The notes beneath the pieces were generated by a model. The model saw nothing but the letters and a program-made list of their open reading frames with translations, was not told the DNA's origin and did no database searches. This document shows positions 1 through 64,000 of a stretch of 64,000 nucleotides of DNA, piece after piece. The DNA lies in NCBI GenBank assembly GCA_021780675.1, contig JAJXYH010000004.1, positions 5,668 through 69,667 of the forward strand, given 5' to 3'. The position numbers and the translations under genes were made by a program. Positions within the stretch are counted from its first letter, which is position 1. Each line of letters begins with the position of its first letter. The DNA is from a bacterium (lineage in GTDB: Bacteria > Patescibacteriota > Microgenomatia > Levybacterales > UBA12049).

Positions 1-107
1 AGCCCACCACTTTATAACATGATCTGGGTCTATCCAGGCTTCAAAAACCAAATCTCTTGGTGCATTAAATTCCCTTGTTAAAACAACTTCTTTTATTACC
101 TCCATGC
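1..107 (-). CDS. SRPBCC/AHSA1 (activator of Hsp90 ATPase-like) domain protein, N-terminal part only (gene runs off window start)
   Basis: Reverse translation from the ATG at 105-107 gives MEVIKEVVLTREFNAPRDLVFEAWIDPDHVIKWWA, the typical AHSA1/SRPBCC N-terminus. A GGAGG RBS lies upstream at 113-120. Confidence 0.55.
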
Positions 108-152
108 AAATTCACCTCCTCCTATGAGATAGAGAAAACGCATCTCATTGGA

Positions 153-181
153 TCCCGTTAGATATGAAACTGTCTAACGGG
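153..181. other. 9-bp stem hairpin (cccgttaga...tctaacggg) between two minus-strand genes; possible terminator but no U-tract
   Basis: Perfect inverted repeat seen in the sequence. No flanking T-run on either strand. Confidence 0.3.
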
Positions 182-200
182 ACTACTACGCTATAAATTT

Positions 201-617
201 TTAACTCACCGCTTTTTTAATAAGCCTTACGATTTCCGCTTCCTCTTTTGCCGTTATTTTTAAAAGCGCAAAACCGGTCGGCCACATATTGCCATCGTCT
301 AAATTCGCATCGTGCTGAAACCCTAAGGTTGCGTACCTAACTTTAAATTTAACCGCATCCTGAAAAAAACAAACCACTTTACCCTGCGAGTTAGTATACG
401 CAGGCATTCCGTACCAGGTTCTTACTCCCAGTTCCGGTGCGTTTTTCCTAACCAATTCATGAATTTTTGTGGCCAAAACCTTGTCTGAACCCTTCATGGT
501 GGCAATTTTTGCTAAAACCGCTTCTTCACCGTTTCCCTTATTTGCCATAAGCTCCAAAGCACGCTGTTTCATGGCTGTTTGCTCTTCTTTTGAAAATCCT
601 TTTGCTTTTGTTGTCAT
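201..617 (-). CDS. DUF1801 (YdhG-like) domain protein
   Basis: 138 aa. Its start overlaps the upstream ArsR gene stop as ATGA. Conserved C-terminal KITAKEEAEIVRLIKKA is reminiscent of DUF1801 proteins that commonly sit beside ArsR/SRPBCC genes. Confidence 0.45.
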   Translation of the reverse strand: MTTKAKGFSKEEQTAMKQRALELMANKGNGEEAVLAKIATMKGSDKVLATKIHELVRKNAPELGVRTWYGMPAYTNSQGKVVCFFQDAVKFKVRYATLGFQHDANLDDGNMWPTGFALLKITAKEEAEIVRLIKKAVS

Positions 618-931
618 TATTTTTTCACCTCCTTTTTAACATGCTTTTCTAATCTGTCCAGTTGCGCTTCCCAAAGCCTGCGGAAATTTGCTATCCAGGT
701 ATCGATTTCTTCAAATTTCTCCGCGTTAAGCGAATAAATGCGCTGTTGAGCATCCTTTTCTACCTCCACTACCCCATAATCTGCCAAAACCTTTAAGTGT
801 TTGGAAGTTTGGGGTTGGCTCATATGGAGTTTATGCGAAATTTCACCTACGGGCGAAGGGCCACCTAAAAGGTATTCAACAATATTAAACCTGTTAACTT
901 CCGATATTATAGCCAGAGTTGAGGGGTTCAT
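617..931 (-). CDS. ArsR/SmtB family HTH transcriptional regulator
   Basis: 104 aa. Motif SHKLHMSQPQTSKHLKVLADYGVV is a classic ArsR-type winged HTH. Confidence 0.7.
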   Translation of the reverse strand: MNPSTLAIISEVNRFNIVEYLLGGPSPVGEISHKLHMSQPQTSKHLKVLADYGVVEVEKDAQQRIYSLNAEKFEEIDTWIANFRRLWEAQLDRLEKHVKKEVKK

Positions 932-1051
932 GCGGATATATTACCACACGCGTATATTCCTGTCAAGGCATATACAATTTATTCCTATAGTTTGCTGCTT
1001 TTTGTTTTTATTTATCAATAAGATTGACATACTGTGCTAAACTAATAGTTA

Positions 1052-1561
1052 ATGAGTGGAGATAGGTTTTTTGCAATTTTTGGTAAATTAGCTGTTGTTT
1101 TAATTCTGGTTGGTATTATTGCCGGCGGGGCTTACTATTTGGGAGCTAAAAACCAACCCCAAAAGGAAACCCAAACGAAAAACACTGTTAAAACTACAGT
1201 TACTCCGACAATCACCCCTCAAGTTACAACTGCGGCAAATATAACTCCAGAGCCAACCGTTGATGAAACTGCTGCTTTAAGCTTAGCCATTAAAAATGCT
1301 CTAGTTACAGAACATGGAAGCGTTGCAAACGACTTAAACATTACCGTATCTAAAATTAAAGGCGATTATGCCTCCGGCGCTGCATCGCAGCAAGGCGGAG
1401 GCGGTATATGGTATGCGGCTAAGGTAAACGGTGTTTGGAAACTGGTATGGGACGGAAATGGATTTATCTCCTGCTCTAACTTAACTAATTATCCAAACTT
1501 TCCTACCAGCATGATTCCCCAGTGCTACAACGATCAAGCTAAAGCAATCGTAAATAGATAA
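1052..1561 (+). CDS. hypothetical membrane-anchored/secreted protein with Thr/Pro-rich linker
   Basis: N-terminal hydrophobic segment, then TVKTTVTPTITPQVTT low-complexity linker, then a Cys-containing C-terminal domain. Confidence 0.4.
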   Translation: MSGDRFFAIFGKLAVVLILVGIIAGGAYYLGAKNQPQKETQTKNTVKTTVTPTITPQVTTAANITPEPTVDETAALSLAIKNALVTEHGSVANDLNITVSKIKGDYASGAASQQGGGGIWYAAKVNGVWKLVWDGNGFISCSNLTNYPNFPTSMIPQCYNDQAKAIVNR

Positions 1562-1927
1562 TTATTTAGAAGTTTTAGAAGACTTTACAAACCAAACCGC
1601 AAGAGGCAACAGAAATGTTAATCCGTAGTAAATAATCACATCTAATTTATAATAATCTACAGGGTGTAAAAGTTTTACCAAGAAAACATAATCAAACGTT
1701 ACGGCGACAACCAGCCAAACAATTGCAATGGATAAATAATATTCCAAGTCTTTTTCTTTAATTTTTTTAAACAAAATCCAAAGCGTTAATGCTATGCCAA
1801 ACGGCATAATTGCCAAACCTAAGTAATTTTGGGGCAAGAAGGTAAAAAAGATAATACCGAGGATGTAACCAAACAGCCAAAGCAAGAATCCGTAGCCAAA
1901 TGCATGGAATAAGAATTTCTTGTCCAT
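1562..1927 (-). CDS. small polytopic membrane protein, unknown function
   Basis: 121 aa with 4 predicted hydrophobic helices. Confidence 0.4.
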   Translation of the reverse strand: MDKKFLFHAFGYGFLLWLFGYILGIIFFTFLPQNYLGLAIMPFGIALTLWILFKKIKEKDLEYYLSIAIVWLVVAVTFDYVFLVKLLHPVDYYKLDVIIYYGLTFLLPLAVWFVKSSKTSK

Positions 1928-1973
1928 AAAGCTAAGATCTATTATAACAAATTAAATATGATAAGATAGTTGC

Positions 1974-2483
1974 ATGAAATTTTGGCTAACGTACGTATTA
2001 ATAATTGGTGTGTTAGTTATAAGCTCAACGTCTTTATACATTGATTCCCAAAAAAAGCCTCAAATTGCCTCACCTTTAATTATAAATGTAAATTCGTTCC
2101 CCCCAACCCTTACCCCAACGCCTACACCCACTCCTACGCCAACACCAACGCCTACACCCACTCCTACGCCAACACCAACGCCGATTCCCATCACGTCTTC
2201 CGATCTTGATTCGCTTTTTACTAAATATGGAAACTACTATAGTGTTGATGTAAATTTACTTAAGAAAATTGCTGCCTGTGAATCAGGCTTTAATCCAAAT
2301 GCTATATATGGCGATTATCTGGGGATGTTCCAATTTTCTTCGGGCGCCTGGATAAACAGCCGCGCTTTAATGGGACAGGATTCAAATTTAGATTTAAGAA
2401 GAAATCCCGAAGAATCAATTAAAACCGCTGCTTTTAAAATCTCGAGGGGCGAAGCATCAGCCTGGCCGGTGTGCGGAAAATAG
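1974..2483 (+). CDS. Rpf/transglycosylase-like domain protein (membrane-anchored, (TP)n linker)
   Basis: Motif AACESGFNPNAIYGDYLGMFQFSSGAW resembles the resuscitation-promoting-factor/lysozyme-like transglycosylase domain (CESGG...GLFQFS...W). N-terminal TM plus TPTPTP repeat linker. Confidence 0.6.
   Translation: MKFWLTYVLIIGVLVISSTSLYIDSQKKPQIASPLIINVNSFPPTLTPTPTPTPTPTPTPTPTPTPTPTPIPITSSDLDSLFTKYGNYYSVDVNLLKKIAACESGFNPNAIYGDYLGMFQFSSGAWINSRALMGQDSNLDLRRNPEESIKTAAFKISRGEASAWPVCGK
2113..2180 (+). repeat. tandem 30-nt coding repeat encoding the (TP)n linker
   Basis: aacgcctacacccactcctacgccaacacc repeated twice in tandem inside the Rpf-like CDS. Confidence 0.6.
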
Positions 2484-2505
2484 GCCTTAAGCAGTTTTTC
2501 CCATA

Positions 2506-3266
2506 CTACGTGCTATAGCAAATCTGGTTAATTAATGTTACATTATTTGTAGTAATAATAATTCTCCCGCCTTTCTTAATTACGCTTAATGCATCTTTTG
2601 GTCTGTTTATTGTCCACACATTTATAGGAAAATCTACACCTTTAGAACTGTTAAAACTAAGAATTTCATCCGTTACGTTGTTTCCAATTTCTACTGTTGC
2701 TCCGCGTCCAACTACACCCCCTCTAATCCAGTTTTCCGCCCTTTGAAAATAATCTTCAATATTGGATTCATCTACGTTAAAAACGACTAATTTTTGAGGA
2801 GAACTTTCAATTTCATCCAAAAAAGAAAATGTTCCGCCCGAATATGTAACTAAACTGTCTTTGGGCATAAGAAGATCTACTTGTTGTTTAAATAATTTAA
2901 ATCCCTTCTGGTCGTTTCCGCCTATTTTAATATCCAAAGCTATGCCCTTGCCAGAACCGAGAACTTTTTCCAAAACTGTTTTGAAAGCCTGTTCTTTTTT
3001 TGCAACTTACTTAAGGCGTTAAAATCACCCAATGTGTGCACAACATATAATCCATTACTATTCCCCACATCTACCTCAATTAACCCTGATTTATCATCAA
3101 GGGCTGTATTCAGTAACTCCAGATTATCGGCTGCGTTATGAGCAGAGGTATAAACATTTGGATTTTGTTTTAATGCTTCATAAAATTGCTCTAAACTAAC
3201 CGTCTCGTAATCTTGCGAACCCTTAAGAAAAAAGAGCAGCGAGACAGCTGCTACACCTAGCAGCAA
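2506..3266 (-). pseudogene. glycerophosphodiester phosphodiesterase (GDPD) family gene disrupted by a frameshift in an A7 homopolymer
   Basis: Two overlapping ORFs (2940-3266 and 2506-2973) in different frames. The N-terminal part has HNAADNLELLNTALDDKSGLIEVDV...VVHTLGD (GDPD-like). The C-terminal part has VDFPINVWTINRPKDA...GGRIIITTN (GDPD C-terminal WTVN...GVDGIITD-like). The frames join at the run of 7 A at 2995-3001 (minus strand); one extra A would restore a ~253 aa protein. Confidence 0.55.
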
Positions 3267-3340
3267 TGCTTTCCTTCTTGAAATAGGTAAATTTAAAGCA
3301 TTAAAAAGTGCTTATGAATAATTTGTAGGCTTTTCGTTCA

Positions 3341-4477
3341 TTAAGCTTTGTTATTAATTATTTTACTAAGCGGTTCCAATGTTATCAGAAAAAAAGTAAT
3401 TAAGGTTGCTAAAAACTGCGAGCTATCCAGAAAATTTTTAATTAATCCTCCGCCCGAAAGCAAATTGCCGTTAAAACTAATAAGAAGAAGCGGCAAAATA
3501 AATATCCATCTTTTTTGCCCTAATTTAATGATTAAAAATGGTAAAATCACGGCAAAATAATATTGCCAGGGAGTCGGGAAAATTAACAACAAAAGGCAAA
3601 GTAAAGCAATTGCAATTTCAACTTGATTATTGCTCTTTATTTTTTTCACTTGATATAAAAAAATCAGCAGTAAACTAAATATACCAAGCGCAAATGCAAT
3701 ATACCCGAATGATAAAAATTTAATTTCTATACCAAGCCTTGCAAAAGAAGATGAAAAAGATTGGTTAACAATAGCAGGATCAACCGCAGTCGAAACTCTT
3801 GAAGTTACTCCCTGAATTTCTTTTAAATAATAACTCCAGATGTTTAATGGCAAAATAATTATGCTTATTACCAAACCCAATACCAAACTTGCCAGCGGCA
3901 TTAAAATATCTTTAAGTTTTGTTTTACCAAAAAGAAGTCCCGGTATTACCACAGCCGGATAAATTTTTAATAGCACCGAAACTGTAAAAAAGAATTGTCT
4001 TAAATACTTATTTTTAAAAATCCAAAGACTGTAAATCCCTAAGGTAACCAAACCCATCGGATTTCCCCCACCCAACGAATAAGTTAGAGGAAATGAAAAT
4101 GAAATTAATGAAAGTAAAATCCAAAACAACGGTGTGATTTTTTTTAAAAAATGTTTCCAAAGTAAATAGAAAACAATAAAGAAACTTGCCAAATTAACAA
4201 AAGTAATAAGCACTTCTGCAATTTTTAAAGAAAAAATGGTAAAGGGAAGAAATGGCAATAATACAAATGGCGGACCGAAAGAATTATGAACTATGTAGGA
4301 AAGATCGGGACTAACACTAAATAAATTATGAATTACGCGGTAATAACCGTAGAAATCAGGCAAAATGCCAATCTTGAAAATTATTTCAATTAGTTTGTAT
4401 AAACGTATACTCCAAAAAACCAGGAAGATAAAAAATGAAATTTTAATTAATACTTCTTGGTTAAATTTTGCTTTCAC
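3341..4477 (-). CDS. polytopic membrane protein, possibly GT-C type glycosyltransferase (DUF2029/PMT-like)
   Basis: 378 aa with >10 hydrophobic helices. No catalytic motif could be verified by eye. Confidence 0.35.
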   Translation of the reverse strand: MKAKFNQEVLIKISFFIFLVFWSIRLYKLIEIIFKIGILPDFYGYYRVIHNLFSVSPDLSYIVHNSFGPPFVLLPFLPFTIFSLKIAEVLITFVNLASFFIVFYLLWKHFLKKITPLFWILLSLISFSFPLTYSLGGGNPMGLVTLGIYSLWIFKNKYLRQFFFTVSVLLKIYPAVVIPGLLFGKTKLKDILMPLASLVLGLVISIIILPLNIWSYYLKEIQGVTSRVSTAVDPAIVNQSFSSSFARLGIEIKFLSFGYIAFALGIFSLLLIFLYQVKKIKSNNQVEIAIALLCLLLLIFPTPWQYYFAVILPFLIIKLGQKRWIFILPLLLISFNGNLLSGGGLIKNFLDSSQFLATLITFFLITLEPLSKIINNKA

Positions 4478-4512
4478 TTCCCAAATTATAGCACGGGAAG
4501 AATTTTACTGTA

Positions 4513-4767
4513 CTAACTTAAATCTTTTTTTAATTGTTCAAACTCTTTTTTATTTATTTCCCCCTTTGCGTAACGTACTTTTATTATGTCTATATATGAA
4601 TATTCCTCAATAAGATCGTTTTCTTCCTTTCTTTCCCCTTTATGAGAAAAGAAGAAAGAAAAAAATAAAATTGCAAGAATAATAAAAATTACAAATATAA
4701 ATACTCCTGGAAGAAAAGATGAATATTGCGGGTAAGCATATTGTGGGTAAGTGTAATAATGCATCAT
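4513..4767 (-). CDS. SHOCT domain membrane protein
   Basis: C-terminal IDIIKVRYAKGEINKKEFEQLKKDL matches the SHOCT short C-terminal motif. N-terminal TM. Confidence 0.6.
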   Translation of the reverse strand: MMHYYTYPQYAYPQYSSFLPGVFIFVIFIILAILFFSFFFSHKGERKEENDLIEEYSYIDIIKVRYAKGEINKKEFEQLKKDLS

Positions 4768-4850
4768 TTTTGTTTCACCTCCTTTAAACTCAAAATAGCT
4801 TAACTTTCTGAGAAAACGCTGAACATGAAATTAAAAATAGTATTAAATCT

Positions 4851-5021
4851 TTAGAGGTTATGAAAAAACCTTAAGTAAAAAGCTATAAACACCAATACGA
4901 TTCCAACATTTACTATTAGCCGTTCCCAAAAGTGATTTCTAAAAAATAATAAATCCACAGAAACTATAACAACTATTATCAGCAAAATTACTACTGAAAC
5001 AATTGGTTTAACCGAACCCAT
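4851..5021 (-). CDS. unannotated small membrane protein (56 aa), hypothetical
   Basis: ORF below the 60-aa track cutoff: MGSVKPIVSVVILLIIVVIVSVDLLFFRNHFWERLIVNVGIVLVFIAFYLRFFHNL. Two hydrophobic helices. Confidence 0.3.
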   Translation of the reverse strand: MGSVKPIVSVVILLIIVVIVSVDLLFFRNHFWERLIVNVGIVLVFIAFYLRFFHNL

Positions 5022-5372
5022 ACAGATAATTTATATCTAAAACGTGGTACTGTCAACAATAATGCTCCCACTCCTACCCCAAGTCCAATACCTACGCCTA
5101 TTACCTCAAACGATCTGGATTCACTTTTTACAAAATATGGTAACTTTTATAGCGTTGATGTAAATTTACTTAAGAAAATTGCTGCCTGTGAATCAGGCTT
5201 TAATCCAAATGCTATATATGGCGATTATCTGGGAATGTTTCAATTTTCATCAGGAGCATGGATAAACAGCCGCGCTTTAATGGGACAGGATTCAAATTTA
5301 GATTTAAGAAGAAATCCGAAGGAATCAATAAAAACCGCTGGTTTTAATTGCATCAAGAGTATTCATAAATAA
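4998..5372 (+). pseudogene. 5'-truncated duplicate of the Rpf/transglycosylase-like gene (no start codon or signal peptide)
   Basis: 5060-5345 is ~95% identical at nucleotide level to 2170-2440. The reading frame is open from the TGA at 4995 to the TAA at 5370-5372, with no in-frame ATG/GTG/TTG before the domain. The C-terminal end diverges from the first copy. Confidence 0.6.
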
Positions 5373-5457
5373 GTAATTAATAGAGAATAATCGTTAACGG
5401 GGGAAAGTGTAAGTGATTTTAAAAGTCTATTGCTCTTAAAGGCACATTGGGGCAAGG

Positions 5458-5889
5458 TTAAAATTTATCTGTTTTAGGTTCAGAAATTCCTTCTATCCAT
5501 AGCGGTATTTTGTCTTTTGGGTCTCCATTATTATAGTTAAATGTTATTTCGTCATTTTTTTTAATATTATTTAATGCAATAAAATCAATTGTTTTGTTTT
5601 TTTGTCTAATCCTGTATTTTGCATTTGGTTTATATGTATGGTTATATATTGACCCAAAACCCAAAGCAATTGCCAGACGTTCTTTATTTTTACCAAAATA
5701 GAAAAAATAAGTAACCAAAATACTTTCATTTAGATTAGCCATGTCAAATTTTGGCAGTTCAATAATTGGGCATCTTTCGATAATTTCATCTTTCTTTATA
5801 TCACGTCTGGCAAAAACCCCCAGCCCCGCATTAAGAATTTTTGATTTATCTACATAAACCTTATCCGATGCTGCAATTTTATTCATCAT
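5458..5889 (-). CDS. SET domain protein (lysine methyltransferase-like)
   Basis: Motifs GLGVFARRDIKKDEII, NHTYKPNAKY (NHSCxPN-like) and DEITFNY are typical of the SET domain. Confidence 0.65.
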   Translation of the reverse strand: MMNKIAASDKVYVDKSKILNAGLGVFARRDIKKDEIIERCPIIELPKFDMANLNESILVTYFFYFGKNKERLAIALGFGSIYNHTYKPNAKYRIRQKNKTIDFIALNNIKKNDEITFNYNNGDPKDKIPLWIEGISEPKTDKF

Positions 5890-5917
5890 AAGATTATAAC
5901 AGAAGTTGAATTAAGGC

Positions 5918-6050
5918 TAATTTGCTCCGTGACTAGGGCTTCCTTCGCGCAAGGCACTCAGGATTGCTTCTTGGAAGTTTACTTCTCGTCCTAGTCAAAA
6001 TCACAAAAATAGCCACCACATGGATTGAGCTCTGCGATCCTAGAATTATT
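5918..6050 (+). repeat. repeat element A: begins with a 14-nt exact copy of the tRNA-Asn 3' end (gctccgtgactagg at 5924-5937); homologous to element B at 7048-7200
   Basis: Shared scaffold with element B: taa-ttgctccg-gactagg, ..., tcctag-aaa-cacaaaaa-ag-cacc, ..., gagctc-g-g. GACTAGG/CCTAGTC form a long-range inverted repeat. Confidence 0.5.
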
Positions 6051-6150
6051 ATAACTGCAAAAGTAATAGAATCCTTCCAGAATCTAAGCTATATCGGGGA
6101 ATTGAGGCAGAGGTGGAAGGAGATTAAAAAGCTACAATTAAACCCTGCTT

Positions 6151-6981
6151 TTATTGCGCGAATTTGAAAGTAGAAAGAATTTCTTGAAATTTAGCAAGAT
6201 TACTAGGGTCATTACTTAAAACCTCAATTAAATATGTCTTCCCATCTTTATAGACCACTACGACTTTACCTTCTAATTTAATTAGACCATCAGTTCCACC
6301 AAGATTTTCAATAACAGCTGGTATTCCGCCTACAGTTATCTGGTTTGGTTGTGATACTGTTTTAGGGTTTTGTTTACTAAGAGCATCATTTAAGGATTTA
6401 TCGCCTGTATTTACACTAATAGAACCAATGCCAAGGTCATTTAAGAAAGTTTCACCAAAAATTATGTCACTTTTTGAATAAGAACTTATTTTTGCTTTCC
6501 ATGGGCTTGGTAGTATAAAACTATAACCTCCATCGTTATTAATAATTCTATTTCCCTCAATAATAACAGGGGTTGTAGGTTTTGGCGAAACTTCATATAC
6601 ACCAGGGGTGACACTAGTTGATTTAGAAATATTTCGTGAACCTATAAGCGCAGCGGAAAATATTACAACTATTCCTACTATTATCAAAATAACTGGCAAC
6701 AAAGTTAATAATAACTTAACCCATCTAGGCCATTTTGTTGCAAACCACATAACAATTAATCCCATTGGATATATAGACAAAAGCAAAAATATAGCTATTA
6801 AGGTTCCAAAAATGTTATTTTGGTGGGATTCAGGAACGGAAGGGGTACTAGGGCTTGGAGGTTGACCATTTAGTGCCTGCGTACCTTGAGGCGGAATAGT
6901 TTCATTTTCAACAATAATAGGGTTTGGCACTTGAGTTGTAGCTTGAACAGAATTTTCTTCCATAAGGTAATCATCAAACAA
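6151..6981 (-). CDS. membrane-anchored protein with extracytoplasmic domain, hypothetical
   Basis: 276 aa. Pro/Ser-rich N-terminus, one long hydrophobic region, then a soluble C-terminal domain. Confidence 0.4.
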   Translation of the reverse strand: MFDDYLMEENSVQATTQVPNPIIVENETIPPQGTQALNGQPPSPSTPSVPESHQNNIFGTLIAIFLLLSIYPMGLIVMWFATKWPRWVKLLLTLLPVILIIVGIVVIFSAALIGSRNISKSTSVTPGVYEVSPKPTTPVIIEGNRIINNDGGYSFILPSPWKAKISSYSKSDIIFGETFLNDLGIGSISVNTGDKSLNDALSKQNPKTVSQPNQITVGGIPAVIENLGGTDGLIKLEGKVVVVYKDGKTYLIEVLSNDPSNLAKFQEILSTFKFAQ

Positions 6982-7047
6982 TTTTATTAATAAATCAAGC
7001 TCGAAGTTATAATAAAGGGCTGATAGTTACCCTTAAGGGTGGTAAAT

Positions 7048-7200
7048 ATAACTTGCTCCGCGACTAAGTTCTTAGGAGAATCTTCATTCGCTACGCTCAT
7101 TTCGAGACTCGGTCTTGCGATAATTCCTATCCTAGAAACCACAAAAAAAGTCACCGAAATGGTGACTTGTTTTGTGAGCTCCGAGGGATAGACGACGTTA
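7048..7200 (+). repeat. repeat element B: starts with a degenerate copy of the tRNA-Asn 3' end (gctccgcgactaag at 7055-7068); homologous to element A
   Basis: See element A. It contains the terminator hairpin at 7143-7175. Confidence 0.45.
7143..7175 (-). terminator. rho-independent terminator downstream of the Nudix gene (bidirectional hairpin)
   Basis: gtcacc-gaaat-ggtgac stem-loop flanked by a T-run on the minus strand (aaaaaaa on plus just upstream) and by ttgttttgt on plus. Confidence 0.5.
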
Positions 7201-7204
7201 GAAC

Positions 7205-7588
7205 CTATTTAAACAATTCAGGAAACCAGTCTCTGTTATCAGCAAACATTTGATTATAGGGAATCTTGTCAAAGTCAAACCATTTAAGTTCCTTTATACT
7301 TATTTCTTTGGGTTTAATTTCTCCATCCCATGTACTTGTTTTAAAGATAATCAATTTAATGTCTGAATTTAGTTCTTTAACTTTTGTTAAATCTTCCCTG
7401 TTTATTTTAATAAATGTTTCTTCGTTAAACTCTCTTGCCACTGCATCTTCAAGAGATTCCCCCTTATTAACAAATCCGCCAATGCCATTCCATTTCTGGT
7501 CATTTGAAGAATAATGAATTTTAGCAAGAAGAATTTTTTTATCTTTAACAATAAAACATACAACACCAATTCTTTTATCCATAAACAA
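7205..7588 (-). CDS. Nudix hydrolase
   Basis: Nudix box GGFVNKGESLEDAVAREFNEETFI (GX5EX7REUXEEXGU). Confidence 0.75.
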   Translation of the reverse strand: MFMDKRIGVVCFIVKDKKILLAKIHYSSNDQKWNGIGGFVNKGESLEDAVAREFNEETFIKINREDLTKVKELNSDIKLIIFKTSTWDGEIKPKEISIKELKWFDFDKIPYNQMFADNRDWFPELFK

Positions 7589-7627
7589 ATTATATCAGAG
7601 GTTCTAATATACTACTCGGGGTGAACC

Positions 7628-7702
7628 TGGCTCCGTGACTAGGACTCGAACCTAGAACCTTGTCGTTAACAGCGACCTGCTCTACCATTGAGCTATCACG
7701 GA
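7628..7702 (-). tRNA. tRNA-Asn (anticodon GTT), CCA encoded
   Basis: Manual fold: acceptor TCCGTGA/TCACGGA, D-arm GCTC-AATGGTA-GAGC, anticodon loop CTGTTAA, T-arm CTAGG-TTCGAGT-CCTAG, 3' GCCA. Confidence 0.8.
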
Positions 7703-7754
7703 ATGTATTAAGATTTTATCAATTATAAGTTTTAAAATCTAGTATTTTAATGTT

Positions 7755-8327
7755 TTATCTTTCAACTACTGAAAACCTTACTTTAAAAGGGAGTCTTCCA
7801 TCTGGAATAGGGTCTCTTGGATATGGACTTACAAATCTAACAATAATGATTTGGTTAATCGGAATGTGGATTCTTGGGAATTCATGATCCTCAACGCCTG
7901 AATCTAACAAAACATCATTAAGAAGACCAGGTAGTAAATCCGGGTCTTCCCTAAATCTTTCTAAAAGAGATACGAATCCTTCTACTTTTCTATGCAATCC
8001 ATTACTTCTGCCGGATTTAAATTCTACCATTTCCATTAAACAAAAATTTCTGCTTAAAAGAAGTGCATCTGGTCTAGCTTCTGCTGAAAGATGACGCCTT
8101 CCCAAAGCCTCGTCAAGCATATGTGGACCCACACCAATAAAACGCTGGTTTCTTTTCATTATTTCAACAAACCCCTCTTCTTCATATGAATCTCCGTTGG
8201 AATGCGTTCTTTTACCAATTAGATCTATTCCTTTTGAAACAATAATTAATTTGGGGCAAATAGTTTCCGCAGTTTGATATGCAGTTCTATGCTGTGGCAG
8301 GCCGATATCTTGTTCTCTTTCCGACAC
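7755..8327 (-). CDS. hypothetical protein (no recognisable family)
   Basis: 190 aa ORF adjacent to tRNA-Asn. Composition looks less AT-rich than neighbours. Confidence 0.35.
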   Translation of the reverse strand: MSEREQDIGLPQHRTAYQTAETICPKLIIVSKGIDLIGKRTHSNGDSYEEEGFVEIMKRNQRFIGVGPHMLDEALGRRHLSAEARPDALLLSRNFCLMEMVEFKSGRSNGLHRKVEGFVSLLERFREDPDLLPGLLNDVLLDSGVEDHEFPRIHIPINQIIIVRFVSPYPRDPIPDGRLPFKVRFSVVER

Positions 8328-8415
8328 TTACAATAAAAATATAAATAAATAGAGTGAGTTTGACAAGGGGCAAAATCAACTTGACAAACATATAAAAAGA
8401 TATCAATATTTAAAT

Positions 8416-8991
8416 ATGGAGTCTTCCAGACGAATTGAGGCGGGAAATGATGGTTTTCACCCGAAGCCTGAATTAACTACTGTGCCCAAGCAACCAGCAA
8501 AAATAACCATATTCAAAGCTCCCAGACCAATATTAACAGACACTGCAACACATGAGCCAATATATGCCGGATTAATTACACCGGAGGGGTTTAATAGTTT
8601 AGAGGGAAATATGCAAGAAGCGGTTTTACTAAATTTAATGGAAACCGATAATAAAGATCAAATCAGAAAATTAAGGCCGGATTTTGAAATAGATAGACCA
8701 TTAACTTACGATGAAAAAAGACTTTCCGAATGGACAGCAAGCATTACTTCGCATGAAGAACCGATTCTTGCCCCACGGATAGAAATAGAGGATGGATTAT
8801 TCGCTCAAATTCATCATACAGTTTATTATGATTTTGAAAAAAGAGAAGATTTAGCGGTAGTCTTAGAAAGAGAAAGACAAAGAAGAATACAGTTTACGCC
8901 GGGACAATTTGCACCATCTGAAAATTTAGGTAAATACTCCGCAGCAATTCGTTATCGCGGAAACCTTGAAAGACAAATTCAAAATAAATAA
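8416..8991 (+). CDS. hypothetical protein
   Basis: 191 aa ORF divergent from 7755-8327. Confidence 0.35.
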   Translation: MESSRRIEAGNDGFHPKPELTTVPKQPAKITIFKAPRPILTDTATHEPIYAGLITPEGFNSLEGNMQEAVLLNLMETDNKDQIRKLRPDFEIDRPLTYDEKRLSEWTASITSHEEPILAPRIEIEDGLFAQIHHTVYYDFEKREDLAVVLERERQRRIQFTPGQFAPSENLGKYSAAIRYRGNLERQIQNK

Positions 8992-9043
8992 TAGACAGGT
9001 AGAACTTCAAAAAGCTGCTTAAGCATAGTCTTTACACAAAAGT

Positions 9044-10501
9044 TTGTTTGGCATACAATATTCTTTTATGAAAAAGTTAACTAAGATTGTGGCAACTATT
9101 GGTCCATCCTCCGACTCCCCCGAGAAAATCGAAAAATTAATAAATCTTGGTGTTAATATTTTTAGATTCAATTATAAACATGCAGATACTAATTGGCACC
9201 GGGAAAGACTTAAGCTATTAAAAAAAGTTTGCAAGGAAAAAAATCTTAGAACTGCAACGCTTTTAGATTTACAGGGTCCTGAGGTAAGACTTAAAATGCC
9301 CTTTGATAGTATTGAGCTTGATGAGGGCGAAAAAATCTTCCTTTCGCAAGAAGTATTTAAAAATAAAGAAAAAGGCTTTAGCTTATCTGTCCCCGAAATT
9401 ATCGAAAATTTAGACGAAGATCAACAAATATCAGCTGATGACGGGTTATTCGAGTTTACAGTAAAAAAAGAGGATGGCAAAACTTACCTTTTATCTTATT
9501 CTTCGGGAACTCTTTTAAATAATAAGGCTGTTTCTATTGTTGATCTTGATTATGACTTTCCAACCATCCATGAAAAGGATAGAGAGGGTTTACATTTGGC
9601 AAAGGCGGAAGGAATTGATTTTATCGCCCTTTCTTTTGTTAGGAATGCAAAGGATTTAGAAAACCTAAAAAATGAGATGGGTAAAATCGGCTTAAACGCA
9701 AAAATTGTTGCCAAAATCGAAACTGCAAAGGCCACGCAAAATATAGATGAAATTATTGATGCAACCGATGCAGTTATGGTGGCAAGAGGCGATTTGGGTG
9801 TTGAGATGCCCATGGAACAGGTGCCATTCTGGCAAAAGGAAATTATTAGAAAGTGCTTGCAAAAAGGCGTTCCTGTAATAACAGCAACGCAAATGCTTGA
9901 GTCAATGACACATAACTCTATTCCAACACGTGCAGAGGTTTCGGATGTTTCCAATGCTGTTTATGATTTTACGGATGCAGTTATGCTTTCGGGAGAAACC
10001 GCGAATGGGAAATACCCGGAAGAGGCAGTAGATGTTATGGCAAAAATTATCAAATTCTCCGAAGAAAAAACTCACGTGCCGGATATCAGAACCCTTTTTA
10101 AATATGAACTTAATGATATATCGGAAATGATTTGCGATAGTGCTTTTAATTTATACAAGGCTTTAAAATCTAAAGAGCAAAAAATTAAAGGATTTTTAGT
10201 ATTTACCGAGTCAGGAAAAACTGCCCGAATGCTATCCAGATACCGACCGCATGTTGCAATTTATTCATTTTGCCCAAATGAAGAACTCGTTAATAAACTT
10301 GCTATTAATTACGCCGTAAAACCTATTTTCCAAAAATCCCTTAAAAGCAAAAACGAAATTGTAAAAGATGATATTAGAGAGGCTCTTGAGATTTTAAAAA
10401 ATGCAGGGTCTTGCCAAGACGGAGACAGGTTTATAGTTCTTCATGGAGATTATTGGACCTCTGAATCGGGGACTTCAACAATAAGAGTGATAAGCGCTTA
10501 A
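9044..10501 (+). CDS. pyk: pyruvate kinase
   Basis: [20 protein letters not shown] and the C-terminal regulatory domain are present. The true start may be the ATG at 9068 (MKKLTKIV...). Confidence 0.9.
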
Positions 10502-11574
10502 CCTAAATAATCTTTAAGTTTATTGCCTCTAGACGGATGTCTTAATTTGCGAAGTGCTTTTGCTTCGATTTGCCTGATTCTTTCTCTGGTTACCGCAAAC
10601 ATTTTACCAACTTCCTCTAAAGTTTTTGATCTACCGTCTTTTAGACCAAACCTTTCAACCAAAACTCTTTTTTCCCTATCGGAAAGCGTTGATAAAACCT
10701 GGTCTATTTGTTCTTTTAAAAGTTCTCTAGATGCCGTATCAAAAAGCGTTGGTGCCGATGAATCGTGGATAAAGTCTCCAAGCCTTGAGTCTTCTTCGTC
10801 TCCAACCGGAGATTCCAAACTTGCAGGCTCCTGAGAAATTTTAATTATTTCCAAAGCCTTATCCGGTTCAATACCCAATGCTTTAGCAACTTCTTCTGGA
10901 GTTGGCTCCCTACCTAATTCCTGCATTAATTTTCTTGAAGCTCTTAAAAATCTGTTGATATTTTCAACCATGTGAACAGGAATTCTAATTGTTCTTGCCT
11001 GGTCGGCAATTGCACGGGTAATAGATTGTCTTATCCACCAAGTGGCATAGGTTGAGAACTTATATCCTCTTCTCCAATCGTATTTTTCTACAGCTCTAAT
11101 TAAACCCTGGTTTCCTTCCTGGATTAAATCTAAAAGTGTAAGTCCTCTTCCCACATATTTTTTGGCAATAGAAACAACTAATCTTAAATTAGAATTAATT
11201 AGTTTTTGCTTGGCATGTTTATCCCCTTTTTCCACCTTTTTAGCCAAAGTTATTTCTTGGTCAAAAGTTAAAAGCGGAATTCTACCTATTTCTTTTAAAT
11301 ACATCCTTACAGGATCTGAAACTGTTCCTTCTGTTAGAACTGTTAAGGCTTCTAGTTCTTTTTCTAAAACCTCAATTGGTTTTTCTTCGTCGGATTCTGC
11401 TGCTACGGATTCAAATACATCGATTTCAGAACGCATCAGCTTATCGTAAAGCTTATCTAATTCCGAAATGTGTTCTTCAGGGTGCGGAAAGATAGAAAGA
11501 ATTTCTTCCTGGGTTATGTAACCTCTTTTTTTAGCACCAGAAACAATTTCTGTAAGTAAGTTGGGCTGTTTCAT
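10498..11574 (-). CDS. rpoD: RNA polymerase sigma-70 factor RpoD
   Basis: Regions 2-4 are conserved ([24 protein letters not shown], region 4 [31 protein letters not shown]). It lies downstream of dnaG. Confidence 0.9.
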
Positions 11575-11626
11575 ATAGTAATTTTAACAGAAAATGGGTA
11601 TAAATAAAACCAGAGCCTTAAATTTA

Positions 11627-13327
11627 TTAAGTTTTACGCTTAATTTTGTCTTTTAAGTGATATTCTTTAAGCCTATTAACTCTTTTTACAATCTCCTGAT
11701 TATATTTTGAATCCTTGGGATTTTCAAGCCCATATTTTGATAACGGATAAAGTAAACATACATCAAGAGATGATATTAATTCCTTAGGTAAATTCTGAGA
11801 AAATTTAGTTTCATCGAATTTTTTATTTATATCAATAAAATCAAATAAAAGGTTTATTATTTTACCCAAAGCCTGTGTTTCAAATTCATATACTTTAAAA
11901 AAACTTTTGTAACTTTCAAGCAAACTACTAACATCTCCGCTTTGCAAAATTAATGACAGAAGAAACTCTTCTGCCAATTCCCGCTCGCTTCTTTTGTTTT
12001 TAGGCTTAACAACTACTACTTGATCTTCAATCTTTTTCATAGTTTTATGCTTTTGCAATTCTTTTTCCAGACTATCCATTGATACGTCCAAAAGATTGCT
12101 TAAATTTTTTAAATAATGTTCTTTTATTATTTCATTTGAGATATTTGCAAATAATGGAAGCAAATTGTCTGTAATTTCCTTTTTACCTTCAGCTGTCTCT
12201 AACTTGTTTTCCGATGAAAATTTATTAATCATAAAATCATAGATACCAACCTTTTCTTTAAGTGCTTTTTTAAAAGAAATTGGATTCTGTTTTATTGCCT
12301 CATCGGGGTCTTTTGCATCTTTTAATATAATCGTGTCTGTTGTTAATCCCTTTTTCTCGATAACCTCTAAGCTTCTTTTTGTTGCTTCAAATCCTGCGGA
12401 GTCTTGATCTAAACATAGGGTTACACGTGGAGTAAACCTAGATAGCAAACTAACCTGGCTTTCGGTTAATGCTGTTCCTTTGATAGCAACTACATTTTTA
12501 ATGTTCTCTTCAAAAAGCGATATTACATCAAATTCCCCCTCTACAATAATTGCATCCTGTTTTTGTTTTATTTCTTCCTTTGCAACATTAAGGCCAAAAA
12601 ACATGCTTCCCTTGTGGTAGACTGAGGTTTCTTTTGTGTTAATGTATTTAGGCATATCCGTTTCATTTAAAGCCCTTCCTGAAAAACCGGTCACATTTCC
12701 CCGATGATCAAATAATGGAAACATGAGTCTGCCTCTAAAAAAATCGACTGTCTCACCATTTTTTTCTATTGCTACACCTGCTAAAAATAAATCGTTTTTA
12801 GTAAATTTTTTCTTCTTTATTAAAAATTCTGAAAGCGAAGATTTTGAATTTGGAGAAAATCCCAACTCAAAAGTTAAAATTGATGCTTTGGTAATTTTTC
12901 TTTTATCGGTTAAATATTTTAGTGCGTTTTTTCCCGCATTATGCTCTGCAAGTAAATAATGATAAAACTTTAACGTTAAATTATTTATTTCAAAAATTTT
13001 TTCTTTTTCCGAATACTGATTCTGCCTATATGAGCTTTCTCTTAAGGTCACTCCCGCCCTTTTTGCCAAGGCTCTTAGACTTTCAGGAAATTCCATGTTC
13101 TCATATTCCATTAAGAAAGTAAAAATATCTCCGCCTTTTCCGCAACCGAAACAATGCCAAATTTGTCGCTCGGGCGAAACTATAAAAGACGGCGTGCTTT
13201 CGTTATGAAATGGACAATTTGCCTTAAAATTTCTGCCCATTTTTTTAAGCGGGAGGTACTCCGATATAAAGGCGACAATATCTAATTTTTCTCTAATTTC
13301 CTGCGCTTGGTCCATAGCTTCTCGCAT
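11627..13327 (-). CDS. dnaG: DNA primase DnaG
   Basis: Zinc finger CPFHNESTPSFIVSPERQIWHCFGCGKGGD plus a Toprim domain. Classic dnaG-rpoD arrangement. Confidence 0.9.
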   Translation of the reverse strand: MREAMDQAQEIREKLDIVAFISEYLPLKKMGRNFKANCPFHNESTPSFIVSPERQIWHCFGCGKGGDIFTFLMEYENMEFPESLRALAKRAGVTLRESSYRQNQYSEKEKIFEINNLTLKFYHYLLAEHNAGKNALKYLTDKRKITKASILTFELGFSPNSKSSLSEFLIKKKKFTKNDLFLAGVAIEKNGETVDFFRGRLMFPLFDHRGNVTGFSGRALNETDMPKYINTKETSVYHKGSMFFGLNVAKEEIKQKQDAIIVEGEFDVISLFEENIKNVVAIKGTALTESQVSLLSRFTPRVTLCLDQDSAGFEATKRSLEVIEKKGLTTDTIILKDAKDPDEAIKQNPISFKKALKEKVGIYDFMINKFSSENKLETAEGKKEITDNLLPLFANISNEIIKEHYLKNLSNLLDVSMDSLEKELQKHKTMKKIEDQVVVVKPKNKRSERELAEEFLLSLILQSGDVSSLLESYKSFFKVYEFETQALGKIINLLFDFIDINKKFDETKFSQNLPKELISSLDVCLLYPLSKYGLENPKDSKYNQEIVKRVNRLKEYHLKDKIKRKT

Positions 13328-13373
13328 ATTGTATCACTTTTGCTTCTTGCTTTTACTATAGAATTTTGTTTAA

Positions 13374-14660
<1,287 letters not shown>

Positions 14661-14715
14661 GTTTAACAATATTTGTTGTACGTTCTTCAAAAAATACACG
14701 AAACGGAAAAAGAAA

Positions 14716-15831
14716 TTATTTTCTATTGGTTTTTTTATATTTTCTGGATGACGGCACTACTTTACTTTTTTCCAACTCATGATACAAAGATAAAAACAAA
14801 TCATATCCCATACTTGTTCCTGAAATTTCATAAAGTTTTCTAACGCTTACTCTTCCATTATATTTGTGTAAATTTTCATAACCTAATTTAGAAATTAAAC
14901 CTGTCAACTCATTTTTATACTTTTCTCTTCCCCACCTTGTCCTTAGCGCATCCGATTTACTGATAGGATCAATTAGTCCTACCCAAAGTAAAAACTTAGC
15001 GGCATCTTCAACTTTAAATAATGTAATGTTTAGTTTCTGGGCAATAGCCTGGTTACCTAATCCTTCTGATCTTAAATGTAATACTTTTCTAATAAAATCG
15101 TTTTGCCCCACAGTTTCCTTTGCTCTTAATTTATGCGGTGGTAGTATATCGAAAAATACAAATGCTCTGGTTAGATTATCAACGTCATGAATACTCTCTC
15201 CAACTCTTTGAACAATTTGTCTGTTATTTAAACCCTCCTTTTTAAACTCTAAAATATCTACGGAATGAACATGTTTTTCCAACAGTAAAGACAGTAGCAA
15301 GTCTTGGGCATCGGAATTATTAATATTTGCTGTCTCAACCGCTTGAAAACGCGAAATTCCTCTTTTTATTTCTGCTATGAATAATTCATACGAAGTTTGC
15401 GTATCAATCTTTTGCGCAAGGAACTGATCAATTTCCGCTTCAGCAGCTGCATCTTCAATGGTCATTCCACTTCTTCTTAATCTTTTAAATTCCGGAATTC
15501 TTTCATTACTGGTGCGTTTTAAAAATTCTGAATGAAATACGGCATATTTTTCCGTTAATAAATTATTGCCTTCAACTCTTACTAAAACCCTGTCAACCTC
15601 ATCCTCCCTAATTTCACCAACTAAATATTTAATCTTTTGAAGAGCGCTACCTCTATCCTGATGCCATAAATGGTAAAAGTATAAATCCCTCATTTGTGGA
15701 ATATGTAACCCTTCTAATCCGTTTATTACATCCATCGCAGTTTCTTCTCTTGCAGGTATTTCTCTTTGCCCAAAACTATCTCTCAAGTTTTGTGGGACAT
15801 ATGGTTTTTGTCTTTCGGATATTACTGTCAT
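14716..15831 (-). CDS. hypothetical protein with C-terminal HTH-like segments
   Basis: 371 aa. LRSEGLGNQAIAQKLNITLFKVEDA resembles a sigma-70 region 4/LuxR-type HTH. Confidence 0.3.
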   Translation of the reverse strand: MTVISERQKPYVPQNLRDSFGQREIPAREETAMDVINGLEGLHIPQMRDLYFYHLWHQDRGSALQKIKYLVGEIREDEVDRVLVRVEGNNLLTEKYAVFHSEFLKRTSNERIPEFKRLRRSGMTIEDAAAEAEIDQFLAQKIDTQTSYELFIAEIKRGISRFQAVETANINNSDAQDLLLSLLLEKHVHSVDILEFKKEGLNNRQIVQRVGESIHDVDNLTRAFVFFDILPPHKLRAKETVGQNDFIRKVLHLRSEGLGNQAIAQKLNITLFKVEDAAKFLLWVGLIDPISKSDALRTRWGREKYKNELTGLISKLGYENLHKYNGRVSVRKLYEISGTSMGYDLFLSLYHELEKSKVVPSSRKYKKTNRK

Positions 15832-15878
15832 TACGCCACCGATTATACCATTTGAATTAAAAATGTTATTACATTTTT

Positions 15879-16109
15879 ATGCTTTCAAAATTTTTTTCAG
15901 CGGCAATTGTAGGCTTAGAGGGATTACCCGTTGAAGTTGAAGTTGACATCCAAAACCAAGGGCTACCGTCATTTACAATTGTTGGACTTCCAAACAAGGC
16001 GGTTGAAGAAGCAAGAACCATTGCAGATTTGGAAGGTTTTTTAGAAATAAAACCAAATCATATTACAGAAAGTCTTCAATACCGGCCAAAAACAGAAAAT
16101 GCTTATTGA
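15879..16109 (+). pseudogene. truncated remnant of comM/yifB (Mg-chelatase-like competence protein), N-terminal ~50 aa only
   Basis: MLSKFFSAAIVGLEGLPVEVEVDIQNQGLPSFTIVGLPNKAVEEAR matches the ComM/YifB N-terminus (…VEVDIS.GLPSFTIVGLPDTAVKESRERV…). Similarity is then lost, and the ORF stops after 76 aa with no AAA domain. Confidence 0.5.
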
Positions 16110-16144
16110 CAGTTAATTGACCTTTAAATAAACTGAAAATATAA

Positions 16145-16594
16145 ATGTCGTTACCCCTAGAAGCACGAGAAGATCTGCCAGAAGCAAAACGAGATTTTAC
16201 TGCGCAAATAACCCCCATCGAAATTATTGATTCTCTGGCTAGTGATGCGCCACGCGAGCTCATATTGTTTGAACAGGCAGAAACTGATAGAAAATTTTTA
16301 ATTCCCGGCCACTCGATTGAACAAAGAGTAGATACAAGATTAAATCCCTGGTCCCACCTACCAAAAGAGGCGTTTTATATAGAAAATGGAATTGTAGTTA
16401 ATGCTTCAGAACCTGAACCTATAAACAGACGAGCAAGAGAAGATGCTACAGCATCACAGGATACAGACAATCTTGTGTTTACAAGCAGTAAAAGACAAGC
16501 CGCTACTCACCGAGCAAAAACAAATACAAGACGCGGTTCGGGACTTTCTAAGCGACGCGAGCGTCCAAGACCCCAGCAAAGTAGAAGACAATAG
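16145..16594 (+). CDS. hypothetical protein with basic C-terminal tail
   Basis: 149 aa ORF. Arg/Lys-rich C-terminus. Confidence 0.3.
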   Translation: MSLPLEAREDLPEAKRDFTAQITPIEIIDSLASDAPRELILFEQAETDRKFLIPGHSIEQRVDTRLNPWSHLPKEAFYIENGIVVNASEPEPINRRAREDATASQDTDNLVFTSSKRQAATHRAKTNTRRGSGLSKRRERPRPQQSRRQ

Positions 16595-16640
16595 TAAAAA
16601 ACATCACATACTTTAAAAAACTAAGTGTTATAATGCATAC

Positions 16641-17300
16641 ATGGAAAACATAAATTGGTTCGGACATGCTTCATTTTACTTTATTGATGAAAACGGCAAT
16701 AATATTTATTTTGTTGACCCTTTTCAACTTAATAACCGTACAAAAGAAAAAGCAGATATTATTTTTATAACCCACACCCATCCCGATCATTTTTCCCAAA
16801 GTGATATCGACCAAATCATAAAAGAAACTACTATAATTGTTGCTCCACCTGATATTTTGGAAAAAATTGATATTGAAAACGAAAGAAAAATATCTGTAAG
16901 ACCAAATGAAAAATTTAATATTAAAGATTTTAAATTCCAAACTATTCCGGCCTACAACACTCATCCCGACAAATTGAATTTTCACCCTAAATCAAATAAC
17001 TGGGTTGGATATATTTTTGAGTTAAATGGACAAAAAGTTTATCACGCAGGGGACACGGATTTTACTGTGGAAATGAAGAAGTTAAAAAATTTGAATTTAG
17101 ATATTGCGCTTCTTCCTATGGATGGTATTTATTGTATGGGGTCGGAAGAAGCTGCTGATGCTGCAAACACAATTGCTGCCAAAGTTACTATTCCAATGCA
17201 CTACCGAAACCAAAATCCCGGCAATTATCAAGAACTTGAAGAAAAATTTAAAAACCTGGTGAAAAATTCAAAGGTAGTTATTCTTGAGGAGTTAAAGTAA
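16641..17300 (+). CDS. metallo-beta-lactamase fold hydrolase
   Basis: HTHPDH (HxHxDH) motif plus downstream His/Asp ligands (HAGDTD). Confidence 0.7.
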   Translation: MENINWFGHASFYFIDENGNNIYFVDPFQLNNRTKEKADIIFITHTHPDHFSQSDIDQIIKETTIIVAPPDILEKIDIENERKISVRPNEKFNIKDFKFQTIPAYNTHPDKLNFHPKSNNWVGYIFELNGQKVYHAGDTDFTVEMKKLKNLNLDIALLPMDGIYCMGSEEAADAANTIAAKVTIPMHYRNQNPGNYQELEEKFKNLVKNSKVVILEELK

Positions 17301-17679
17301 TATTTTCGGGATGATCTTCCCATGTTAAACTTTCTTTTTCCAACCAATCAATCTCCTCTCTGTGTTTTCTCACATTTCTCGCCGAGAATACAACTCCGGC
17401 AGCAGGAATGGCAGAGATTACAACAAGTTTTTTAGATCTTTCTCTTATCGCTTCAGCAAAAAGTATCGCTGCTGTTGCTATATTTAACCCCAAATTAATC
17501 TTACTCTCTCTTAAAGATTCGTACGCTCTTTGCGACCTTTCGCTAATAATTTTATCAACAGACTCTAAAGGATGGCTTTCATGAGAAATTGATGAATTTC
17601 CTTCTCCAATTCTCCAAATATCCAGCACCTCTCCCCTTGTTTGCAAGTATACTCGTGACTCACTAGTATTTAATGCCAT
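17278..17679 (-). CDS. hypothetical protein
   Basis: 133 aa ORF. Confidence 0.3.
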   Translation of the reverse strand: MALNTSESRVYLQTRGEVLDIWRIGEGNSSISHESHPLESVDKIISERSQRAYESLRESKINLGLNIATAAILFAEAIRERSKKLVVISAIPAAGVVFSARNVRKHREEIDWLEKESLTWEDHPENITLTPQE

Positions 17680-17718
17680 AATCGAAAAAGTTTATCATGG
17701 AGAAAATCCCGTGTCAAT

Positions 17719-18753
17719 CTAAAGTAACTTAGATTGCCCTTCTTTTGAGGATTTAGGAAGCTCTATGCCTAGATGATGATATACAGACTCTGTTGCCACA
17801 CGGCCTCTTGTAGTTTTTTTTATAAATCCTATTTGCATTAGATATGGCTCAATTACTTCTTCAACTGTTCCAATATCTTCGGATATTGTTGAAGCTATAG
17901 TTTCTATTCCAACCGGACCGCCGTTATGTTTTTCAATAATTGAGCGAAGATATCTTATATCTGATGAGTCTAGTCCTACTTCGTCAACTTCCAGCAAATT
18001 TAGCGCTTGTTTTATATTTCCTTTCTCAAGCTTTCCCTCGGCTTTTACCTGAACAAAATCCCTAGCCCTTTTTAATATTTTAAGTGCAATCCTGGGTGTT
18101 CCTCTTGCTCTTTTGGCAATCTCCGCAATTGATGCATTATCAACCGGCACTTTAAGTTTTTTTGCTGCCTTTTCAATAATTTCCTCTAACTCCTTAGGGT
18201 CGTAAAATGAAAGCCTATGAATTACTCCAAACCTGTCCCGAAGGGGTGCCGACATTAAACCAATTCTGGTTGTTGCCCCAATAATTGTAAACGGTGGCAA
18301 ATCCAAACGCACTGTTCTTGCACTTGGACCCTTACCTATTACAATATCTAGAGCATAATCTTCCATCGCGGGATACAAAGTCTCCTCAACTGTTTTTTGA
18401 AGCCTATGGATTTCATCAATAAATAAAACGTCTCCTTTTTCCAAGTTTGTTAAAATCGACGCCAAATCTCCGGCTCTTTCTATCGCAGGACCTGAAGTTA
18501 TACGAATATTAACACCCATTTCTTTAGCTACCAAATGCGAAAGAGTTGTTTTACCAAGACCGGGCGGACCATATAAAAGTATGTGTTCAATCGGCTCTTT
18601 TCGTTTTTTAGCAGCGGCTATTGCAATCTTTAAAGACTCTTTTACGTTTTTTTGTCCGTAAAACTCACCCCAATCACCTGCTCTTAATGAGGTAAATAAA
18701 ATTTCTTCTTCCGGTTCGATTTCTTCTACTGGTTGTTTTTTATTTTTTACCAT
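17719..18753 (-). CDS. ruvB: Holliday junction helicase RuvB
   Basis: Walker [12 protein letters not shown] plus the sensor and winged-helix regions of RuvB. Confidence 0.9.
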
Positions 18754-19332
18754 TTATTTCCTTCCCAAGTATTTTAACGATAGTCTTATTTTTTCTTCCA
18801 TTGATAAATCTCCCTGTTTAATTTCTCTAAGTGCCTTTTGCGATTCTGAAATAGAAAAACCAAAAGTCTTTAAAGCATCTATTACATCTTTATTTTGTTC
18901 ATGGTCTTTTCCTGAAAGATCAATGTCCGATACTCCTCCCATTTTATTTTTAAGCTCAATTATAATCCTTTGTGCATTTTTAGTACCAAGTCTTGGTACC
19001 GATGTAAAAAAGGAGGTGTCTGCTCTAATGATTGCGTTTTCAATATCTTTTTTTGTTCCAAATGAGAAAATATTTAATGCGGTTTTGGGACCAATTCCAG
19101 AAACTCCAATCAATTGTTCAAATAATTTAAGGTCCTCAGGGTTTAAAAAGCCAAAAAGAGAAATTTCATCTTCTCTTACATGGGTGTGAATAAAAAACTT
19201 TATATTATCCCCTTGTTTTAGCTCTGAATAAGTTTTATCTGACACTAAAACTTTGTAACCAACCCCTGAAACATCAACATAAACATGAGGGTTTAGGAGC
19301 AGTTCTATTTTTCCGTTTAAGGAGCCAATCAT
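18754..19332 (-). CDS. ruvA: Holliday junction DNA-binding protein RuvA
   Basis: MIGSLNGKI...GVGYKV start plus HhH motifs (GIGPKTA). Confidence 0.85.
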   Translation of the reverse strand: MIGSLNGKIELLLNPHVYVDVSGVGYKVLVSDKTYSELKQGDNIKFFIHTHVREDEISLFGFLNPEDLKLFEQLIGVSGIGPKTALNIFSFGTKKDIENAIIRADTSFFTSVPRLGTKNAQRIIIELKNKMGGVSDIDLSGKDHEQNKDVIDALKTFGFSISESQKALREIKQGDLSMEEKIRLSLKYLGRK

Positions 19333-19388
19333 AAAAATTACTTATCCTGAGAAAATCGTAAGGATAATTTAACTGATTATAACATAAG

Positions 19389-19877
19389 CTATCTGGAAGA
19401 ATTAATGAACTTGCTGGAAAACGCATGAGTAAGCGATACAGCCAGAGCATCGGCAGTATCATCGGGTTTTGGAATTTCGCTTAAACTAAGTAACACCTTT
19501 ACCATTTTGCCTACTTGATCTTTCTCAGCCCTTCCATATCCAGTTAAAGCAATTTTAACCTGTAAAGGAGTATAAATTGAAATTGTCATCTTATTTTGCG
19601 ATGCTGCCAGTAGTATTACACCCCTTGCCTGTCCAACCATAAAAGCTGTTTTTGCATTTGTGTTAAAGAATAACTCCTCTATCGCCAAGGCATCCGGTGA
19701 GTAAATCTTAATTATCTTAATAATTTCTTTATAAATTATTTCAAGACGCTTGGGAACTTCTAAATCTGAGGATGTTTCAATGCAGCCAAATTTTAATGCT
19801 TTATGTCTTGAACCCTGTACATCAACGACCCCCCATCCACATCTACCAATTCCCGGGTCTATACCTAAAATTTTCAT
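19389..19877 (-). CDS. ruvC: crossover junction endodeoxyribonuclease RuvC
   Basis: MKILGIDPGIGRCGWGVVD RNase H-like fold start. Operon order ruvC-ruvA-ruvB. Confidence 0.85.
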   Translation of the reverse strand: MKILGIDPGIGRCGWGVVDVQGSRHKALKFGCIETSSDLEVPKRLEIIYKEIIKIIKIYSPDALAIEELFFNTNAKTAFMVGQARGVILLAASQNKMTISIYTPLQVKIALTGYGRAEKDQVGKMVKVLLSLSEIPKPDDTADALAVSLTHAFSSKFINSSR

Positions 19878-19932
19878 ACACCAATAATATCATACTTGTG
19901 TTTATAACCAGTTTCATATAAAATATCTTCTT

Positions 19933-20640
19933 ATGAAGCACACAAAGCTATTGGCAGAAAAAAGAAAAGTTTTAGGGAAAAAAGTTAAAAAACTCCGAAG
20001 AGAAGGTATTACCCCGGCTAACGTTTATGGAAAGCACATTAAATCACAATCCGTACAGGTTAAAACCGATGAATTTTTAAAAGTCTATGATGAGGTTGGC
20101 GAAACCGGGATTGTAGATTTAACAATTGGAGAAGATGTAACTCCTGTTCTTATTCAAAATGTTAACACGAACTTTAGAAATGTAATACTTCACGCTGATT
20201 TTTACGCGGTAAATCTTAAAGAGAAAGTTAAAGCAGAAGTCCCACTTGAGGTAGTTGGTGAACCTAAGGCTGTTGCAGACAAAATTGGACTTTTAATGAA
20301 TATTATTTCGGAAGTTGAGGTTCAAGCTCTTCCTGAAGAGCTACCTGAAAATATTGAAGTTGATGTTACACATCTTGCAAATATTGACGATCAAATAACT
20401 GTAGGTGAGCTTAAAGTTCCAGTAGGGATAGAAATCTTAACCGACAAAGAGCAGGTTATTGCTAAGATTGAAGAGTTGGTTACCAAAGAAGCTCAGGAAG
20501 AAGCAGCCCAAGAAGCAGCAGAAGCTGAAGCCGCCAAAGCAGAAGGATCAGAAGCGGGTGGAGAAGCTGCGGCTCAGGGCGAAGAAGCTGTATCCACAGA
20601 AGAAGCAAAATCCGAAACTCCAAAAGAATCTACAGAATAA
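19933..20640 (+). CDS. rplY: 50S ribosomal protein L25/general stress protein Ctc with long acidic Ala/Glu-rich C-terminal tail
   Basis: N-terminal L25 domain (EKRKVLGKKVKKLRREGITPANVYG) and beta-barrel domain, followed by a ~60 aa EAAQEAAEAEAAKAEG tail. Confidence 0.8.
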   Translation: MKHTKLLAEKRKVLGKKVKKLRREGITPANVYGKHIKSQSVQVKTDEFLKVYDEVGETGIVDLTIGEDVTPVLIQNVNTNFRNVILHADFYAVNLKEKVKAEVPLEVVGEPKAVADKIGLLMNIISEVEVQALPEELPENIEVDVTHLANIDDQITVGELKVPVGIEILTDKEQVIAKIEELVTKEAQEEAAQEAAEAEAAKAEGSEAGGEAAAQGEEAVSTEEAKSETPKESTE

Positions 20641-21081
20641 CTACTTATTTAGTAAGCCTTGTAACTTTTTAGCATCATTATAATTCGGATCTAAAAATAA
20701 AGCCTTATTGTCATATATCTTTGCTTGGGCTAAGTCCCCAAGCTGGTACTCTAAAACCGCAATTTGAAAGTACGCATCTTTGTAGCCGTCATAATGTTGA
20801 GTAACCGATTTCCAGAAATTAATTTTTGAATTAATAATATTCCTTTCATTATAAATTTTTGCCAATTTATTGGAGTTATTATACAAGCTGGCTATTAAAA
20901 TTATTATTAAAACAATAAATAATGCACTTAAAAATATAGAGCTTGCTGCAAACAAGTAAAAAAGTGGCTTGGATTTTATGATTTTTTTAAAGATTTTCGC
21001 TTCGGGAATAAATCGGAATATATTCGGGAATTGTTCAATGTAATTATTTAGTGCTTTCTTCATAAGGCCATTTGCTGACAA
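20641..21081 (-). CDS. membrane protein with C-terminal TPR-like repeat, hypothetical
   Basis: One hydrophobic helix. A YFQIAVLEYQLGDLAQAKIYDNKALFLDPNY TPR-like segment. Confidence 0.35.
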   Translation of the reverse strand: MSANGLMKKALNNYIEQFPNIFRFIPEAKIFKKIIKSKPLFYLFAASSIFLSALFIVLIIILIASLYNNSNKLAKIYNERNIINSKINFWKSVTQHYDGYKDAYFQIAVLEYQLGDLAQAKIYDNKALFLDPNYNDAKKLQGLLNK

Positions 21082-23155
21082 TTAAATAATCGCCTGTTCC
21101 CCACAATTTTTTGTAAATTTCTTCTGTAATAAACGGCATAAAGGGGTGAAGTAGTTTTAAAAAAATAAGGTAATTATCAAGTAGATTTGTGTATGTTTTT
21201 GTATTTATTCTTTGTTTGACATCCTCTATGTACTTATCTGCAAATTCATGCCAAATATACTCATATAAATTTTGGGCTGCATGATTAAAATCATATAAAT
21301 TAAGAAGTCTGGTAATATCTTTTGCCAATGCTTTTGTTTTTTCGGAAACTTCCTTATCGCCAGCCGACAAATCACCATCTTTTTTACTTTCTTTCCTTTT
21401 CATTTCAATAAATCTTGCCATATTCCAAAGTTTATTGGTGAATTTTCTGGCTGCATCAAGTTTGGGATAAGAAAGTGATTGATCATTACCAAGTGCGGTT
21501 CCATAAACTAAGGAAAACCTAACAGCATCTGCTCCGTACTGATCTACCAATTCTAATGGATCAACAACGTTTCCCTTTGATTTGCTCATTTTTTTACCAA
21601 GTGGGTCGTTAACCAAACCATGCAAAACCACGTTTTGAAATGGGATTTGCTTACTTTCGTTTTCCACTTCGAGTTTTTTTTGCACATACAACCCTAAAAC
21701 TACCATGCGTGCAACCCACCAACGTAAAATATCATATCCTGTTTCCATTACTGTTGTTGGATAATATTCTTGGTTGTTCGTGGTTTTTAAAGTTGCATAC
21801 GGCCATTGTCCTGATGAAAACCATGTATCAAATGTGTCTTCGTCTTGTATTAAATTTTTGGATGAGCAATTCGTGCATTTTTCAGGTGCATCACCCTCTG
21901 TTACTACCCAACTCTTACAATCTTTACATTGCCATGCAGGAATTCTAATCCCCCAAACAATTTGACGTGAAATATTCCAATCCTTAATATTTTCCAGAAA
22001 CTGAAAATACATTTTTTCCATGTCTTTAGGATATATTTTTATAGCACCTTTCTTTACTGCTTTTATTGCCGGCTCTGCCAGCGGCTTCATCTTTATAAAC
22101 CACTGTTCAAGTGGTAATGGTTCAATCGGATTTTTACATTTATAGCAAAGGCCAATTCTATGTTTGTAATTTTCATCTATGTGGTCTATTAGCCCTTTTT
22201 CCTGCATTTCTTCAACAATAGCTTTTCTTGCTTGCCTTACATACATGCCTGAAAATTTTCCTGCCCTTTCACCCATTGTTCCGTCGTAATTAATTACTTG
22301 AACCATTGGTAGATTATGTCTTAACGAAACTTCATAATCATTAAAGTCATGTGCTGGTGTTATTTTTACAACTCCTGTTCCAAATTCCATATCAACCATT
22401 TCATCGGCCACGACCTTAATTTTTGATTTTCCCAAAACAGTTTCTATTTCCAGTTCTTTGCCGATATATTTTTGGTATCTTTTATCTTTGGGGTTAACCG
22501 CAACTGCCGTATCACCAAATTTAGTCTCAGGCCTTGTGGTAGCTAAAACCAACGGGCCATATTTAATATAATAAAGCGGGTTTTGGCGCTCTTCATAAAT
22601 TACTTCAAGGTCTGAAAAGGAGGTTCCATCAAAAGTACAATAATTTACCAATCTTTTTGCTCTATATAAAAGTCCATCGTCATAGAGATTCTTAAAGGTT
22701 TTATAAACAATTTTTACAATATCATCATCCAAAGTAAATTTTCTATTAGACCAGTCAAGTGAAAAGCCTAATCTTTTTAGTTGTCCTTCCATAACCGGTC
22801 TATTTCCCTGTACAAAATCCCAAATCATTTTATATAAAGTTTCCCTATCGTAATCAAAGCGTGACTTTCCGTCTTGCTGTAACTTTTTTTCAAATACAAA
22901 TTGTGTTTCAAACCCTGCATGATCTGCACCGGGTAACCAAAGCGCCCTCCGGCCCTGCATTCTTTTAAATCTAATTAAAATATCCTCAATCACATACATT
23001 GCATGCCCAAAATGTAAAGGAGCGTTAGCGTTTGGTGGTGGTAAAATTATTGAGTATTCTTTCCCTTTATTAACTTCCGGTGAAAAAAATCCTTTTTCTT
23101 CCCATGTTTTGTAAATTTTCTCTTCAATACCCTGCTGATTATAAACTTTATCCAT
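21044..23155 (-). CDS. valS: valyl-tRNA synthetase (compact, no long C-terminal coiled coil)
   Basis: HIGH-type motif PNANAPLHFGHA and KMSKSKGN. The TRPETKFGDTAVAVNPKDKRY segment is typical of ValRS. Confidence 0.8.
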   Translation of the reverse strand: MDKVYNQQGIEEKIYKTWEEKGFFSPEVNKGKEYSIILPPPNANAPLHFGHAMYVIEDILIRFKRMQGRRALWLPGADHAGFETQFVFEKKLQQDGKSRFDYDRETLYKMIWDFVQGNRPVMEGQLKRLGFSLDWSNRKFTLDDDIVKIVYKTFKNLYDDGLLYRAKRLVNYCTFDGTSFSDLEVIYEERQNPLYYIKYGPLVLATTRPETKFGDTAVAVNPKDKRYQKYIGKELEIETVLGKSKIKVVADEMVDMEFGTGVVKITPAHDFNDYEVSLRHNLPMVQVINYDGTMGERAGKFSGMYVRQARKAIVEEMQEKGLIDHIDENYKHRIGLCYKCKNPIEPLPLEQWFIKMKPLAEPAIKAVKKGAIKIYPKDMEKMYFQFLENIKDWNISRQIVWGIRIPAWQCKDCKSWVVTEGDAPEKCTNCSSKNLIQDEDTFDTWFSSGQWPYATLKTTNNQEYYPTTVMETGYDILRWWVARMVVLGLYVQKKLEVENESKQIPFQNVVLHGLVNDPLGKKMSKSKGNVVDPLELVDQYGADAVRFSLVYGTALGNDQSLSYPKLDAARKFTNKLWNMARFIEMKRKESKKDGDLSAGDKEVSEKTKALAKDITRLLNLYDFNHAAQNLYEYIWHEFADKYIEDVKQRINTKTYTNLLDNYLIFLKLLHPFMPFITEEIYKKLWGTGDYLIVSKWPYEESTK

Positions 23156-23190
23156 TAAGCAATTTTAACACAAGGCTATGTAAGCTTCAA

Positions 23191-24492
23191 TTAAGGTTTA
23201 ATTAATTTGAATCCTCTTGTTTTTACTGTCTGTAGTTCAAAATTACTTTTTTGCAGTTTTAATTTTGTCCTTACTCTTCCCGCCAACTTATCAATTGCCC
23301 AGTCTGAAATTCCAAGCTCTGTTGCCTCCGGCCAAACAGTTTCTACAATTTTGTCCCTTTCACAGATTTGATTTTCATTTTCTTTTAAGTAATCAAAAAA
23401 TAGAAGTTCTTTTTTACTGAACTCTGCTCCGCTGTCTTTTGCCTCTTCCGTTACTCTTTCTTTAACAAAATATGAAAATAATGGGCTAAATATGTTATTT
23501 ATACCTGATCTTTGTATTACCATACCAACGTCCCAAAGATATGAAGCTTTATCTTTTTCCTGTTTTGAAACTCTATTGCCAGAGGAAATTTTAACCAATA
23601 TTTTTTGCTCATTCGTTGTTAAACTTTCCCAAATTTCTTCCGATTGAAGTCTAATTCTTTCATCACCAAGAAGAATTCGCTTTATGTCTTCTTGTTTTGA
23701 TATTTTAATCTCAGGATTGTGAAGTGCAATTAATCCAAGCTGGGCGTACTGAAAGTGACCATCAACAAGTTTTAAAAAGAATTTTTCAAGATCATCTGTT
23801 AATTTAACTTCATATCTTTTTTTATAAAGCCTTAATAAAATTAAACTATCGTCTTCTGCTGAAGGTTTAAAATAAATATTTTTGTAAAGAATTGATAAAG
23901 AAGAATTTTTATTAAGCTCGGGAGACAGATCGTTAAATGGAAGAAAACTGGTAAAAACATAGGTAAGCTGATAATGGGTAAATTCTCTAAGCCCTTCAAG
24001 GTTTGCAAATAATTGTGGTGTTAAAGCATTTTTTAACCTGTCAAACTTAATAAAAAATATTGTAGGAAGAAATCCTTCTTCTATAATTTTTTTAATAGAA
24101 AGCCTTACCGAGTCAATCGTAAAGAATAAATCTTGCAGCTGTATGCTTTCTAAAAAAAGTCCTCTAATTTCATTTTTTACACCCTCGTTAATATTTGAAT
24201 TTTCAATTGAGTCTACAACCCTTTTTAATGTAAGTGTCCAAAAGGGAGCTATGTCGCATTCTATTAAATCGTTTAAATTAACCGGTATAAAAAGGTGTTT
24301 GTCAGAATCTTGGAAATAGTTCTGAACTACATCCTTTCGGTTAATAAAAAAACTTAAAAAATTACCAATCCCAACTCTGGTAATGCCGATTAAAACAATT
24401 GATCTCCTGTTTGAAATATGTCCTGCCAAATCTTTAGCATCTTGGTATCTAAATATTAACGGTTGTTTATAGAGTACAGATGTCTTATCCAT
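23191..24492 (-). CDS. transcriptional regulator: N-terminal AAA-like NTPase domain (degenerate Walker A) fused to C-terminal OmpR/PhoB-type winged helix; paralog of 40480-41913
   Basis: C-terminal DKIVETVWPE...DWAIDKLAGRVRTKL...LQTVKTRGFKL is a trans_reg_C-like wHTH. N-terminal GITRVGIGNFL and FFIKFDRL resemble Walker A/B. Confidence 0.5.
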   Translation of the reverse strand: MDKTSVLYKQPLIFRYQDAKDLAGHISNRRSIVLIGITRVGIGNFLSFFINRKDVVQNYFQDSDKHLFIPVNLNDLIECDIAPFWTLTLKRVVDSIENSNINEGVKNEIRGLFLESIQLQDLFFTIDSVRLSIKKIIEEGFLPTIFFIKFDRLKNALTPQLFANLEGLREFTHYQLTYVFTSFLPFNDLSPELNKNSSLSILYKNIYFKPSAEDDSLILLRLYKKRYEVKLTDDLEKFFLKLVDGHFQYAQLGLIALHNPEIKISKQEDIKRILLGDERIRLQSEEIWESLTTNEQKILVKISSGNRVSKQEKDKASYLWDVGMVIQRSGINNIFSPLFSYFVKERVTEEAKDSGAEFSKKELLFFDYLKENENQICERDKIVETVWPEATELGISDWAIDKLAGRVRTKLKLQKSNFELQTVKTRGFKLIKP

Positions 24493-24931
24493 AATCCGTA
24501 TATTTTAAATGTATCTTCAAATATAATCAACTTTGTCAGGTTTTTGTCAAAAAGGAGTCCCTTAATAGTCAAGCTATAATATCTCTGTGTTTATAAAATA
24601 ACTTAAACATGAATACTGTAGAAACAAGAAAATATTATCTTCAAATGAACAATCTCATTGCCCGCACAGAGGCAAGAAGAAAGGCTGAAAAGGAAAAGGC
24701 CACCGCAACAGAAGGTCACGTAAAAAGTTCTTTGTCTATCGCCGAGACACCACCCCACATGAATACATCTTTAAACGGGCCTGTATTTGAAGCTTAATTT
24801 ATTTAGAATATTTATCCTCCAATACTTAAAAATTATTAGAATGTTTTTCAAATAACTTAATTATTTGTGATTTCTGTTTTAACCCTTAATAAACTATTAA
24901 ATTTATTTTTGTAAATAATCAAATAAAATCC

Positions 24932-25098
24932 TTGACAAAAGTTTTAAATATTAATCAAGAAACCTGGACAAAGTGTTTTAAATGTTGGACAAATTATTTT
25001 TTAGCTTCGGGGTTTTTATTAAAGTTTTTCGAGCCATCAAGCTTCTAAAATGATTTAAACAAAAAATATTCGAAACGGAAACTTAAAACTTAAGGACA
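24932..25098 (+). promoter_or_regulatory. direct repeats T(T/G)GACA...TTTTAAAT upstream of the regulator gene; possible OmpR-family binding sites
   Basis: TTGACA at 24932, TGGACA at 24965 and 24986, GGACA at 25094. Spacings of 33, 21 and ~107 bp approximate integral helical turns. Confidence 0.3.
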
Positions 25099-25120
25099 TT
25101 TGTTAAACAAGATTTTAAAT

Positions 25121-26833
25121 TTATAATCCAATTAGGTTAAAAATAGCTTGTTCGTTTTTGTTGTTAAAAATAATTATCATGTTTTTTTCTTTTATCTGAT
25201 TAATAACATAATTTACAAGTTCTAAACTTAAATATTTTTTAGGGCTAGCGTTTTGTTTTGTCAAAATTTTATTAAACTGATTTTGGAAATCCTTGTTAAC
25301 AATAATTAAACCTTGAATTTTATCTTGCGGGTTTAAATTTGTTAAAACTGCTGATAGACTTGCTTTGTTTGATAAATTATTGGGGTTAAAATTTTCTATT
25401 TTACCATTTTTCATATCAAACGTTGCATATGATGACAAAATGCTATTTCGAGAAAAAGATTTTGGATTTTCTGTAACAAGCAGTAGGTAGCTACTGCTTG
25501 TGTTATAAGCGATATTGTCTGCCCAAAAATCCGTTGTGGGGGTTAGTGAATATAAATTAGTTAAACTTGTTGTTCTATTTGTATTTCCTAATAAATACAA
25601 ATTGTAGTGTGCATTCTTGTAAAGTAGCATCGAACTCGCCAGATCTCTACCTACGTTTTTAGACTGTCCTGTTAATATATTCGAAAATGTAATTAAGAAA
25701 TTTGAGGTTTGACCGTACACATCTTCCAAAGCGGTATAATTATTAAAATTATTTTCTAGGTTTTTAAAGGTATTACCATTGTTAAAAAAACCAAACTCTG
25801 TTTTTAAAATATTATCGGAAACTATAAAAACAGGTTGTAAAAATTTTGTACTTTGATAAATAATGCTTGTGTATTCTAAATTTCCGTTGTCAAGTTGTGT
25901 TTTTGTATATCCAGTAATTATTTTTTGAGTGAAGCTTAATAAGGCAACAAAAATAAGCGGTAGAATAACCAAACTAAACAAAAATACGGTAGTTAAAAAA
26001 ATTGAGTTTTTATTTTTTATTTTTTTTACTTGTGGTTTTAATTGAATTTGATCCGTGGGGTCAAGATCTATTTTTTTTATCTTGTCTATTAGACTGTAAT
26101 TTTCTCCCAAAATGTACCTGCCGGTTAATTGTGGAAGTCCTTTCTTTTGGCGTTTTGCTTCTTCTACAAAATTTAATCTTATTTCTGGATGAATTTTTTT
26201 AAATGCTGCGGCAAAGGTCAGTAATGTAATCTTGTTTTGAGGATAAATTAGAAACAGTTTCTCTTTATTCTCAGAAAAACTAATTTCCAGGATTGCGTCT
26301 ATTAAATCGTCAATTAAAACAGGGTAAACCTCTCCTGTTCCGTCTCCCGGAATATTAATTTTCCATTCCCTTTTTATTCCCTCCAGTATTGTATTTATGG
26401 TGTTATTAAAACCTATTACGCTTTTCGTGCCAAAAACATCCCCATAAACACCGATTTTGAATTGCTCCTGCTCAAAAGCAGAAGCTAAATACGTTTTACT
26501 ATTTAATTGTTCATAATCAACGATAAAAAGCAAAAGAGAATTATCTTTTTTTGCTCTCTTTATAAAAAAATCTACTGTCTTTTTGTCGTATTCGATTTTT
26601 TCATCTATAACAATTATGTGGGAGAATACATTATCAGGAATCTGATGTAAATTATTTTTATATGGAATATGTATTATTTTATTTAGAGATGGTTTTTTAG
26701 GGCTTACTAAAATAACTTCTATTTCTTGCTGTATTTTAGCTGCCAGGTTTTCACCAATTAATCCTTTTGTGTCAACGATTAATATTGGGTTATTTTTATT
26801 GTCAACTGTAGTAAAAAAGGCGGAGCGGCTCAT
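25121..26833 (-). CDS. membrane protein: N-terminal cytoplasmic Rossmann-like domain, one TM, large extracytoplasmic domain; hypothetical
   Basis: 570 aa. ILIVDTKGLIGENLAAKI GxxGxxG-like start. TM at about residue 275. Confidence 0.35.
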   Translation of the reverse strand: MSRSAFFTTVDNKNNPILIVDTKGLIGENLAAKIQQEIEVILVSPKKPSLNKIIHIPYKNNLHQIPDNVFSHIIVIDEKIEYDKKTVDFFIKRAKKDNSLLLFIVDYEQLNSKTYLASAFEQEQFKIGVYGDVFGTKSVIGFNNTINTILEGIKREWKINIPGDGTGEVYPVLIDDLIDAILEISFSENKEKLFLIYPQNKITLLTFAAAFKKIHPEIRLNFVEEAKRQKKGLPQLTGRYILGENYSLIDKIKKIDLDPTDQIQLKPQVKKIKNKNSIFLTTVFLFSLVILPLIFVALLSFTQKIITGYTKTQLDNGNLEYTSIIYQSTKFLQPVFIVSDNILKTEFGFFNNGNTFKNLENNFNNYTALEDVYGQTSNFLITFSNILTGQSKNVGRDLASSMLLYKNAHYNLYLLGNTNRTTSLTNLYSLTPTTDFWADNIAYNTSSSYLLLVTENPKSFSRNSILSSYATFDMKNGKIENFNPNNLSNKASLSAVLTNLNPQDKIQGLIIVNKDFQNQFNKILTKQNASPKKYLSLELVNYVINQIKEKNMIIIFNNKNEQAIFNLIGL

Positions 26834-26843
26834 TTACCTTATT

Positions 26844-27272
26844 TTAGGGATTATTTAATTTATTGTCTAGCGCAATATTAACAAGGGCATCTGCTTGTTT
26901 ATTTTTTTCTCTTGGAATGTGGTTATAAAAAATTGGGACGGAAAGTATATTCTCAAGTGTTTTTACTTCAAAAACCAAACTTCTAATTGATTCATTTTTG
27001 ACCTTATAAAGACCTGTAAGCTGAGAGTAGGCGAGTTGGGAATCCATATAAAAAGTAATCTTGTTTATATTTTCTTTTTGTTTATTTTCTACAGCCCAAT
27101 CAAGTCCGCTAATTATCGCCTGATATTCGGCAGTATTATTTGTAGTTTCGCCAATATATTTGGCAATTTTGGCAAGTGGTATACCCTCCGAATTAGTTAT
27201 ATATGCTCCGAGCGCAGCAGGACCCGGGTTTCCTCTTGATCCTCCGTCTGTGTAAATTATAATATCGGCCAT
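26844..27272 (-). CDS. rnhA: ribonuclease HI
   Basis: IYTDGGSRGNPGPAALG, TNNTAEYQAII and YMDSQL catalytic DEDD motifs. Confidence 0.8.
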   Translation of the reverse strand: MADIIIYTDGGSRGNPGPAALGAYITNSEGIPLAKIAKYIGETTNNTAEYQAIISGLDWAVENKQKENINKITFYMDSQLAYSQLTGLYKVKNESIRSLVFEVKTLENILSVPIFYNHIPREKNKQADALVNIALDNKLNNP

Positions 27273-27311
27273 ATTGCAGTTTATTAAATTAAGCTCAAAA
27301 TATAAATGAGG

Positions 27312-27755
27312 CTATTTAGGCTTTACAATTAAAACCCTGTTTTTTCCTTCTCCGCTGGATTCCGTTAAAACTTCATCGTCATTTTGCAAAACCATATGAA
27401 CAACTCTTCTTTCCCAGGCTTTTAAATCTGTTAAGTAAACTTCTTTTTGACCAAATAGGGCTTTTTCTTTTGCATCCAGTGCTAATTTCTCAAGCCACTC
27501 TTCGCGGTTTTTTTTATAATCTCCAACTTCTATTGAAACTCTCTTAAAAACTCCTGTTTCTTTTGCCAAAATTAAAGCTAAAATAATTTGTAAAGCTTCT
27601 AGGGTTTCTCCGTGGTAACCAATTATTATCCCCGAGTCTTCGGTTTCTAAATTTACAAATATTGTTTCATCTTCTTCTTTTACTTCGGTTTTTGCATTCA
27701 GTCCTAAAAGTTCAAGAAATTTCTTTATTGTATTTTCTGGTTTATTTTTTGCCAT
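27312..27755 (-). CDS. jag: Jag/KhpB-type RNA-binding protein (KH + R3H domains)
   Basis: GIIIGYHGETLEALQ (KH) and a C-terminal R3H-like segment. Conserved position downstream of yidC. Confidence 0.65.
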   Translation of the reverse strand: MAKNKPENTIKKFLELLGLNAKTEVKEEDETIFVNLETEDSGIIIGYHGETLEALQIILALILAKETGVFKRVSIEVGDYKKNREEWLEKLALDAKEKALFGQKEVYLTDLKAWERRVVHMVLQNDDEVLTESSGEGKNRVLIVKPK

Positions 27756-28572
27756 ATATTTTATCTATCCATTCTTTAAGCCCACCCAGGCCTGAAACTT
27801 TATACTGCTGTATGATACCAAAAATAGTGAAAGTATTCCAGTATAGCGATAGACCAATAGGGAAGTTGTAGGAAAAAAATCCAATCATTACAGGCATAAG
27901 ATAAGTCATTTGCGTTTGCATGGCGGATGTGAAATCCTCACTTCCTTTTTCTCCCTTTTTAGCAAGTTTGTTTTTTTCTTCTGCAGTTTTTGGAGCTGCC
28001 GTAATCATCATTTTTGACTGAATTAACTGAAAAACGCCGGTAAGTATTGGAACCAATAAGACCATCCAACCCATTGTTAAAATAAGGTGTGATGGGTTTT
28101 GACCAAGCGGAAGTCCAAAAAAAGTTAAATCCCAAGCCTTTGTGAGCTTAAGCTGTTCAGAATATAAAACTTTATTTACCGATGCTATATTGTATTTAAC
28201 AACATCTTGTAAAACATTATATAAAGCGTATATGAGCGGAAGCTGTATAAGAAGAGGTAGACACCCTGCCATTGGATTAACACCAAATTCTTTGTAAAGC
28301 TTCATTGTTTCTGCCTGTAGTGTTTTAGCGTCATCTTTATGTTTTTCTTTAAGTTTTGCAAGGTGAGGATTTAATTCCTGCATTTTTTTTGTTGCCTTAA
28401 GCTGAGATGTGGTAAGGGGATACAAAACTAATCTAATTACAATTGTTAACACTATTATGGAAAATCCCAGGGCAAACGGAATGTGTAGAAAATTTAAAGA
28501 TTGATAAATTACTACTATTACGTTTATTAATGGGTGAGACAGATAAAGAAAATTTGAAATATCTCCGTTCAT
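27742..28572 (-). CDS. yidC: membrane protein insertase YidC
   Basis: 276 aa. Conserved GCLPLLIQLPLIYALY and a C-terminal basic tail. Confidence 0.85.
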   Translation of the reverse strand: MNGDISNFLYLSHPLINVIVVIYQSLNFLHIPFALGFSIIVLTIVIRLVLYPLTTSQLKATKKMQELNPHLAKLKEKHKDDAKTLQAETMKLYKEFGVNPMAGCLPLLIQLPLIYALYNVLQDVVKYNIASVNKVLYSEQLKLTKAWDLTFFGLPLGQNPSHLILTMGWMVLLVPILTGVFQLIQSKMMITAAPKTAEEKNKLAKKGEKGSEDFTSAMQTQMTYLMPVMIGFFSYNFPIGLSLYWNTFTIFGIIQQYKVSGLGGLKEWIDKIYGKK

Positions 28573-28574
28573 AA

Positions 28575-28787
28575 TTAATATCCTTTATAAAATGGTTGGC
28601 ATTTTAAAAGCCTTAAAACCGATAAATAAGATCCTTTAATCGTACCATGCTTGCTAATTGAGGTTTTTGCATATTCGGAGCATGTTACTGAAAACCTACA
28701 GCCACTATTTACCCCAAAAAGCTGCACAAACGCTGGTGAGATAAGTTTTTGATACAAATTTATTGTTTTAATAATTAATGTTTTCAT
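28575..28787 (-). CDS. yidD: membrane protein insertion efficiency factor YidD
   Basis: YQKLISP...CRFSVTCSEYA motif. Confidence 0.8.
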   Translation of the reverse strand: MKTLIIKTINLYQKLISPAFVQLFGVNSGCRFSVTCSEYAKTSISKHGTIKGSYLSVLRLLKCQPFYKGY

Positions 28788-29112
28788 TCAAAATTCCTGC
28801 TTTTTTAAAAATCTTTCCCATTTGTAAAAGAATATCTTCCTCGTCTTTAAATTCAAGAATTGTTTTTGCAATAACAATTATACTTATTCCCGGTTTAAAG
28901 TTTTTAATAAAGCTTTTAATCGCTTTTTTTAAAACCCTTTTTGTCTTGTTTCTATCAACTGCCCTTTGGGCTGTTTTTTTAGAAATGACAAACATGTGAT
29001 CTTTATTACCTTCTTTATTTAGATAAATTTTTATCCTAAATAGGGAAGTGTCAAAAATTTCCGCTTTTTCTTTATTATTTAAATAAAACGGGCGGTTTGT
29101 TTTTTTAAGCAT
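28768..29112 (-). CDS. rnpA: ribonuclease P protein component
   Basis: 114 aa basic protein with KTAQRAVDRNKTKRVLKKA. Position between rpmH and yidD. Confidence 0.8.
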   Translation of the reverse strand: MLKKTNRPFYLNNKEKAEIFDTSLFRIKIYLNKEGNKDHMFVISKKTAQRAVDRNKTKRVLKKAIKSFIKNFKPGISIIVIAKTILEFKDEEDILLQMGKIFKKAGILNENINY

Positions 29113-29247
29113 TTAAACTGTTAGTTTTTTTCTGTTTGCCGATTTTCTTCTTTTTAAAAGCTTTTTTCCCGAGTGTGTTTTTGATCTTTGCAAAAACCCG
29201 TGTTTTTTTGCTCTTTTTCCTTTCTTTAAAGTTATAAATTTTTCCAT
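29113..29247 (-). CDS. rpmH: 50S ribosomal protein L34 (not in ORF track, 44 aa)
   Basis: Reverse translation gives MEKFITLKKGKRAKKHGFLQRSKTHSGKKLLKRRKSANRKKLTV, the L34 signature (...THGF..R......G...L..RR.KGR..LTV). Confidence 0.85.
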   Translation of the reverse strand: MEKFITLKKGKRAKKHGFLQRSKTHSGKKLLKRRKSANRKKLTV

Positions 29248-29370
29248 TCTCAAAGTATACCAGAACTTAACATTGTTTTAAAGACGCTGTGTATTTTGAA
29301 AACGATATAGTTTTATCCACTTTTGTTATCTTGACAAAAAGTTATCCACATTATTAAACTGCATAACACA
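29248..29370. promoter_or_regulatory. oriC-type region: DnaA boxes between rpmH and dnaA
   Basis: TTATCCACt at 29313-29321 and a perfect TTATCCACA at 29342-29350. Confidence 0.6.
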
Positions 29371-30729
29371 ATGCAAGACTATAAAGATACTTGGAATAAG
29401 ATTCTAGCAGAGGTTGAACTGGAGGTATCCAGAGCTAACTTTCTTACGCTTTTTAAAAGAACGCAAATCCTGTCTATTGAAGACGGGGTAGTGACAATTG
29501 CCGCACCGTCCGCAATGATTGTCGATCTTTTGCAACGAAGGTTTTATGAAGTAATTAAAAAATCAACCGATAAGCATGTTGGGGAAAACTCAAAGCTTGT
29601 TTTTGTTCCAAAAACAATCGCTGAAAATATTGAAAAAGTACATGATGATCCCAATACTCTTTTTGCCAACAGTGGTGTTCAAAAGACAAGTTCTGTGGCA
29701 AGACCCCCAAGAGTAAGAGTAGATTATACTTTTGAAAACATGGCAGTTTCTTCGAGTAATCAACTCGCTTTTGTTAGTGCCTCAACTGTTGCAAAAAAAC
29801 CGGGCGATACCTATAACCCCTTGTTTATTTATGGCCCAACAGGGGTTGGAAAAACCCACCTTATGCAGGCAATTGCAAATGAAGTTTTTAAAAATAAACC
29901 AAATGGTAAGATTTTGTATACGACCAGCGAAGAGTTTACCAACGAAGTTGTTGAGGCCATAAGAACCAACAATACACAAAACATGAAGAAAAAATTTAGA
30001 GATTTGGATTTACTTATTATCGATGACATTCAGTTTGTAGCCGGCAAAGAGAGGGTTCAAGAAGAGCTATTTCACACCTTTAACACGCTCGTTGATAAAA
30101 ATTCACAGATTGTTCTTTCATCCGATAGAAGGCCTGAAGAAATTAAACAGGTTGAAAAAAGGCTTATTTCTCGGTTTTCCGGAGGTTTAACTGTTGACGT
30201 TGATATTCCGGATTTTGAACTTCGAACTGCAATACTTTTAATAAAGGCTAAAAAATATGATTGTGAGTTAAGCATAGATGCTGCAAAACTTATTGCACAA
30301 AAAGCCTCTGATGCAAGGGGATTAGAAGGACTTTTATTAAGAATAATTACCCAGGCACAAGCGCTTAATAAAGATATCGACGAAAGTTTAATCTCTTCTG
30401 TTTTGTCTCTTAGTAGGGACGAAAAAATTAACTCTTTTCATCCCGATGAATTAATTAAAAACATTTGTAATTACTACAATGTTAAACCAACACAGCTTAA
30501 AAGCCCCAAGAGGGATGCTTTTTTGGTTAGACCAAGACAAATTGCAATGTATTTATTAAAAAAAGAGGTTGGCTTAACATTTGTTGAAATTGGTAACCTT
30601 TTGGGGGGGAGAGACCACACAACTGTTATGCACGGAGTTGAAAAGGTGGAAAACCTTTTGGAAAACCCCTTAGTTTCAGAGGATATCATGAGGATAAGTA
30701 AAAATATTGTTGATAAAAATGTGGATTAA
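29371..30729 (+). CDS. dnaA: chromosomal replication initiator DnaA
   Basis: Walker A GPTGVGKTHL, Walker B LLIIDDIQF, C-terminal DNA-binding domain (GGRDHTTVMHG). Confidence 0.9.
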   Translation: MQDYKDTWNKILAEVELEVSRANFLTLFKRTQILSIEDGVVTIAAPSAMIVDLLQRRFYEVIKKSTDKHVGENSKLVFVPKTIAENIEKVHDDPNTLFANSGVQKTSSVARPPRVRVDYTFENMAVSSSNQLAFVSASTVAKKPGDTYNPLFIYGPTGVGKTHLMQAIANEVFKNKPNGKILYTTSEEFTNEVVEAIRTNNTQNMKKKFRDLDLLIIDDIQFVAGKERVQEELFHTFNTLVDKNSQIVLSSDRRPEEIKQVEKRLISRFSGGLTVDVDIPDFELRTAILLIKAKKYDCELSIDAAKLIAQKASDARGLEGLLLRIITQAQALNKDIDESLISSVLSLSRDEKINSFHPDELIKNICNYYNVKPTQLKSPKRDAFLVRPRQIAMYLLKKEVGLTFVEIGNLLGGRDHTTVMHGVEKVENLLENPLVSEDIMRISKNIVDKNVD

Positions 30730-30857
30730 TAGAATTGTCTTTTAACCCCCTTTTTTTACACATTCTTATCAACTCTTTATCCACATTTTTTTGAGGTTGC
30801 CTTCTTGCTTTTTTCCACTTTTCAATATAAACTACTACAACTACAAATAGTAAATAT
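30730..30857. promoter_or_regulatory. dnaA-dnaN intergenic DnaA-box/AT-rich region (second part of origin)
   Basis: TTATCAACT at 30766-30774, a perfect TTATCCACA at 30777-30785, then an AT-rich stretch at 30800-30857. Confidence 0.55.
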
Positions 30858-31964
30858 ATGAAAGTATCTTTTCTTTCAGATAAACTTCAAGAGAAGCTTG
30901 CCTTTTTAAACCATGCTGTTTCCATAAGAGGACAGCTTCCAATCCTTTCTTGTTTTTTAATAGAAGCAGGTAAAGGAAAACTTCATATAAGCTCAACGGA
31001 CCTAGAAATAGGAATAACTTCAAGCATAGCCGCAAATGTTGAAAAAGAGGGAAAGGTTGCAATACCAGCAAAAAATTTTACAGATCTTTTATCTAATCTG
31101 GAAAATAAAAAAATAACTCTGGTTCAGGAAGGAGAGGTTTTAAATTTGACAGGAGAAAAAGTTAAAGCGTCGTTTCAGATTATGAATAACGAAGAATTCC
31201 CCAAGCTATACGAAGACGAAGGAGAAATGATAGTATCGTTAAAACCTGAAGAAATAATGAAATACTTTCAAAGAGTAGGGTTTGCTGCATCTTCTGTTGA
31301 GACCTCTCGCCCGGCACTATCGGGGGTTCTTTTCGACAAGGAGAAAGAAGGGGTAGTTGTGGTAGCAACGGACAGTTACAGGCTTTCTTTACAGAAAAAC
31401 GTTTTCAAGACAACACAAAGCCTTAAAAAGCCACTTGTAATACCGTCTAGAGTAATTAGAGAATTAATGTCGATAAAAACAGATGGAACAATAAAAGTAC
31501 ATGTTTCCGAAAAGAATAATCAAGTTTTGTTTTTAACTCAGGAAACAGTTTTGGTGGGAAGACTCATAGAAGCGGAATACCCCGAATATCAGAAAATAAT
31601 TCCAAACGAATTTTCAACAAAAACAGAAGTAGGAAGAGAGGATCTTCTTAAAGCAGTTAGAATTGCATCTGTTTTTGCAAGAGAGACAGCAAACATCGTG
31701 AGGTTAATAATTGAAAAGTCAAAAATTACTGTTTCTGCAAATTCACCGTCGGTTGGGGAGGATGCCGTAGAAATTGAAGCTAAAACTACGGGGGAAAACA
31801 ATGAAATTGCATTTAACGCAAAATACCTTTTAGATATACTTTCAATTCTTGACGTAGAAGAAGTTGTATTTGAAATGAATAATCCTTTAAGCTCGGGGGT
31901 TTTTAAAATTAAAGGAGACAACTCCTTTCTACATCTTATAATGCCGATTAGGGTACAGGGGTAG
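30858..31964 (+). CDS. dnaN: DNA polymerase III beta sliding clamp
   Basis: 368 aa, three-domain clamp. Conserved LSGVLF, ATDSYRL and IMPIR motifs. Confidence 0.9.
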   Translation: MKVSFLSDKLQEKLAFLNHAVSIRGQLPILSCFLIEAGKGKLHISSTDLEIGITSSIAANVEKEGKVAIPAKNFTDLLSNLENKKITLVQEGEVLNLTGEKVKASFQIMNNEEFPKLYEDEGEMIVSLKPEEIMKYFQRVGFAASSVETSRPALSGVLFDKEKEGVVVVATDSYRLSLQKNVFKTTQSLKKPLVIPSRVIRELMSIKTDGTIKVHVSEKNNQVLFLTQETVLVGRLIEAEYPEYQKIIPNEFSTKTEVGREDLLKAVRIASVFARETANIVRLIIEKSKITVSANSPSVGEDAVEIEAKTTGENNEIAFNAKYLLDILSILDVEEVVFEMNNPLSSGVFKIKGDNSFLHLIMPIRVQG

Positions 31965-31965
31965 T

Positions 31966-32361
31966 TTACTGAGTGTTTATGAGTGGAGGGGTTTTATATA
32001 TTGTTATTAAATTATTGAACCAATTTCTAGTTAAACCACCGTTAGAAGTTAAAAATTCCTCAAACTCTTTGTTTCCGGCATCTTTGTTTGATGGATTAAT
32101 ATATAAAGTAAATTCATTTTTTGCATAACTATAATATAGAGAAAAGTTTTTTCCACGATAAGGAAGTTTATTTAAAAGATTACCGGCGCTTACTCCCTTG
32201 TCTTGTTGAGATTGCTGCCCTTTTGTAATTGGGTTATTGTTTACAGGTTTAGCTGTGACGGGAGGCTTAGGACCAGAGTTTAGATACAAAACAATTCCAA
32301 TCAAGCAAATAATTAAAACAACTGACATCGCAAAGAGTGCGTATAAAGCTTTATTACTCAT
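31966..32361 (-). CDS. membrane-anchored hypothetical protein (last gene of T4SS-like operon)
   Basis: 131 aa, one N-terminal TM. Confidence 0.35.
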   Translation of the reverse strand: MSNKALYALFAMSVVLIICLIGIVLYLNSGPKPPVTAKPVNNNPITKGQQSQQDKGVSAGNLLNKLPYRGKNFSLYYSYAKNEFTLYINPSNKDAGNKEFEEFLTSNGGLTRNWFNNLITIYKTPPLINTQ

Positions 32362-32370
32362 ATTTACATT

Positions 32371-33510
32371 TTACTGTATCGGCCTAACCGGTACAAGCCA
32401 GTACCAACCAGTACCACCTAGGTATGCAGAATACCATTTAAATTCATTAGACAAAGACGTACAGCCATTTGGATCTCTCACGTGTATATCCACACCTCCT
32501 GAGGAATTAATTCTAACATCATCAACAACAAAAGAATGACCTCCATTAATTGGGGGCCAATAAGCACCAGCAAACAATAGATATCCATTGCTCAAATAAC
32601 TTTTAGCTTGTGTGTAATTTATTGATTGAGAACCAGACTTTAGATTTACGTGTGGATCTTCATATCCAAGAGACTTAAACCAGTTATCTTTTTGGGTAGA
32701 AAATGTCCAAAAACTTGTTCCCGTACGACCGCTTCCCGGTAGGTTGGACCACCCGTTTGTGTCAAAATCAGCCGCAATTTCTGCAGGTCCATGCGTGTCG
32801 CAATAGCTACTCATAATCATTGCCAAGCTGGTTGGGCCACAACCGGTACTAGCAATTGTTCCCGAATCAAAACGCCTACTTGAATAACTTTGCCCCCACT
32901 GACAATAAAATTTATTTGTTGGAGAAGCTTTGCAACCCGAACCTGGTGGTGTGGATGAGGACCCCGAACCGGGAGGCAGGCAACAGATTAAACCCTGCCC
33001 ACAAACTAACCCTCCGGTATCTTGTACCATTGGGGGAGTCAAGGTTGTGCAATCAGTGCCGGCAGGCTTACATAAAGAACCTGTAACGGATGAGCATTGT
33101 GTTGATTGGTTATTAGCTGTTGTTGTTGGTTGACCAGTAATAACAGTTATGATTGCAGTAAAAATGATTACCACCAGTATAACTACTACCACAATTAAAA
33201 CAGGAATAATCCAGGCAGGTGCAGAAGAGACAATTACCGTAGCAATTCGTCTTTTAACCTCTTTTTTTACCCTATCTTCCAGTTTGTTTTTTGCAGCACC
33301 ACCGATATTTCTTAACGTTCCTCCTCCTGGAATGTTGCCACCACTCTGTCTTCCAGACGCTTCGTCGTTGGTGTTACCGCTCCCTATATTTCCCGTAAGA
33401 TTTCTGGACAACCTATTAATTTTAACACCCTGTTTTAAAGTGTTTGGTTTATTTACGCCCTGTTTTAAGGTGTTAGGTGTAGGTTTTCCCGAACTACTAC
33501 TGTCTGCCAT
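32371..33510 (-). CDS. membrane-anchored C39-like/CHAP-like cysteine peptidase domain protein (candidate cell-wall hydrolase of the T4SS-like locus)
   Basis: CQWGQSY...STGCGPTSLAMIMSSY (Cys nucleophile in a C39/CHAP-like context) and a downstream GGHSFVVDDV His. N-terminal tandem repeat KPNTLKQGV x2, one TM, Cys-rich linker. Confidence 0.5.
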   Translation of the reverse strand: MADSSSSGKPTPNTLKQGVNKPNTLKQGVKINRLSRNLTGNIGSGNTNDEASGRQSGGNIPGGGTLRNIGGAAKNKLEDRVKKEVKRRIATVIVSSAPAWIIPVLIVVVVILVVIIFTAIITVITGQPTTTANNQSTQCSSVTGSLCKPAGTDCTTLTPPMVQDTGGLVCGQGLICCLPPGSGSSSTPPGSGCKASPTNKFYCQWGQSYSSRRFDSGTIASTGCGPTSLAMIMSSYCDTHGPAEIAADFDTNGWSNLPGSGRTGTSFWTFSTQKDNWFKSLGYEDPHVNLKSGSQSINYTQAKSYLSNGYLLFAGAYWPPINGGHSFVVDDVRINSSGGVDIHVRDPNGCTSLSNEFKWYSAYLGGTGWYWLVPVRPIQ

Positions 33511-33529
33511 AAATTAATAATACCAGATT

Positions 33530-35392
33530 TTAATCATTTACAATGTTTGGATGTGGTGAAGACGCAGGCATTGGGTCCGGAAGCTCAATGGGTTCTTCTT
33601 GCGGATTTTCTTCAACAACATCCTCAACCTCTTGCGGCTTCTTATCCTTATCTTGCGGATTAGTAGAAATCATATCATGTTCAAAAGGCGCTGCAACTAC
33701 TTGCATTGCAACGTGATTTTGCCCTGCGAAAAACAAACCCTCACCAATATTTGCAGACAGGAGTAGTTGCTTTTCTCCAACAGTTAAATAAAAAATATCA
33801 GCAATCATATCAACCTCTGCAGGACTTTGTTTTAAAAGCATTTGGATAGAAGAGTTGGAAAGCACAGCTTTTCCATAGTCGGTTGATAAAAAATCTTCGG
33901 CATCTTGAGTTGCTGTAGTTAATGCAAGATAGTATTTTCTTGCTCTTTTAGCAACACCATACACAAATGAGGCGGAATCTTCATGCTTCATCATATACCA
34001 GGCTTCATCAAGAATTAATAAGCGTTTTTTTAGGGTTTTTCTTACCTTTGTCCAAACAAAATCTAAAATTATATGCATTGCAATTGGTCTTAATTCATCC
34101 TCCAAAGCCTTAATATTAAAAACCGTAAAAGGATTGGTAATATCAAAGTTCGACTGTTGGTTAAAAAGGCCGCTTAGGCTTCCTTTAATAAATCTTTCCA
34201 GGCGTAAAGCAAGGTCTTTAGCCGCGTTATCTTCCATTCCCAAAAGAACTTTATAAAGATCTTCCATTAGTGGTGGGGTTTTCTTTTGTGTTTCAGGGTC
34301 GGTGGTAATTCCTTTTAATCTGTATGTTTCAACGAGTGCCCTATCTAAAATTGCATCATGTTGAGCATCAAGCTCACCAAGGACTATTTTTAAAAGTCCG
34401 TGTAGGGATAAGATTTTTAAACCAAGTTCATTTTCATCTTTTTCATAAAGTCCGGAAAGATCAAATGGGTTGATTTTTATATTTGAGCTTGATGCAAAAG
34501 TTACCTCCTCGCCACCCACAAGCTCTGATAATTTAGAATATTCACCTTCAGGATCTATGATTATGATTTCTGCACCAAACATAAAATTTCTTAATGCCTC
34601 AAGCTTAATTAAATATGATTTTCCCGCCCCCGATTTTCCAAACACAACTTCATTCGCGTTTTCCAAACTGAATCTATCAAAAATGATTAATGAACCGTTT
34701 TGTTGGTTTATCCCATACATGATTCCTTTATCTTGGGCCAAAATGGCTGAGGTAAAAGGAAAGGTTGAAGCAAGCGATGTGGTATCCATATTCCTGGTTA
34801 TAAAAAGCTTATCTTGACCAAGTGGGATGGTAGACTTAAACCCTTCTTCCATTTGAAGGGTTGCGGGTTTTGGAACCATAAGGATTGAGCTTAGTGTGGT
34901 TGTAAGTTTTTTAGAAGCTTCGTTTAAGTCCTCCAATTTTTCGGAAAAAAGCGTAATATAAAGACTAAATTGGAAAAATCTTTCCATGCCTTTAGCAAGT
35001 TCTTCTTGAACCGCAAGAGCATCTTCTAAAGAGGCGGAAACCTTTGGGTCTACCTGAAGACCTTCTTCTTCCTGAGAATAGATAGTCGCCTCCATTTCGG
35101 TAATTTTTCTTCTAAGATCTGATAAAACATCTGCAGAAGAAGTTGGATATAAGAACATAGAGACATTCATTGAATGATCAAAATTAATTAATGGCTCGAG
35201 CCAGTTTGCGGAAACAAACCTCGGATACCCAACAACAAACAAAGTTTTGTAATATTTTTCTCCTACGCGAATATGGTTAAAGTCTACTTCAACAGAAGGA
35301 GGCGCGATAACATCAGGAATAGAAACCAAATCTCGCTTGATATCTGGTTGTGCATCGTCGTTTTTTACAGTATTTTTTTTGCCGAAAGTCAT
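33530..35392 (-). CDS. virB4: VirB4/TrbE/CagE-family type IV secretion ATPase (ATPase part)
   Basis: IRVGEKYYKTLFVVGYPRFVSANWLEPL motif, Walker A FGKSGAGKSY, Walker B LLILDEAWYMM (DEAW). Confidence 0.75.
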   Translation of the reverse strand: MTFGKKNTVKNDDAQPDIKRDLVSIPDVIAPPSVEVDFNHIRVGEKYYKTLFVVGYPRFVSANWLEPLINFDHSMNVSMFLYPTSSADVLSDLRRKITEMEATIYSQEEEGLQVDPKVSASLEDALAVQEELAKGMERFFQFSLYITLFSEKLEDLNEASKKLTTTLSSILMVPKPATLQMEEGFKSTIPLGQDKLFITRNMDTTSLASTFPFTSAILAQDKGIMYGINQQNGSLIIFDRFSLENANEVVFGKSGAGKSYLIKLEALRNFMFGAEIIIIDPEGEYSKLSELVGGEEVTFASSSNIKINPFDLSGLYEKDENELGLKILSLHGLLKIVLGELDAQHDAILDRALVETYRLKGITTDPETQKKTPPLMEDLYKVLLGMEDNAAKDLALRLERFIKGSLSGLFNQQSNFDITNPFTVFNIKALEDELRPIAMHIILDFVWTKVRKTLKKRLLILDEAWYMMKHEDSASFVYGVAKRARKYYLALTTATQDAEDFLSTDYGKAVLSNSSIQMLLKQSPAEVDMIADIFYLTVGEKQLLLSANIGEGLFFAGQNHVAMQVVAAPFEHDMISTNPQDKDKKPQEVEDVVEENPQEEPIELPDPMPASSPHPNIVND

Positions 35393-36051
35393 TTTTCCAA
35401 TACCTCCTGCTCTGATGGCTTAACTAAATTTTCCGCCTGCTCAAAGTTAATATTGGCATCGTTAAATATTTCATAAAAAAGTTTTACTAATTTTTCCTTT
35501 CCCAGTATTTCAGCTCTTAAATTAACTCTTCCTATTTGGTTTAATAATCCTTCTGCTTTTGAGTGTAGGGCAGATTTTGCGCCAACCGCAAATAAATTTT
35601 GCTCAGAATTGACTCCCATTTGTTGAGAAACTCCACCGATACCGCTTTCCAAAGAAGAATAATAAATCACAATATAGAATTTTTTGTCAAGAATGGTATT
35701 AACCTTCACAAGTTCGGAGATAAAATCTTTATACATTGAGATATATTTTGAGAATAATGGATTTTTTGATTGTTGTGCCTCGTCTGCTAAGAGCTTTATA
35801 TACGATGAAATATTTACCCTTTTACTTCTTATGATTATTTGTACAGGGTAGGATATTGAATTCAAAAGCGCAGCATAAGCATAAATTTTAGCATCCTGTT
35901 CGTCAGGTGAAAGAAGTGCAAAGTTCGTGGCACTTATTTCAAGGACAATACATGCATAACCACCATTTAAAATTACCACATCATCAACAATATCCTGGAT
36001 TTCGGTAAATTTTTGGGTTGAGTTAGATAATTTTTGGGCAGAGCCTTTCAT
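35389..36051 (-). CDS. VirB4 N-terminal-domain-like protein (probable split N-terminal part of VirB4)
   Basis: The pattern VDDVVILNGGYACIVLEISATNFALLSPDEQDAKIYAYAALLNSISYPVQIIIRSKRV follows the CagE_TrbE_VirB N-domain logic. ATGA overlap with the downstream ATPase ORF. Combined length ~840 aa, close to canonical VirB4. Confidence 0.4.
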   Translation of the reverse strand: MKGSAQKLSNSTQKFTEIQDIVDDVVILNGGYACIVLEISATNFALLSPDEQDAKIYAYAALLNSISYPVQIIIRSKRVNISSYIKLLADEAQQSKNPLFSKYISMYKDFISELVKVNTILDKKFYIVIYYSSLESGIGGVSQQMGVNSEQNLFAVGAKSALHSKAEGLLNQIGRVNLRAEILGKEKLVKLFYEIFNDANINFEQAENLVKPSEQEVLEK

Positions 36052-37382
36052 TAATTAAAAAGAGACCTCCTTAATTCTTCTCTTGTATCTATTGATATAA
36101 TTTCAAGCGGCATAATTATTTCACCGGACGCTTTAAATCCTACCGTTTCAAACTTATTTTGTCCTCTTGGATCTTCAAATTCTATACTATAGTCACCGTC
36201 TGTAAGAGCAGTTGCAGAAGCAAATTGTCCCAAAGCGTTTGTTTTAAATGCCCTGACGGCATTTCCCTGTAAATCTTTTACCTCAACCAATATATTTGGT
36301 AGGGGGTTTCCTCTTGGATCTTTAACGATACCAGAAATAACATTTGGAAATTCAGGGGCAGCAACTAAACCAACACTTTTGGTTAAGTTTTGCGGAATAC
36401 TTCTCACTAATTTTGCTTCCTGTGGTTGTAGTTGTGCAATTTGTGGTATAGCAATATTTTGATTTTGCGAAGTCATTTGCTTTTGAATTTGTACTAATTT
36501 ATCTTCAAGTTGTTGTTTTTGAAGCTGCATATCGCTTAAGCTTTGCTGAAGTTCTAAAACTTTTTGATGGGCTTCTAAAAATTGTTTTTCATCTTGCTGC
36601 GAAACTGTTTGTAATGGCGCAGGTTGCGGCGGAGCGGGTAGTGGAGTAGTGGCTGTATCCGGTTTAGGCTTTAACTGCTGTGAGACGTCTTGAATTATTT
36701 CCGGAGTTTTTATTGTGGTGTCTATGGTATTTATAGCTGCTGCTGGTTTAACAGGGCTTGTAATATTGGGTAAAGTTGCCAGCTGTTCCACCGCTTCAGG
36801 TTGCGGAGCTTGATTTGAGTATGCGTGCTGCGGAATATAGCTCGGTAGGTTAACAGGCGTTCCACTTTTTTGATAATGATCAACATTTTGTAAAAACACC
36901 ATTTCTTTTTGGTCAAGCTTGCTGGCTGATTTGGGAAGTGTTTTCAAAAAACTTTGAAGCTGCTGATCGGACATATCAGAAATAGTTTGACGTTTTTTTG
37001 CAAAGTCACTAATTTTTTTTACCTCTTGTTCTTGTAACCCCTCCGAACCCTGTTGATAAATATATTGAGTAGGCTTAGTTAGGGCTTTTATTAAATGCGT
37101 TATCATTACATCAAGCGGCCTTCCGTCTATTGGTAAAAATGCCAAAGAGGCTCCCATAGCGGCAGAAAGAACAGCAAGGGGTATTTTAAGTAGAAAAAAA
37201 AGCGGAGAAATGTAAAAAACCCAAGCAACTATAAATCCCGCAGTAAGGTAGCCGAATTGTTTTATGGTCATACTCCCAATTAGTTTAAACTGGAATCCCG
37301 TAATGTCTTGTGGTATCGGATGGTTTTCGATGTCCATATAAAAAAGCATATAACGTGAAAAATCTGGTTTCAAGAGAATCAA
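36051..37382 (-). CDS. PrgI/VirB3-like membrane protein fused to Q/P-rich coiled region and a C-terminal carboxypeptidase-regulatory-like (transthyretin-fold) domain
   Basis: N-terminal IPQDITGFQFKLIGSMTIKQFGYLTAGFIVAWVF resembles the PrgI family. C-terminal GIVKDPRGNPLPNILVEVKDLQGNAVRAFKTNALGQFASATALTDGDYSIEFEDPRG resembles the CarboxypepD_reg fold. ATGA/ATG overlap with the next gene. Confidence 0.45.
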   Translation of the reverse strand: MILLKPDFSRYMLFYMDIENHPIPQDITGFQFKLIGSMTIKQFGYLTAGFIVAWVFYISPLFFLLKIPLAVLSAAMGASLAFLPIDGRPLDVMITHLIKALTKPTQYIYQQGSEGLQEQEVKKISDFAKKRQTISDMSDQQLQSFLKTLPKSASKLDQKEMVFLQNVDHYQKSGTPVNLPSYIPQHAYSNQAPQPEAVEQLATLPNITSPVKPAAAINTIDTTIKTPEIIQDVSQQLKPKPDTATTPLPAPPQPAPLQTVSQQDEKQFLEAHQKVLELQQSLSDMQLQKQQLEDKLVQIQKQMTSQNQNIAIPQIAQLQPQEAKLVRSIPQNLTKSVGLVAAPEFPNVISGIVKDPRGNPLPNILVEVKDLQGNAVRAFKTNALGQFASATALTDGDYSIEFEDPRGQNKFETVGFKASGEIIMPLEIISIDTREELRRSLFN

Positions 37383-37431
37383 AGTGGGTCAAAAGTCTTT
37401 GAAAGTATATCTAAATTTCCGTGAAAAATTC

Positions 37432-37752
37432 TTATCCGCAAGTTCTGAATGAGAATTCAAATGAAGTGGTGTCAATACACCCAACCCCTGTTACACTTCC
37501 TATAAATTTAATGATGAAAAATGACAGCATTACTAAAACTAACCCTAACACGGCAAAGGCAATTGTTTTTCTGGCTTGGTCAAGTTTCTTGGGATCACCC
37601 CCCGAAACTAAAAACCGTATTCCACCTATGATAATAACAATTACGGCAATAGATCCGGACAGTAAAATTCCCCAGTAAATAAAATTTAATATTATTATTG
37701 GTATACAACTAATTGTTGCAACCCCATTAGAACTACACGTTCTCCAGTCCAT
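37432..37752 (-). CDS. VirB2/TrbC-type T4SS pilin-like protein (short paralog)
   Basis: Shared C-terminal module: TM...SGGDPKKLDQARKTIAFAVLGLVLVML. Confidence 0.55.
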   Translation of the reverse strand: MDWRTCSSNGVATISCIPIIILNFIYWGILLSGSIAVIVIIIGGIRFLVSGGDPKKLDQARKTIAFAVLGLVLVMLSFFIIKFIGSVTGVGCIDTTSFEFSFRTCG

Positions 37753-37803
37753 GATTTAAGCTTAAAAGAAATAAAAACAAATTGCAAGTAGGTTTAGTTA
37801 TGT

Positions 37804-38202
37804 TTAGAAAGCTGTGGAGCCATTAATGTTTGGAATGACGACATTAGACAATGTATTAAGTCCAAAGAACTGGAGTATTAAGTTCAAAACCAAGTATGAA
37901 AGGAATATGATTACCAAACCAACGATTGCTGCAACAATATGTTCTCTAGCCGAAGCAACAGCTTGTTTGTCTCCGCCGGATGTTAACCATTTAAATCCTC
38001 CCCAAACAAGATAGAGAAGTGCAACTAAAATTGCTACTGCAAAAATTAAAGCAATCACAGTACCAACGATTGAACCGATATTATTGGAGCTTAAAGCACA
38101 AAGATGATTATATGGTCCTGCACATGCATCAACAGCAAAAGCAGGAACTGTAACTGTAAGAAATACTGCTGCGGGGGTAACCAGTGCGATTGCTTTTTTC
38201 AT
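37804..38202 (-). CDS. VirB2/TrbC-type T4SS pilin-like protein
   Basis: Signal peptide (AFA-VD). C-terminal LYLVWGGFKWLTSGGDKQAVASAREHIVAAIVGLVIIFLSY. Confidence 0.6.
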   Translation of the reverse strand: MKKAIALVTPAAVFLTVTVPAFAVDACAGPYNHLCALSSNNIGSIVGTVIALIFAVAILVALLYLVWGGFKWLTSGGDKQAVASAREHIVAAIVGLVIIFLSYLVLNLILQFFGLNTLSNVVIPNINGSTAF

Positions 38203-38271
38203 GTATATATTTATACTAATAAAGTTTTGATTTGTTTGTCAAGTACCAATTTAGCTTCAATTTAACATTAA

Positions 38272-39003
38272 TTAAAGAGTCGGTACGTTAAAAAACTGTA
38301 AGATAAGATTTACAATCAAAGCAGCAAGAAATACTATAATCAAACCAACGATTGCAAAAATAACTTTTTGTCTGGCAGAGGTTAAAGTCTGTTTGTTTCC
38401 ACCGGACATTAACCAGTCAAATCCTCCCCAGACCAGGTAAAAAAGCGCAAGAAGAATTGCAATTACAAACAAAATGTTTATTCCGAAGGCAAGAGCAGTA
38501 TTGTATTTTACAATAGGTACTCCGCCCGGCTGTCGCGCTTTAAAGAAATTTGCCAAAGTATCTAAAGCAACTGCGGGATTAACTTCGCCCCAATTCCCCC
38601 AACTGTTACCGGTTTGAGTACCATTATTATTTGAAATACATCCTGCAGAATGATCACATTTGTCTCCGGTTGAGCAGGTTAATGTTATTATATTGCAGGT
38701 TGTTCCTTGTGGGGCACCACTGCTTGGAAAGCAATTCTGAGTGGTTCCTTCCCAGTTGCAGTTTTGTGGACAGGTTTTACAATTCCCGCCAGAAGCAACA
38801 CAACAAACTCCCAATCCACCCTGACCACCTAATGAACAGACCCTAGTACTATCAACATATTGATTCGCTTGGCCACAAGTTGTTACACCGTTTGCTACGC
38901 AATCCAGGCATCCTGGAGGAAGGAGCGCTCCTTGGGCAACAGGGGTTTTAATCACGAAAATAAATAATAATAAAAAACTAAAAAAATAAAATAATTTTTT
39001 CAT
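38272..39003 (-). CDS. VirB2/TrbC-type pilin-like protein with Cys-rich N-terminal ectodomain
   Basis: Signal peptide, ~25 Cys in the ectodomain. C-terminal FYLVWGGFDWLMSGGNKQTLTSARQKVIFAIVGLIIVFLAAL. Confidence 0.6.
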   Translation of the reverse strand: MKKLFYFFSFLLLFIFVIKTPVAQGALLPPGCLDCVANGVTTCGQANQYVDSTRVCSLGGQGGLGVCCVASGGNCKTCPQNCNWEGTTQNCFPSSGAPQGTTCNIITLTCSTGDKCDHSAGCISNNNGTQTGNSWGNWGEVNPAVALDTLANFFKARQPGGVPIVKYNTALAFGINILFVIAILLALFYLVWGGFDWLMSGGNKQTLTSARQKVIFAIVGLIIVFLAALIVNLILQFFNVPTL

Positions 39004-39005
39004 AA

Positions 39006-40454
39006 TTATTGATTAAAAATATTTAATATATCAACTCCAATGAAATTCATAAGGGTAAATGTAAAAATTATTAGAACCAGTCCTACAATTGCTGCAGTTA
39101 ATTGCTCCTGCGCATCTTTAGTTTTTTCGGGGTTTCCTTGTGAAACTATTAATTTATAAGCGGAGTAAATTATTAAAAGTGTTGCGATTCCGCCTGCAAT
39201 AGATAAAATAATTGAAAAGATTTTTGAAACTAACCCCTGAGAATCAGTGCTAAAATTACCAAATGCTGTTGGGCAAGTTGTTATATATTTCCCGTTCACA
39301 AGGGTTGTCGTGCAGGGAAGTTGACCGTTGGTAAATCCAGAACCAAGCCCCCCTCCACAACCAACCCCTTCAACGCACTGACTGGAGCTACAGCTTTGGT
39401 AAGTTGGAGAAGTAGTCAAAGCGGGTATATCTGGATGACTTTGTCTAGTACATTTTTGATTTTCCTGATTGGCAAGACTATTAAAAGTATAACCGCTAGG
39501 GCAGACAGCACAGTCTGTTCCTCCTCCTCTGCAGTGTGTTGCAGTACAGTCTGAAGCGCTGGTATAAGCCCCTGTCCCCGTACCTGTATGCACTACGCAT
39601 CCATATTGTGTGCAGTCATACCCGCCGCGGTTTGCATCAGCAGACCAAGTGCAACAGGTTTGAGTTGCGGCGCTTTGGCTTTTGCAGTAGGCGTTTCCAC
39701 TTGAGGTTATAATTCCCCCTGCTTGATGGCAGACGTTATTATTAGCTACACACTCTCCATCTCCTCCAGCGGGTGCAAAAGACTGGCAGGTTGGCGGTTC
39801 ACACTTGTTGGTTTTTAAATTACAGGTGTAACCTGTGTTTGCCCCACTACAGCTTCCATCAGCATTAGCGCTACAGGAGACTGTTAAATTGCAGTTCTTA
39901 TTGTAAACTAATCCACAATTTTTTGTGCCGCAAATTGCTGCTTGAGTGCAGCTTGGTGAAACGCATTTGCCGCTTCCCTGGTCCCATGAATAACCAGAAC
40001 TGCAAAGGCATTCTAAAATCGGTACCGCACCCGATTGGTTTGAATCTATACAGTTTAAACCAAGATTTGGTTTACATTGATACGTTCCATCGCAAGATTG
40101 ACCATAAGTTTTGTAATATGTGCAAACTCCAGTAGTTTTATTGGTATAAGCGAGAATAGAATTGCACGTACACATGCCATTTGGAGTGTAATATGTGGTG
40201 CAAGTTTGTTTACCTGTTGTGGGGTCGGTGACACATGTTTCATGTGAAGTATCTGTAGGGTTACTACAATACGTTGGGTAGCAACAAATACCAGGTGTTG
40301 CACCGCACGGCGCATTGGTGTTGGGCGTGCAATCTACCGCGGCAGCTGCCCAGGCATTATTTTTTAAAGGGGCTAAAGTAAAAAATAATATAAATAATAA
40401 AATTGCAGGAAACAAAAACTTAAGCAAACGCTTCATAAAATTATAGTAGAACAA
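39006..40454 (-). CDS. VirB2/TrbC-type pilin-like protein with large (~400 aa) Cys-rich ectodomain
   Basis: Signal peptide, about 60 Cys. C-terminal AYKLIVSQGNPEKTKDAQEQLTAAIVGLVLIIFTF pilin module. Confidence 0.55.
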   Translation of the reverse strand: MFYYNFMKRLLKFLFPAILLFILFFTLAPLKNNAWAAAAVDCTPNTNAPCGATPGICCYPTYCSNPTDTSHETCVTDPTTGKQTCTTYYTPNGMCTCNSILAYTNKTTGVCTYYKTYGQSCDGTYQCKPNLGLNCIDSNQSGAVPILECLCSSGYSWDQGSGKCVSPSCTQAAICGTKNCGLVYNKNCNLTVSCSANADGSCSGANTGYTCNLKTNKCEPPTCQSFAPAGGDGECVANNNVCHQAGGIITSSGNAYCKSQSAATQTCCTWSADANRGGYDCTQYGCVVHTGTGTGAYTSASDCTATHCRGGGTDCAVCPSGYTFNSLANQENQKCTRQSHPDIPALTTSPTYQSCSSSQCVEGVGCGGGLGSGFTNGQLPCTTTLVNGKYITTCPTAFGNFSTDSQGLVSKIFSIILSIAGGIATLLIIYSAYKLIVSQGNPEKTKDAQEQLTAAIVGLVLIIFTFTLMNFIGVDILNIFNQ

Positions 40455-40479
40455 AACTTAAATAAAATGCAAGTATAGT

Positions 40480-41913
40480 TTAGTCTACGAATTTAAAACC
40501 ACGCCCTTTAACAGTTAAAATATGAATTGGGCTGTTAGGGTTATTTTCAATTTTTTTTCTCAACCTAAAAATTAATTGATCTAAAGCCTGGTCGGTTACA
40601 CCCAACGTGGTTTTTTGGTTTCCCCAAACAGCGTTAATGATGTCTTCTTTTTCTAAAATCTTTTCTTTCTGAGAGATTAAAAATTTTAATAACTTAAATT
40701 CGGAAGAAGTTAAATTATCGGAAATTACACCTTCGCCCAGTTTAATTTCATTAGTGTTTTCATCAACAGTTAATTTAAGACCGGTTTTTACAGTTTGGGA
40801 TTTAATAATTGCGTTTTTAATAAATTCTCCAAATAGCGGAATTGTTACTTTTCCACCGGAAACAAGGAAGATTTTTTCTAAAAAAGGTTGTTGTTCTTTG
40901 TTGTCGATAAAATATTGCTGCTCTGAAGGGTTTAAACTGTTCCAGATAGAGAAAAGCGAGCTTCTTACCGGGCGCTGTGAAAGCAAATAAGTTATTAATT
41001 GGTTGTTTTCGGAAATTAATTTTTTTTCGGCGGTAAGTGCCGATTCAAGCGAAAGAATGGTTAGTCTTCCGTGTCCTGCAGTTAATTTTGATATTTCATC
41101 AAGCATTTTTTTATCGACTTTTTTATTGATTATTTTTTCAAGATATGAAATTCTAAAATCAAGACCCGGCTTGTCTAAGATGGGCAAATAGATAATTTTT
41201 TCCGCCAAATATTCAAAAAAATCGGCAAAAAGCATTGGTTCAGTTACATCTTCGAGGGGTTTATTTAAAGAAAATACAGCAGAAAAATAATATTTTGCCC
41301 TGTTTCTTAAAACTCTAAGGTTGGCAAAAAATTCGTTTGTGAGCATCGGAATATATTCTTCGAATCTATCAAAAAGGAGAATCAGTTTTAAATTTCTTTC
41401 AACACATAAATAGTCAATTGTTTTTTTAAGGCCTGCAAAAAGCACCATTTCATCGTTGAACCCGATACTCTCTTTAAAATAGTTATTAATTACTTCGTAC
41501 TCTTTTTTTAAACCTCTTTCGCGCAAGGAATCTAAAATTCCCAAGAAGATAAATTTATTTGCATCAAATAACGGTCTTTTTCTAATTTCGGAAAAGTTTA
41601 AAAGGACAAAATGAAAATTTTTCTGATTTTCCCCAAGATGAATAAGTCTTACTTTTTTATTGTAAGAAAGGAGCCCCAAAAGATTAGATCTGCCAACACC
41701 CGGAATAGATACGACTTGACAGGAATTGCCCTCTTTTATAAATTTGAGAATTTTTTCAATTTCTTCAAATCTTGAATTTTGCGGGTATAAACTTTCGAAA
41801 TGTTCTGTTTCCATAAAGATATTGTAATTTTTTTGTAATACAAATATCAAGCTAAAAAATTCCCGCGGATTTAAAATTTTGGCATATGAAAGAACGCGGA
41901 GATGAATTGACAA
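40480..41913 (-). CDS. transcriptional regulator: AAA-like NTPase domain (GVGRSN Walker A variant) + C-terminal OmpR/PhoB-type winged helix; immediately upstream of pilin operon
   Basis: VVSIPGVGRSNLLGLL, LILLFDRFEE. C-terminal INAVWGNQKTTLGVTDQALDQLIFRLRKKI...ILTVKGRGFKF. The true start is probably the internal METEHF. Confidence 0.5.
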   Translation of the reverse strand: MSIHLRVLSYAKILNPREFFSLIFVLQKNYNIFMETEHFESLYPQNSRFEEIEKILKFIKEGNSCQVVSIPGVGRSNLLGLLSYNKKVRLIHLGENQKNFHFVLLNFSEIRKRPLFDANKFIFLGILDSLRERGLKKEYEVINNYFKESIGFNDEMVLFAGLKKTIDYLCVERNLKLILLFDRFEEYIPMLTNEFFANLRVLRNRAKYYFSAVFSLNKPLEDVTEPMLFADFFEYLAEKIIYLPILDKPGLDFRISYLEKIINKKVDKKMLDEISKLTAGHGRLTILSLESALTAEKKLISENNQLITYLLSQRPVRSSLFSIWNSLNPSEQQYFIDNKEQQPFLEKIFLVSGGKVTIPLFGEFIKNAIIKSQTVKTGLKLTVDENTNEIKLGEGVISDNLTSSEFKLLKFLISQKEKILEKEDIINAVWGNQKTTLGVTDQALDQLIFRLRKKIENNPNSPIHILTVKGRGFKFVD

Positions 41914-44282
41914 ACCAGGCTAATTCCTTTAGTCTTGAAGGAAGAGGAGGTATTATGCCGGACGGAGGAACACCAGAACAACCAGAGCCAAATTTAAGTC
42001 CAGAAATAAGCGGAGATGCGTTAGCGTCGTCAAATAATTCTGTTGCAAGACTTGAAGAGTTAGCGGGAGAAGGCTCCGGAGAGAGAATTAGAGAAGAGCA
42101 AAAAAAATCCCAAAGAAAATTTTTGGAAAGTCAAGAATCCGATAGGCTGCCAAGATCATTTGAAGACTTGGTCGGGAAAATAATGAATTCGGCAGAAGCG
42201 CAGTGGAAAGAAGATGGAGATCAGGCATTAATAGATAAAGAGGGAAATATTAATAAAGAAAATTTTTTAGCCTGGGTAAGAGATAGGATGATGTGGCTTC
42301 ATGATTTTAATTCGGTTACTGAGACCAGCTTTTTTTCCGACGTTAACATAACTGTTGGTTATGCCAAAATTACCCTTTACGATATGATTTTTACCGGTAA
42401 ATACTTTTTACACGAAGTAAAGGGTAATGATGGAAATATTTCTTACCATAAAAGTGATGATCTTGAAAAACTTAAAGATCAGCTTATAAACGAAGCATTT
42501 CTTTTTGGAAATTCCAGAAATAATGATGTTAAGTATAAGTCGATGATGCCTAATGAAGCAGAACTTCCAAAACTCTTGCAACAAATATATTTTGCTAACC
42601 CGTTTTTAAGAGGCAGCAACTTTCAGGATATTTTAACACTTAATTCTGTTGATAAAAATAGAATTCAACAGCTAAGAGATGAATCCGGCAATGTTGCAGA
42701 GTTTGATAAAAACAGGATTAAAAATCTGGTTGAAAAAGATTCAAGTGTTGGAGAAGGGGTAAGAAGAGCACTCCTTGCCTATTACCACATACGTGATATT
42801 GAGATGCTTAAAAAAATATTTGAGGTGGAGGAAGGTAAAAAAATTCAGAATTTAGCTCTTTTTATGGAAGGATACGATGATTATGATTCAAAAACTTTAA
42901 GACTTGCAGTTGATGAAAATGGCGCAAATAAACCTAAGAAAAAGGGTGAAGCAAATCAGGATTTAAAAGACACAGAAGCAGCGGAAAATATCCCCGATGG
43001 GGAAAAAACTTCAGTTGAATACGATAGCGATGGGAAAGTTAAGTTAGATACTAAAGCCCAAATCAAACGATTTACGGATTATATGAATCCATTTAATTTG
43101 GCCAGAAAAGAGGAAAGACAAGAAGGTGAAATTCGGGAAAGAATTAGGCAATCAATAATGCAGGTAACAGGACTTACTTATTCGGAAGCAAAATATGCAG
43201 AGTCATGGGCGTATTCAATGGCCAGATGGACGGGAATTGGCGCAAGAAACGATACGGGAGCCGCTGCATTTGATGCATGGAGTAAACCGCAAAATTTACT
43301 TCCATACAGACTTAAGCAGCTGGAAGATAAAAGACTGGGTGTATTTGGGAATAAGTTTAATCTGGCAGGAATTAAAAGAGCAGGACTTACGATGTTTGAG
43401 GGGATTTCCGATATCCATGGCAGAAATATTATAGAGGCAATTCAGGGAGGACAAGGAATGGAATTTAACGCAGATAATCCGTTTAAAACCACAGATGCAA
43501 AAACAAATCTTGCTTTTGGAAAAGATACAGGAAGCTTTTTTGTTAGTAATCATGTGATGAACTCATTTAAGATCTACGATTTTATAATTAACCATACAGA
43601 CTTTAATATCGAAGATATGATTACATATGATACTTTTGGAAGGCCGATAATCGACCATGAAAAAGCGGATAAAATAATTGATGGTATTCAAAAGGCTATC
43701 AGGTACGCGTATTGCACATGGGATGGGATAAACTACAACAAATCTATAAGAGTTATGGAAAAAGATGTGGATGGAAACGATGAAATAAAAGAAATGCCAC
43801 TTATTGCAGCGATGTTTGGACCCGATATTTTAAAAATGATCCAAAACGATATTAGTGAGAGGGAAGCAAGGCTTAAGCCAGGAGAGTCTTTAACACGGGG
43901 CGTAAGAACTAATATTTGGACAATTGCTCCTGATCACGATAATTTCCAGATGGATATGGAAAAAGTACAATCGAAAGCTGTTAGGGAAGTGCTTTGGAAA
44001 AGTATATTACAGTACTTAATCGCAGAAGAAGTACATTCACATAGAAGCAGGGCCAGTGAAGAAACAAGGTATGGCTATGATATGGTAGAAAAGGTGTACG
44101 ACTTCTTAAGAAGAAAAGGCATTGCCGATAAAGCGGAAATTGATGAGATGCGAAAACTTAGTAATTCTACTCTTAGGGTATTAAATATAGAAGATTTTGT
44201 AATGGAGGCAGGTAAAGGAACACTTAAAGGTTTTTGGAGTATGATGAGAATAATAATGAGCGGTCTTATGACAGGGAAGTAA
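41886..44282 (+). CDS. large soluble hypothetical protein (798 aa), divergent from the regulator
   Basis: No TM and no recognisable catalytic motifs. Acidic N-terminus. The start may be the downstream MPDGGTPEQ. Confidence 0.4.
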   Translation: MKERGDELTNQANSFSLEGRGGIMPDGGTPEQPEPNLSPEISGDALASSNNSVARLEELAGEGSGERIREEQKKSQRKFLESQESDRLPRSFEDLVGKIMNSAEAQWKEDGDQALIDKEGNINKENFLAWVRDRMMWLHDFNSVTETSFFSDVNITVGYAKITLYDMIFTGKYFLHEVKGNDGNISYHKSDDLEKLKDQLINEAFLFGNSRNNDVKYKSMMPNEAELPKLLQQIYFANPFLRGSNFQDILTLNSVDKNRIQQLRDESGNVAEFDKNRIKNLVEKDSSVGEGVRRALLAYYHIRDIEMLKKIFEVEEGKKIQNLALFMEGYDDYDSKTLRLAVDENGANKPKKKGEANQDLKDTEAAENIPDGEKTSVEYDSDGKVKLDTKAQIKRFTDYMNPFNLARKEERQEGEIRERIRQSIMQVTGLTYSEAKYAESWAYSMARWTGIGARNDTGAAAFDAWSKPQNLLPYRLKQLEDKRLGVFGNKFNLAGIKRAGLTMFEGISDIHGRNIIEAIQGGQGMEFNADNPFKTTDAKTNLAFGKDTGSFFVSNHVMNSFKIYDFIINHTDFNIEDMITYDTFGRPIIDHEKADKIIDGIQKAIRYAYCTWDGINYNKSIRVMEKDVDGNDEIKEMPLIAAMFGPDILKMIQNDISEREARLKPGESLTRGVRTNIWTIAPDHDNFQMDMEKVQSKAVREVLWKSILQYLIAEEVHSHRSRASEETRYGYDMVEKVYDFLRRKGIADKAEIDEMRKLSNSTLRVLNIEDFVMEAGKGTLKGFWSMMRIIMSGLMTGK

Positions 44283-44286
44283 TTAT

Positions 44287-46071
44287 TTAAGATCTAATTA
44301 TCGGTTTTCCATTTCGATCAACTAGCCCCGTCCCGCCCGTGTCTGTTCCCCCTGTAATATTAGATTCATTAGGTTTTTTTCCAGTAATTTCTTCATGCAC
44401 CGCTTTTAATTGGTCATGTCTGCCGGAAGCTGTTGCGACTTCTTGCGAGGACGGAGTTCTGGCTACAAAACCGGTTGCTCTTTGCAGTGCATTCCTTTGG
44501 ACTGTTTTAGATGACTCATTATAGTTTCCGGCTGTATATCTTTGTAGCCTGCTTCCAACAAAACCTCTCATTTGATTTGTTCTTGGATCTCTATAGTACA
44601 TTCTGGATGCAACACCCCCGGCAAATCCTGCAACAGCTGCTTGTCCTGTGCCAACGCCGCCCATACTAAGCCCACTACCTCCTGCGCCAAAGGTTTTTCT
44701 AACCTTTTCGACAATGCTGGGTGATGCGAGAATAAAACCAACTGCAATTAAAGCTCCATACATTGTCTGATTCCCTCCACCTGTTACATTTCCAATTATG
44801 GGGGGGTTAAACATTGTACCGGCATTTGACTGCGACAGCGCGTCCATGATAGTTCTTGCGACAATAAATACAAATAAGGTTGCAGGAAATGGCGCAAGAT
44901 TCCCGGCCATATTTTTTATCCAGGAGGTAAAACCTAAGCTCCCACTAGCCCCGGGTATAAGACCACCCAGAATCCATAAAGGAGCCAAGATTGTTCCAAG
45001 CAAAACATTGATAAAACATTTAAGAAGCGCAAACCAAAGCCTAAACAGGGCAACAATAACGGCAATTACAAAAATAAGAAATACAATAATCCCGGCAATA
45101 AAACCAATAAGACTTGCAATTAAATGCCAGAAAGCATCCATAATCGTATTAACCCAACAGCCTAAGAAAAAGCATCCCTGACTAGAATTATTATCGGTCA
45201 TTGCTCCAGAAACTTGGTTGGATGCCAGAACATTATGTACTAGGCTTCCAACACTCGAAGCAGCTGAGGCAGAAAGACCTAAAATTCCACCATCTTTTCC
45301 GCCAAACATATCATTAGTAAATCCAATACTTGACTCCGTTGCCCACTTAGATATATCTACGTGTTGTGCATTAGGAGTTAGCGTATCAATTACCAAAAAA
45401 TTAGTAACCCACATGGCATCTATTAAAAGTCCGGCAATTGCATAGGAAAAAGTGATCATTACAAGCCCGATAATAAGTTTTGGAATTTGGTTTTGGATTG
45501 TCATAACAGTTCGGGGGTCAATTCTTAAGCGTAGCATTATTGCAATCCCTACAATTATAAAAATCACCATCATTAGAAGGTATGCAAGATTTCTAAAAAT
45601 TGTAAACAAACCAAGAACAGGTGATAGTCCTACAAAACCAATACTATTGTCCGCTGCATTTGCAGTTTTTACAATACCGAAATTATTTGCAGCATAGGCA
45701 ATATAATCGGAAGTATGTACGGGTATTAAATAAGTTGCGGTAAGTAAATTTCCCATCATGCCTATTGCTCCTCCACCACTTTCTTTAACAAAGCCGATTC
45801 TTCCGGTATTTTTATCTATTCCGAGACATGATTGTTTTGAATTTATAGGATCAATGCCTGTAAGTTGGCAAATCATAGAAGACATGGTTTCAATCATTAC
45901 ATTTTGAGTCCAGGTATGTAAATTGACCGGAACATTAGGATCCATATTGGATGAAAGCGTTTGCTTAAGTTGAGTGGAAGAGCTCTGAGCAAACGACTTG
46001 TGGGGGCTGATAATAAAAACCAATAAAATAAAGGCAAAAAACAAACCTAAGACCTTGGCAGCAAACCTCAT
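44287..46071 (-). CDS. VirB6/TrbL-like polytopic membrane protein
   Basis: Signal peptide (SFA-QS), at least 7 hydrophobic helices, Gly-rich C-terminal tail. The assignment rests on architecture and context only. Confidence 0.4.
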   Translation of the reverse strand: MRFAAKVLGLFFAFILLVFIISPHKSFAQSSSTQLKQTLSSNMDPNVPVNLHTWTQNVMIETMSSMICQLTGIDPINSKQSCLGIDKNTGRIGFVKESGGGAIGMMGNLLTATYLIPVHTSDYIAYAANNFGIVKTANAADNSIGFVGLSPVLGLFTIFRNLAYLLMMVIFIIVGIAIMLRLRIDPRTVMTIQNQIPKLIIGLVMITFSYAIAGLLIDAMWVTNFLVIDTLTPNAQHVDISKWATESSIGFTNDMFGGKDGGILGLSASAASSVGSLVHNVLASNQVSGAMTDNNSSQGCFFLGCWVNTIMDAFWHLIASLIGFIAGIIVFLIFVIAVIVALFRLWFALLKCFINVLLGTILAPLWILGGLIPGASGSLGFTSWIKNMAGNLAPFPATLFVFIVARTIMDALSQSNAGTMFNPPIIGNVTGGGNQTMYGALIAVGFILASPSIVEKVRKTFGAGGSGLSMGGVGTGQAAVAGFAGGVASRMYYRDPRTNQMRGFVGSRLQRYTAGNYNESSKTVQRNALQRATGFVARTPSSQEVATASGRHDQLKAVHEEITGKKPNESNITGGTDTGGTGLVDRNGKPIIRS

Positions 46072-46305
46072 ATTAATTACAGTTTGTATGATTTTTATTT
46101 GCTTGTCAAGTTTAAGATGAAGAGTAGTATAAATTATTTTATATGCATGCGCGGGATAATTCCTTTCCCAAATAGTATAAGGCAGGATTTAAATACTCTG
46201 TCAAATAGGTTTAAAAAATTATTATATTGCAGAATTTCTGCGGATATTCTGCATAATTTAAGCAACTTATTAAATTTAACAAATAAAAGATAAGGCTTAA
46301 ATTAG

Positions 46306-46392
46306 CGGAGAGGGCGAGATTCGAACTCGCGAAGAGCTTGCACTCTTAGCGGTTTTCAAGACCGCCGCACTAGTCCACTATGCGACCTCTCC
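46306..46392 (-). tRNA. tRNA-Ser (anticodon TGA), class II long variable arm
   Basis: Manual fold: acceptor GGAGAGG/CCTCTCC, anticodon stem GCGGT/ACCGC, loop CTTGAAA, T-arm GCGAG-TTCGAAT-CTCGC. Confidence 0.8.
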
Positions 46393-46525
46393 AAGTGTAT
46401 CGAGGAGATTAGTACCTGCATGAAATGCATGGTACGACCTCTCCGTAATGCTAATTATAATTTAACTTGATGGTTTATGCCAGTATTTACTTGACTATTA
46501 GTTTCTTATCTACTACATTAAATTT

Positions 46526-47056
46526 ATGCCAAGTAAAAAGGATTCAGCCCCAAAAGAAGAAATTAATGAAGCTCAAGATACTACGCTTCTAGAATGGGAG
46601 TCACCTGGAAGACCATTTAAAAAAAGAACAAAACAATATTATTTAACAGCACTTTTAATTACTCTTCTGGTTGAAACCATTCTATTTTTATTCTCAGAAT
46701 ATTTACTAATGTTTGTGGCGGCCTCGCTTTTGTTTGTAACCTTTGCTCTTGCGAGCGTTCCTCCCAAAACTTTCAAATACCGCATATCTACTCAAGGCAT
46801 TCAAATTGAAGACAGGTTTTTTATTTGGCAGGAGTTTTATGATTTCTATTTTTTAAAACGCGAAGACACGGAAACATTGCATATAAGAACCGAAGCCTTT
46901 TTCCCCGGTGAGTTAGTTTTAACTTTCAATGTGGAAAATAAAGAAAAAATTAAAAAAGCATTGATTGACTATATTCCCTTTAGGGAGTACGTTAAATTAA
47001 CTTTTATGGAAAGGTCAGCCGATTGGCTTGCCAGAAATTTTCCCCTGGAAAGTTAA
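46526..47056 (+). CDS. membrane protein, hypothetical
   Basis: 176 aa, two hydrophobic helices after a basic N-terminus. Confidence 0.35.
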   Translation: MPSKKDSAPKEEINEAQDTTLLEWESPGRPFKKRTKQYYLTALLITLLVETILFLFSEYLLMFVAASLLFVTFALASVPPKTFKYRISTQGIQIEDRFFIWQEFYDFYFLKREDTETLHIRTEAFFPGELVLTFNVENKEKIKKALIDYIPFREYVKLTFMERSADWLARNFPLES

Positions 47057-47101
47057 CAATTTGCCCCAAACTATTATATAAAGTAAAATACGAGTATCTT
47101 T

Positions 47102-47174
47102 GTGCCCGTAGTTCAACGGATAGAACACCTGGTTGCGGTCCAGGCGGTTGGAGGTTCGATTCCTCTCGGGCACG
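47102..47174 (+). tRNA. tRNA-Arg (anticodon read as GCG)
   Basis: Acceptor GTGCCCG/CGGGCAC, D-arm GTTC-AACGGATA-GAAC, anticodon stem CCTGG/CCAGG with loop TTGCGGT, T-arm GGAGG-TTCGATT-CCTCT. The isotype is inferred from the anticodon only. Confidence 0.65.
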
Positions 47175-47179
47175 CAAAA

Positions 47180-48901
47180 TCAATTACAATTCCCACCGGA
47201 AACTTTAATATTTTTCAACTGATTATAGAAATTCTGGTAAATATATCCATAATTTTTTATCGTGCAATCGTTCGGGTCATTTTTGTGTAATATAAAGTAG
47301 ACTTGTTTTTCTAAATTTACCCAATTTGCCCGGTCAAAAAAATATAAATAATTAATTAGCGAGTTTGTATCTAAATTTGTACCGATTTTAAACGTGTTTT
47401 TGTCAATTAAATATTTACTAATTAACTTTTTATTCTCGTTATTATTTTTAATTAAAATTAATGAAAAGTCATCCAAATAAATAGGCTTGAAGTCTGAACT
47501 ATTTAAGTAAAATTGAATATTCTTTGAAGATTCATAAGTATAGAACACAAAAATAATATTAACTTTGTATTTTATAAAAATCGGTTTTAATAAGTTGGGG
47601 TTTTGAGTAGCCGGGTAATAAACATTAAGACCGAATTCTTTTGGGTAAGCTTCCGGACGGGCGTCAATAAATACTTTTTCTTTGGGGAACAAAGAGTACG
47701 CCAAATATTGTCCGCTGTCAAAATTATTATAAATTGGTCCATGCAGTTTATTATCCAAATAAAAAGTAATGGAGTTTTTGCCGGGATTATTTGCGCCAAG
47801 GCCTAACATTTGTTGGGAAACGTGTTTAAAAAGAAAAAGAACCAAGCACATACAGATAAAAAATAAGATAAGATTTTCAAAATTAACAATCCTTTTATTG
47901 GATAATGTTTTTTTTGCAAAAATTAACAGATTATTTATAACCAAGCTTAAAATTTTTACCGATGGAATAAAAATTGCATATGCAAAAAAGGCAATGTTCC
48001 GGTTTGCGTAAACCACGCCGAATGTAAAAGTAAAAATCAATAAAAAATCGGATAAAAATAATTTTTTCCGGTAGCGTAAGCCCAACAAAAACATAAAAAT
48101 TCCATAACAAATTGCAGTTAAAAACGGTTGGTAATACATACCGTTTCTAATCATGTAAATTATATTTTGGTTTTCGGCAATTGACACGGAATATCCAAGG
48201 TTAAAACTTAACGGGAATAGTGCGCCATTAATAAAATTTGGGTTTAAAAAAGTAGCTATTATTGATAAGAGAAAAACTTTTGATAAAGTTTTAAATTTTT
48301 GTGAACGGATGGTTTTGCCTGAAAAAAATTCATCAATAGCAAAAATAAAAATTAAAACAAGTCCTAGGACAAAAAAGATATGCAGGTTTACCCATAAGGC
48401 TTCCATTGGGATTAATAGATATATTAGTAAGGTCTTTTTCTCTTTAAATTTATAAAGAATAAGCAAAAACAAAGTGAGTAAAAAATAGCTGAAGATTTCC
48501 GGACGTATTTCGTTTCTCAAGAAGACTAAATTTAAAATTATAAGTGAAGTTAATAATATAGAAATTGGATGGAATCTTTTAATGGAATAAATAATTAAGC
48601 TTAAAAAAGTAAGCAGTGATATTATTTCAATAAAAATAACTAAGCCATTAAACCCCGTAAAGTTTACAATTAAATATAATATGATTTCCGAAAGCCAATG
48701 GGAATTTACATAATGATAATTGGTGTTTGTATAAGAGATTAAATTGGTTTTTATAATCTCGTGTGTTTGTACCATGTACTTACCAAACAAAAGATGTCTT
48801 CCCAGGTCAAGATTAAGCGATGCGGGATGGAAGAAAGCAATAAAAATAAACAGGAAACAAAAAAAATAGGCACAAACTAATAAGATTTTCTTTAATCCCA
48901 T
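47180..48901 (-). CDS. large polytopic membrane protein, possibly GT-C family glycosyltransferase
   Basis: 573 aa with >12 hydrophobic helices. No verifiable motif. Confidence 0.35.
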   Translation of the reverse strand: MGLKKILLVCAYFFCFLFIFIAFFHPASLNLDLGRHLLFGKYMVQTHEIIKTNLISYTNTNYHYVNSHWLSEIILYLIVNFTGFNGLVIFIEIISLLTFLSLIIYSIKRFHPISILLTSLIILNLVFLRNEIRPEIFSYFLLTLFLLILYKFKEKKTLLIYLLIPMEALWVNLHIFFVLGLVLIFIFAIDEFFSGKTIRSQKFKTLSKVFLLSIIATFLNPNFINGALFPLSFNLGYSVSIAENQNIIYMIRNGMYYQPFLTAICYGIFMFLLGLRYRKKLFLSDFLLIFTFTFGVVYANRNIAFFAYAIFIPSVKILSLVINNLLIFAKKTLSNKRIVNFENLILFFICMCLVLFLFKHVSQQMLGLGANNPGKNSITFYLDNKLHGPIYNNFDSGQYLAYSLFPKEKVFIDARPEAYPKEFGLNVYYPATQNPNLLKPIFIKYKVNIIFVFYTYESSKNIQFYLNSSDFKPIYLDDFSLILIKNNNENKKLISKYLIDKNTFKIGTNLDTNSLINYLYFFDRANWVNLEKQVYFILHKNDPNDCTIKNYGYIYQNFYNQLKNIKVSGGNCN

Positions 48902-49000
48902 AAGTTGATAATAGCAAATTTTATTTTAACCGTTTGTCTGTTAAAATATAAAGACCCGGAGGGGTCTTCCTACAAGAGGACTATTCTCCTTGGTAAACCC

Positions 49001-49087
49001 GGAGGGGTCGCATAGTGGACTAGTGCGGCGGTTTCGAAAACCGCTATAGCCGAAAGGTTATCGTGAGTTCGAATCTCACCCTCTCCG
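49001..49087 (+). tRNA. tRNA-Ser (anticodon CGA)
   Basis: Same scaffold as the other Ser tRNAs (GGAGGGGTCGCATAGTGGACTAGTGCGGCGGT). Anticodon loop TTCGAAA. Confidence 0.8.
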
Positions 49088-49193
49088 CACGTCGCAATAA
49101 GACTTTCGCTTTTCACTCCAACATGGTTGGAGCTTAAAATTTTAAGTCTTTTGCCCCTTTTAAAATTATTGCGTAATTTTATAGAATGTTTTT

Positions 49194-49991
49194 ATGGATA
49201 AAATAATTGAAGTTAAAAATCTTATTAAGAAGTTTAAAGATTTTAAAGCGGTAGACGATGTTACTTTTGAAGTTGAAAAAGGAGACATTTTTGCCTTTTT
49301 AGGACCTAATGGTGCAGGTAAAACAACCACCATAAAAATGCTAACCACGCTTTTAAAACCAACAGCAGGAGAAATTTTATTAGATAATATTAATGTAATT
49401 AAACATCCTGAAAACGCAAGAAAAAACTTCGGCATCGTATTTCAAGACCAAAGTTTGGATGATGAATTAACGGCATTAGAAAACATGGAATTCCACGCCG
49501 TTCTTTATGGAGTTGGTAAGAATCTTAGAGAAAAAAGAATTGAAGAACTTTTAAATTACGTTGAACTTTGGGACAGGAGAAAGTCTTTGGTTAAAACATT
49601 TTCCGGTGGGATGAAAAGGCGTTTGGAAATTGCACGCGGACTTTTGCATCATCCCAAAATTCTGTTTTTAGATGAACCGACTTCGGGTTTAGACCCGCAG
49701 ACCAGGAATTATATTTGGGACTATATTGCCAAATTAAACAAAAAAGAGGATATAACGGTGTTTTTTACAACACATTACATTGAAGAGGCGGAAAAATATT
49801 CTAAAACAATTGCCATAATGGATCATGGAAAAATAATTGCCAAGGAGTCCCCGCAGAAGTTAAAAGAGCAGACGAAAACAGACAGTTTGGAAGCAGCATT
49901 TCTGGCATTAACCGGAAATAACATTAGAGATGAAGATGCCAACGGGATAGATCAGCTTAGAAATCATAGAAAAATGTGGAGGGGGCATTAA
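49194..49991 (+). CDS. ABC transporter ATP-binding protein
   Basis: Walker A GPNGAGKTT, signature FSGGMKRRLEIA, Walker B LFLDEPTSGLD. Confidence 0.85.
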   Translation: MDKIIEVKNLIKKFKDFKAVDDVTFEVEKGDIFAFLGPNGAGKTTTIKMLTTLLKPTAGEILLDNINVIKHPENARKNFGIVFQDQSLDDELTALENMEFHAVLYGVGKNLREKRIEELLNYVELWDRRKSLVKTFSGGMKRRLEIARGLLHHPKILFLDEPTSGLDPQTRNYIWDYIAKLNKKEDITVFFTTHYIEEAEKYSKTIAIMDHGKIIAKESPQKLKEQTKTDSLEAAFLALTGNNIRDEDANGIDQLRNHRKMWRGH

Positions 49992-49992
49992 T

Positions 49993-50739
49993 ATGAATGC
50001 AGTTTATATTTTGTGGAAAAGAGAATTGTTAAGATATTTTAGATCACGTGCAAGACTTGCCGGTTCTTTAGGTCAGCCGCTTTTATTTTTAGTAGCTCTG
50101 GGGTTTGGTTTGGGTCCTGTTTTTCAAAAAGCGGGGCAAGGGAATTATTTTGAGTTTTTAGCGCCTGGTGTTGTTTCCATGGGAATATTATTTACGGGAA
50201 TTTTTGCCGGAATTCAGGTTATTTGGGACAGACAATTCGGTTTTTTAAAGGAAACTTTAGTTGCGCCAGTTACCAGGTTTGAAATTGTATTGGGAAAAAC
50301 ACTGGGGGGAGCAACAGTTGCATTTTTACAAGGGCTGATAGTTTTGATTTTAACGCTTCTAATCGGAGTAAAAGTTCATTCCTGGACTTTGTTTCCGTTT
50401 GCGCTTGTAGCAATGTTTTTAATTGCGGTATTTTTTACAGCTTTAGGAATAACTATTGCTTCTCTTTTTGAAGACATGCAGGGATTTCAGCTGGTAATGA
50501 ATTTTGTAGTTCAGCCGACATTCTTTTTGTCCGGAGCTTTATTTCCTCTTACAGGGCTCCCAAACTTTTTAAAAATAATTACCGAAGTTGATCCCCTAAC
50601 TTATGGCGTGGATGCGGTGAGGGGTGCATTAATAAACCAGGGACATTTTCCTCTGTCTACAGATATTGGCGTAATGTTTATTTTAAGCATTGTTGTTTTG
50701 GTAATCGGAAGTTATTTGTTCTCCAAAGTTGAGGTTTAA
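49993..50739 (+). CDS. ABC-2 family transporter permease
   Basis: 248 aa with 6 hydrophobic helices. Immediately follows the ABC ATPase. Confidence 0.7.
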   Translation: MNAVYILWKRELLRYFRSRARLAGSLGQPLLFLVALGFGLGPVFQKAGQGNYFEFLAPGVVSMGILFTGIFAGIQVIWDRQFGFLKETLVAPVTRFEIVLGKTLGGATVAFLQGLIVLILTLLIGVKVHSWTLFPFALVAMFLIAVFFTALGITIASLFEDMQGFQLVMNFVVQPTFFLSGALFPLTGLPNFLKIITEVDPLTYGVDAVRGALINQGHFPLSTDIGVMFILSIVVLVIGSYLFSKVEV

Positions 50740-50742
50740 TTT

Positions 50743-51159
50743 ATGAAATTTGAATTTTCCGCAGGAGGAATAGTTTATAAAAAAGAAAATGGAAAAGTTT
50801 TTATAATTGTTGCAAAACATTCATCGCATCACGGATGGGTTTTTCCAAAAGGATTAATCGGCGATCATATTAAAAACGAAGGAAAAGAAGAAACCGCCGT
50901 TAGAGAGGCGGAAGAGGAAACAGGCGCTAAAGGAAAAATTATTCAGGAGCTTTCCCCCGTGACATTTTGGTATGAATGGGAAGGGGAAAAGCGTAAAAAA
51001 ACAGTTTATTACTTCTTAATGGAATTTATTCGAGGAGATATAAAAAAACACGACTGGGAAATGGAAGAGGTTGAGTGGTTGCCAAAGGATAAAGTTTTAG
51101 ATAGGTTAACTTATGAATCGGATAAAAAAGTCTTCCAAGAAGCACAAAAACTGATATAA
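50743..51159 (+). CDS. Nudix hydrolase
   Basis: Nudix box GLIGDHIKNEGKEETAVREAEEETG. Confidence 0.75.
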   Translation: MKFEFSAGGIVYKKENGKVFIIVAKHSSHHGWVFPKGLIGDHIKNEGKEETAVREAEEETGAKGKIIQELSPVTFWYEWEGEKRKKTVYYFLMEFIRGDIKKHDWEMEEVEWLPKDKVLDRLTYESDKKVFQEAQKLI

Positions 51160-51172
51160 TTACGAATGTCTT

Positions 51173-51262
51173 GGAGGGGTCGCATAGTGGACTAGTGCGC
51201 TTGCTTGGAAAGCAGGTATATCCGCAAGGGTATCGAGGGTTCGAATCCCTCCTCCTCCGCCA
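51173..51262 (+). tRNA. tRNA-Ser (anticodon GGA), CCA encoded
   Basis: Acceptor GGAGGGG/CTCCTCC, anticodon stem CTTGC/GCAGG with loop TTGGAAA, long variable arm, T-arm GAGGG-TTCGAAT-CCCTC. Confidence 0.8.
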
Positions 51263-51264
51263 AG

Positions 51265-52635
51265 CTATTTAATCTTTTCAGAGGCTAGTGTTGTCGCAAC
51301 CACAACAAGAAGTGCCAGAAGACCTAGTCCTTTAGCTCCATTTTTTAATTTACCCAGCGCATCTAATTTTTTGCGTTTTTCCTCCGCCTCCGGGGAGGTA
51401 TCATCTTTTAATTTTTCTTCAGCATCGGCAATAACTGCTTCAATAACCGGTTTAACATCTCCGCTTCTAATTGCATCAGTAATTTTTTTTGCAGTTTCTG
51501 CGGGAATTTCACCGCTTTGTATTTTATTGCCAAAATCTGCAATTAAATCATGTGCGCTTTGTCCACCGTTTGCTTCTAAAACCGTACCCCAATTTTGAAG
51601 CATTGAAGCTTCGTTTTGCAAAGACAATATTTGCTGGCTTATTTGCGCTTTTTGCGCCTCAGTCGTTGCTGTCTCCAATCGTTTACTAAGTTGACTTAAT
51701 TCATTTGGAATTTCTGTGCTTCTTGTTGAAATATCATCGGGAGTAAGATTTGCTCCCATCAGTACGATTTCGGCAAGTGTATTACCTGAAATAATCACTT
51801 CATCGCCCATTGCTTGTCTTGCAGCTTCTATTTGATCAGCAGAAATAGATGATTTTTGAGAATCCAGATAAGTATCAATATCGGATCTTGTAATAAGGTT
51901 TGCTTCTCTTGCTTCTTGTTCAAGTAGATCCCGGGTTCTAGCGATATTTTCATCACTAAACATCTCTTGCGCTAATGCCTGGGCTTTGTTAGGATCTTGC
52001 ATTGTGGCAATATAATAATCTATAAACTGAGCGTCATCTCCTGTAAACATTGCTGTCAATTCCTGCTGTTCGGCAACAATTTGCGCATCAATTAAATCAT
52101 CCCAGGGAACTATTTGAGTTCCTTGTGGTTTTGAACCGGTTGGAAGTTCATAAGCATCCTCGTCTTGTGTATTTTCAAGAATTGCCATAGCTTTTCCGTT
52201 GTCATTTACCACCCCGCTTATTTTTAAGACTCTGACGACCTTTTGTTCTCCATTAAGTGTGATCGTTACATAAATTGGTTTTTCACCTCCTGAATGGTCG
52301 GTAGTTATATCAACGGGTTCTTCTTTTCCATCTTGAGCATTCGTTAACATCACTTTTTCGCCATTTGAATGAGTTAGGGTATCATTTTTTAAGCCCATTA
52401 AGCCCTTAAGTAAATGTCCTGTTTCTCCTCTTTGGAGTGGGGGATCTTTAGTTAGTTTTCTGGCAAGCAAAACTTTTCCAAGTCTAATTGCGTCTTTTTT
52501 TGCAGTATCTCTTATTTCATCTGTTATTACGGGCGCTTCATGATTTTCTGCATCAGGTTGGGCAGTATCATCTGGCAATTCTGGTGCGGCAGTGTCTGGT
52601 TGTGGTTGTGGAGCTTCGGCTCCGGTTTCGCTCAT
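51265..52635 (-). CDS. tail-anchored hypothetical protein (acidic Pro-rich N-terminus, single C-terminal TM)
   Basis: 456 aa. C-terminal GLGLLALLVVVATTLASEKIK. Confidence 0.4.
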   Translation of the reverse strand: MSETGAEAPQPQPDTAAPELPDDTAQPDAENHEAPVITDEIRDTAKKDAIRLGKVLLARKLTKDPPLQRGETGHLLKGLMGLKNDTLTHSNGEKVMLTNAQDGKEEPVDITTDHSGGEKPIYVTITLNGEQKVVRVLKISGVVNDNGKAMAILENTQDEDAYELPTGSKPQGTQIVPWDDLIDAQIVAEQQELTAMFTGDDAQFIDYYIATMQDPNKAQALAQEMFSDENIARTRDLLEQEAREANLITRSDIDTYLDSQKSSISADQIEAARQAMGDEVIISGNTLAEIVLMGANLTPDDISTRSTEIPNELSQLSKRLETATTEAQKAQISQQILSLQNEASMLQNWGTVLEANGGQSAHDLIADFGNKIQSGEIPAETAKKITDAIRSGDVKPVIEAVIADAEEKLKDDTSPEAEEKRKKLDALGKLKNGAKGLGLLALLVVVATTLASEKIK

Positions 52636-52648
52636 AAATTTATATTAG

Positions 52649-55627
52649 TTGATTTTTATTGTCAAATCAATTAATAATAAAGATAGTATGGCTATAGACA
52701 ATATAGACAATGTGTCAACGCGTGGGCCAGATGCTGCAGGTGATAAAAAAAGTAATCAGCCACCAAAAAGAATTGTTCCTTTTTCTCCAACCAGCGATAA
52801 AACCGCAATAGATGCAAATGGAGCGGCTGTTAAGGTTAGAGCATCTGAGTTTTTAACTAGAGTATCTGGATTAGAAACAACAGATAGAGACAGGGTTTTA
52901 ACTGGAAAAGTTGAAAGAGACGAACTTCCGATTAGTGCAGAAGTAGTGACGGGTTTAAGAAATTTTACAGAAAGTTATGTCCGAAAACTTGTCCTACTTA
53001 GAAAAGACGGTGTGTATGACCAAATGAAAAGGCAGCAAGAAAGAGGTAGCGACCAGGCGGATTATTTGGAAGACAAGTATATGCTGGAGCTTTTTACCGA
53101 CAAACAAACTGGTGAAGCTAAAAAATTCGGGGAAATAGAAAATTTAATAACTGAACATCCTCTGATTTTGCAAAATGTAATGCTGGTTGCTGAAAGATAT
53201 GCAAGAGATACGCTGGCAGCTTATGGGTTAAGGGCAGAGATGTATAGGCCTGGGAAAAGAACAGAGCTAACAGATCCAAGACTTGAGCGAACAATTGATC
53301 TTCCGGTTGATCAAGGAGCGTTAAGATCAACTTATAACCGAGTACGAGATTGGACGCAAAGAAGACACGAAGTGGGTGGAAGGCCCGATCCAAACGATCC
53401 CGATTCCAATTTAGATTATTTTTTAAACCATGCCGGTATACCGGTTGGAGCTGGAGCAATTGGTGTTGGAACGATAGGTGGGGTAGTCGGAGCGGTCGGA
53501 GCTTTGTTTGGTGCGGGACCAGGAGAAGTGGGGGGTGCTATTGCCGGTGCTGCAGTTGGCGCGGGTGCTGTTTTGGGTGGGTTAGCGGTCGGTAGATCAT
53601 TCCGGGAGGGTCCAAGATTAAGGTTAGTTGTAGATAATGAAGTTAGAGCGCAGTCTCAAAGAGGAGCAGAAAGACTTAGAATGGAGAGGTTAATTGGTGT
53701 TAACCCGACAAACTTAACAGAATCAACCGACAGCCCTGCTGCAAATGATGCGATTAAAATAATATATCTAAGGCAAATGTATTTAAGGAATTTAGATAAT
53801 TCAGGTGAAGTATTTGATGCCTTTAGCGATCAATTTATAACTAACGGAGGTACGGCAAACCGGTTTGAGGAAACGCGAACGGTTATGGGGTCTAGGGTAA
53901 ATGCGGAATTTCAAAGTTTAAGAGATGCTTATTTAAGAAATCATCCTGATGCAACCCCTACACAACTTAGAGATTTTTACAGAAGAGCGCAGGAAACAGT
54001 TTTATTTAGAAATTTTGAGGAAGTTTCCGAAAAGGTAAGGCCCGAAGAAAACATAGCAGGAAAGTTGCAAACTGCTATTGATGCAAGAAAACCCGAAGGG
54101 TCAGCTCATGTGGAAAGAACAAGAGTTGCAAGTGAAGAAAAAGGCCGTTTGACTACCGAAAAACAAACTCTTGCTGCATCAAGAGAAGCCTTAACAGGAT
54201 ATGAGGGGAAATTACTAACAATAGAAAAAGCGCGTCAGGACCTACAGAGGGAACTTGCAAAAATTAATGGGGGCGGATTGGATTACGCTCATGCATTACA
54301 AGAGCTGCGAATAGCTCAAAGCGCAACCGGAACAACGATTACAATTACAACAGATACGGGTATAGAAACAATTACAGATTTACATAGCGATATATTAGCT
54401 CATAGTCAGGGTCTTGCTAATGATCTTGGGAATATTAGAATTCCAAATCCTGGTGAGGATACAGATGCATATCGAGATTTCCGTAGTGCAGAGGCTGCAA
54501 AGATTCGTTTAGCTCATAAACCCGAAACAGACGAAGACAACAGGAAAACACAACTTATAATAAGTAGAATAACAGAATTAACAAGACTCCAGGGGGTAAT
54601 TGATGAAGCATCAAGGAATTTACTTCAGGCAGAAGAAATAAAAGCCGGTGGGCAAGAATTTGTAAAATTTCAAGAAGCATTTCAGCGTGTTGATTCCCTT
54701 GGTCTTCCAGGGGCATTATTGTTTACCCAAACGCTTGAGCAAAATCTAGCTGATGCAAATAATTTGTTCGATATGGATCCTAATTTCGGCTGGCCTGAAA
54801 GCGAAAACAACCAGATGCGGGAAGTTTTAAGAAGAGCAACTATTCAAGCAAGGGCAAACGATGCAGAAAGGGCAGATCCTATTCTTGCTCCTTTTGAGAA
54901 TAATTTTGATGAATTTAGGGGACTTGGTTTATCTACGGAACAAATTGCCTTAATGAGCCTAGACGACTTAAGAGCAAGATATGTTCGCACACATCCTGCG
55001 GCAACCGGAACCGAAGCAGATAATGCTCAAAGATGGGCTTTGGGACAATTAAGGTTTTTACAAGCGTCTGTTAACCAAGAAGCAACAGTAGTAGATAATT
55101 CTCTTAGGGTACAGGAGAGGTTTATAAACGGAGTTGATCTGACTCAAGAGAGAGAGCAACTGGAAGTTGTAAAAGATATGTGGGATAAAAGAAAAGGCAT
55201 TAGAGCAAGAGCAGTTGATGGGGTGCTTAATAATCGCGCTGGCCTTGAAAATACAGACCACGTTCAAGCAAATACGGAAGGTTTTACTCAGGCAGAGGCA
55301 GATTCACAGCTACCAAGAAATGTTTTGGAGGTTTTAAATATGATTACCGGTTATCAAGACGTAGATAATGCAGACGGTAGAGCTGAAGCTTTTGCTAAAA
55401 TATGGAGAAATTTTGGGCAAAATCCACCAACAGCTGATACACTGTTGTTAGTAAGATTAAGAGATGCGTTTGAGGTTCCGCAAGCTCACGCAAACAGCTT
55501 TAACGAGCTAGCAGCCTATCTTAGGACAAGGTTTAGAAACAATAGGATTAATTCTGGTAACATTGCGCAATACGTAGGAAGAAACGCTGTTTCACAATTT
55601 ACTGAGTGGGGAAGGAGCTTAGGATGA
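52649..55627 (+). CDS. large hypothetical protein (992 aa) with ~55-aa glycine-zipper hydrophobic segment
   Basis: GIPVGAGAIGVGTIGGVVGAVGALFGAGPGEVGGAIAGAAVGAGAVLGGLAVG at about residues 255-310. The rest is soluble, helical and acidic. Locally GC-richer DNA. Confidence 0.45.
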   Translation: MIFIVKSINNKDSMAIDNIDNVSTRGPDAAGDKKSNQPPKRIVPFSPTSDKTAIDANGAAVKVRASEFLTRVSGLETTDRDRVLTGKVERDELPISAEVVTGLRNFTESYVRKLVLLRKDGVYDQMKRQQERGSDQADYLEDKYMLELFTDKQTGEAKKFGEIENLITEHPLILQNVMLVAERYARDTLAAYGLRAEMYRPGKRTELTDPRLERTIDLPVDQGALRSTYNRVRDWTQRRHEVGGRPDPNDPDSNLDYFLNHAGIPVGAGAIGVGTIGGVVGAVGALFGAGPGEVGGAIAGAAVGAGAVLGGLAVGRSFREGPRLRLVVDNEVRAQSQRGAERLRMERLIGVNPTNLTESTDSPAANDAIKIIYLRQMYLRNLDNSGEVFDAFSDQFITNGGTANRFEETRTVMGSRVNAEFQSLRDAYLRNHPDATPTQLRDFYRRAQETVLFRNFEEVSEKVRPEENIAGKLQTAIDARKPEGSAHVERTRVASEEKGRLTTEKQTLAASREALTGYEGKLLTIEKARQDLQRELAKINGGGLDYAHALQELRIAQSATGTTITITTDTGIETITDLHSDILAHSQGLANDLGNIRIPNPGEDTDAYRDFRSAEAAKIRLAHKPETDEDNRKTQLIISRITELTRLQGVIDEASRNLLQAEEIKAGGQEFVKFQEAFQRVDSLGLPGALLFTQTLEQNLADANNLFDMDPNFGWPESENNQMREVLRRATIQARANDAERADPILAPFENNFDEFRGLGLSTEQIALMSLDDLRARYVRTHPAATGTEADNAQRWALGQLRFLQASVNQEATVVDNSLRVQERFINGVDLTQEREQLEVVKDMWDKRKGIRARAVDGVLNNRAGLENTDHVQANTEGFTQAEADSQLPRNVLEVLNMITGYQDVDNADGRAEAFAKIWRNFGQNPPTADTLLLVRLRDAFEVPQAHANSFNELAAYLRTRFRNNRINSGNIAQYVGRNAVSQFTEWGRSLG

Positions 55628-56007
55628 CAACTAAAATTAATACTAAAACAATGATAAATTATTTGCCTTTTCCAAACGAGGTTAAATTAGAATTGTTGGG
55701 TAAATTCGATAATTTATCAAATGATGATCAAACTAAAATTACGGATTTGGTTTGGGATGCATTTGAAATTGTTTACAACAACAAAGTTCAAGAAAATTTA
55801 GATAAATTAATTGCGGAGGCCGATGAGAATGGACAAAAAACAGATGATACATTTTACGGAAAAGCAGTTGATATGACAGACCAGGAAGTTAGAGAAGGTT
55901 TAACATCAACAACAGATGTTGCCGATCTTACCAATGTTAGAAAAAGCATGGAATTAATTGTAAACGAAATAAAAGCCGCACAAAATGAAGGAACGCTGAA
56001 AAAGTAA
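55624..56007 (+). CDS. small acidic hypothetical protein, translationally coupled to the 992-aa gene
   Basis: Start ATG at 55624 overlaps the upstream TGA (ATGA). GGAAGGAG SD at 55611-55618. Confidence 0.4.
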   Translation: MTTKINTKTMINYLPFPNEVKLELLGKFDNLSNDDQTKITDLVWDAFEIVYNNKVQENLDKLIAEADENGQKTDDTFYGKAVDMTDQEVREGLTSTTDVADLTNVRKSMELIVNEIKAAQNEGTLKK

Positions 56008-56009
56008 TT

Positions 56010-57800
56010 TTACCTACTGGTTCTTAATGCATTAATTATTACCGCTACGTCGATTGCTTCTTGTAAAAATGCTCCCATAATTGGTGGAATAAAACCAAAG
56101 GAGGCAAAACCCATTCCCACAATACTAATTCCAATTCCAACAAATATGCTTTGTTTGGCAATTGCAATTGTTCGCCTGGCAATATTTAAACATTCCAATA
56201 CAAGCGAAAAATCTCCTCCCAAAAATACAATGTCCGCAGCCTCGCTGGCAGCAGTTTGCTCTTCGTTACTAAACACCATGCCAACATCTGCCATTGCAAG
56301 AGCAGGTGCGTCATTAATACCATCTCCCACCATAGCGGTTACTTTACCTGCCTTTTTAAGTTTTGTTATTCCTTCCTGTTTATCTTGCGGGGTACTTTCA
56401 GCCATAATATCGATATTTACCCCCAGCATTTCTATTACTTTTTCAGCCGCTTGTTTTTTATCTCCGGTAAAGATTTTAATATCAAATCCCTGGGCAATTA
56501 AATCCTTAATGATTGTTTTTGATTCAATTTTGATTTCATCTTCAAAATGGAACTGGGCAATTTGTTTACCGCCGGTAAACAGTCCGATTTCCATACCATT
56601 ATGACTATTAAGTTTTGATAAAGTAAATTGCTTATTATCAACCGTACCGGTTATCCCAACCCCGATTTTTTCTTCAATTTTTTCTGCACTTTTAAGGTGC
56701 GCCTTTTTAGCGGATGCATACTCAACAATAGCTTTTGCCAAAGGGTGCAAAGAATTTCTTTCGATGCTTTTAGAAATTGCCAAAAGTTCTATTTCACCAA
56801 ATGATTTATCCATAATTTTAAATTCGGTAACATGGGGTCTTCCCAAAGTTATGGTTCCGGTTTTATCAAAAATAATCGCGTTTGCTCTGGATAATACTTC
56901 AAGTCCCGAAAGTTTTTTAACAATCATACGTTTTTTGGAAGCTAAATTTACTCCTCCTAAAAGTGCTATCGGCGTTGCAATAATCAAAGGGCAGGGTGTA
57001 GCGATAGCAAGTACCGAGAGAGCCCGGGTTAAATCAAAACCTGAGTAAGTATAAGCAAAAGCGGTAATTATAAGTGTTATAACCGTAAAATATCCGGAGT
57101 ATTTATCAGCTAGGCGTATAAATGGAGTTTTTTCTTCCTGTGCATTTTTAACCATGGTAACGATTTTGTTGTAAGTTGAATTCTTTTGCTCACTGGTTAC
57201 TTTAATAACAATCGGGTTTCCAATATTTATAGTTCCACTTCTTATCGGGTCGCCTTTTATTTTTTCAATGGTGTAAGGCTCACCCGTTAGCGAAGATTCA
57301 TCGGTCAGTCCGCTGTCGGAAATTAGAATTCCATCAAGACCGATTACTTCACCTTTTCTAACATAGATTTCTTCGCTCTTTTTAACTTTTTCAATTTTTG
57401 TTTTTTCTCCAATTTCATTATTTTTCCAATACAGCACTTCATCGGGGATTCTTTCGGCAAGTTTTGTTAAAGATTTTTTCGCTTGGGACACGCCATAATC
57501 TTCTAAAGTCCTACCCGATGCAATCATTAAAGCTAAAATTGTCGATACCAGATATTCCTGTGTTATAAGTGCAACTACAATTGCCAGGATGGCAATATAA
57601 TCAAGCGCAAATTGTTTTTTAAGAATTGAAGTTACTGTTTCATAAAACAAGCGGTAACTTCCAAGAAGAGTTGCCAAAACCCCAATAATTCCAGCTGGAG
57701 TATTTAATTTAAGAAGAAGTAGGATAACATAAAGAATAATTCCAAAGGTTACAATAAGCGGAACTAAGAATGTTTTAAGCAAATTAATTTTTAGGTTCAT
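56010..57800 (-). CDS. P-type cation-transporting ATPase, P1B-like (CPx motif, no N-terminal metal-binding domain)
   Basis: DKTGTIT phosphorylation motif, GDGINDAPAL hinge, TPCPL in a TM helix. Confidence 0.75.
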   Translation of the reverse strand: MNLKINLLKTFLVPLIVTFGIILYVILLLLKLNTPAGIIGVLATLLGSYRLFYETVTSILKKQFALDYIAILAIVVALITQEYLVSTILALMIASGRTLEDYGVSQAKKSLTKLAERIPDEVLYWKNNEIGEKTKIEKVKKSEEIYVRKGEVIGLDGILISDSGLTDESSLTGEPYTIEKIKGDPIRSGTINIGNPIVIKVTSEQKNSTYNKIVTMVKNAQEEKTPFIRLADKYSGYFTVITLIITAFAYTYSGFDLTRALSVLAIATPCPLIIATPIALLGGVNLASKKRMIVKKLSGLEVLSRANAIIFDKTGTITLGRPHVTEFKIMDKSFGEIELLAISKSIERNSLHPLAKAIVEYASAKKAHLKSAEKIEEKIGVGITGTVDNKQFTLSKLNSHNGMEIGLFTGGKQIAQFHFEDEIKIESKTIIKDLIAQGFDIKIFTGDKKQAAEKVIEMLGVNIDIMAESTPQDKQEGITKLKKAGKVTAMVGDGINDAPALAMADVGMVFSNEEQTAASEAADIVFLGGDFSLVLECLNIARRTIAIAKQSIFVGIGISIVGMGFASFGFIPPIMGAFLQEAIDVAVIINALRTSR

Positions 57801-57853
57801 AAGCTTGTCTAGATTATATCAAGTTTTAAATGGTATAATTGAGTGTAATTCAA

Positions 57854-57942
57854 GGAGGAGTCGCATAGCTAGGTCCATTGCGAGGGTTTGCTAAACCCTT
57901 GAGCTGAATAAGCTCGCGTGAGTTCGAATCTCACCTCCTCCG
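57854..57942 (+). tRNA. tRNA-Ser (anticodon GCT)
   Basis: Acceptor GGAGGAG/CTCCTCC, anticodon stem AGGGT/ACCCT with loop TTGCTAA, long variable arm, T-arm GTGAG-TTCGAAT-CTCAC. Confidence 0.75.
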
Positions 57943-57958
57943 CTACCGCCCGGGGATA

Positions 57959-59125
57959 ATGAGGAAAATATTTTATAGTTTAATTTTTGTTTCTATTTTA
58001 GCCGCTCTTATTGTCAGCATTTTCTTTATTGAAAATCACCATTTATCTTCTAAAGTAAATTTATCAAACACACCAACTCTTAAAAAAGTTGTTTCTAAAA
58101 TCTGTCCGCAGGGATTTATTTTGGTTCCAGGAGATAAGCCATATGGCACCTCTGACTTTTGTGTGATGAAATATGATGCAAAATGTGCGGATATTTCAAA
58201 TCCAAATTTGGGGCTTACTCCACCTGCGGGAAATGTTTGTTCGGGACTTAGTGTTGATGGAGGGTATGGTGGGGTTTATAAAAATAATGGAAAAAATTGT
58301 GCGTGCATGCCGGAAAATAAGCGGGAAATTGTTTCAATAAAAAGTGGTTTTCCGATAACTTATATCGCCATGTCGGACAACACATCTAATAATGCAAAGA
58401 CGTATTGTGAAAGCCGCGGTTGGCATCTGATTAATAATAATGAATGGATGACTATTGCGCGAAATGTTGAGCAAGTTAAGGCAAATTGGTGCGACAAAAA
58501 CGGTACTAACTGTGGTTTTTTGCCGGGAACAAAAGGAAAGATATTGGCAAATGGTCACAACGATAATCTTAATGAACCGGGTGCAAGCGCCGGCGGAATA
58601 GGAGCACTCATAGCAACCGATGATGGTAAGCCTTGTTTTGGGACAACAACAGACGGTTCTAATACATGCGGCGGAAAAAATTCGCAAAAAAGAACACTCA
58701 CTTTAAATAACGGCAATGTTATTTGGGATTTTGCAGGAAATGTATGGCAGTGGGTTGATGCCCAGGTAATGAGAAAAAACGAACCTGAATCTGCGACCAA
58801 CGGAGTAACGGATATTGGTTGGGTTATACGAAGCGAATTTGCTCCCGGTGCCATGTCTAGTGTGCTTACGAATAACGGTTCGGGTACAAATTTAGGATAC
58901 GACCAAATTCGTCCGTCGAACCCTGCATGGAATTCAAATAATGGTGTTGGCCGTGTATATCATTACAGCGATCCAAATGATGCCAGCACAGCGCTGTATG
59001 CCTTTATTCGTGGCGGAAACTGGAGACATTTTGATGATGACGGGGCATTTACGGTTCATATGAGTCCGCCTGCAAACAGGGAAAATATTGATGATGTAGG
59101 GTTTAGGTGCGTTTCTAATTTGTAA
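57959..59125 (+). CDS. secreted/membrane-anchored FGE-sulfatase (SUMF1-like) domain protein
   Basis: GNVWQWVD, FIRGGNW and DVGFRCV hallmarks of the formylglycine-generating-enzyme fold. N-terminal signal anchor. Confidence 0.65.
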   Translation: MRKIFYSLIFVSILAALIVSIFFIENHHLSSKVNLSNTPTLKKVVSKICPQGFILVPGDKPYGTSDFCVMKYDAKCADISNPNLGLTPPAGNVCSGLSVDGGYGGVYKNNGKNCACMPENKREIVSIKSGFPITYIAMSDNTSNNAKTYCESRGWHLINNNEWMTIARNVEQVKANWCDKNGTNCGFLPGTKGKILANGHNDNLNEPGASAGGIGALIATDDGKPCFGTTTDGSNTCGGKNSQKRTLTLNNGNVIWDFAGNVWQWVDAQVMRKNEPESATNGVTDIGWVIRSEFAPGAMSSVLTNNGSGTNLGYDQIRPSNPAWNSNNGVGRVYHYSDPNDASTALYAFIRGGNWRHFDDDGAFTVHMSPPANRENIDDVGFRCVSNL

Positions 59126-59206
59126 CAGTTTCAGACGAAATAGATATTTGAAGCTTGTTATAATTTATTCATCTTTAATAATTTTTGAAACAATTTATTT
59201 TGTCCT

Positions 59207-59767
59207 TTATATTTCGTATTCGTAGATTTTGCCGCGGATATTTTCGTAAGTAGACATATCTTCGTTAGAAAGATGCTCAAAGTGTTTGCGCATTGGTCTA
59301 ATTGAATTGCCGTGTGCCGAGATAAATATTATCTCATCAGGTTTTATACTTGGCAACAGTTCGTCTAAAAAAGACATTACCCTTTTTTCCACCATTTGAA
59401 TGCTTTCTCCATTTGGGGGTGGAACATCGTAGGAGCGATGCCACAATTTATACTGCTGTGGGTTTTCTTTTTCAATCTCGTCTTTATTCTTCCCGGTTAA
59501 ATCACCATAGTCACGCTCCTTAATTCTTGGGTCTGTAAATATGGGAGTGTTGGGGTGATATTTTTCTAACACCAGGCTTAAGGTGTGTTGCGAACGGATT
59601 AAGTCTGACTGATATGCTCTAGTAACTTTTTGGTCTTTTAATTCTTCACCGATTTTTTTTGCTTCTTCAATACCGCTTTCGGTTAAATCCGACTGTCTAA
59701 ACCCCGAGAAGGTGTGGTTAAAATTATCAACTGTTTGACCATGACGAAATATAAAAATTTTAGCCAT
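59207..59767 (-). CDS. histidine phosphatase family protein (phosphoglycerate mutase-like)
   Basis: N-terminal IFRHGQT catalytic His motif. C-terminal SAHGNS. Confidence 0.7.
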   Translation of the reverse strand: MAKIFIFRHGQTVDNFNHTFSGFRQSDLTESGIEEAKKIGEELKDQKVTRAYQSDLIRSQHTLSLVLEKYHPNTPIFTDPRIKERDYGDLTGKNKDEIEKENPQQYKLWHRSYDVPPPNGESIQMVEKRVMSFLDELLPSIKPDEIIFISAHGNSIRPMRKHFEHLSNEDMSTYENIRGKIYEYEI

Positions 59768-59811
59768 ATTGTAAGATATAAGTATAAAGCAAAAAGTTAA
59801 GTGCGTAAACC

Positions 59812-60504
59812 ATGAATTTTTTGGATTTCGTTTTTCCTAAAAGATGTGTTGTTTGCAAAAGAGCGGGAAGTTATCTTTGTGGAAATTGTTTCGTAACCCT
59901 TTCATTTGATGTAAAAAACTTGTGCCTTGTCTATAATAAGCCAACATTTAATAATTTAACTCATCCGGTTTGCAAATCTAAATATGCAATAGACGGGTGT
60001 TTTTCCGCCGTTTCTTACAATAAGACCACTAAAAAATTAGTATCCAGTTTTAAATACAACCCATACTTTACAGATTTTCAATTCTTATTGACAGACCTTT
60101 TTTACGAAAGCCTTATTTAAAATGAATATTTTCAAAAATTAATTTCAAACGGTAACTGGACTTTTGTTCCCATTCCGCTTTTTCCATCAAAGCATAGAAC
60201 GCGGGGTTATAACCAAGCGGAAATTTTGGCAAAAAACTTATCAAAAGTATTTAAAATGCCAGCGGGGAATTTACTTATACGAATAAAAGATACAAAAACA
60301 CAAGTTGGAAAGGGCAATATCGACAGAAAATTAAATATTAAAGGAGCATTCAAAATATCAGACAGTAAATTTTCAATAGCAAATAAAAATATATTTCTGG
60401 TGGACGATGTTATTACAACAGGATCAACTTTAAACGAAGCGGCAAATGTCTTAAAAAGGGAAGGGGCGAGAAAAGTAATAGGAATAACTTTTGCAAGAGA
60501 TTAA
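59812..60504 (+). pseudogene. comFC: comFC-like (ComF family phosphoribosyltransferase) gene interrupted by an in-frame TAA at 60118-60120
   Basis: N-terminal zinc finger CVVCKRAGSYLCGNC...C. The region after the stop reads NWTFVPIPLFPSKHRTRGYNQAEILAK (the ComF signature), then the PRTase motif IFLVDDVITTGSTL. Both ORF-track pieces (59812-60120, 60226-60504) are in the same frame. Confidence 0.6.
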
Positions 60505-60505
60505 T

Positions 60506-60534
60506 AAAAAACCACCTTCAAAAAGGTGGTTTTA
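60506..60534 (+). terminator. rho-independent terminator after comFC (bidirectional)
   Basis: aaaaaccacctt-caaaa-aggtggtttt hairpin with a U-tract on plus and an A-tract upstream. Confidence 0.6.
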
Positions 60535-60660
60535 TGTGGACACAATCCAAATAAATTGGAATCAAATAGAAGACTATGTTTTTAAGTGGTATCCAATATT
60601 GCAGAGAAGAAGCCTAGCTTCGCTTTAAATAATTTTAGGAGATATCACAAGGTGTTATTT
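60535..60660 (+). repeat. direct repeat R1 (~125 bp), near-identical to R2 at 61636-61765
   Basis: tgtggacacaatccaaataaattggaatcaaatagaagactatgtttttaagtggtatccaatattg(c/t)agagaagaagcctagcttcgctttaa is shared; ~95% identical over the first ~100 bp. Confidence 0.7.
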
Positions 60661-60669
60661 GAACTTAAT

Positions 60670-60909
60670 TTAAATTAATCTGCTAACAAAAAGAACAATT
60701 AATGCTCCGCCAATTGCAACCGCAAAGGAAACTAAATTAAACCCCGTTACTCCAACATTTAAAAACATTTCTCCTAAATATCCACCAACTACAGCACCTA
60801 TCACGCCCAATATAATTGACCCTATTATTCCACCTCTAAATCCAGGAGAAATAAAATTTGCTATGGTTCCAGTAATTAATCCAAAAATTAACCAATAAAT
60901 TATACTCAT
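60670..60909 (-). CDS. GlsB/YeaQ/YmgE family transglycosylase-associated small membrane protein
   Basis: 79 aa, Gly-rich TM helices (ITGTIANFI...GGIIGSIILGVIGAVVGGYLG). Confidence 0.65.
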   Translation of the reverse strand: MSIIYWLIFGLITGTIANFISPGFRGGIIGSIILGVIGAVVGGYLGEMFLNVGVTGFNLVSFAVAIGGALIVLFVSRLI

Positions 60910-60958
60910 ATTCTTTTCACATCCTTTCTAAAACCTAATTTTAAAAACAACAAGCTAC

Positions 60959-61348
60959 TTAAGCCTGTTGTTTTTTACCTGAAAGTATTCTTAATAACTT
61001 TACAATCCCTACTGCTAATACTGCATATACAACTACTGCAACTATTGTCGCTGGCTCTAAGACTGCTGTTGTGACCGCACCTTGTCCTGTGGCTTGTTGA
61101 AATATTCCCTGAAAGGGAACTACAAAAATACTCGTAATACCATAAATAAAACCTACAAAAACGCTATATCCATTGGCTCCTGTTAGTCTTAATATTAACC
61201 TAAAAATTAATAGTATTTCTAATGCACCAAATATAAAATAAATTAAATATTCTATTGTTTGATAGCTTGTTGCTTGTTCACTACTCGTTGAAACCGCAAC
61301 TGGAGTATTATTCTGTGTGTTTACTGTCTCTTTTACTAATTCTGCCAT
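60959..61348 (-). CDS. YggT-like small membrane protein
   Basis: ILLIFRLILRL and a second TM repeat. Assignment tentative. Confidence 0.4.
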   Translation of the reverse strand: MAELVKETVNTQNNTPVAVSTSSEQATSYQTIEYLIYFIFGALEILLIFRLILRLTGANGYSVFVGFIYGITSIFVVPFQGIFQQATGQGAVTTAVLEPATIVAVVVYAVLAVGIVKLLRILSGKKQQA

Positions 61349-61592
61349 TCTTTTTCACATCCTCTCTTATATCAACTTTTTTGATAATTGTTTCTTTTGG
61401 TAAATACTGAATTAATGCTTTTTCTACAAGGCCGGTAAGCGTCAAGTCTTCAATGATTGCTTGAGCCTTAGCCTGCTTTGCGATTGAGGAATTAATAAAA
61501 AGAGTTACTCTTTGGATGTTGTTAGTTGTCATACTTGATATATTACAACTAATTGAAGTACTTGTCAATGTATCAATACTGCCTTTTGCCAA
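61308..61592 (-). CDS. small hypothetical protein, possibly ribbon-helix-helix; true start probably the internal Met (~61532)
   Basis: MTTNNIQRVTLFINSSIAKQAKAQAIIEDLTLTGLVEKALIQYL resembles a CopG/RHH fold. The N-terminal 20 aa overlap the upstream gene. Confidence 0.3.
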   Translation of the reverse strand: MAKGSIDTLTSTSISCNISSMTTNNIQRVTLFINSSIAKQAKAQAIIEDLTLTGLVEKALIQYLPKETIIKKVDIREDVKKNGRISKRDSKHTE

Positions 61593-61641
61593 ATAAAAAA
61601 GGATTAGATTGTATTATCAACCTAATCCTTTAATTTGTGGA
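61591..61641 (+). repeat. 51-bp copy of the tmRNA terminator hairpin plus the last 10 nt of the tmRNA 3' end (direct repeat of 62575-62625)
   Basis: aaataaaaaaggattagattgtattatcaacctaatcctttaatttgtgga is identical at both sites. Confidence 0.75.
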
Positions 61642-61765
61642 CACAATCCAAATAAATTGGAATCAAATAGAAGACTATGTTTTTAAGTGGTATCCAATAT
61701 TGTAGAGAAGAAGCCTAGCTTCGCTTTAAGTTATTTAAGTTGTTATCACAGGGTGGTGTTGGAAC
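61636..61765 (+). repeat. direct repeat R2 (see R1)
   Basis: See R1. Confidence 0.7.
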
Positions 61766-61805
61766 TGTTGATAAAGATAGTTAATTTATTTATACTCGTA
61801 GTATT

Positions 61806-62576
61806 ATGACCGATGGACAAGAAATACCACAATATCTTCCTCTCCCAGAGTTTATGAAGCAAATTGAAAGTGGTGATTTTGACCTTGCTCAACTTAGAAC
61901 AACAGTAGGTCAGTTAAGCGAGACGACATTTGGACAAAATTTAAATAAATACCTTGATTTTGTAACCAGCAATACTGGGGCACACGCTATATTAAGAGGA
62001 GAGCTGCATCCACGAGGCGTAGAGTCAGAGTTTGCCCACGGCAACTTACCTATTAGACAAGAAGTTGCAAGACGCATTGAGCAGAGCACTGGTTTTCATT
62101 TTGACCCTGCAGTATCAACACCTGAGCAAAGAGAAGAAATTTGGGGAGCACTTCAAGAATTTACAGGAGTTCAAGTTGATGGTGCAACAAGAGAAAAAAT
62201 AAATTTAGGAATACCAGATAAGTTTCCACCAAGTGTTTATAGAATACCTTGGATAGGGGAAGACGAGGTTATTATTAGACAAGATGAGATTTATGCAATT
62301 GATAGAGATGTTAAGCCTGGTCATATTCTTAATGCATCAGAACATACATACACTGTGTTTAAGGGCGGAGCCTTGAAAGGTGTTCTCTCTATGACAGAAT
62401 TAAGTGATTATGAAAAAGAGAAGGGTAAGAGTACTGTCTATGCAAGAGTTTCGCCTAAACCTCTTTCTCAAACTTATTTTACTGATAAAATCTCTGGTAA
62501 AGCGAGAAATGAATTTGTTTATCTAAATTCTAGTTCACCTTATTTGCAGCCAGCAAGACCTCATACAGGCGCTTAA
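61806..62576 (+). CDS. hypothetical protein carried between the two 51-bp direct repeats at the tmRNA 3' end
   Basis: 256 aa, no recognisable motifs. Composition less AT-rich than the flanks. Confidence 0.4.
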   Translation: MTDGQEIPQYLPLPEFMKQIESGDFDLAQLRTTVGQLSETTFGQNLNKYLDFVTSNTGAHAILRGELHPRGVESEFAHGNLPIRQEVARRIEQSTGFHFDPAVSTPEQREEIWGALQEFTGVQVDGATREKINLGIPDKFPPSVYRIPWIGEDEVIIRQDEIYAIDRDVKPGHILNASEHTYTVFKGGALKGVLSMTELSDYEKEKGKSTVYARVSPKPLSQTYFTDKISGKARNEFVYLNSSSPYLQPARPHTGA

Positions 62577-62625
62577 ATAAAAAAGGATTAGATTGTATTA
62601 TCAACCTAATCCTTTAATTTGTGGA
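62575..62625 (+). repeat. 51-bp direct repeat copy 2: tmRNA terminator hairpin (62581-62617) plus tmRNA 3' end
   Basis: See 61591-61641. Confidence 0.75.
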
Positions 62626-63032
62626 GATGTCGGGAAGTGATCCCGAGTCCAAGAATGTAATGTAAAAAAATCTACAAGCTTATTCTACTTTTAAAAGTCG
62701 CAATATTTTTTTCCAGTAGAAGGGAATAAATACTGCCAAGATTATAAATTCGATAAGGACTCAATCAAATTCCTTATTAATTCTTAGGCTAAGTTTATGC
62801 CCAAAATTTTCCACCTAAGCGAGAAAATAAAGGACATCTCAAAGCTTACTTAAGCAGCTAGTGCTAAAGCAGGTCGAGAACCATAAAGTTCGGCGAGAAT
62901 TGCGTCTCTTTCCGCCTTTAAGGCTGAAATGCTATTTTTAGCATTTATTGTTTGATTATTCTTTAGCGTCTATTAATCAAAGACGGCTTGCGTTTTTTAA
63001 AGTGCGAATCTTGTCGATGCAATTGCATCCCC
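62622..63032 (-). ncRNA. ssrA: tmRNA (ssrA)
   Basis: On the minus strand: 5' GGGGATG pairs with 3' CATCTCC-A (tRNA-like acceptor), T-arm-like CGGG-ATCACTT-CCCG. An internal tag reading frame ends ...GCT TTA GCA CTA GCT GCT TAA = ...ALALAA*. Adjacent to smpB. Confidence 0.7.
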
Positions 63033-63093
63033 GTAACAAGTATTATAGCTTATAATACGCTTTATTGTCAAGTTTTCTAGCCTCAAATTAGCC

Positions 63094-63525
63094 TCAAGAT
63101 AATTCCTGGTCTAGTCGGCGTTTTATGTCCCGTTTTTTAATGCTTTCCCGCTTTTCGTATTTTTTCTTGCCCTTCCCAAGCGCAAGCTCAAGTTTTACAA
63201 ATCCGTGTTTAAGATATAAAGACACCGGCACAACCGAAAGGTTTGCGCCGTCGGTTTTTGTTTTTAAAGCAATTATTTCTTTCTTATGAAGCAGTAATTT
63301 TCTGGTCCGCCTATCGTCATATCCTTCTATTTGTCCGGGCTGGTAGGCAAAAATCTTGGCATTTACCAAATATGCTTCGCTTCCGATAACACGGACAAAG
63401 CTTCCGTTTAAATCCGCCTTGCCAAGTCTTACGGATTTTACTTCGTGTCCAAATAAATTAATTCCGGCTTCAAACCGGTCTTGCAATTGATAGTCAAAAA
63501 ACGCTTTTCGGTTGGTAATTTTCAT
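63094..63525 (-). CDS. smpB: SsrA-binding protein SmpB
   Basis: FDYQLQDRFEAGINLFGHEVKS...C-terminal basic tail KKRDIKRRL. Confidence 0.85.
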   Translation of the reverse strand: MKITNRKAFFDYQLQDRFEAGINLFGHEVKSVRLGKADLNGSFVRVIGSEAYLVNAKIFAYQPGQIEGYDDRRTRKLLLHKKEIIALKTKTDGANLSVVPVSLYLKHGFVKLELALGKGKKKYEKRESIKKRDIKRRLDQELS

Positions 63526-63564
63526 AACTTCATGATACTTTATAAATTGTAAAATGTAAATTTG

Positions 63565-64000
63565 ATGAATAGATTCAGCAAATATCTTAATTTTTTAATC
63601 TTATTAATCTTCGCGGCAACTGTTTTTTTTAGAGGTGTGGTAATTATCGACCCCGATCTTGGTTGGCATTTAAGAGAAGGGCAGTTGATTTTACAAAGCG
63701 GAATTCCGGCAACCGACCCCTTTTCTTATACAATGTCAAGCTACGCTTTTATTGACCACGAGTGGATGCAAAATGTAATAATGTACTCGGTTTTTAATAG
63801 TTTCGGAATGTTTGGTTTAGCGTTTTTTTATGCGGTTATTTTTGCAGGAATCTTCTTCGTAATTTCAACCAATAAATTTAATAACTTTACACCCATTCCG
63901 CTGCTTTTAACAGGGCTGATAATGCTGGATTTTACAGGAGTAAGGACACAAGAAGTAACCTGGCTTTTTTTGGCAATTCTTTTAAGGATAATTTTAGATA
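63565..64000 (+). CDS. polytopic membrane protein, N-terminal part (runs off window end)
   Basis: ATG at 63565, then MNRFSKYLNFLILLIFAATVFF... with several hydrophobic helices. No stop before 64000. Confidence 0.4.
   Translation, partial: MNRFSKYLNFLILLIFAATVFFRGVVIIDPDLGWHLREGQLILQSGIPATDPFSYTMSSYAFIDHEWMQNVIMYSVFNSFGMFGLAFFYAVIFAGIFFVISTNKFNNFTPIPLLLTGLIMLDFTGVRTQEVTWLFLAILLRIILD

Follow-up and report, generated by a model that had tools for sequence, protein, structure and literature searches.

Two partial copies of the tRNA-Asn 3' end, here called A and B, lie downstream of the intact tRNA-Asn gene in the 64-kb stretch of DNA analysed (the window), which comes from an uncultivated CPR (Microgenomates) bacterium. 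They are probably attR-type junction repeats, formed at the DNA level at an insertion hot spot at the tRNA-Asn 3' end, and not RNA genes. The tRNA-Asn gene (7628-7702) is the anchor of this hot spot. All features described below are located on the minus strand unless stated otherwise.

tRNA-Asn and copies of its 3' end

The tRNA-Asn (GTT) is intact and was delimited at 7628/7631-7702 on the minus strand by ARAGORN and Rfam (tRNA, 67.5 bits), in agreement with the initial annotation. According to the trailer comparison, the sequence common to this gene, A, B and the genes of relatives stops at ...CGGAGC (7630), one base past the discriminator. The plus-strand 14-mer GCTCCGTGACTAGG is present exactly in the tRNA (7630-7643) and in A (5924-5937), and with two mismatches in B (7055-7068), in identical orientation in all three. 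Sequence matching thus recovers both copies that had been annotated initially; their distances of 0.6 and 1.7 kb to the tRNA hold as well, with the order reversed, the exact copy A being the far one (1706 nt from the tRNA 3' end) and B the near one (575 nt). Co-oriented partial 3'-end copies downstream of an intact tRNA gene, here with 14/14 (5924-5937) and 12/14 (7055-7068) matching positions, are a feature of tRNA-targeting islands.

With up to three mismatches allowed, GCTCCGTGACTAGG has four matches in the window, against a shuffle mean of 1.15, and four were reached in one of 100 shuffles. An exact and a two-mismatch copy, both downstream, co-oriented and within 1.7 kb, are far less probable than the shuffle figure, with a rough estimate of about 1e-7 under uniform composition. 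With 14 nt the repeats are short, blastn aligns A and B in just two short blocks, and no further copies occur in the window, all of which would fit chance matches plus a local duplication specific to this genome, without any wider meaning, of the tRNA 3' end. Against this stand the shuffles, which seldom reach this number of matches, and the junction point after GGAGC, which is everywhere the same. The reading is effectively refuted by homologous modules and sites in other genera and in 71 metagenome contigs, together with the module profile described below.

The tRNA trailer at 7583..7629 doubles as leader of the Nudix module; it reads CAGGTTCACCCCGAGTAGTATATTAGAACCTCTGATATAAT and is non-native: the tRNA-Asn trailer of relatives differs from it and reads AAATTA(G/A)CC. 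The trailer of the window contains an extended -10 box, TGATATAAT, at 7589-7597. A degenerate sequence that resembles an inverted tRNA 3' end, AGGTTCTAATATACTACTCGGGGTGAACC, can be read on its plus strand at 7599-7627. Leaders of the same type are found in L021, before a Nudix homologue, and in L030, behind an a-site (see below).

Structure of modules A and B

A and B each end, at the tRNA-end copy, a homologous module of ~115-145 nt without ORF. The modules are composed of an a-site, which may be degenerate, an intrinsic terminator, a ~65-nt spacer and the tRNA 3'-end copy (b-site). The initial annotation overlooked this composite make-up and also the extension of the elements to 7178-7208, a third and more diverged tRNA-Asn-like site from a widespread family.

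Module B starts with this 31-nt a-site, ATAGGTTCTAACGTCGTCTATCCCTCGGAGC (7178..7208), as determined by the family profile and by comparison with L008. It is followed by the terminator hairpin AAGTCACC-ATTTC-GGTGACTT and a T run (7140..7177, with the hairpin at 7148-7168; terminator scan, inverted repeat and fold), a feature also present in the modules of L028 and L049. The spacer (7069..7139) possesses neither an ORF nor a conserved fold, as judged from a five-module alignment in which RNAalifold finds 0 pairs. The b-site of B, obtained by sequence matching, consists of CTTAGTCGCGGAGC plus AAGTTA (7049..7068) and contains the 12/14 copy of the tRNA 3' end.

Module A is opened by a degenerate a-like site AATTCTAGGATCGCAGAGC (6029..6047, read from the sequence), which aligns with the GGAGC-ending left edge of the other modules, a correspondence that is weak evidence if taken alone. 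According to alignment and profile, the module body (5938..6028) comprises a decayed terminator-like stretch (...GGTGGCTATTTTTGTG) and then a spacer homologous to the L008 module (ACGAGAAGT..ATCCTGAGTG..GAAGGAAG). The b-site of A, likewise obtained by sequence matching, is CCTAGTCACGGAGC (5918..5937), in which the 14 nt identical to the tRNA 3' end precede AAATTA(GCC). The latter is the native tRNA-Asn trailer of relatives and at the same time the commonest trailer after a-sites.

A profile built from three foreign modules alone (L008, L028 and L049) and searched against the window has its best two matches in B (7045-7187, E 1.2e-8) and A (5919-6032, E 3.8e-4); the third is the tRNA-Asn itself (E 0.25). 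The two copies had been described as the starts of homologous elements of ~150 nt. Homology is upheld by the profile, with lengths of ~115-145 nt and just the two short blocks in blastn. The L028 module directly follows the GGAGC of the tRNA itself, whereas the modules of L049, L008 and B of the window follow the GGAGC of an a-site. A search for further copies, as proposed earlier, finds none in the window beyond the tRNA-Asn locus; the homologous modules and sites lie in other genera and the 71 metagenome contigs. With one a-site and two modules in 64 kb, all at the tRNA-Asn locus, the elements do not qualify as dispersed repeats of the REP or MITE kind.

A and B might also encode structured small RNAs derived from tRNA, or act as tRNA-like processing signals within UTRs of neighbouring mRNAs. 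The modules are on the transcribed strand between co-oriented genes, the module family is conserved in four organisms, and the 86-nt 3' part of A, with its GACTAGG/CCTAGTC helix, folds better than 200/200 shuffles (z -2.85). This long-range pairing had been thought to be shared by both elements. It is present in A, has a weaker version of five pairs in B, and is not kept in L008, L028 and L049. The corresponding 92-nt stretch of B (7049-7140) has a fold z of +0.6, inconsistent with that of A, and the good fold score of B as a whole is due to its terminator hairpin. Covariance and structure analysis yields no consensus structure and no covariation for A and B: RNAalifold predicts 0 pairs for the five modules, and for 67 sequences of a-sites with flanks it predicts only five invariant pairs at -2 kcal/mol, without covariation. 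Furthermore, the T-stem is destroyed in the a-site, Rfam (gathering and E-value thresholds) matches nothing but the tRNA itself in 5800-7800, and ARAGORN calls no tRNA or tmRNA at A or B. A family of tRNA-derived structured RNAs, one of the two interpretations offered initially, is accordingly very unlikely. An acceptor-like helix between the post-terminator T run (TTTTGTG) and CGCGGAG was rejected as a candidate; it consists mostly of G-U pairs, and the T run pairs with any purine run.

Cargo genes and flanking regions

Gene calls and Pfam bear out that A and B bracket a Nudix gene and a membrane-protein gene. The tRNA-proximal cargo gene encodes a Nudix hydrolase of 125 aa (7205..7582; Pfam NUDIX, 3e-17; called in identical contigs). 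Its TAG stop codon is inside the a-site 7178..7208, which otherwise sits just after it, and in L021 the homologous Nudix ORF is likewise followed by an a-site. The second cargo gene encodes a membrane protein of 270 aa (6151..6963; gene call, without Pfam match); at the corresponding position, L008 has a gene without homology to it. In base composition, the inserted segments do not clearly stand out. The distal flank (5458..5917; Pfam SET and comparison with L008) is conserved and contains a promoter and a SET-domain gene. The promoter has an extended -10 TGTTATAAT with TATAAT at 5893-5898, in a stretch kept in L008, L090 and L091. The SET-domain gene (5458-5889) is an orthologue of the L008 SET gene, with 62% identity to L008 370-849.

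Comparison with tRNA-Asn loci of relatives

The gene order pyruvate kinase - tRNA-Asn is kept in L008-L012. The tRNA-Asn reads ...CGGAGC-AAATTAGCC in L008 and continues with -AAATTAACC in L009. In the window, A reads ...CGGAGC-AAATTAGCC and the tRNA reads ...CGGAGC-CAGGTTCACC, diverging exactly after GGAGC. As expected of an island, the native tRNA flank stands after the distal repeat A, not after the window tRNA. The acceptor allele of B, TCGCGGAG, is that of the tRNA-Asn genes of L008, L009 and L028, as opposed to TCACGGAG in the tRNA of the window.

Another island feature is that the bounded DNA varies while its anchors, tRNA-Asn and the SET gene (62% identity), are conserved. In gene content it has nothing in common with the closest relative for which a long contig exists: between the anchors, the window contains the Nudix and 270-aa membrane-protein genes, and L008 seven unrelated small genes. 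L008 has its own second tRNA 3'-end copy, TCCTAGCCGCGGAGCA, behind its first gene, and L009 has TCGCGGAGCAAA behind a two-gene insert. Contigs of the window's own species are all identical and show no presence/absence polymorphism for the Nudix and membrane-gene modules. The strain is present in samples ERZ27233572, ERZ27236847, SRR13162838 and SRR17201898. SET homologues in more distant Microgenomates are not beside tRNA-Asn and provide no empty site, two of them having an a-like site upstream. Of the other possible synteny anchors, the 190-aa neighbour of the tRNA is of no use, with two clusters only in the protein database, and pyruvate kinase as a single-protein query against genome contigs retrieves an unrelated Bacteroidia locus only.

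In the proposed comparison with tRNA-Asn loci of relatives, the distal copy has the relatives' trailer, the middle copy their acceptor allele, and the gene content is replaced. Together with modules that directly follow GGAGC elsewhere, these observations support nested att-site relics, the other interpretation in the initial annotation.

The a-site family

The a-site is a diverged copy of the 3' third of tRNA-Asn, 2 nt shorter and with both T-stem halves mutated. The window copy differs from L008 3307-3337 in 1/31 positions, and the family profile has a single match in the window (E 9.9e-15). The a-site pattern matches 71 metagenome contigs, and the family is conserved across Microgenomates metagenomes. 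Matches are numerous in peat and groundwater metagenomes, such as Ga0182027, Ga0302253 and Ga0114922. In IMG/VR, pattern scans return 0 a-site matches and no phage or viral contig with the site; the tRNA 3' end matches there only tRNA-Gln genes in jumbo-phage tRNA arrays. The 31-mer was also considered as an integron attC, a dif/Xer-type site or a DNA uptake sequence and rejected, having no hairpin, no dyad symmetry and only one copy in the 64 kb.

Loci with at least two a-sites have them co-oriented in 32/32 cases, with a median spacing of 811 nt. The sites lie behind a co-oriented ORF in 82 of 111 cases, at a median gap of 3 nt to the stop codon, and 55 such upstream ORFs fall into 51 clusters, i.e. 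they are unrelated genes. The window itself contains a two-gene instance only of these co-oriented arrays that separate single ORFs. A tRNA-Asn lies upstream and co-oriented in eight a-site loci; in L047, a 10-kb island with a type I restriction-modification system, a PD-(D/E)XK nuclease and an FtsK-like gene is located between tRNA-Asn and an a-site.

Assembly branch points occur at the edges of a-sites. In one sample, two unrelated upstream contexts (L020 and L047) join an identical a-site plus 91 nt downstream; in another, L056 and L073 share an identical upstream sequence and site and continue into two different downstream sequences, diverging right after CGGAGC. Such branch points could also stem from repeats within one genome. 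In L090 and L091, an a-like site occurs upstream of SET at the orthologous position with no tRNA-Asn nearby, so that some copies are old and were inherited vertically.

This last observation would also suit an alternative in which the tRNA-like sites and the promoter behind them are portable cis-regulatory or insulator units, serving as a protein-binding operator or a terminator-promoter punctuation mark and spread by ordinary duplication and vertical descent without site-specific recombination. A promoter-like stretch, AAATTAGCCTCAAAATTGAC or AACCTCTGRTATAAT, follows many a-sites and the tRNA itself, and the a-site is conserved in primary sequence without structure, as expected of a protein-binding site. 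Nor was a recombinase found in the window, in the loci or among 57 large ORFs. The a-site, however, abuts the upstream stop codon (median gap 3 nt) instead of keeping a fixed distance to the downstream start; the flanking genes are unrelated, with both orientations present downstream; and the arrays are strictly co-oriented (32/32 loci). The branch points in the populations coincide exactly with the edges of the site, and there is no regulatory rationale for the tRNA-end copies A and B or for the foreign acceptor allele of B. We consider this alternative unlikely.

A proposed history of the locus

If A and B are junction repeats of insertions, the ancestral order would have been tRNA-Asn, the trailer AAATTAGCC with its promoter, and the SET gene. 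Short modules would have entered successively right after ...CGGAGC, one base past the discriminator, each ending in its own tRNA-Asn-3'-like site and each moving older junctions farther from the tRNA. Because every insertion pushes older junctions outward, A would be the oldest junction, with the ancestral trailer retained. B would be a younger junction of foreign origin because of its relatives' acceptor allele. The Nudix module would be the one nearest to the tRNA, with its a-site as the youngest junction.

The junctions were presumably made by a trans-acting site-specific recombinase, encoded elsewhere or since lost, or by recombination between conserved repeats. No integrase gene is found inside or beside the bounded DNA; the bounded segments encode the Nudix hydrolase and the Pfam-less protein only. 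Recombinase motif scans were negative in the window and in all loci, and the 57 large ORFs from a-site loci include no recurrent recombinase family. Besides the old a-like copies, the identical contigs of the window's own species and the failure to find the site in viral contigs, two further properties argue against insertion scars: the 31-nt a-site lacks the dyad symmetry that simple recombinase core sites usually have, and modules of 0.4-1.1 kb with one gene each are unusual for tRNA-integrating islands.

Relation to known mobile elements

tRNA-linked islands are known in many bacteria and archaea. Genomic islands can stand in tandem at a tRNA or tmRNA gene, with direct repeats of its 3' end as boundaries. 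The Dehalococcoides ssrA islands are of this kind (PMC3146451). As in such tandem islands, the window has an intact RNA gene followed by co-oriented partial 3'-end copies that delimit foreign blocks, the native downstream flank has moved to the most distal repeat, and the content differs among relatives. Each Dehalococcoides island carries a site-specific recombinase (PMC3146451), whereas the blocks described here are 0.4-1.1 kb long, contain one gene and lack an integrase. They also differ from tandem islands in the ORF-less terminator-spacer modules between the blocks and in the separator, which in relatives is usually a diverged but conserved 31-nt pseudo-tRNA end, not an exact repeat.

CIMEs (cis-mobilizable elements) and the accretion of ICEs and IMEs at tRNA 3' ends are reviewed in PMC5704250. 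As in CIMEs, att-type repeats in the window enclose DNA that has no genes of its own for recombination or transfer and lies in tandem at a single attB. Neither the 71 metagenome loci nor IMG/VR yielded a cognate ICE, IME or phage that combines this att site with an integrase. The host is a CPR bacterium. In the literature, we found no account of CPR integrons, of such elements, of tRNA-Asn islands in Patescibacteria or of the motif.

Integron arrays are similar in that a co-oriented, short, conserved site separates single unrelated ORFs and a single primary site serves as anchor of the array; arrays without an integrase (CALIN clusters) exist as well. The co-orientation in 32/32 loci and the 55 upstream ORFs in 51 clusters correspond to this organisation, as does the start of the site at or within the stop codon, known from integron cassettes. 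In contrast to integrons, an attC-type imperfect hairpin is missing (five invariant pairs in 67 a-sites, 0 in five modules), and there is no GTTRRRY core: the boundary is CGGAGC|AAA, and the 5' end TTCTAAC only resembles RYYYAAC. The source of the site is a tRNA 3' end, a tRNA gene takes the place of attI as anchor, and the adjacent intI of complete integrons is absent.

The pdif modules of Acinetobacter plasmids are Xer-dependent, carry one or two genes between short conserved sites and have their recombinase encoded elsewhere. The XerC/XerD sites of pdif modules have 28 bp, show dyad symmetry and alternate in orientation. The units described here share with them the one- or two-gene content and the short conserved boundaries, but the a-site is asymmetric and always co-oriented.

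Tentatively, the a-site loci may represent an undescribed integron-like cassette system of Microgenomates (CPR), a possibility we hold to be rather less probable than its opposite. The tRNA-Asn 3' end would be its primary site and the 31-nt pseudo-tRNA-Asn end (ATAGGTTCTAAC-N10-CCWCGGAGC) would be borne by the cassettes, with a recombinase encoded elsewhere that crosses over at or just after GGAGC. The arrays would then consist of co-oriented single-gene cassettes with their own promoters, among them A and B as 'terminator cassettes' devoid of an ORF.

The genomes of CPR bacteria are tiny, and the ways in which accessory genes are acquired and shuffled in them are poorly understood. The loci described here show that one-gene modules enter the genomes of Microgenomates recurrently at the tRNA-Asn 3' end; a Nudix hydrolase and membrane proteins are among the contents, as is a restriction-modification island in one relative. 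The a-site 31-mer is directly searchable as a delimiter of these modules. If no dedicated recombinase is involved, the locus would still be a clear case of att scars nested behind a tRNA gene. If a dedicated recombinase does act on the a-site, cassette-style gene capture would have been invented a second time, independently of integrons, and the site would be a useful marker of the flexible genome in MAGs, whose contigs tend to break there.

Organization of the tRNA-Asn locus

The window has a low GC content (35.6%), and its pyruvate-kinase homologues place it in the Microgenomates (CPR); identical or nearly identical contigs occur in several assemblies, GCA_021833605.1 among them. The 3' end of tRNA-Asn(GTT) (7628-7702, minus strand), which reads GCTCCGTGACTAGG on the plus strand, recurs twice downstream of the gene in the orientation of the tRNA end, once perfectly (5924-5937) and once with two mismatches (7055-7068). 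No further close copy is found in the window, and the number of tRNA-end matches is seldom equalled by shuffled sequence. All features lie on the minus strand in the order tRNA-Asn, Nudix gene (7582-7205, the first gene after the tRNA), element B, a gene for a 270 aa membrane protein (6963-6151), element A and, last, a SET-domain gene (5889-5458). Both the reiteration and the bracketing of the Nudix and membrane-protein genes, as described in the initial annotation, are thus upheld.

Elements A and B are composite and share one layout in minus-strand reading, A being the more decayed. B opens with a 31 nt diverged copy of the tRNA-Asn 3' third (a-site, 7208-7178, ATAGGTTCTAACGTCGTCTATCCCTCGGAGC) that overlaps the Nudix stop codon, followed by a canonical intrinsic terminator (7177-7140), a spacer of ~70 nt and the closing tRNA 3'-end copy (b-site, 7068-7055, CTTAGTCGCGGAGC, then AAGTTA). 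A consists of an opening segment (6047-6029, AATTCTAGGATCGCAGAGC), a degenerate hairpin with a T-run, a spacer and a b-site (5937-5924, CCTAGTCACGGAGC, then AAATTAGCC). Read from the sequence, about 23 of the 31 a-site positions align with the tRNA 3' third AGGTTCTAGGTTCGAGTCCTAGTCACGGAGC, with a 2 nt deletion and mutations in both halves of the T-stem. The Nudix leader also holds an inverted, degenerate 3'-end copy of a second tRNA type (7599-7627, plus strand, ACCCCGAGTAG..TTAGAACC); such inverted copies occur likewise in module leaders downstream of a-sites in the metagenome loci L021, L030, L037 and L048.

Comparison with relatives

Five loci of relatives (L008-L012) were reached through pyruvate-kinase homologues of 62-72% identity, and in all five tRNA-Asn lies on the same side of the kinase gene in the same orientation. 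The tRNA-Asn of the window reads ...CGGAGC followed by CAGGTTCACC, that of L008 ...CGGAGC followed by AAATTAGCC, and that of L009 ...CGGAGC followed by AAATTAACC; other relatives carry other trailers. The L008 trailer is the very sequence that follows ...CGGAGC in element A. A relative's tRNA trailer thus sits after the distal repeat of the window, a pattern characteristic of DNA insertion immediately behind GGAGC. In the b-site of B, the acceptor allele is that of tRNA-Asn in the relatives (TCGCGGAG) and not the window's own (TCACGGAG), so random decay does not account for its two mismatches. The window and L008 have orthologous SET genes (62% identity) but unrelated gene content between tRNA-Asn and SET: Nudix and membrane protein in the window, seven small genes in L008. 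A second tRNA-end copy (TCCTAGCCGCGGAGCA) follows the first of these L008 genes, preceded by an a-site one position off that of the window and a spacer homologous to that of A, and in L009 a two-gene insert is followed by TCGCGGAGCAAA.

The window tRNA-Asn gene encodes CCA (GGAGCCAGG), which is absent from the relatives' genes (GGAGCAAAT, GGAGCATAA and others); the difference begins exactly at the putative junction after GGAGC (7628-7631). Two genes (7755-8327, minus strand; 8416-8991, plus strand), in which no Pfam domain was found, separate pyruvate kinase from tRNA-Asn in the window. They may be insertions too, since in L008 the tRNA directly adjoins the kinase gene. For the 190 aa product of the gene beside tRNA-Asn, a database of 5.8 billion proteins contains only two clusters.

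A family of ORF-less modules

ORF-less modules of terminator, spacer and tRNA-end copy also occur elsewhere: in L028 directly behind the tRNA's own GGAGC, in L049 and L008 directly behind an a-site. A profile built solely from these three foreign modules returned B (E 1.2e-8) and A (E 3.8e-4) as its two best matches in the 64 kb window, so both are members of a real family and homologous, as first proposed. The family spans at least four organisms, always at a GGAGC-type junction. In the metagenome contig L028 a group I intron (2427-2693, minus strand; Rfam RF00028, 99.9 bits) beside the tRNA-Asn 3' half splits the gene, and ARAGORN therefore gives no tRNA-Asn call.

The initial annotation had left two readings, nested att-site relics of tRNA-targeting elements or a family of tRNA-derived structured RNAs. 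For the latter, the A core folds unusually well (z -2.85) and whole B has a good score, which stems from the terminator hairpin; the B core is discordant (z +0.6). Rfam finds nothing but the tRNA in 5800-7800 at either threshold, RNAalifold predicts no pairs across five modules, the proposed GACTAGG/CCTAGTC helix is not kept by other family members, and the 31 nt site with its flanks has no conserved secondary structure. The structured-RNA reading is thus not supported. The displaced trailer after A, the foreign allele in B, the replaced genes and the modules after GGAGC elsewhere support A and B as nested att relics at tRNA-Asn, and the original observation as a whole is confirmed.

The widespread 31 nt site

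A metagenome scan for ATAGGTTCTAAC-N(8-38)-CCWCGGAGC recovered further copies of the site on 71 contigs, nearly all at fixed 31 nt spacing. Built from 69 distinct copies, a profile detects only one in the window (E 9.9e-15) and many diverged ones in metagenome loci. Where a locus has at least two sites, these are co-oriented (32/32) and spaced by a median of 811 nt (range 307-7857). A co-oriented ORF precedes 82 of 111 distinct sites at a median gap of 3 nt; in 13 of 55 examined upstream ORFs, which fall into 51 clusters, the TAG within ATAGG is the stop codon. A promoter-like trailer, AAATTAGCCTC...TTGAC, follows many sites as it does tRNA-Asn. In eight loci tRNA-Asn lies upstream and co-oriented, 0.4-10 kb away; in L047 the intervening 10 kb hold a type I restriction-modification system, nucleases and an FtsK-like protein.

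Of the site-bearing whole metagenome contigs (L013-L083), about a third (21/59 by our own count from the scan table) start or stop within 150 nt of the site, and assemblies seem to break there. Two independent assembly-graph branch points both fall at site edges: in one sample, L020 and L047 share an identical site and 91 nt downstream after unrelated upstream genes, and in L056 and L073 the site and the 92 nt upstream of it are common to both contigs, which part immediately past CGGAGC.

Two Microgenomates loci carry an a-like site upstream of SET, in orthologous position, yet lack tRNA-Asn within about 7 kb; some copies are therefore old. The site is short in L090 (6907-6938) and about 20 nt longer in L091 (about 6905-6960); the long form is also present in L008, L015 and L062.

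The bounded segments of the window encode no recombinase, motif scans found none in the window or in any locus, and the 57 large ORFs from site loci include no recurrent recombinase family. No viral contigs carrying the 31 nt site were found; the IMG/VR phage contigs L084-L087, with dense arrays of 8-19 tRNA genes, are unrelated and matched only because one tRNA-Gln gene has the same 18 nt 3'-end pattern. Since the searches yielded no recombinase, the site lacks dyad symmetry and some copies are old, the insertion mechanism is only inferred: it could be site-specific recombination by an enzyme acting in trans, or recombination anchored on conserved tRNA and site sequences.

Other features of the window

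A short ORF fragment (5235-5372, plus strand), placed between the SET gene and a small membrane ORF (4851-5021), duplicates in translation the C-terminal part of a transglycosylase-like ORF (1974-2483, plus strand) and appears to be a pseudogene fragment. At about 33500-46100 lies a large ATPase/membrane-protein cluster, VirB4/TrbL-type secretion or pilus-like by eye from translations only. The tmRNA gene (62619-63032, minus strand; Rfam, 102.8 bits) has a predicted tag peptide of unusual length (30 residues).

Significance

What the window shows is a nested group of insertion scars at a tRNA gene, small in size and without an integrase. This kind of feature is already known; the present one is set apart by modules of one gene each, by terminator modules that lack an ORF and by its conserved pseudo-tRNA site. 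Literature searches yielded no description of a cassette-like system of this type in CPR bacteria, and it is to such a system that the wider family of 31 nt sites points.

Follow-up and report, generated by a model that had tools for sequence, protein, structure and literature searches.

Two genes in a stretch of patescibacterial DNA raise a simple question: what kind of regulator joins an NTPase-like module to a DNA-binding domain, and on which DNA would it act? To our knowledge, how the Patescibacteria (CPR) control transcription is almost wholly unexplored; they are largely uncultured and have few recognisable regulators. The stretch analysed here (the window) comprises 64,000 nucleotides of a low-GC (35.6%) chromosome segment whose nearest public records are Candidatus Levyibacteriota MAGs. 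An earlier note, made from the letters of the window alone, had pointed to two paralogous regulators, here named A and B, and had proposed that they are one-component and possibly nucleotide-gated activators, the first of which may regulate itself through direct repeats upstream of its gene.

Here we present a computational analysis of both regulators, their families and the DNA in front of them. In the reading that we favour, with a probability of roughly 0.6, A and B are decayed STAND-OmpR regulators; A would act on an array of direct half-sites, from which it would activate a small divergent gene and probably regulate itself, and B would control a pilin operon. Databases already contain proteins of the A and B type, under no better name than winged helix-turn-helix or hypothetical protein, and we found no paper describing an architecture of STAND-like NTPase and C-terminal OmpR domain. 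What is new here is the fold assignment, the history of motif decay, the operator and the small-gene target. The features are collected in Table 1.

Table 1. Features of the window that are discussed in the text, in order of position (position 1 is the first letter of the window)
Feature	Positions	Strand	Basis and remarks
Regulator A	23191..24492	-	ORF call; 433 aa
Predicted promoter of A	24502..24530	-	Consensus scan; layout recurs in orthologous promoters
Conserved operator, four direct half-sites, 11-bp period	24534..24573	-	Orthologue consensus and counts
Predicted -10 box TAAAAT of the divergent small ORF	24594..24599	+	Recurrence of TAnnnT across loci
Divergent small ORF	24609..24797	+	ORF call; 62 aa; orphan; ATG 75 nt from array start
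Distal repeats TTGACAAAAG (24932), TGGACAAAG (24965), TGGACAAAT (24986)	24932..24995	+	Sequence; cluster statistics
Three T4SS_pilin (VirB2/TrbC-like) genes	37804..40454	-	Pfam PF18895; directly downstream of B
Regulator B	40480..41814	-	444 aa; open frame reaches 41913
Promoter of B	41821..41850	-	Sequence; orthologue consensus

Two paralogous regulators of one architecture

A and B can be aligned from end to end (25% identity, E 4e-20), and a search of the 64-kb window found no further paralogue, leaving these as its only two copies. The second copy had been placed at 40480-41913; both open reading frames and their paralogy stand, but the start has to be moved. The ATG at 41814 is the start in homologues of B and in the output of gene callers, giving 444 aa, and a protein 100% identical to B, called on 11 contigs, starts at the internal ATG, so that B is best placed at 40480-41814, with 41814 as the most likely start. 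Each regulator belongs to an orthologous family of its own, with at least 730 (A) and at least 1089 (B) database proteins at E<=1e-3, and since the two families are separate, large and found together on the same long contigs, the duplication is old and both copies have been maintained. The view that A and B are paralogous one-component regulators, of a family largely confined to the Patescibacteria, is supported.

In both proteins the Pfam family Trans_reg_C is matched at the extreme C-terminus above its gathering cut-off of 26.2 bits, with 32.9 bits in A (residues 357-430) and 69.8 bits in B, where the domain is complete; in the model of A the predicted DNA-binding domain is without the N-terminal beta-sheet of a canonical Trans_reg_C. 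A profile of the B family, run against the PDB, matches only OmpR/PhoB DNA-binding domains (RegX3, DrrB, PhoB, KdpE, ToxR, CadC). Neither protein has a Response_reg match, and the NCBIfam response-regulator models align only to the C-terminal ~80-100 residues, from about model position 120-160 and at scores far below their cut-offs. In front of this winged helix (residues ~355-433 of A) lies a STAND-like NBD-lid-winged-helix module (residues ~1-340), and B has the same architecture. The fold of the N-terminal domain is that of a P-loop NTPase of the STAND/ORC type, with TnsC, MuB and BrxC also among the fold matches. The AF2 models of both proteins are confident, the P-loop being the least confident part of the NTPase domain in the model of A.

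Curated profiles are less generous with this half of the protein. No STAND or AAA model passes its threshold for A or B, the only match being AAA_35 at 13.7 bits against a cut-off of 27, and among members of the B family there are weak matches to AAA_35 in 6 of 23 and to AAA_16 and nSTAND1 in one of 23 each. Neither Pfam nor the models contain a C-terminal repeat or sensor domain (TPR, WD40, LRR or SUPR), since the OmpR domain ends the protein, and Pfam detects no BTAD or TPR domain anywhere in A or B. The architecture described in the earlier note, a degenerate AAA-like module joined to a C-terminal OmpR/PhoB winged helix in a one-component protein without a receiver, is thus borne out in both copies, with the qualification that, when both halves are searched with profiles, only the C-terminal one is recovered above threshold.

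Two ways of losing a catalytic lysine

Canonical Walker A (GxxxxGK[ST]) with an acidic Walker B is absent from both families. The P-loop of A is G36-x-x-R39-x-G41-I42-S43-N44, with GITRVGIGN as the window sequence (residues 36-44), and the Walker B strand is FFIKFDR (residues 146-152), including F150-D151-R152. In B the corresponding stretches are SIPGVGRSN (P-G39-V-G41-R42-S43-N44, with K replaced by R) and LLFDRFEE, including D149-R150-F151-E152. Across the A family the P-loop is G-x-K-R-V-G-I-S-N (GMKRVGIS type), with the variants G-M/I-K/T-R-V-G-I-S/G-N and an invariant Ile at the position of the Walker Lys, and across the B family it is an invariant P-G-V-G-R-S-N, with Arg at that position. 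The Walker B strand is hhhhFDR in both, an Arg following the Asp. The GxxRxGxxN loop and the hhhhFDR strand that had been read from the window are therefore present, and they are invariant in the family.

An exhaustive phmmer search with the N-terminal 340 residues of B against 1.84 billion cluster representatives returned only 390 clusters, from which 64 members were taken as a survey of remote relatives. Trans_reg_C is matched by 53 of these, AAA_16 by 37, nSTAND1 by 35 and AAA_35 by 5, so the fusion is a family trait that extends beyond the Patescibacteria, an Anaerolineaceae protein being one example of a STAND-like NTPase fused to an OmpR domain outside that group. About 49 of the 64 have a canonical GxxGxGKS P-loop, about 12 the A type and two GRS. 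Remote relatives of the GKS type lie in unrelated gene contexts, where no small-ORF module of the kind described below was found. Set against these relatives, A and B appear as two independent losses of the catalytic lysine. With that lysine replaced by Ile in A and by Arg in B, and an Arg after the Walker B Asp in both, the proposal of nucleotide gating does not fare well; gating is doubtful, being unlikely for A and uncertain for B.

A phased array of half-sites upstream of A

The predicted promoter of A consists of a -35 box TTGATT (24530-24525), a 17-nt spacer and a -10 box TAAAAT (24507-24502) that lies 9 nt before the ATG, and the predicted transcript is near-leaderless. An alternative promoter, TTGACA-N16-GATTAT, was rejected as the conserved one because most orthologues carry CTGACA there, and TTGACAA was dropped as a specific motif, being a general extended -35 here that is found upstream of dnaA, the tmRNA, the pilin genes and others. 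The intergenic region of 628 bp contains no tRNA, and Rfam offered no credible ncRNA in it, at gathering or at E<=5. The possibility that this region is the decayed 3' part of the gene upstream was also discarded, tblastn with eight long orthologues having found no trace. The gene upstream of the region encodes 570 aa here against ~890 aa in other genomes.

It was the alignment of the 130 nt upstream of A orthologues that brought out the array. The consensus of these promoters is gCTTGAC-N7-gA-N8-cTGACA-N6-CTGACAa, in which the half-sites start exactly 11 bp apart and the second is degenerate; some 10 nt past the array follows TTGMTA-N17-TACAAT, and then the ATG. On the minus strand of the window the four half-sites are cTTGAC (24573-24568), a degenerate GGGAC (24561-24557), TGACA (24549-24545) and TGACA (24538-24534), and the exact sequence TGACA-N6-TGACA occurs once in the 64 kb. 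Read on the plus strand, the array is the Pho-box-like TGTCA-N6-TGTCA...GTCAAG. Proteins of the OmpR/PhoB family bind tandem direct repeats of about 11 bp, and the Pho box of E. coli is CTGTCAT-N4-CTGTCAT, located at the -35 position.

Counted on the coding strand in the 160 nt that precede A, with one mismatch allowed, the TGACA-N6-TGACA core is present in 45 of 80 orthologous loci, at a background of 0.0046 per 160 bp. If the spacer is set to 4, 5, 7 or 8 nt instead of 6, only 0-3 loci are found, and the array occurs at none of 73 B loci. The composite element, which is the core with GTCAAG at +34, was searched for in 1.19 Mb and was found 46 times; 38 of the copies adjoin A, the other eight are each no more than 4 kb from an A gene, and there are none in the ~0.5 Mb around B genes. 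No array is present at 34 of the 80 A promoters, where the neighbour of A is a co-directional gene or a divergent pgk or fba gene; autoregulation is therefore no universal feature, and A must act on other targets in the genomes concerned. The genes that flank the module of small ORF, array and A vary from locus to locus, with no phosphate-uptake genes associated.

The most invariant stretch of A is its recognition helix and wing (S396-K410, T425-K429), matching the invariant half-site, while the recognition helix of B differs at several positions and the B loci are without the array. This match, the linkage and the geometry of the sites together make A the candidate binder of the array.

The divergent small gene as probable main target

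On the other side of the array, the promoter of the small ORF is without a -35 consensus; the place of the -35 box is taken by the GTCAAG half-site, an arrangement that would be the classic layout of an OmpR/PhoB-type activator. A TAnnnT box stands 19-20 nt past the array, and the ATG follows 4-9 nt on. There are 28 loci in which a divergent ORF has its ATG 71-75 nt from the array start; a -10-like box is present in 27 of them, and the complete ORFs in these loci encode 47-108 aa. Seventeen arrays have no ORF at the canonical distance, and one locus (L017) has three arrays, each adjoining a small divergent ORF.

A search of 5.8 billion proteins for homologues of the window's ORF returned only itself, and neither it nor ten positional equivalents belong to a Pfam family. 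Hypervariable as they are, the small ORFs form clusters within clades only; inside a clade, however, their dN/dS is 0.16-0.32 (five pairs), indicating purifying selection, and they are therefore real coding genes. The window's own ORF may be truncated relative to that of locus L001. Since the array is oriented and phased as a Pho box before the small ORF, this gene is probably its main target, with autoregulation of A as a secondary role. The general idea of an OmpR-type site with direct repeats at helical-turn spacing near the regulator's own gene was thus sound, but the site lies at 24534-24573 and not at 24932-25098, and autoregulation, probable inasmuch as the array abuts the -35 box of A, would be only the lesser part of its work.

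Regulator B and the T4SS pilin genes

The promoter of B has TTGATA (41850-41845), an 18-nt spacer and TACAAT (41826-41821), 6 nt before the ATG. Its consensus, GCTTGATATttAC.TTAcAAAAa..TTACAAT at 4-6 nt before the ATG, was built from 24 distinct promoter sequences, the sample being the 25 of 74 B promoters with the anchor CTTGA[TC]A. The conserved spacer holds TTACA (41838-41834), which gives three TT[GA]NNA repeats 12 and 11 bp apart; that these are the operator of B is speculative, and we name them only as its candidate.

Downstream, the first pilin gene starts 25-43 nt past the stop of B, and beyond the pilin genes come PrgI-like, VirB4-like and C39-peptidase-like genes. Of 34 informative B loci, 23 have a pilin gene downstream of B on the same strand, and eight more have one elsewhere in the flanks of +/-4 kb. 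Their position and this linkage across loci make B a good candidate for regulating the T4SS-like pilus cluster, with the pilin genes as its likely targets. The location of the second copy directly upstream of a pilin operon was therefore described correctly, with the amendment that these are VirB2/TrbC-like pilins of a T4SS (PF18895) and not type IV pili.

A model and its alternatives

In the favoured reading, the decayed NTPase module would most likely be a scaffold for head-to-tail oligomerisation rather than a hydrolysing switch. An oligomer of A would most likely assemble on the four TGACA-type half-sites, between the promoter of A and the divergent promoter, the last half-site being at about -37 of the latter. 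Because the array is oriented and placed on the divergent promoter as a Pho box would be, A would recruit RNA polymerase there and so switch on the fast-evolving small protein gene, predicted to be near-leaderless; because it also abuts A's own -35 box, autoregulation is possible. B would recognise another sequence, and its most likely target is the operon to which it belongs, which runs on into the VirB2-type T4SS pilin genes. It is tempting to go further and see a two-gene module of pseudo-ATPase STAND-OmpR regulator and diversifying small protein, in which the small protein may be the ligand or partner of the sensor-less STAND module, with the paralogue, built on the same chassis, in control of T4SS-like pilus genes of episymbiotic Patescibacteria. 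Such a feedback or signalling circuit would loosely resemble regulator-peptide pairs of the Rgg/SHP type, and we offer it tentatively, as a possibility with odds well below even.

The repeats farther upstream had suggested another operator. The earlier note took 3-4 direct GGACA...TTTTAAAT repeats (24932-25098) as a sign of autoregulation by a possibly nucleotide-gated activator; that they are the autoregulatory operator of such a protein we consider quite unlikely. Three of the units are there, as [TG]GACAA sites on one strand at 24933, 24966 and 24987, with spacings of 33 and 21 bp, the first two followed by TTTTAAAT (24942-24949, 24976-24983). In Markov sequences of intergenic composition, three such sites on one strand and no more than 70 bp apart turn up in 0.035% of cases, and a comparable cluster is seen in 3.7% of 64-kb Markov windows, so the cluster exceeds chance, though not overwhelmingly. 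The sites also share their GACA core with the proximal array, in which GGACA itself occurs as a half-site variant in some orthologues. What counts against them is that the fourth unit, GGACA at 25094-25098, lies 107 bp off and is missing from the nearest relative, that the repeats lie 440-500 bp upstream of A and beyond the divergent ORF, and that 79 of 80 orthologous loci are without them, a TTTGTCCA pair ~21 bp apart being found only in L001 (65% protein identity). The note itself had named absence from orthologous promoters as a refutation, and by that standard the repeats largely fail. As a conserved feature of such promoters the TGGACAA repeats were accordingly rejected; the GGACA repeat was not found upstream of B, and the P-loop lysine of the supposed nucleotide-gated protein is lost in A. 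Perhaps the distal repeats serve as an auxiliary operator, or are what remains of a second cassette.

The other alternatives concern the proximal array. It might be a genuine Pho box, or the site of a response regulator with REC and OmpR domains encoded elsewhere, with A merely adjacent, and the TGTCA-N6-TGTCA on the small-ORF strand is indeed the core of the E. coli Pho box at a -35 position; moreover, the search for other OmpR-type domains covered 64 kb of the genome. We regard this as unlikely, however, given that every one of the 46 composite elements lies near an A gene and none around B, and that the flanking genes change without including phosphate uptake. Decidedly improbable, in our view, is that A is mainly a repressor of both divergent promoters, or an architectural protein acting like ORC or DnaA on iteron-like repeats. 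Its fold resembles those of Orc1/Cdc6 and TnsC/MuB, which polymerise on DNA, the -35 box of A that the array abuts is near consensus, and the chromosomal origin region (dnaA at 29371-30729) is ~5 kb away. Yet the divergent promoter, without a -35 box and with a half-site in Pho-box orientation there, has the layout of an activated promoter, the array stands in fixed register to its -10 box and ATG, and the ATPase motifs that initiators and loaders require are decayed. Least credible is that the conserved element is a promoter for an alternative sigma factor, or that it marks where a mobile small-gene cassette ends or recombines. The hypervariable small ORFs, the multiple cassette-like copies at L017 and the likeness of GCTTGAC to a -35 box would fit this very improbable reading, but four half-sites in strict 11-bp phase are typical of the OmpR family, TGACA would serve poorly as a -10 box, neither an integrase nor a transposase is associated, and the element keeps its place next to a gene in which nothing is more invariant than the OmpR recognition helix.

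Comparison with known systems

If the favoured reading of A and B as decayed STAND-OmpR regulators holds, its biology is plausible rather than startling, and its value is that of a rare testable handle on gene regulation in the Patescibacteria. It gives them a widespread, lineage-typical regulator family of defined fold, whose evolution can be followed from the canonical P-loop to decay in two different forms. For A there is a precise conserved operator and a predicted target, which can be tested with recombinant protein and synthetic DNA, no culture being needed, and B is a candidate regulator of T4SS-like pilus genes that are thought to be relevant to contact between CPR bacteria and their hosts.

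Structurally, the relatives of the N-terminal module offer little precedent. Archaeal-type ATPase_2 proteins (PABY2304, 2qen; SSO1545, 2fna) and Orc1/Cdc6, with a similarity to A and B of 12-14%, have canonical Walker A and B motifs and no OmpR domain. Initiators of the Orc1/Cdc6-DnaA kind bind origin repeats and have an active AAA+ site, with a Walker A Lys, an acidic pair in Walker B and an arginine finger; in A and B the Walker motifs are decayed, the array here is phased to promoters, and a normal dnaA is present nearby. The families nSTAND1 (PF20703), AAA_16 and AAA_35 are matched by the remote relatives, while A and B themselves remain below threshold. nSTAND1 was described in conflict and immunity systems, in a paper that mentions neither OmpR nor wHTH fusions (PMC8195603).

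Functionally, the closest systems are the STAND-type transcription activators, MalT/LAL and AfsR/large SARPs, and close to these is PhoB at Pho boxes, although A and B are members of none of the three. MalT and the LAL proteins have an N-terminal NTPase and a C-terminal HTH of the LuxR type, whereas the DNA-binding domain of A and B is of the OmpR/PhoB type and there is no C-terminal SUPR/TPR sensor arm; with Ile or Arg in place of the P-loop lysine, an ATP-driven switch like that of MalT is doubtful. In AfsR and the large SARPs an N-terminal OmpR-type domain is followed by BTAD, NB-ARC and TPR, so that the order of domains is reversed with respect to A and B, which carry theirs at the C-terminus, have no BTAD or TPR, and are smaller at 433-444 aa. 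PhoB has the same C-terminal fold and Pfam family as A and B, and the array of A shares with the Pho box the TGTCA core, the 11-bp direct-repeat period, the -35 position and the orientation; A, however, has neither a receiver nor the phospho-acceptor Asp, and its array has four half-sites against two per Pho box. PhoB oligomerises through dimers of its phosphorylated REC domain, while A would do so through its NTPase-like module. With the family of A and B, a third kind of fusion between a STAND module and a DNA-binding domain takes its place beside those of MalT and AfsR.

The neighbourhood of regulator A

Since valS lies directly 3′ of A, the regulator that couples a degenerate STAND-like NTPase module to a C-terminal winged helix, in most of the orthologous loci fetched around A (L001-L080), the A-valS synteny is conserved. 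The 35-nt gap between the two genes (window 23155-23191) contains a promoter-like site of the TG-extended type, so valS may be served by a promoter of its own.

On the other side of A, the upstream gene encodes a protein without a Pfam family, whose length is similar in the window and in its closest relative, L001 (579 aa), while the orthologues elsewhere (loci L003, L004, L007, L012, L023 and L025) reach 855-900 aa. Of the roughly 300 C-terminal residues absent from the shorter form, no remnant could be detected within the intergenic region of 628 bp. Just 3′ of the stop codon of this gene lies a 32-nt block, TTTTAAGTTTCCGTTTCGAATATTTTTT (minus strand, window 25061-25092), which is 90% identical to L001 2961-2991 within intergenic DNA that is otherwise not conserved between the two, and no terminator-like hairpin was detected at the block. 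The chromosomal origin region (window 26844-31964), comprising the six genes listed below from RNase H to dnaN, is located approximately 5 kb from A.

Coordinates of features in the neighbourhood of A and near the T4SS-like cluster
Feature	Window position	Strand	Length (aa)
Promoter-like site TTGAAG-N17-TAAAAT	23190-23162
Gene upstream of A	25121-26833		570
RNase H	26844-27272	minus
KhpB/Jag-like KH-R3H	27312-27755	minus
yidC	27742-28572	minus
rnpA	28768-29112	minus
dnaA	29371-30729	plus
dnaN	30858-31964	plus
Large ORF near T4SS-like cluster	41886-44282		798
Large ORF near T4SS-like cluster	44287-46071		594
Large ORF near T4SS-like cluster	47180-48901		573
Large ORF near T4SS-like cluster	52649-55627		992

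Among the small proteins encoded divergently from A, no overall homology was detectable. Many of them (L001, L004, L005, L007, L017, L027, L050, L057 and L068) begin with M-x-[IVL]-x-E-[LF] and also contain a short motif resembling h-x-D-P-x-[TG]-G-x-[IL], such as IHDPRGEIK, IHPDTGIKI or SRDPLTGEI; together, the N-terminal pattern and the motif hint at a shared, very diverged origin.

Gene starts and upstream repeats

Many genes in the window appear leaderless or almost so, with −10 boxes 4-9 nt 5′ of the ATG. This layout is seen for A, its paralogue B, the small ORF divergent from A and the divergent 798-aa gene (window 41815-41888 and 24493-24502; B loci), and the 798-aa gene carries a conserved TAAACTG-N3-5-CATATG on its own strand. 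Shine-Dalgarno sequences are not evident. Within the window, the sole further same-strand TTGACAA-type pair at helical spacing consists of two TTGACAA copies 21 bp apart (8360-8390), just 5′ of an uncharacterised 191-aa gene (8416-8991).

In B loci with a co-directional upstream gene (L085, L088, L093, L095, L098, L119 and L131), the 40-60 nt 5′ of the ATG of B consist of lineage-specific short tandem repeats with a unit of about 9-10 nt, for example CTAGTTGCTA..., AACAATGAAACAATC... and GATTAAAGATTAAGG....

Proteins in and near the T4SS-like cluster

The first two T4SS pilin-domain proteins (window 38272-40454) carry long, cysteine-rich N-terminal extensions of about 400 and 170 aa, with the VirB2-like domain C-terminal to them, and their counterparts in other loci differ greatly in length. 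No Pfam family was found for any of the four large proteins near the cluster; many membrane segments are predicted in the one of 594 aa, a possible VirB6-like component.

Follow-up and report, generated by a model that had tools for sequence, protein, structure and literature searches.

What kind of machine is encoded by a type IV secretion-like locus that directly abuts dnaN, and does it serve conjugation or contact with another cell? Patescibacteria, to which a large portion of bacterial diversity belongs, live attached to host cells. No type IV secretion system (T4SS) before theirs had been shown to be indispensable for the growth of the organism that carries it. The locus described here, found in a 64-kb stretch of DNA (64,000 nucleotides; "the window"), is a real, intact, non-conjugative type IV secretion/pilus gene cluster next to the origin of replication in a member of the Levybacteria (CPR/Patescibacteria). 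Very probably it is a chromosomal, non-conjugative T4SS of the Patescibacteria type, with the monoderm MPF_FATA conjugation machines as its closest relatives; this confidence covers the identity of the system and excludes the direction of transport. Patescibacteria T4SSs, their lack of a relaxase and their origin proximity are already known from papers of 2023-2025, and the locus is a clean, complete Levybacteria example, not a new kind of system.

Homologues and related loci carry the names Candidatus Levybacteria or Levyibacteriota, and the host genome is one of Candidatus Levybacteria (Microgenomatia). Features of the locus and origin are collected in Table 1. One-mismatch DnaA boxes occur at 29313, 30689, 30708 and 30720, and the cumulative GC skew over the 64-kb window has its minimum at ~28-36 kb. 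The minus-strand genes run from the regulator at 41814 down to the small bitopic protein at 31966, an orientation head-on to replication. The one-base gap to dnaN is real: the stop codon of dnaN ends at 31964, and that of the final minus-strand gene begins at 31966. Other open reading frames (ORFs) of the original prediction were likewise found at the coordinates it gave, save for the regulator start, which is not TTG at 41913 but ATG at 41814; homologues open with "MExEHFESLYP".

Table 1. Coordinates of locus and origin features in the window, with the main supporting match or property.
Feature	Coordinates	Strand	Length	Evidence
dnaA, origin marker	29371..30729	+		Bac_DnaA 222 bits
Perfect DnaA boxes	29342-29350 and 30777-30785			sole two perfect TTATCCACA sites in 64 kb
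dnaN	30858..31964	+		all three DNA_pol3_beta domains match; convergent with T4SS operon
Bitopic protein, operon's last gene	31966..32361	-	131 aa	TM helix, residues 1-33
Membrane-anchored Cys-rich papain-like peptidase	32371..33510	-	379 aa	Peptidase_C39_2 PF13529 26.7 bits
VirB4 ATPase, short form without N-terminal domain	33530..35392	-	620 aa	NF045971 387 bits
TrsD-like protein	35389..36051	-	220 aa	VirB4_plasma positions 98-238, E 1.7e-11
PrgI/VirB3-like membrane protein	36051..37337	-	428 aa	PrgI PF12666 35.6 bits
VirB2-like pilin	37432..37752	-	106 aa	T4SS_pilin 33.0 bits; two TM helices
VirB2-like pilin	37804..38202	-	132 aa	T4SS_pilin 38.5 bits; TrbC E 0.003
VirB2-like pilin	38272..39003	-	243 aa	T4SS_pilin 28.2 bits
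VirB2-like pilin	39006..40436	-	476 aa	T4SS_pilin 39.4 bits; ATG start
Promoter-like element, pilin to 131-aa protein operon	40443..40472	-		TTGCAT-18 nt-TACTAT, 6 nt before ATG
Regulator	40480..41814	-	444 aa	Trans_reg_C 69.8 bits; AAA+ and OmpR/PhoB winged helix
Promoter-like element of regulator	41821..41850	-		TTGATA-18 nt-TACAAT, 6 nt before ATG
Orphan protein, soluble	41886..44282	+	798 aa	between VirB6 and regulator
Divergent VirB6-like polytopic membrane protein (candidate)	44287..46071	-	594 aa	signal peptide and at least five TM helices

With the VirB6-like protein as the weakest case, the components named in the original prediction pass a profile or fold test, and the pilin-, PrgI- and VirB4-like ORFs do match T4SS families. 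For VirB4, the match to the NCBIfam model "VirB4-like, CD1110 family" (cut-off 325 bits) spans profile positions 180-734 of 752. Pfam P-loop_TraG (97.7 bits), DUF87 and AAA_10 also match, as does PDB 4ag5 (VirB4; E 6.6e-43), and both Walker motifs are intact (A, GKSGAGKS at 252; B, LLILDE at 458). Homologues in Levybacteria (577-690 aa) share 72-85% identity, which points to purifying selection, and the closest plasmid-borne VirB4s (29-37% identity) are all from monoderms. Profile, PDB and plasmid-relative matches together suggest an affinity with MPF_FATA.

The ATPase had been described as apparently split into two ORFs. VirB4 itself stands, but the split is not of the frameshift type; it is a conserved pair of TrsD and a short VirB4, with trsD directly upstream of virB4 in the loci of 38/38 related genomes. 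The VirB4_plasma model is tiled by the two ORFs, VirB4 covering positions 282-893, and an 831-aa Bacillus VirB4 aligns to TrsD over residues 22-154 and to the 620-aa ORF over 241-818. By these alignments, the TrsD-like protein is a homologue of the VirB4 N-terminal domain encoded on its own, and with the short CD1110-type VirB4 it equals one full-length VirB4. The TrsD model NF041427 gave E 1.5e-4, under its cut-off, and precomputed annotation assigns PF26593 (TraC-like). The virB4 ATG overlaps the trsD stop (ATGA) and has a Shine-Dalgarno GGAGG 9 nt ahead of it, and the two genes are translationally coupled.

As predicted, the neighbouring protein is PrgI/VirB3-like: it clears the PF12666 cut-off of 27 bits and has a TM hairpin at residues 45-85. 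The gene callers' ATG gives the tabulated length, and an alternative TTG at 37382 would give 443 aa. A long, Q/P-rich, coiled C-terminal extension, kept in relatives, ends in a CarboxypepD_reg beta-sandwich (34.5 bits). The VirB6-like protein, the weakest-supported of the named components, may agree with its assignment at the level of fold, the top structural match of its model being TrwI, and may be regarded as a divergent VirB6 candidate.

All four anticipated VirB2/TrbC-like pilin paralogs exceed the T4SS_pilin (PF18895) cut-off of 26.6 bits. Three carry Sec signal peptides; the 106-aa pilin is without one and has Cys pairs in both tails. The 132-aa pilin, with a signal peptide and two TM helices, is a candidate major pilin, and its gene is preceded by a promoter-like TTGACA-18-TAGTAT at 38242-38213. 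Large Cys-rich ectodomains are present in two paralogs: that of the 243-aa pilin is N-terminal and contains 14 Cys, and that of the 476-aa pilin (~370 aa) contains 42. The former is 54% identical to the 132-aa pilin over the pilin domain; the latter, a candidate adhesive or tip pilin, matches the pilin-like model NF045849 at 35.4 bits, under the cut-off of 40. Pairwise identities of the pilin domains (23-54%) agree with values published for Patescibacteria pilin arrays ("average 25%, maximum 54%"; PMC12102498).

The regulator had been anticipated as AAA-like with a winged helix, and both the Trans_reg_C match and structure comparison bear this out. Foldseek searches with its AF2 model (pLDDT 87) returned Orc4 (4e-6), Cdc6 (1e-5) and the PhoB effector domain (TM 0.72); a Cdc6/ORC-like AAA+ fold with a degenerate P-loop (PGVGRS) forms the N-terminus and an OmpR/PhoB winged helix the C-terminus. 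An assignment as an OmpR/PhoB response regulator was rejected: the winged helix is present, but the Cdc6/ORC-like fold replaces the N-terminal receiver domain. Homologues are 58-74% identical, and in relatives the gene lies upstream of the pilin array in variable orientation. The CTTGATAT...TTACAAT-N6-ATG arrangement of its promoter is kept in five relatives. The element ahead of the pilin genes has leaderless geometry, repeated in three relatives, and presumably acts as promoter of the operon that ends with the 131-aa protein. Because the regulator has its own promoter and flips orientation in relatives, the genes form at least two transcription units. Of the single minus-strand train first proposed to start at 41913, convergence on dnaN thus stands, and the start and the single unit do not.

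Downstream of virB4, the C39/CHAP-like peptidase is also confirmed, although its score is barely above the PF13529 cut-off of 24 bits. The protein has a single TM segment at 88-130 and 11 Cys, and Cys224 and His325 are invariant among four homologues. Its N-terminal and TM module is the more widespread part. The C39 domain is found in just 3/29 relatives and, given also its marginal score, is accessory. The enzyme is a candidate for cell-wall remodelling (the VirB1 role) or pilin processing. The 131-aa protein, for which a Pfam and NCBIfam profile search returned no match, consists of an N-terminal TM helix, a Pro/Gln-rich linker and, at the C-terminus, a small domain of ~70 aa. Homologues occupy the same position in three relatives, and hhalign (96.8%) links the protein to a second small family. 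We considered the 131-aa protein as a VirB8-like scaffold and set this aside, as the ~70-aa ectodomain would be too small for an NTF2-like fold.

The absence of VirD4, relaxase, VirB11 and a VirB8-10 core, part of the original prediction, was borne out by a family scan of all ORFs of at least 248 aa in the 64-kb window, in which coupling protein (T4CP), relaxase, VirB11 and VirB8-10 families found no match. VirB5 and VirB7 are also without a matching ORF in the window, and no profile matched a VirB8-like (PrgL/TraM) scaffold. A T4CP or relaxase could lie beyond the window; T4CP homologues distant from virB4 are common in Patescibacteria according to the published survey.

Could the cluster then be a decaying or domesticated integrative conjugative element (ICE), a remnant that lies beside dnaN by chance and encodes no working machine? 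The CD1110 VirB4 family and PrgI are typical of Firmicutes conjugative elements, an Embleya plasmid locus has a T4CP and a relaxase-like gene beside a homologous VirB4, and the locus is slightly richer in GC than the window on average. However, all ORFs are intact with catalytic motifs preserved, the same order and position recur in 29-38 species-level genomes, VirB4 is conserved across the order, and S. epibionticum cannot do without its homologous system. Integrase, transposase, relaxase and T4CP are all missing from the 64 kb, and both flanks are housekeeping (jag-yidC-rnpA-dnaA-dnaN, ruvABC, rpoD, dnaG, tRNAs, tmRNA/smpB). We consider a remnant highly improbable and this explanation largely refuted. 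The same flanks and lack of integrase or transposase, together with a position kept in relatives, fit the earlier view of a core system and not mobile-element cargo. In all 29 of the loci with enough flanking sequence to be counted, the genes lie together near the origin and dnaN is convergent and at most 6 kb from virB4. The conserved set extends to a WWE3 and a Saccharibacteria-labelled locus, at 58% VirB4 identity. The high expression also raised as a possibility there is conjectural; the operon is oriented head-on to replication, and a gene-dosage benefit of this location in a slow grower is uncertain.

The locus most resembles the T4SS of S. epibionticum (SEML1_0006-0019; Wang et al., 2023) and other Patescibacteria (Quiñonero-Coronel et al., 2025), for which pilin arrays, TrsD, relaxase absence and the dnaA/dnaN proximity of Microgenomatia are covered by these two papers. 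Common to both are an MPF_FATA-like VirB4 with adjacent TrsD, PrgI/VirB3, tandem divergent VirB2-like pilins, a peptidase just downstream of virB4, no relaxase or T4CP near virB4, and proximity to dnaA/dnaN, a position typical of Microgenomatia and Paceibacteria and stated explicitly for the former in the literature; VirB6 may be a further common component. The survey of Quiñonero-Coronel et al. describes VirB6 as "scarce" in Microgenomatia and VirB3 as seldom linked to virB4 there. In the present locus, as in 38 Levybacteria loci, PrgI is encoded alongside, and ~9 kb upstream there is a candidate divergent VirB6, which fills the VirB3 gap and may fill the VirB6 one. The survey is silent on the AAA+/wHTH regulator, the 798-aa orphan and the head-on orientation. 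Small additions are apparent fold support for a divergent VirB6, the Cdc6/ORC-like fold of the regulator, conserved leaderless-type promoter-like elements, the syntenic orphan and the head-on operon; the regulator and these elements are candidates for regulation, and the orphan for a substrate.

Monoderm conjugative MPF_FATA systems (CTn2 CD1110-type, pCF10 Prg/Pcf, pGO1 Trs) share the CD1110-family VirB4, PrgI, TrsD, a cell-wall hydrolase gene downstream of virB4 and the lack of an outer-membrane core. Unlike them, the locus has VirB2-like pilins, is chromosomal, core and origin-proximal, not borne on a mobile element, and no PrgB-type adhesin or VirB8-like PrgL was found in it. Membership in the conjugative group was rejected, given its core chromosomal context and a window without relaxase, T4CP or mobile element. 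The Agrobacterium VirB/VirD4 and R388 Trw systems (MPF_T) share VirB3, VirB4, a VirB2-type pilin in which a charged loop connects two TM helices, and perhaps VirB6, but here the envelope is monoderm, VirB4 is split, and VirB5, VirB7, VirB8, VirB9, VirB10, VirB11 and VirD4 are absent; with no VirB7/9/10 core, VirB11 or VirB5 ORF in the window, MPF_T was rejected as well. Compared with the Mycoplasma ICE T4SS (Mbov_0395, Mbov_0396, Mbov_0397), pilins match the Mbov_0395 pilin-like model at 35.4 and 25.3 bits (cut-off 40), and TrsD and VirB4 tile the Mbov_0397 VirB4 model under its cut-off of 590, but there is no ICE backbone here.

A pilus or contact apparatus rather than a conjugative element, as originally proposed, is thus supported and is also the published reading for Patescibacteria (PMC12102498; PMC10633639; PMC12857230). 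Functional evidence derives from Saccharimonadia, not Microgenomatia, the Levybacteria locus being known here from its sequence. Epibiotic growth of S. epibionticum requires its homologous system, the pilin array included, and this system is without relaxase or coupling protein (PMC10633639); a t4cp homologue is non-essential and comEC deletion in S. epibionticum is viable. A cultivated relative is reported to have tubular structures that reach the host and to take up host RNA (bioRxiv 10.64898/2026.06.21.733656). We propose that TrsD/VirB4 would dock on PrgI and VirB6, pull membrane-inserted pilins out and polymerise them into a VirB2-type tube, with the peptidase locally opening the cell wall and the long Cys-rich pilins supplying adhesive or tip functions. 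The tube might then touch or penetrate the host bacterium and serve as a conduit. Uptake of host material is tentatively favoured, since the system seems able to do without a T4CP that recruits substrates; adhesion as the sole role is improbable.

Uptake could also be specific to DNA, for transformation or nucleotide supply, as in a dedicated competence T4SS like Helicobacter ComB or archaeal Ced. ComB likewise operates without T4CP or relaxase, CPR bacteria are without nucleotide synthesis, and comF, recG and radA are found together with the T4SS in class ABY1 (literature). VirB4 weakly matches CedB (E 2.3e-14) and CedD, but at 52.9 bits against a cut-off of 700 and 22.9 against 600; no competence genes lie beside the locus, and competence in S. 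epibionticum needs T4P/ComEC, with comEC dispensable and the T4SS essential. We regard a DNA-uptake system as decidedly improbable.

Protein export into or onto the host, the direction favoured by Wang et al. ("may instead export proteins"; PMC10633639), is somewhat unlikely here but worth weighing; its substrates would be the 798-aa neighbour or Cys-rich proteins exported by Sec. Effector systems that dispense with a T4CP are known (Ptl, Brucella VirB), variable single-pass, Cys-rich proteins occupy the virB4-dnaN gap of relatives, and the soluble orphan is syntenic with the system. Against export, no recognisable effector domain or secretion signal was found, and a coupling protein for recruiting cytoplasmic substrates is lacking. 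The orphan gene did not figure in the original prediction. Its product matches nothing in Pfam, NCBIfam or PDB, and neither a TM helix nor a Walker A motif was found in it; its family comprises 255 representative clusters of 800-1600 aa. It is syntenic in at least eight Levybacteria genomes and fast-evolving (22-56% identity vs. 69-85% for VirB4). Conceivably, though this is doubtful, it is the missing partner of a T4SS without a coupling protein, either a host-aimed effector or substrate or a lineage-specific replacement for the missing recruitment of substrates; the divergently transcribed Cdc6/ORC-like AAA+/wHTH regulator would then set its expression.

A further small addition is a set of homologous pilin, TrsD and short-VirB4 loci in Bacillota and Actinomycetota, on large non-mobilizable replicons. 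Pontibacillus NZ_CP062975 encodes two T4SS_pilin proteins, TrbL-like, PrgI/TraL-like and TrsD-like proteins, a PG hydrolase and a 621-aa VirB4 that shares 37% identity, and neither T4CP nor relaxase occurs within 10 kb. In Streptomyces NZ_CP081497, a pilin-like and a TrsD-like ORF accompany a 622-aa VirB4. Bacillus mycoides plasmid NZ_CP036106 combines a TrbC/T4SS_pilin pilin and a PrgI-like protein with an unsplit VirB4 (831 aa). These three loci are neither at oriC nor from CPR, their hydrolases differ (NlpC/P60 and M23, or LT/C40), and no AAA+/wHTH regulator or homologue of the 798-aa protein was detected in them. The pilin-bearing split-VirB4 relatives are relevant to the question of whether the pilins came down together with the machine or were a later co-option.

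[quoted passage not shown] All four VirB2-like pilins pass the Pfam T4SS_pilin model (28-39 bits; cut-off 26.6) and have a charged loop between two hydrophobic helices, with signal peptides in three of the four. Two of them carry Cys-rich ectodomains in which no recognisable domain was found, implying that many disulfide bonds form on the outside of this monoderm CPR cell. The PrgI/VirB3-like protein (35.6 bits) has a long extension that terminates in a CarboxypepD_reg domain, and the peptidase, which is anchored in the membrane, matches Peptidase_C39_2 at 26.7 bits (cut-off 24); its Cys224 and His325 are invariant among homologues. Nothing useful was matched when this C39 protein and TrsD were compared with PDB sequences. 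One base past the dnaN stop lies the start of the stop codon for a bitopic protein of 131 aa; this protein was considered as a VirB8-like scaffold and excluded by its size and the lack of a profile match. Coordinates of individual features are listed in the table.

Features of the T4SS locus and its surroundings (window positions).
Feature	Position	Strand	Details
Regulator, 444 aa	40480-41814	-	Trans_reg_C 69.8 bits; AlphaFold model pLDDT 87
Pilin paralog with large N-terminal ectodomain	39006-40436	-	42 Cys
Pilin paralog with large N-terminal ectodomain	38272-39003	-	14 Cys
Promoter-like TTGATA-18-TACAAT	41821-41850	-	ends exactly 6 nt before regulator start codon
Promoter-like TTGCAT-18-TACTAT	40443-40472	-	ends exactly 6 nt before first pilin start codon
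798-aa soluble protein	41886-44282	+	
Putative divergent VirB6, 594 aa	44287-46071		
Regulator paralog	23191-24492	-	24% identical; 16 kb away
Large ORF, 570 aa	25121-26833	-	
Large ORF, 456 aa	51265-52635	-	
Large ORF, 992 aa	52649-55627	+	
tRNA-Ser (anticodons TGA, CGA, GGA, GCT)	46305-46392, 49001-49088, 51173-51262, 57854-57943		

VirB4 had been described as apparently split. There are indeed two ORFs, but they represent the known TrsD plus VirB4 arrangement rather than a frameshift. The 620-aa ORF passes the NCBIfam CD1110-family VirB4 model with 387 bits (cut-off 325), over profile positions 180-734 only. On one full-length VirB4 model, the 220-aa ORF corresponds to positions 98-238 and the 620-aa ORF to positions 282-893; the two likewise tile an 831-aa Bacillus VirB4 (residues 22-154 and 241-818). 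A frameshift or pseudogene is ruled out by the ATGA overlap that the two ORFs share, by the SD of virB4 itself (GGAGG, 9 nt 5' of its ATG), by the identical two-ORF arrangement in four independent assemblies, and by the close VirB4 homologues, which are all short (577-690 aa). The 220-aa gene lies immediately 5' of virB4 in 38 of 38 related loci.

For the polytopic protein called VirB6-like in the original prediction, Pfam and NCBIfam searches gave no match, nor did a profile from 41 homologues match any PDB sequence. Fold comparison was the one analysis that indicated its identity, and on that basis we accept it, with moderate confidence, as a probable divergent VirB6. The presence of a putative divergent VirB6 and the virB4 linkage of PrgI throughout Levybacteria are an addition to the survey of Quiñonero-Coronel et al. 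(2025; PMC12102498), in which both were rare in Microgenomatia.

The locus truly abuts oriC, as had been proposed, since dnaA and dnaN are canonical, two DnaA boxes flank dnaA and are the sole perfect ones across the 64 kb, the cumulative GC skew has its minimum at ~28-36 kb, and the left flank is jag-yidC-rnpA. GC skew is flat over the locus and positive beyond it. The 10-kb operon (31966-41814) reads towards oriC (~29.3-30.8 kb), in a head-on orientation relative to replication.

VirB4 served to retrieve forty species-level genomes, the homologues carrying the names Candidatus Levybacteria or Levyibacteriota, and the gene order pilins-prgI-trsD-virB4 is recurrent among them. In all 29 loci with enough flanking sequence (the remaining 11 stop <4 kb past virB4 and were left out of the count), the genes are co-localised and origin-proximal, with convergent dnaN and then dnaA located -28 to 5,988 bp 3' of virB4, and the head-on orientation is kept. 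The pattern extends to a WWE3 locus and a Saccharibacteria-labelled locus (58% VirB4 identity). The gap between virB4 and dnaN is variable (0.3 to 6 kb across L005-L044, the related loci) and always encodes same-strand single-pass membrane proteins. Some are of a Cys-rich type with a common N-terminal/TM module and a variable ectodomain (108-1243 aa), and others are Cys-free and form several small families; a C39 domain occurs in only 3 of the 29 loci. Many of the public MAG records that hold Levybacteria-type loci (L008, L009, L015, L018, L020, L021, L028, L031-L033, L036, and L039) are titled “uncultured Gammaproteobacteria bacterium,” with VirB4 70-79% identical to that of the window; in these TPA assemblies the titles look like a taxonomic mislabel.

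The block of VirB6, 798-aa protein (on the opposite strand) and regulator is repeated in several genomes. The 798-aa orphan protein, syntenic between its two neighbors, is diverging far more rapidly than VirB4; its family comprises 255 representative clusters (800-1600 aa). Thirty family members had no Pfam match, and a profile search matched nothing in PDB. The regulator joins a Cdc6/ORC-like AAA+ fold, for which its N-terminal ~340 residues match Orc4/Cdc6 (Foldseek 4e-6 to 1e-5), to an OmpR-type winged helix, the C-terminal match being to PhoB/OmpR effector domains. Its P-loop has a K-to-R substitution (PGVGRS), while the orthologue in related locus L023 retains the canonical GSGKS. The regulator is not mentioned in the Patescibacteria T4SS survey (PMC12102498), and the window encodes a paralog of it.

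A generic scan for promoters and terminators returned counts equal to shuffled expectation (63 vs. 58.5 and 17 vs. 16.1, respectively), so that the scan alone is uninformative on operon structure; promoter-like sites were retained only if conserved across genomes. The -35/18-nt/-10 elements of the regulator and the first pilin are conserved (L009, L010, L011, L012, L014, L015, and L041). Their distance from the start codons suggests leaderless transcripts, and together they would imply at least two transcription units.

VirD4, a relaxase, VirB11 and VirB8-10 were originally noted as missing, and a scan of all ORFs ≥248 aa in the 64-kb window likewise yielded no match to T4CP, relaxase, VirB11, or VirB8-10. 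Neither integrase nor transposase was found in the same set. A mobile-element reading was rejected, since the window has no MGE gene and the core synteny is conserved.

Published descriptions of Patescibacteria T4SSs show that the original observation and interpretation, though right, were already known. S. epibionticum cannot grow as an epibiont without the homologous system, pilin array included, and this system has neither a coupling protein nor a relaxase (Wang et al., 2023; PMC10633639). Quiñonero-Coronel et al. (2025) surveyed 2,474 virB4 genes, finding MPF_FATA ancestry, rare relaxases, TrsD as the commonest virB4 partner (PrgI and VirB6 were also reported), and VirB2-like pilin arrays of 2-11 with an average identity of 25% (maximum 54%). 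They also placed the locus near dnaA/dnaN in Paceibacteria and Microgenomatia, along with a gene-dosage suggestion; a 2025 review gives the same account as both papers. The locus belongs to this already described kind, and its interest rests on the side observations.

Mechanistically, TrsD/VirB4, on a PrgI-VirB6 platform, would build a VirB2-type tube out of membrane-inserted pilins that makes host contact, with the peptidase possibly serving in wall remodelling and the Cys-rich pilins as putative tip or adhesive subunits. We lean towards uptake of host material over export, because the window has no T4CP and S. epibionticum can do without one, the essential function is not ComEC-dependent transformation, and a 2026 preprint describes tubes penetrating the host and uptake of host RNA (bioRxiv 10.64898/2026.06.21.733656).

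The closest non-CPR VirB4s (29-37% identity) are all from monoderms. Pilin + TrsD + short-VirB4 loci occur in Pontibacillus (NZ_CP062975, L045), with no relaxase or T4CP within 10 kb, and in Streptomyces (NZ_CP081497, L046), and a TrbC/T4SS_pilin pilin adjoins PrgI-VirB4 on a Bacillus mycoides plasmid (NZ_CP036106, L047). On these Bacillota and Actinomycetota replicons, VirB2-like pilin genes above the PF18895/PF04956 cut-off lie beside PrgI-like, TrsD-like, and CD1110-type VirB4 genes. Among monoderms, VirB2-like pilins are thus not exclusive to Patescibacteria, which is relevant to the question of inheritance versus co-option of the Patescibacteria pilins. The homology was detected only through Pfam and phmmer; by tblastn, the 132-aa pilin had no match among plasmids. 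On an Embleya plasmid (L048:7380-8429), residues 138-248 of an annotated PrgI-family protein (349 aa) are homologous to the window TrsD (E 2e-10), and this PrgI-TrsD fusion adjoins a short VirB4, a T4CP and a relaxase-like gene.

Elsewhere in the window, three large ORFs have no Pfam match, one or two hydrophobic segments each and zero cysteines. Four tRNA-Ser genes lie in a 12-kb span past the T4SS region.

Follow-up and report, generated by a model that had tools for sequence, protein, structure and literature searches.

A predicted membrane-anchored Peptidase_C39_2-family cysteine peptidase in the T4SS gene cluster of a Patescibacteria chromosome

Organization of the peptidase locus

We analysed a 64,000-nucleotide stretch of contig JAJXYH010000004.1 (the window), in which a minus-strand open reading frame encodes a 379-residue protein of the Peptidase_C39_2 family. 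The frame is real; it starts with the ATG at 33508-33510 and stops with a TAA at its 32371 end. The choice of this ATG is backed by a homologue, P0003, which begins MASSTGSG as compared with MADSSSSG in the window protein. An identical protein (P0001) was found on seven contigs, including GCA_021833605.1. The peptidase gene and its neighbours were assigned as follows.

35389..40454, minus strand: remaining T4SS cluster, comprising a TraC-like protein of 220 aa, a PrgI/VirB3 plus CarboxypepD_reg protein of 443 aa and four T4SS_pilin proteins (Pfam)
33530..35392, minus strand: VirB4-type T4SS ATPase, 19 nt upstream of the peptidase start (Pfam P-loop_TraG, 7.7e-28; DUF87; AAA_10)
32371..33510, minus strand: predicted membrane-anchored Peptidase_C39_2-family cysteine peptidase, 379 aa (ORF list, Pfam PF13529)
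31966..32361, minus strand: downstream partner, a 131-aa protein with an N-terminal transmembrane (TM) helix and a conserved C-terminal domain of ~65 aa (tblastn, alignment)

The Pfam matches on the neighbouring genes bear out the T4SS-like operon setting that the original prediction had proposed. The cluster is tight, lies on one strand and adjoins dnaN/dnaA. Its four T4SS_pilin (VirB2-like) proteins measure 106, 132, 243 and 482 aa, and two of them carry long Cys-rich N-terminal extensions. The 131-aa partner gene begins 9 nt past the peptidase stop, and its product matched nothing in Pfam or PHROG. None of the neighbouring genes scanned from 21 to 55 kb was recognised as a relaxase, coupling protein or glycosidase. 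The sole ABC genes found, at 49194..50739, are of the ABC-2 type and lie 16 kb from the peptidase.

The catalytic domain

The following features were assigned in the C-terminal half of the protein.

32374..32916, minus strand: catalytic papain-fold domain, aa ~199-379
32470..32892, minus strand: Pfam C39_2 match, aa 207-347
32902..32904, minus strand: C203, with its putative disulfide partner C350 at 32461..32463 (co-occurrence)
32899..32901, minus strand: Q204, predicted oxyanion-hole glutamine (conservation, analogy with PeiR Q84)
32839..32841, minus strand: C224, predicted nucleophile in GCGPTSLAM (conservation)
32536..32538, minus strand: H325, predicted general base in GGHSFVV (conservation)
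32473..32475, minus strand: D346, predicted third triad member in a DP motif (conservation)

Three families had been named as candidates for this domain: CHAP, Peptidase_C39_2 and NlpC/P60. Only Peptidase_C39_2 was matched above its gathering threshold (PF13529; 26.7 bits, cutoff 24; E = 9.1e-6; match to profile positions 11-142 of 143), whereas neither CHAP (PF05257) nor NlpC-P60 (PF00877) was listed at E ≤ 10. The latter two were also missing from the top structural neighbours and from the families matched by 11 close homologues (alignment A3), all 11 of which matched Peptidase_C39_2, with a best E of 3.6e-17. The PF13529 score of the window protein itself lies barely over the gathering threshold. 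Other searches returned little: single-sequence phmmer against the PDB gave spurious TM-segment matches only, NCBIfam gave only sub-threshold, TM-driven matches, and PHROGs gave no match for the peptidase.

Residue conservation was assessed in a 64-sequence alignment and in a set of 262 C39_2 domains. The Cys and downstream His that the original prediction had singled out correspond to C224 (64/64 and 259/259 rows) and H325 (64/64 and 261/261 rows), both invariant among the aligned homologues, and D346 is likewise invariant (64/64 and 261/261 rows). The family profile places C224 on PeiR C90 and aligns H325 with PeiR H181 and D346 with the PeiR DP motif. Q204 is invariant in the 64-sequence alignment and present in 249 of 250 non-gap rows of the larger set. 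By analogy with PeiR Q84, it is predicted to contribute to the oxyanion hole, although the Gln-to-Cys spacing is 20 aa in the window protein compared with 6 aa in PeiR or papain. Across the 262 domains, C203 and C350 occur together in 118 and are both missing in 111, with 33 mixed cases. This co-occurrence suggests a probable C203-C350 disulfide.

A first AlphaFold model of the full-length protein, built from 11 sequences, reached a pLDDT of 62.5, and its Foldseek E-values were at least 0.02. In a model of aa 130-379 based on the 64-sequence alignment, the catalytic domain had pLDDT values mostly between 85 and 96 and adopted a papain-like alpha+beta fold with the Cys at a helix N-terminus. 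The resemblance to papain-like C39 enzymes that had been proposed is therefore supported by the Pfam match, the conserved Gln, Cys, His and Asp, and the modelled fold. The structural neighbours include interbacterial papain-like toxins, namely 9l5u, CdiA-CT 8ssm and the C39-like T6SS effector 9jdd.

The N-terminal tail, membrane anchor and stalk

Four kinds of feature precede the catalytic domain.

33223..33510, minus strand: N-terminal tail, aa 1-96, predicted cytoplasmic, disordered and G/N/S/K-rich (composition, charge, pLDDT)
33454..33477, minus strand: repeat copy 1, PNTLKQGV, aa 12-19
33424..33447, minus strand: repeat copy 2, PNTLKQGV, aa 22-29
33136..33222, minus strand: single TM helix, aa 97-125, predicted type II signal-anchor (hydropathy, model)
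32980..33096, minus strand: six-Cys module C-x7-C-x6-C-x15-C-x5-CC, aa 139-177, a stalk between membrane and enzyme (pattern scan)

The protein has one strongly hydrophobic stretch, residues 97-125, where the mean KD value rises to as much as 3.57; residues 101-125 were modelled as a helix (pLDDT 80-88). This predicted membrane anchor is preceded by the basic stretch KNKLEDRVKKEVKRRIA, and its C-terminal flank is uncharged. The tail has a net charge of +11, and in the full-length AlphaFold model its residues 1-70 had pLDDT values of 35-43, followed by a helix at 72-93. By the positive-inside rule, the tail is predicted to lie inside the cell. All 11 Cys of the protein are C-terminal to the TM helix. 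The predicted topology consists of a cytoplasmic tail, one TM helix, and an external six-Cys module followed by the catalytic domain.

An exact duplication of KPNTLKQGV had been reported at the N-terminus. The duplication is indeed exact, but its unit is the 8-mer PNTLKQGV; the 9-mer occurs only once, as copy 1 is preceded by T rather than K. In 2000 shuffles of the protein, no exact 8-residue repeat arose, the maximum being seven residues in two shuffles. The two copies differ at 4 of 24 nucleotide positions, all of them synonymous third positions, which indicates conservation of the repeat as a peptide and not a recent DNA duplication. P0003, which is 37% identical to the window protein, contains three copies of the motif. 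A search of the six frames of the window and of 247 homologues found the motif only in these two proteins, and we do not claim a wider motif family.

The six-Cys module also precedes the C39_2 domain in P0003, P0105, P0143 (in two copies), P0146 and P0150. In model 1, it contains beta strands at 146-149 and 174-178 (pLDDT 71-85). BLASTP without composition correction gave weak compositional matches between this stalk and the Cys-rich extensions of the two long pilins (E 0.002-5), and homology between them is not claimed.

Domain fusions and gene order among relatives

The C39_2 family is catalogued among endolysin catalytic domains (PMC8223927). In relatives, the C39_2 domain is joined to Amidase_2, SLT, Transglycosylase-like, M23, SpoIID and Phage_lysozyme2 domains, as well as to the combination of GH25, PG_binding_1 and SH3_3; P0155, for example, combines SLT with C39_2. 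In P0170 and P0244, the C39_2 domain lies C-terminal to VirB2-like pilin domains, and a Saccharibacteria locus (L040) encodes an 861-aa pilin-C39_2 fusion directly downstream of VirB4. In a second Saccharibacteria locus (L042), the genes after VirB4 encode first a VanY-like protein and next a Phage_lysozyme2 plus C39_2 protein.

Diverse CPR contigs share the gene order VirB4, zero to two genes, C39_2, small TM protein, dnaN, and the adjacency of VirB4, C39_2 and the small partner is kept over divergent CPR lineages at 25-45% identity. The 131-aa partner lies directly downstream of the C39_2 gene in L005, L007, L008, L010-L013 and L015-L017 (tblastn E 1e-10 to 1e-19). VirB4-linked C39_2 genes are also present in Firmicutes loci, and at some syntenic loci a C39_2 gene borders VirB4 without an adjoining pilin array.

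A TM or signal segment starts at or before residue 25 in 113 of the 247 homologues. Many syntenic orthologues have a signal peptide alone, which looks cleavable, and may be released. Such release would be compatible with either target, a different cell or the wall of the producer itself.

Comparison with known systems

The VirB1 role is filled in TraG (pIP501) and PrgK (pCF10) by SLT/muramidase plus CHAP domains. TraG (SLT and CHAP), PrgK (LytM, muramidase and CHAP) and Orf14 of Tn916 represent the VirB1-like hydrolases of Gram-positive systems. Every known VirB1 homologue of Gram-positive systems is anchored in the membrane and exposes its enzymatic domains outside the cell, and in some of them an N-terminal domain lies inside (PMC12857230). 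The window protein shares with them a gene in the T4SS cluster and, by prediction, an intracellular N-terminal segment, a TM helix and an extracellular papain-like Cys/His peptidase. Unlike TraG, PrgK and Orf14, it has no glycosidase domain, and its peptidase is of the C39_2 type rather than CHAP or NlpC/P60. Set beside the VirB1-role hydrolases of monoderm T4SSs (ALPHA, BETA and DELTA classes), it has no recognisable glycan-cleaving domain: neither the protein nor the scanned neighbours matched SLT, lysozyme or glucosaminidase. No recognised peptidoglycan-binding domain was found in the protein either. In an HMM survey of Patescibacteria, VirB1 homologues were mostly not associated with VirB4, and the C39_2 type was not retrieved as VirB1 (PMC12102498).

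A related arrangement exists in the Saccharibacteria member Southlakia epibionticum (Wang et al. 2023, PMC10633639), in which SEML1_0006, like the window gene, lies downstream of virB4 and by dnaN/dnaA. SEML1_0007 is annotated as a DD-peptidase and SEML1_0006 as lysozyme-like plus cysteine proteinase, and both are essential by Tn-seq (PMC10633639, Tables S1/S2; PMC12102498). The gene order at L042 mirrors that of SEML1_0007/SEML1_0006, and the L042 equivalent of SEML1_0006 is the Phage_lysozyme2 plus Peptidase_C39_2 protein. The Saccharibacteria type has one or two lysozyme-like domains before the peptidase and a large DD-peptidase companion, whereas the window protein is a peptidase only, with an added tail, TM helix and Cys-rich stalk; SEML1_0006 was compared by annotation and synteny.

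Relative to PF13529 (clan CA, papain-like; PDB 3erv, a putative C39-like peptidase of Bacillus anthracis), of which it is a near-threshold member, the window protein adds the 96-aa repeat-bearing tail, the signal-anchor and the six-Cys stalk, and roughly half of the relatives lack its probable disulfide pair. The Pei enzymes of methanogen viruses (PeiR, PeiW and PeiP; PDB 8z4h) are similar in the catalytic domain. The family profile matches PeiR at E = 2e-5 with the Cys, His and Asp aligned, although identity is only 17%. PeiR, whose catalytic dyad is C90 and H181, cuts analogues of wall isopeptides and does not cut double-glycine peptides (PMC13642728). The C39 scaffold can diverge in function, as illustrated by a methanogen C39-like protein with glycosidase-like activity (PMC13642728). 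The Pei enzymes are soluble lysins with N-terminal pseudomurein-binding repeats that target archaeal pseudomurein, whereas the window protein is bacterial, predicted to be membrane-anchored and devoid of such (PMBR) repeats, and is encoded by dnaA/dnaN on a CPR chromosome.

The C39 domains of PCAT, ComA and LahT (PF03412) are cytoplasmic, fused to ABC exporters, and cut double-glycine leaders. Identity with this classical type was rejected, as the window protein showed no PF03412 match at E ≤ 10 and no ABC fusion, and its domain is predicted to face the other side of the membrane. Among the 11 close homologues, only one matched PF03412, weakly.

Proposed function

We consider it reasonably probable that the window gene encodes a wall-cutting accessory enzyme, in a VirB1 role, for the Gram-positive-type T4SS/pilus machine of an ultrasmall bacterium of the Patescibacteria (CPR). 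Family membership, fold, conservation of the catalytic residues, operon context and conserved synteny are established. The T4SS-linked wall hydrolase of the original prediction is further supported by the peptidoglycan-hydrolase fusions of relatives, the virB4 synteny and the predicted VirB1-like architecture and, indirectly, by the essentiality of the syntenic SEML1_0006 and SEML1_0007. The topology, the peptidoglycan substrate, a target in the nearby wall of the producer itself and the roles of the tail repeat and Cys-rich stalk are inferred.

The protein would be inserted in the cytoplasmic membrane by one signal-anchor helix (aa 97-125), keeping the disordered basic 96-aa tail in the cytoplasm and presenting the disulfide-rich stalk and Peptidase_C39_2 domain outward. 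The putative Cys224-His325-Asp346 triad, with Gln204 in the oxyanion hole, would then most likely cut peptidoglycan, at a peptide or isopeptide bond in its stem or its cross-link. Such cleavage would occur locally, beside the co-expressed VirB4/VirB3/VirB6-type channel, and would open a path through the wall by which channel and pilus can be assembled or substrates can pass. Against this reading speak the near-threshold Pfam score, the lack of glycosidase and peptidoglycan-binding domains, the long Gln-to-Cys spacing, the signal-peptide-only orthologues that may be released and the functional divergence known from the C39 scaffold.

The same enzyme might instead be aimed at the host, cutting host peptidoglycan at the contact site while on or beside the T4SS pilus, or after being shed. 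In that case the epibiont would use it for offence or penetration, to let the T4SS or pilus through or to release wall nutrients, rather than for self-remodelling. The pilin fusions described above (P0170, P0244 and the 861-aa protein of L040) would place an enzyme outside or on the pilus, the orthologues with only a cleavable-looking signal peptide and the N-terminal segments of the 113 homologues fit this reading, and interbacterial toxins are among the structural neighbours. Moreover, epibiotic growth requires the Patescibacteria T4SS, which has no relaxase or coupling protein (PMC10633639; PMC12102498). However, an uncleaved signal-anchor that follows 96 residues appears to keep the window protein in the membrane of its producer, the stalk (about 70 residues) is short for an enzyme that must reach the wall of another cell, the protein has no recognisable secretion signal or toxin-delivery domain, and an immunity role for the conserved downstream protein is hypothetical. 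We therefore regard a host target as possible but unlikely for this protein.

A processing protease acting at the outer membrane face, which would mature the four VirB2-like pilin precursors or another T4SS substrate in the manner of a double-glycine C39, appears very unlikely. The many relatives in which the domain is fused to a bona fide peptidoglycan hydrolase or peptidoglycan-binding domain point to the wall as substrate, and PeiR, the nearest solved structure, has wall isopeptide rather than double-glycine specificity. The arguments given above against a PCAT-type enzyme (PF03412, ABC partner, membrane side) apply here too, as does the occurrence of VirB4-adjacent C39_2 genes at loci with no adjacent pilin array.

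Finally, a housekeeping autolysin of growth or division, placed near the replication origin with an accidental T4SS adjacency, would accord with the large size of the family (6373 representatives at E ≤ 1e-3), with the 59 of 80 genome loci that have no VirB4 within 8 kb (tblastn) and with the fact that origin-near genes are often just highly expressed (PMC12102498), but the gaps of 19 and 9 nt within a same-strand cluster, the gene order kept in divergent CPR lineages, the T4SS-pilin fusions and the VirB4-linked Firmicutes genes make it highly improbable.

Implications for Patescibacteria

Taken alone, the window supports a sound and fairly ordinary annotation of a known family with unusual decorations, and offers no surprise. 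The C39_2 lineage as a whole combines a conserved position after virB4, varied architectures (stand-alone or fused to lysozyme, SLT or pilin domains) and a small conserved partner. It is a testable candidate for the crossing of the wall, the producer's own or the host's, by the Patescibacteria T4SS, whose VirB1-type wall hydrolase is, according to a published survey, in most cases absent or not linked to virB4 (PMC12102498).

A more speculative proposal, which we hold to be distinctly unlikely, is that the C39_2 peptidase and the 131-aa membrane protein constitute an enzyme/regulator pair for this T4SS. The peptidase would be host-wall-piercing or pilus-associated, the small protein would restrain its activity on the self wall, and the PNTLKQGV tail would couple it to VirB4. 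If this were true, C39_2 enzymes would supply the "VirB1" that is missing from most Patescibacteria and would act directly as effectors in epibiotic parasitism.

Gene neighbourhood and N-terminal repeat

The peptidase gene belongs to a same-strand cluster spanning 41913 down to 31966. The T4SS-like operon setting of the original prediction was borne out, as pilins, PrgI/VirB3, a TraC-like protein, and VirB4 share its strand.

Genes of the T4SS cluster, in gene order
40480..41913, minus: Trans_reg_C protein, 477 aa, cluster head; domain at the extreme C-terminus
39006..40454, minus: T4SS_pilin (VirB2-like), 482 aa; pilin domain aa 404-472
38272..39003, minus: T4SS_pilin (VirB2-like), 243 aa; pilin domain aa 176-234
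minus: T4SS_pilin (VirB2-like) proteins, 132 and 106 aa
36051..37382, minus: PrgI/VirB3 + CarboxypepD_reg protein, 443 aa
minus: TraC-like protein, 220 aa
33530..35392, minus: VirB4-type ATPase, 620 aa
32371..33510, minus: peptidase, 379 aa
31966..32361, minus: small membrane protein, 131 aa

The peptidase ATG lies 19 nt past the VirB4 stop, and 9 nt separate the peptidase stop from the 131-aa ORF. The start codon is backed by the N-terminus of the homologue P0003 (MASSTGSG versus MADSSSSG in the peptidase). Homologues in this region were found for the minus-strand frame only; the overlapping plus-strand ORFs are shadow ORFs. An exact KPNTLKQGV duplication had been described at the N-terminus. 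The duplication exists, with PNTLKQGV as its exact unit (aa 12-19 and 22-29); the 9-mer is seen once, with T preceding copy 1. An exact 8-mer repeat arose in 0 of 2000 shuffles of the peptidase sequence, the DNA of the two copies shows four synonymous third-position differences and no replacement sites, and P0003 (37% identical) carries three copies of the motif. These observations indicated a genuine repeat that is conserved as a peptide.

The cluster agrees with published descriptions of Patescibacteria T4SSs, which are MPF-FATA-like, with pilin arrays, without a relaxase, and adjoining dnaA (PMC12102498; PMC10633639). The ORFs scanned between 21000 and 55700 of the window included no recognisable VirD4-type coupling protein, relaxase, or VirB1-type glycosidase; seven large ORFs there (798, 594, 573, 570, 456, 992, and 176 aa) lack any Pfam match. 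The 482- and 243-aa pilins have long, very Cys-rich, signal-peptide-led N-terminal regions ahead of the extreme C-terminal pilin domain, and contain 42 and 14 Cys, respectively, over the whole proteins. In the 443-aa PrgI/VirB3 protein, a Q/P-rich linker occupies the centre and a CarboxypepD_reg (Ig-like) domain the C-terminus, an extension unusual for a VirB3-type protein; this combination is also found at the CPR locus L005. The 477-aa protein, which may regulate the T4SS cluster, and a second Trans_reg_C protein (433 aa, 23191..24492, minus) have an OmpR-type winged-helix C-terminus and long N-terminal regions without a recognised receiver domain. Divergent from the cluster is the 798-aa ORF (41886..44282, plus), which shares its first 28 nt (41886-41913) with the 477-aa ORF as listed from a TTG start. 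Public contigs call a shorter, 444-aa gene instead, so mechanical start choice may have created the overlap.

The cluster meets dnaN convergently, with dnaA, rnpA, yidD, and yidC further on, and over its full length the window resembles a stretch of CPR chromosome surrounding the replication origin. A single base separates the convergent stop codons of dnaN (plus, end 31964) and the gene for the small membrane protein (minus, end 31966), leaving no space for separate terminators. The window also contains a full-length tmRNA (102.8 bits, 62619..63032, minus) and six tRNA genes (7631, 46306, 47102, 49001, 51173, 57854), and no rRNA. An identical peptidase occurs in MAG GCA_021833605.1 and several metagenome contigs; the closest named relatives belong to the Microgenomates group of CPR bacteria (Daviesbacteria, Levyibacteriota, Roizmanbacteria).

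Family and catalytic residues

The protein had been called C39/CHAP-like. The C39 part held, with a Peptidase_C39_2 (PF13529) Pfam match scoring 26.7 bits, where the gathering score is 24, and matches in 11/11 nearest homologues (best E=3.6e-17). The CHAP part did not; CHAP, NlpC/P60, and PF03412 gave no match in the peptidase by HMM search, even at E<=10. The peptidase is a Peptidase_C39_2 member, and the features tested are not those of CHAP/NlpC-P60 enzymes or of PCAT-type C39 domains. The family is large, since an exhaustive profile search returned 6373 cluster representatives at E<=1e-3 (150 at E<=1e-30).

Both predicted motifs, GCGPTSLAM with C224 and GGHSFVV with H325, are present. All sequences of a 64-member alignment share Q204, C224, H325, and D346, which are also constant in essentially all 262 domains from 247 homologues. 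Across these domains, C203 and C350 occur together in 118, are both absent in 111, and are mixed in 33, a co-occurrence suggesting a subfamily disulfide.

The family profile matched the pseudomurein endoisopeptidase PeiR in the PDB (E=2e-5). PeiR has a C90 and H181 catalytic dyad with Q84 as the oxyanion residue, and cuts wall isopeptide analogues, not double-glycine leader peptides (PMC13642728; PMC4592898). In the profile alignment, the family Cys/His align to C90/H181, and the DP motif to the PeiR DP. By this alignment, the Cys and His would occupy a papain-like site, and nothing in it spoke against their superimposing on one.

Architecture and topology

The G/N/S/K-rich tail (aa 1-96, net charge +11) is disordered in the model except for a helix at 72-93. 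The sole strongly hydrophobic segment (aa 97-125, KD up to 3.57) forms a TM helix flanked by KNKLEDRVKKEVKRRIA on the N side and an uncharged T/Q/N stretch on the C side, for which the positive-inside rule predicts an N-in/C-out signal anchor. All 11 cysteines are C-terminal to this helix, as would suit an oxidising environment outside the cytoplasm. A six-Cys module (aa 139-177, C-x7-C-x6-C-x15-C-x5-CC) precedes the catalytic domain (aa ~199-379), as in the homologues P0003, P0105, P0143 (twice), P0146, and P0150. The Cys-rich regions of the pilins resemble this stalk in composition only.

Synteny and fusions in relatives

The order VirB4, zero to two genes, C39_2, small TM protein, convergent dnaN, and dnaA recurs at the loci of P0002, P0003, P0006, and P0007, and in CPR loci L011-L013 and L015-L017; peptidase identity is just 25-35% at some syntenic loci. 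L024, L040, and L042 have VirB4 upstream of C39_2 and dnaN/dnaA downstream, L031 has just the upstream VirB4, and the small-protein search gave no match at any of the four loci.

The small membrane protein (131-163 aa) lies directly downstream of the C39_2 gene in the window and other CPR loci (L005 8765-9244; L007 4147-4584; L010 1166-1591; L011-L013; L015-L017). A TM helix at the N-terminus is followed by a variable linker rich in P/T/S and then by a conserved C-terminal domain of ~65 aa, with the approximate pattern 'LPY.G.nFsL.Y....F.l......aGn.EFd.FLk.ngv.sR.Wi.nL'. The protein has no match in Pfam or PHROG, and could be the peptidase's partner, its regulator, or its inhibitor.

VirB4 lies within 8 kb at 21 of 80 genome loci, several from Firmicutes. 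The Firmicutes contigs with VirB4 a few kb away (L033, L050, L061, L070, L071, L074, L082, L087, L088) are from Clostridia, Lachnospiraceae, and Tissierellia. C39_2-type peptidases may also serve conjugative elements of Firmicutes.

C39_2 has been catalogued among endolysin catalytic domains (PMC8223927). Its fusion partners among the homologues are Amidase_2, SLT, a Transglycosylase-like domain, Peptidase_M23, SpoIID, GH25 + PG_binding_1 + SH3_3, Phage_lysozyme2 (with or without GDSL), and T4SS_pilin. Natural fusions of a VirB2-like T4SS_pilin with a C-terminal Peptidase_C39_2 (P0170, P0244, and L040 5898-8483, plus), which in Saccharibacteria L040 lie directly downstream of VirB4, suggest a wall peptidase displayed on the pilus or at its base. 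In Saccharibacteria L042, the genes after VirB4 encode first a VanY-like protein of 1002 aa and then a Phage_lysozyme2 + C39_2 protein of 443 aa. The same layout is found in S. epibionticum, where SEML1_0007 is annotated as DD-peptidase-like and SEML1_0006 as lysozyme-like (twice) plus 'cysteine proteinases', both Tn-seq-essential (PMC10633639 Tables S1/S2).

Proposed role

With family, fold, catalytic-residue conservation, operon position, and conserved synteny established, we consider it probable that the peptidase plays the VirB1 role. It would be tethered in the membrane with its catalytic domain outside, where the Cys-His-Asp site would cut peptide bonds in the peptidoglycan adjoining the T4SS, presumably in the producer's own wall. 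Monoderm VirB1 hydrolases all have a membrane anchor and catalytic domains outside the cell, often with an intracellular N-terminal segment (PMC12857230). Compared with Gram-positive VirB1-type hydrolases, the role would be alike, but the enzyme is a peptidase without a glycosidase domain, and C39_2 replaces CHAP. At Saccharibacteria T4SS loci, the homologous peptidase domain is instead fused to a phage-type lysozyme.

The pilin-C39_2 fusions and orthologues with a signal peptide only lend support to the same enzyme being directed at the host wall, a reading that we regard as unlikely. A protease processing pilin or another substrate is more doubtful still, and a housekeeping autolysin unrelated to the T4SS is very improbable.

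As a probable VirB1-type wall peptidase, the protein represents a known family in a variant architecture, and the call is unsurprising to a specialist. C39_2 enzymes appear to supply the wall-cutting component widely across Patescibacteria T4SS loci and to have escaped searches with VirB1 HMMs, and this apparent oversight makes the call useful.
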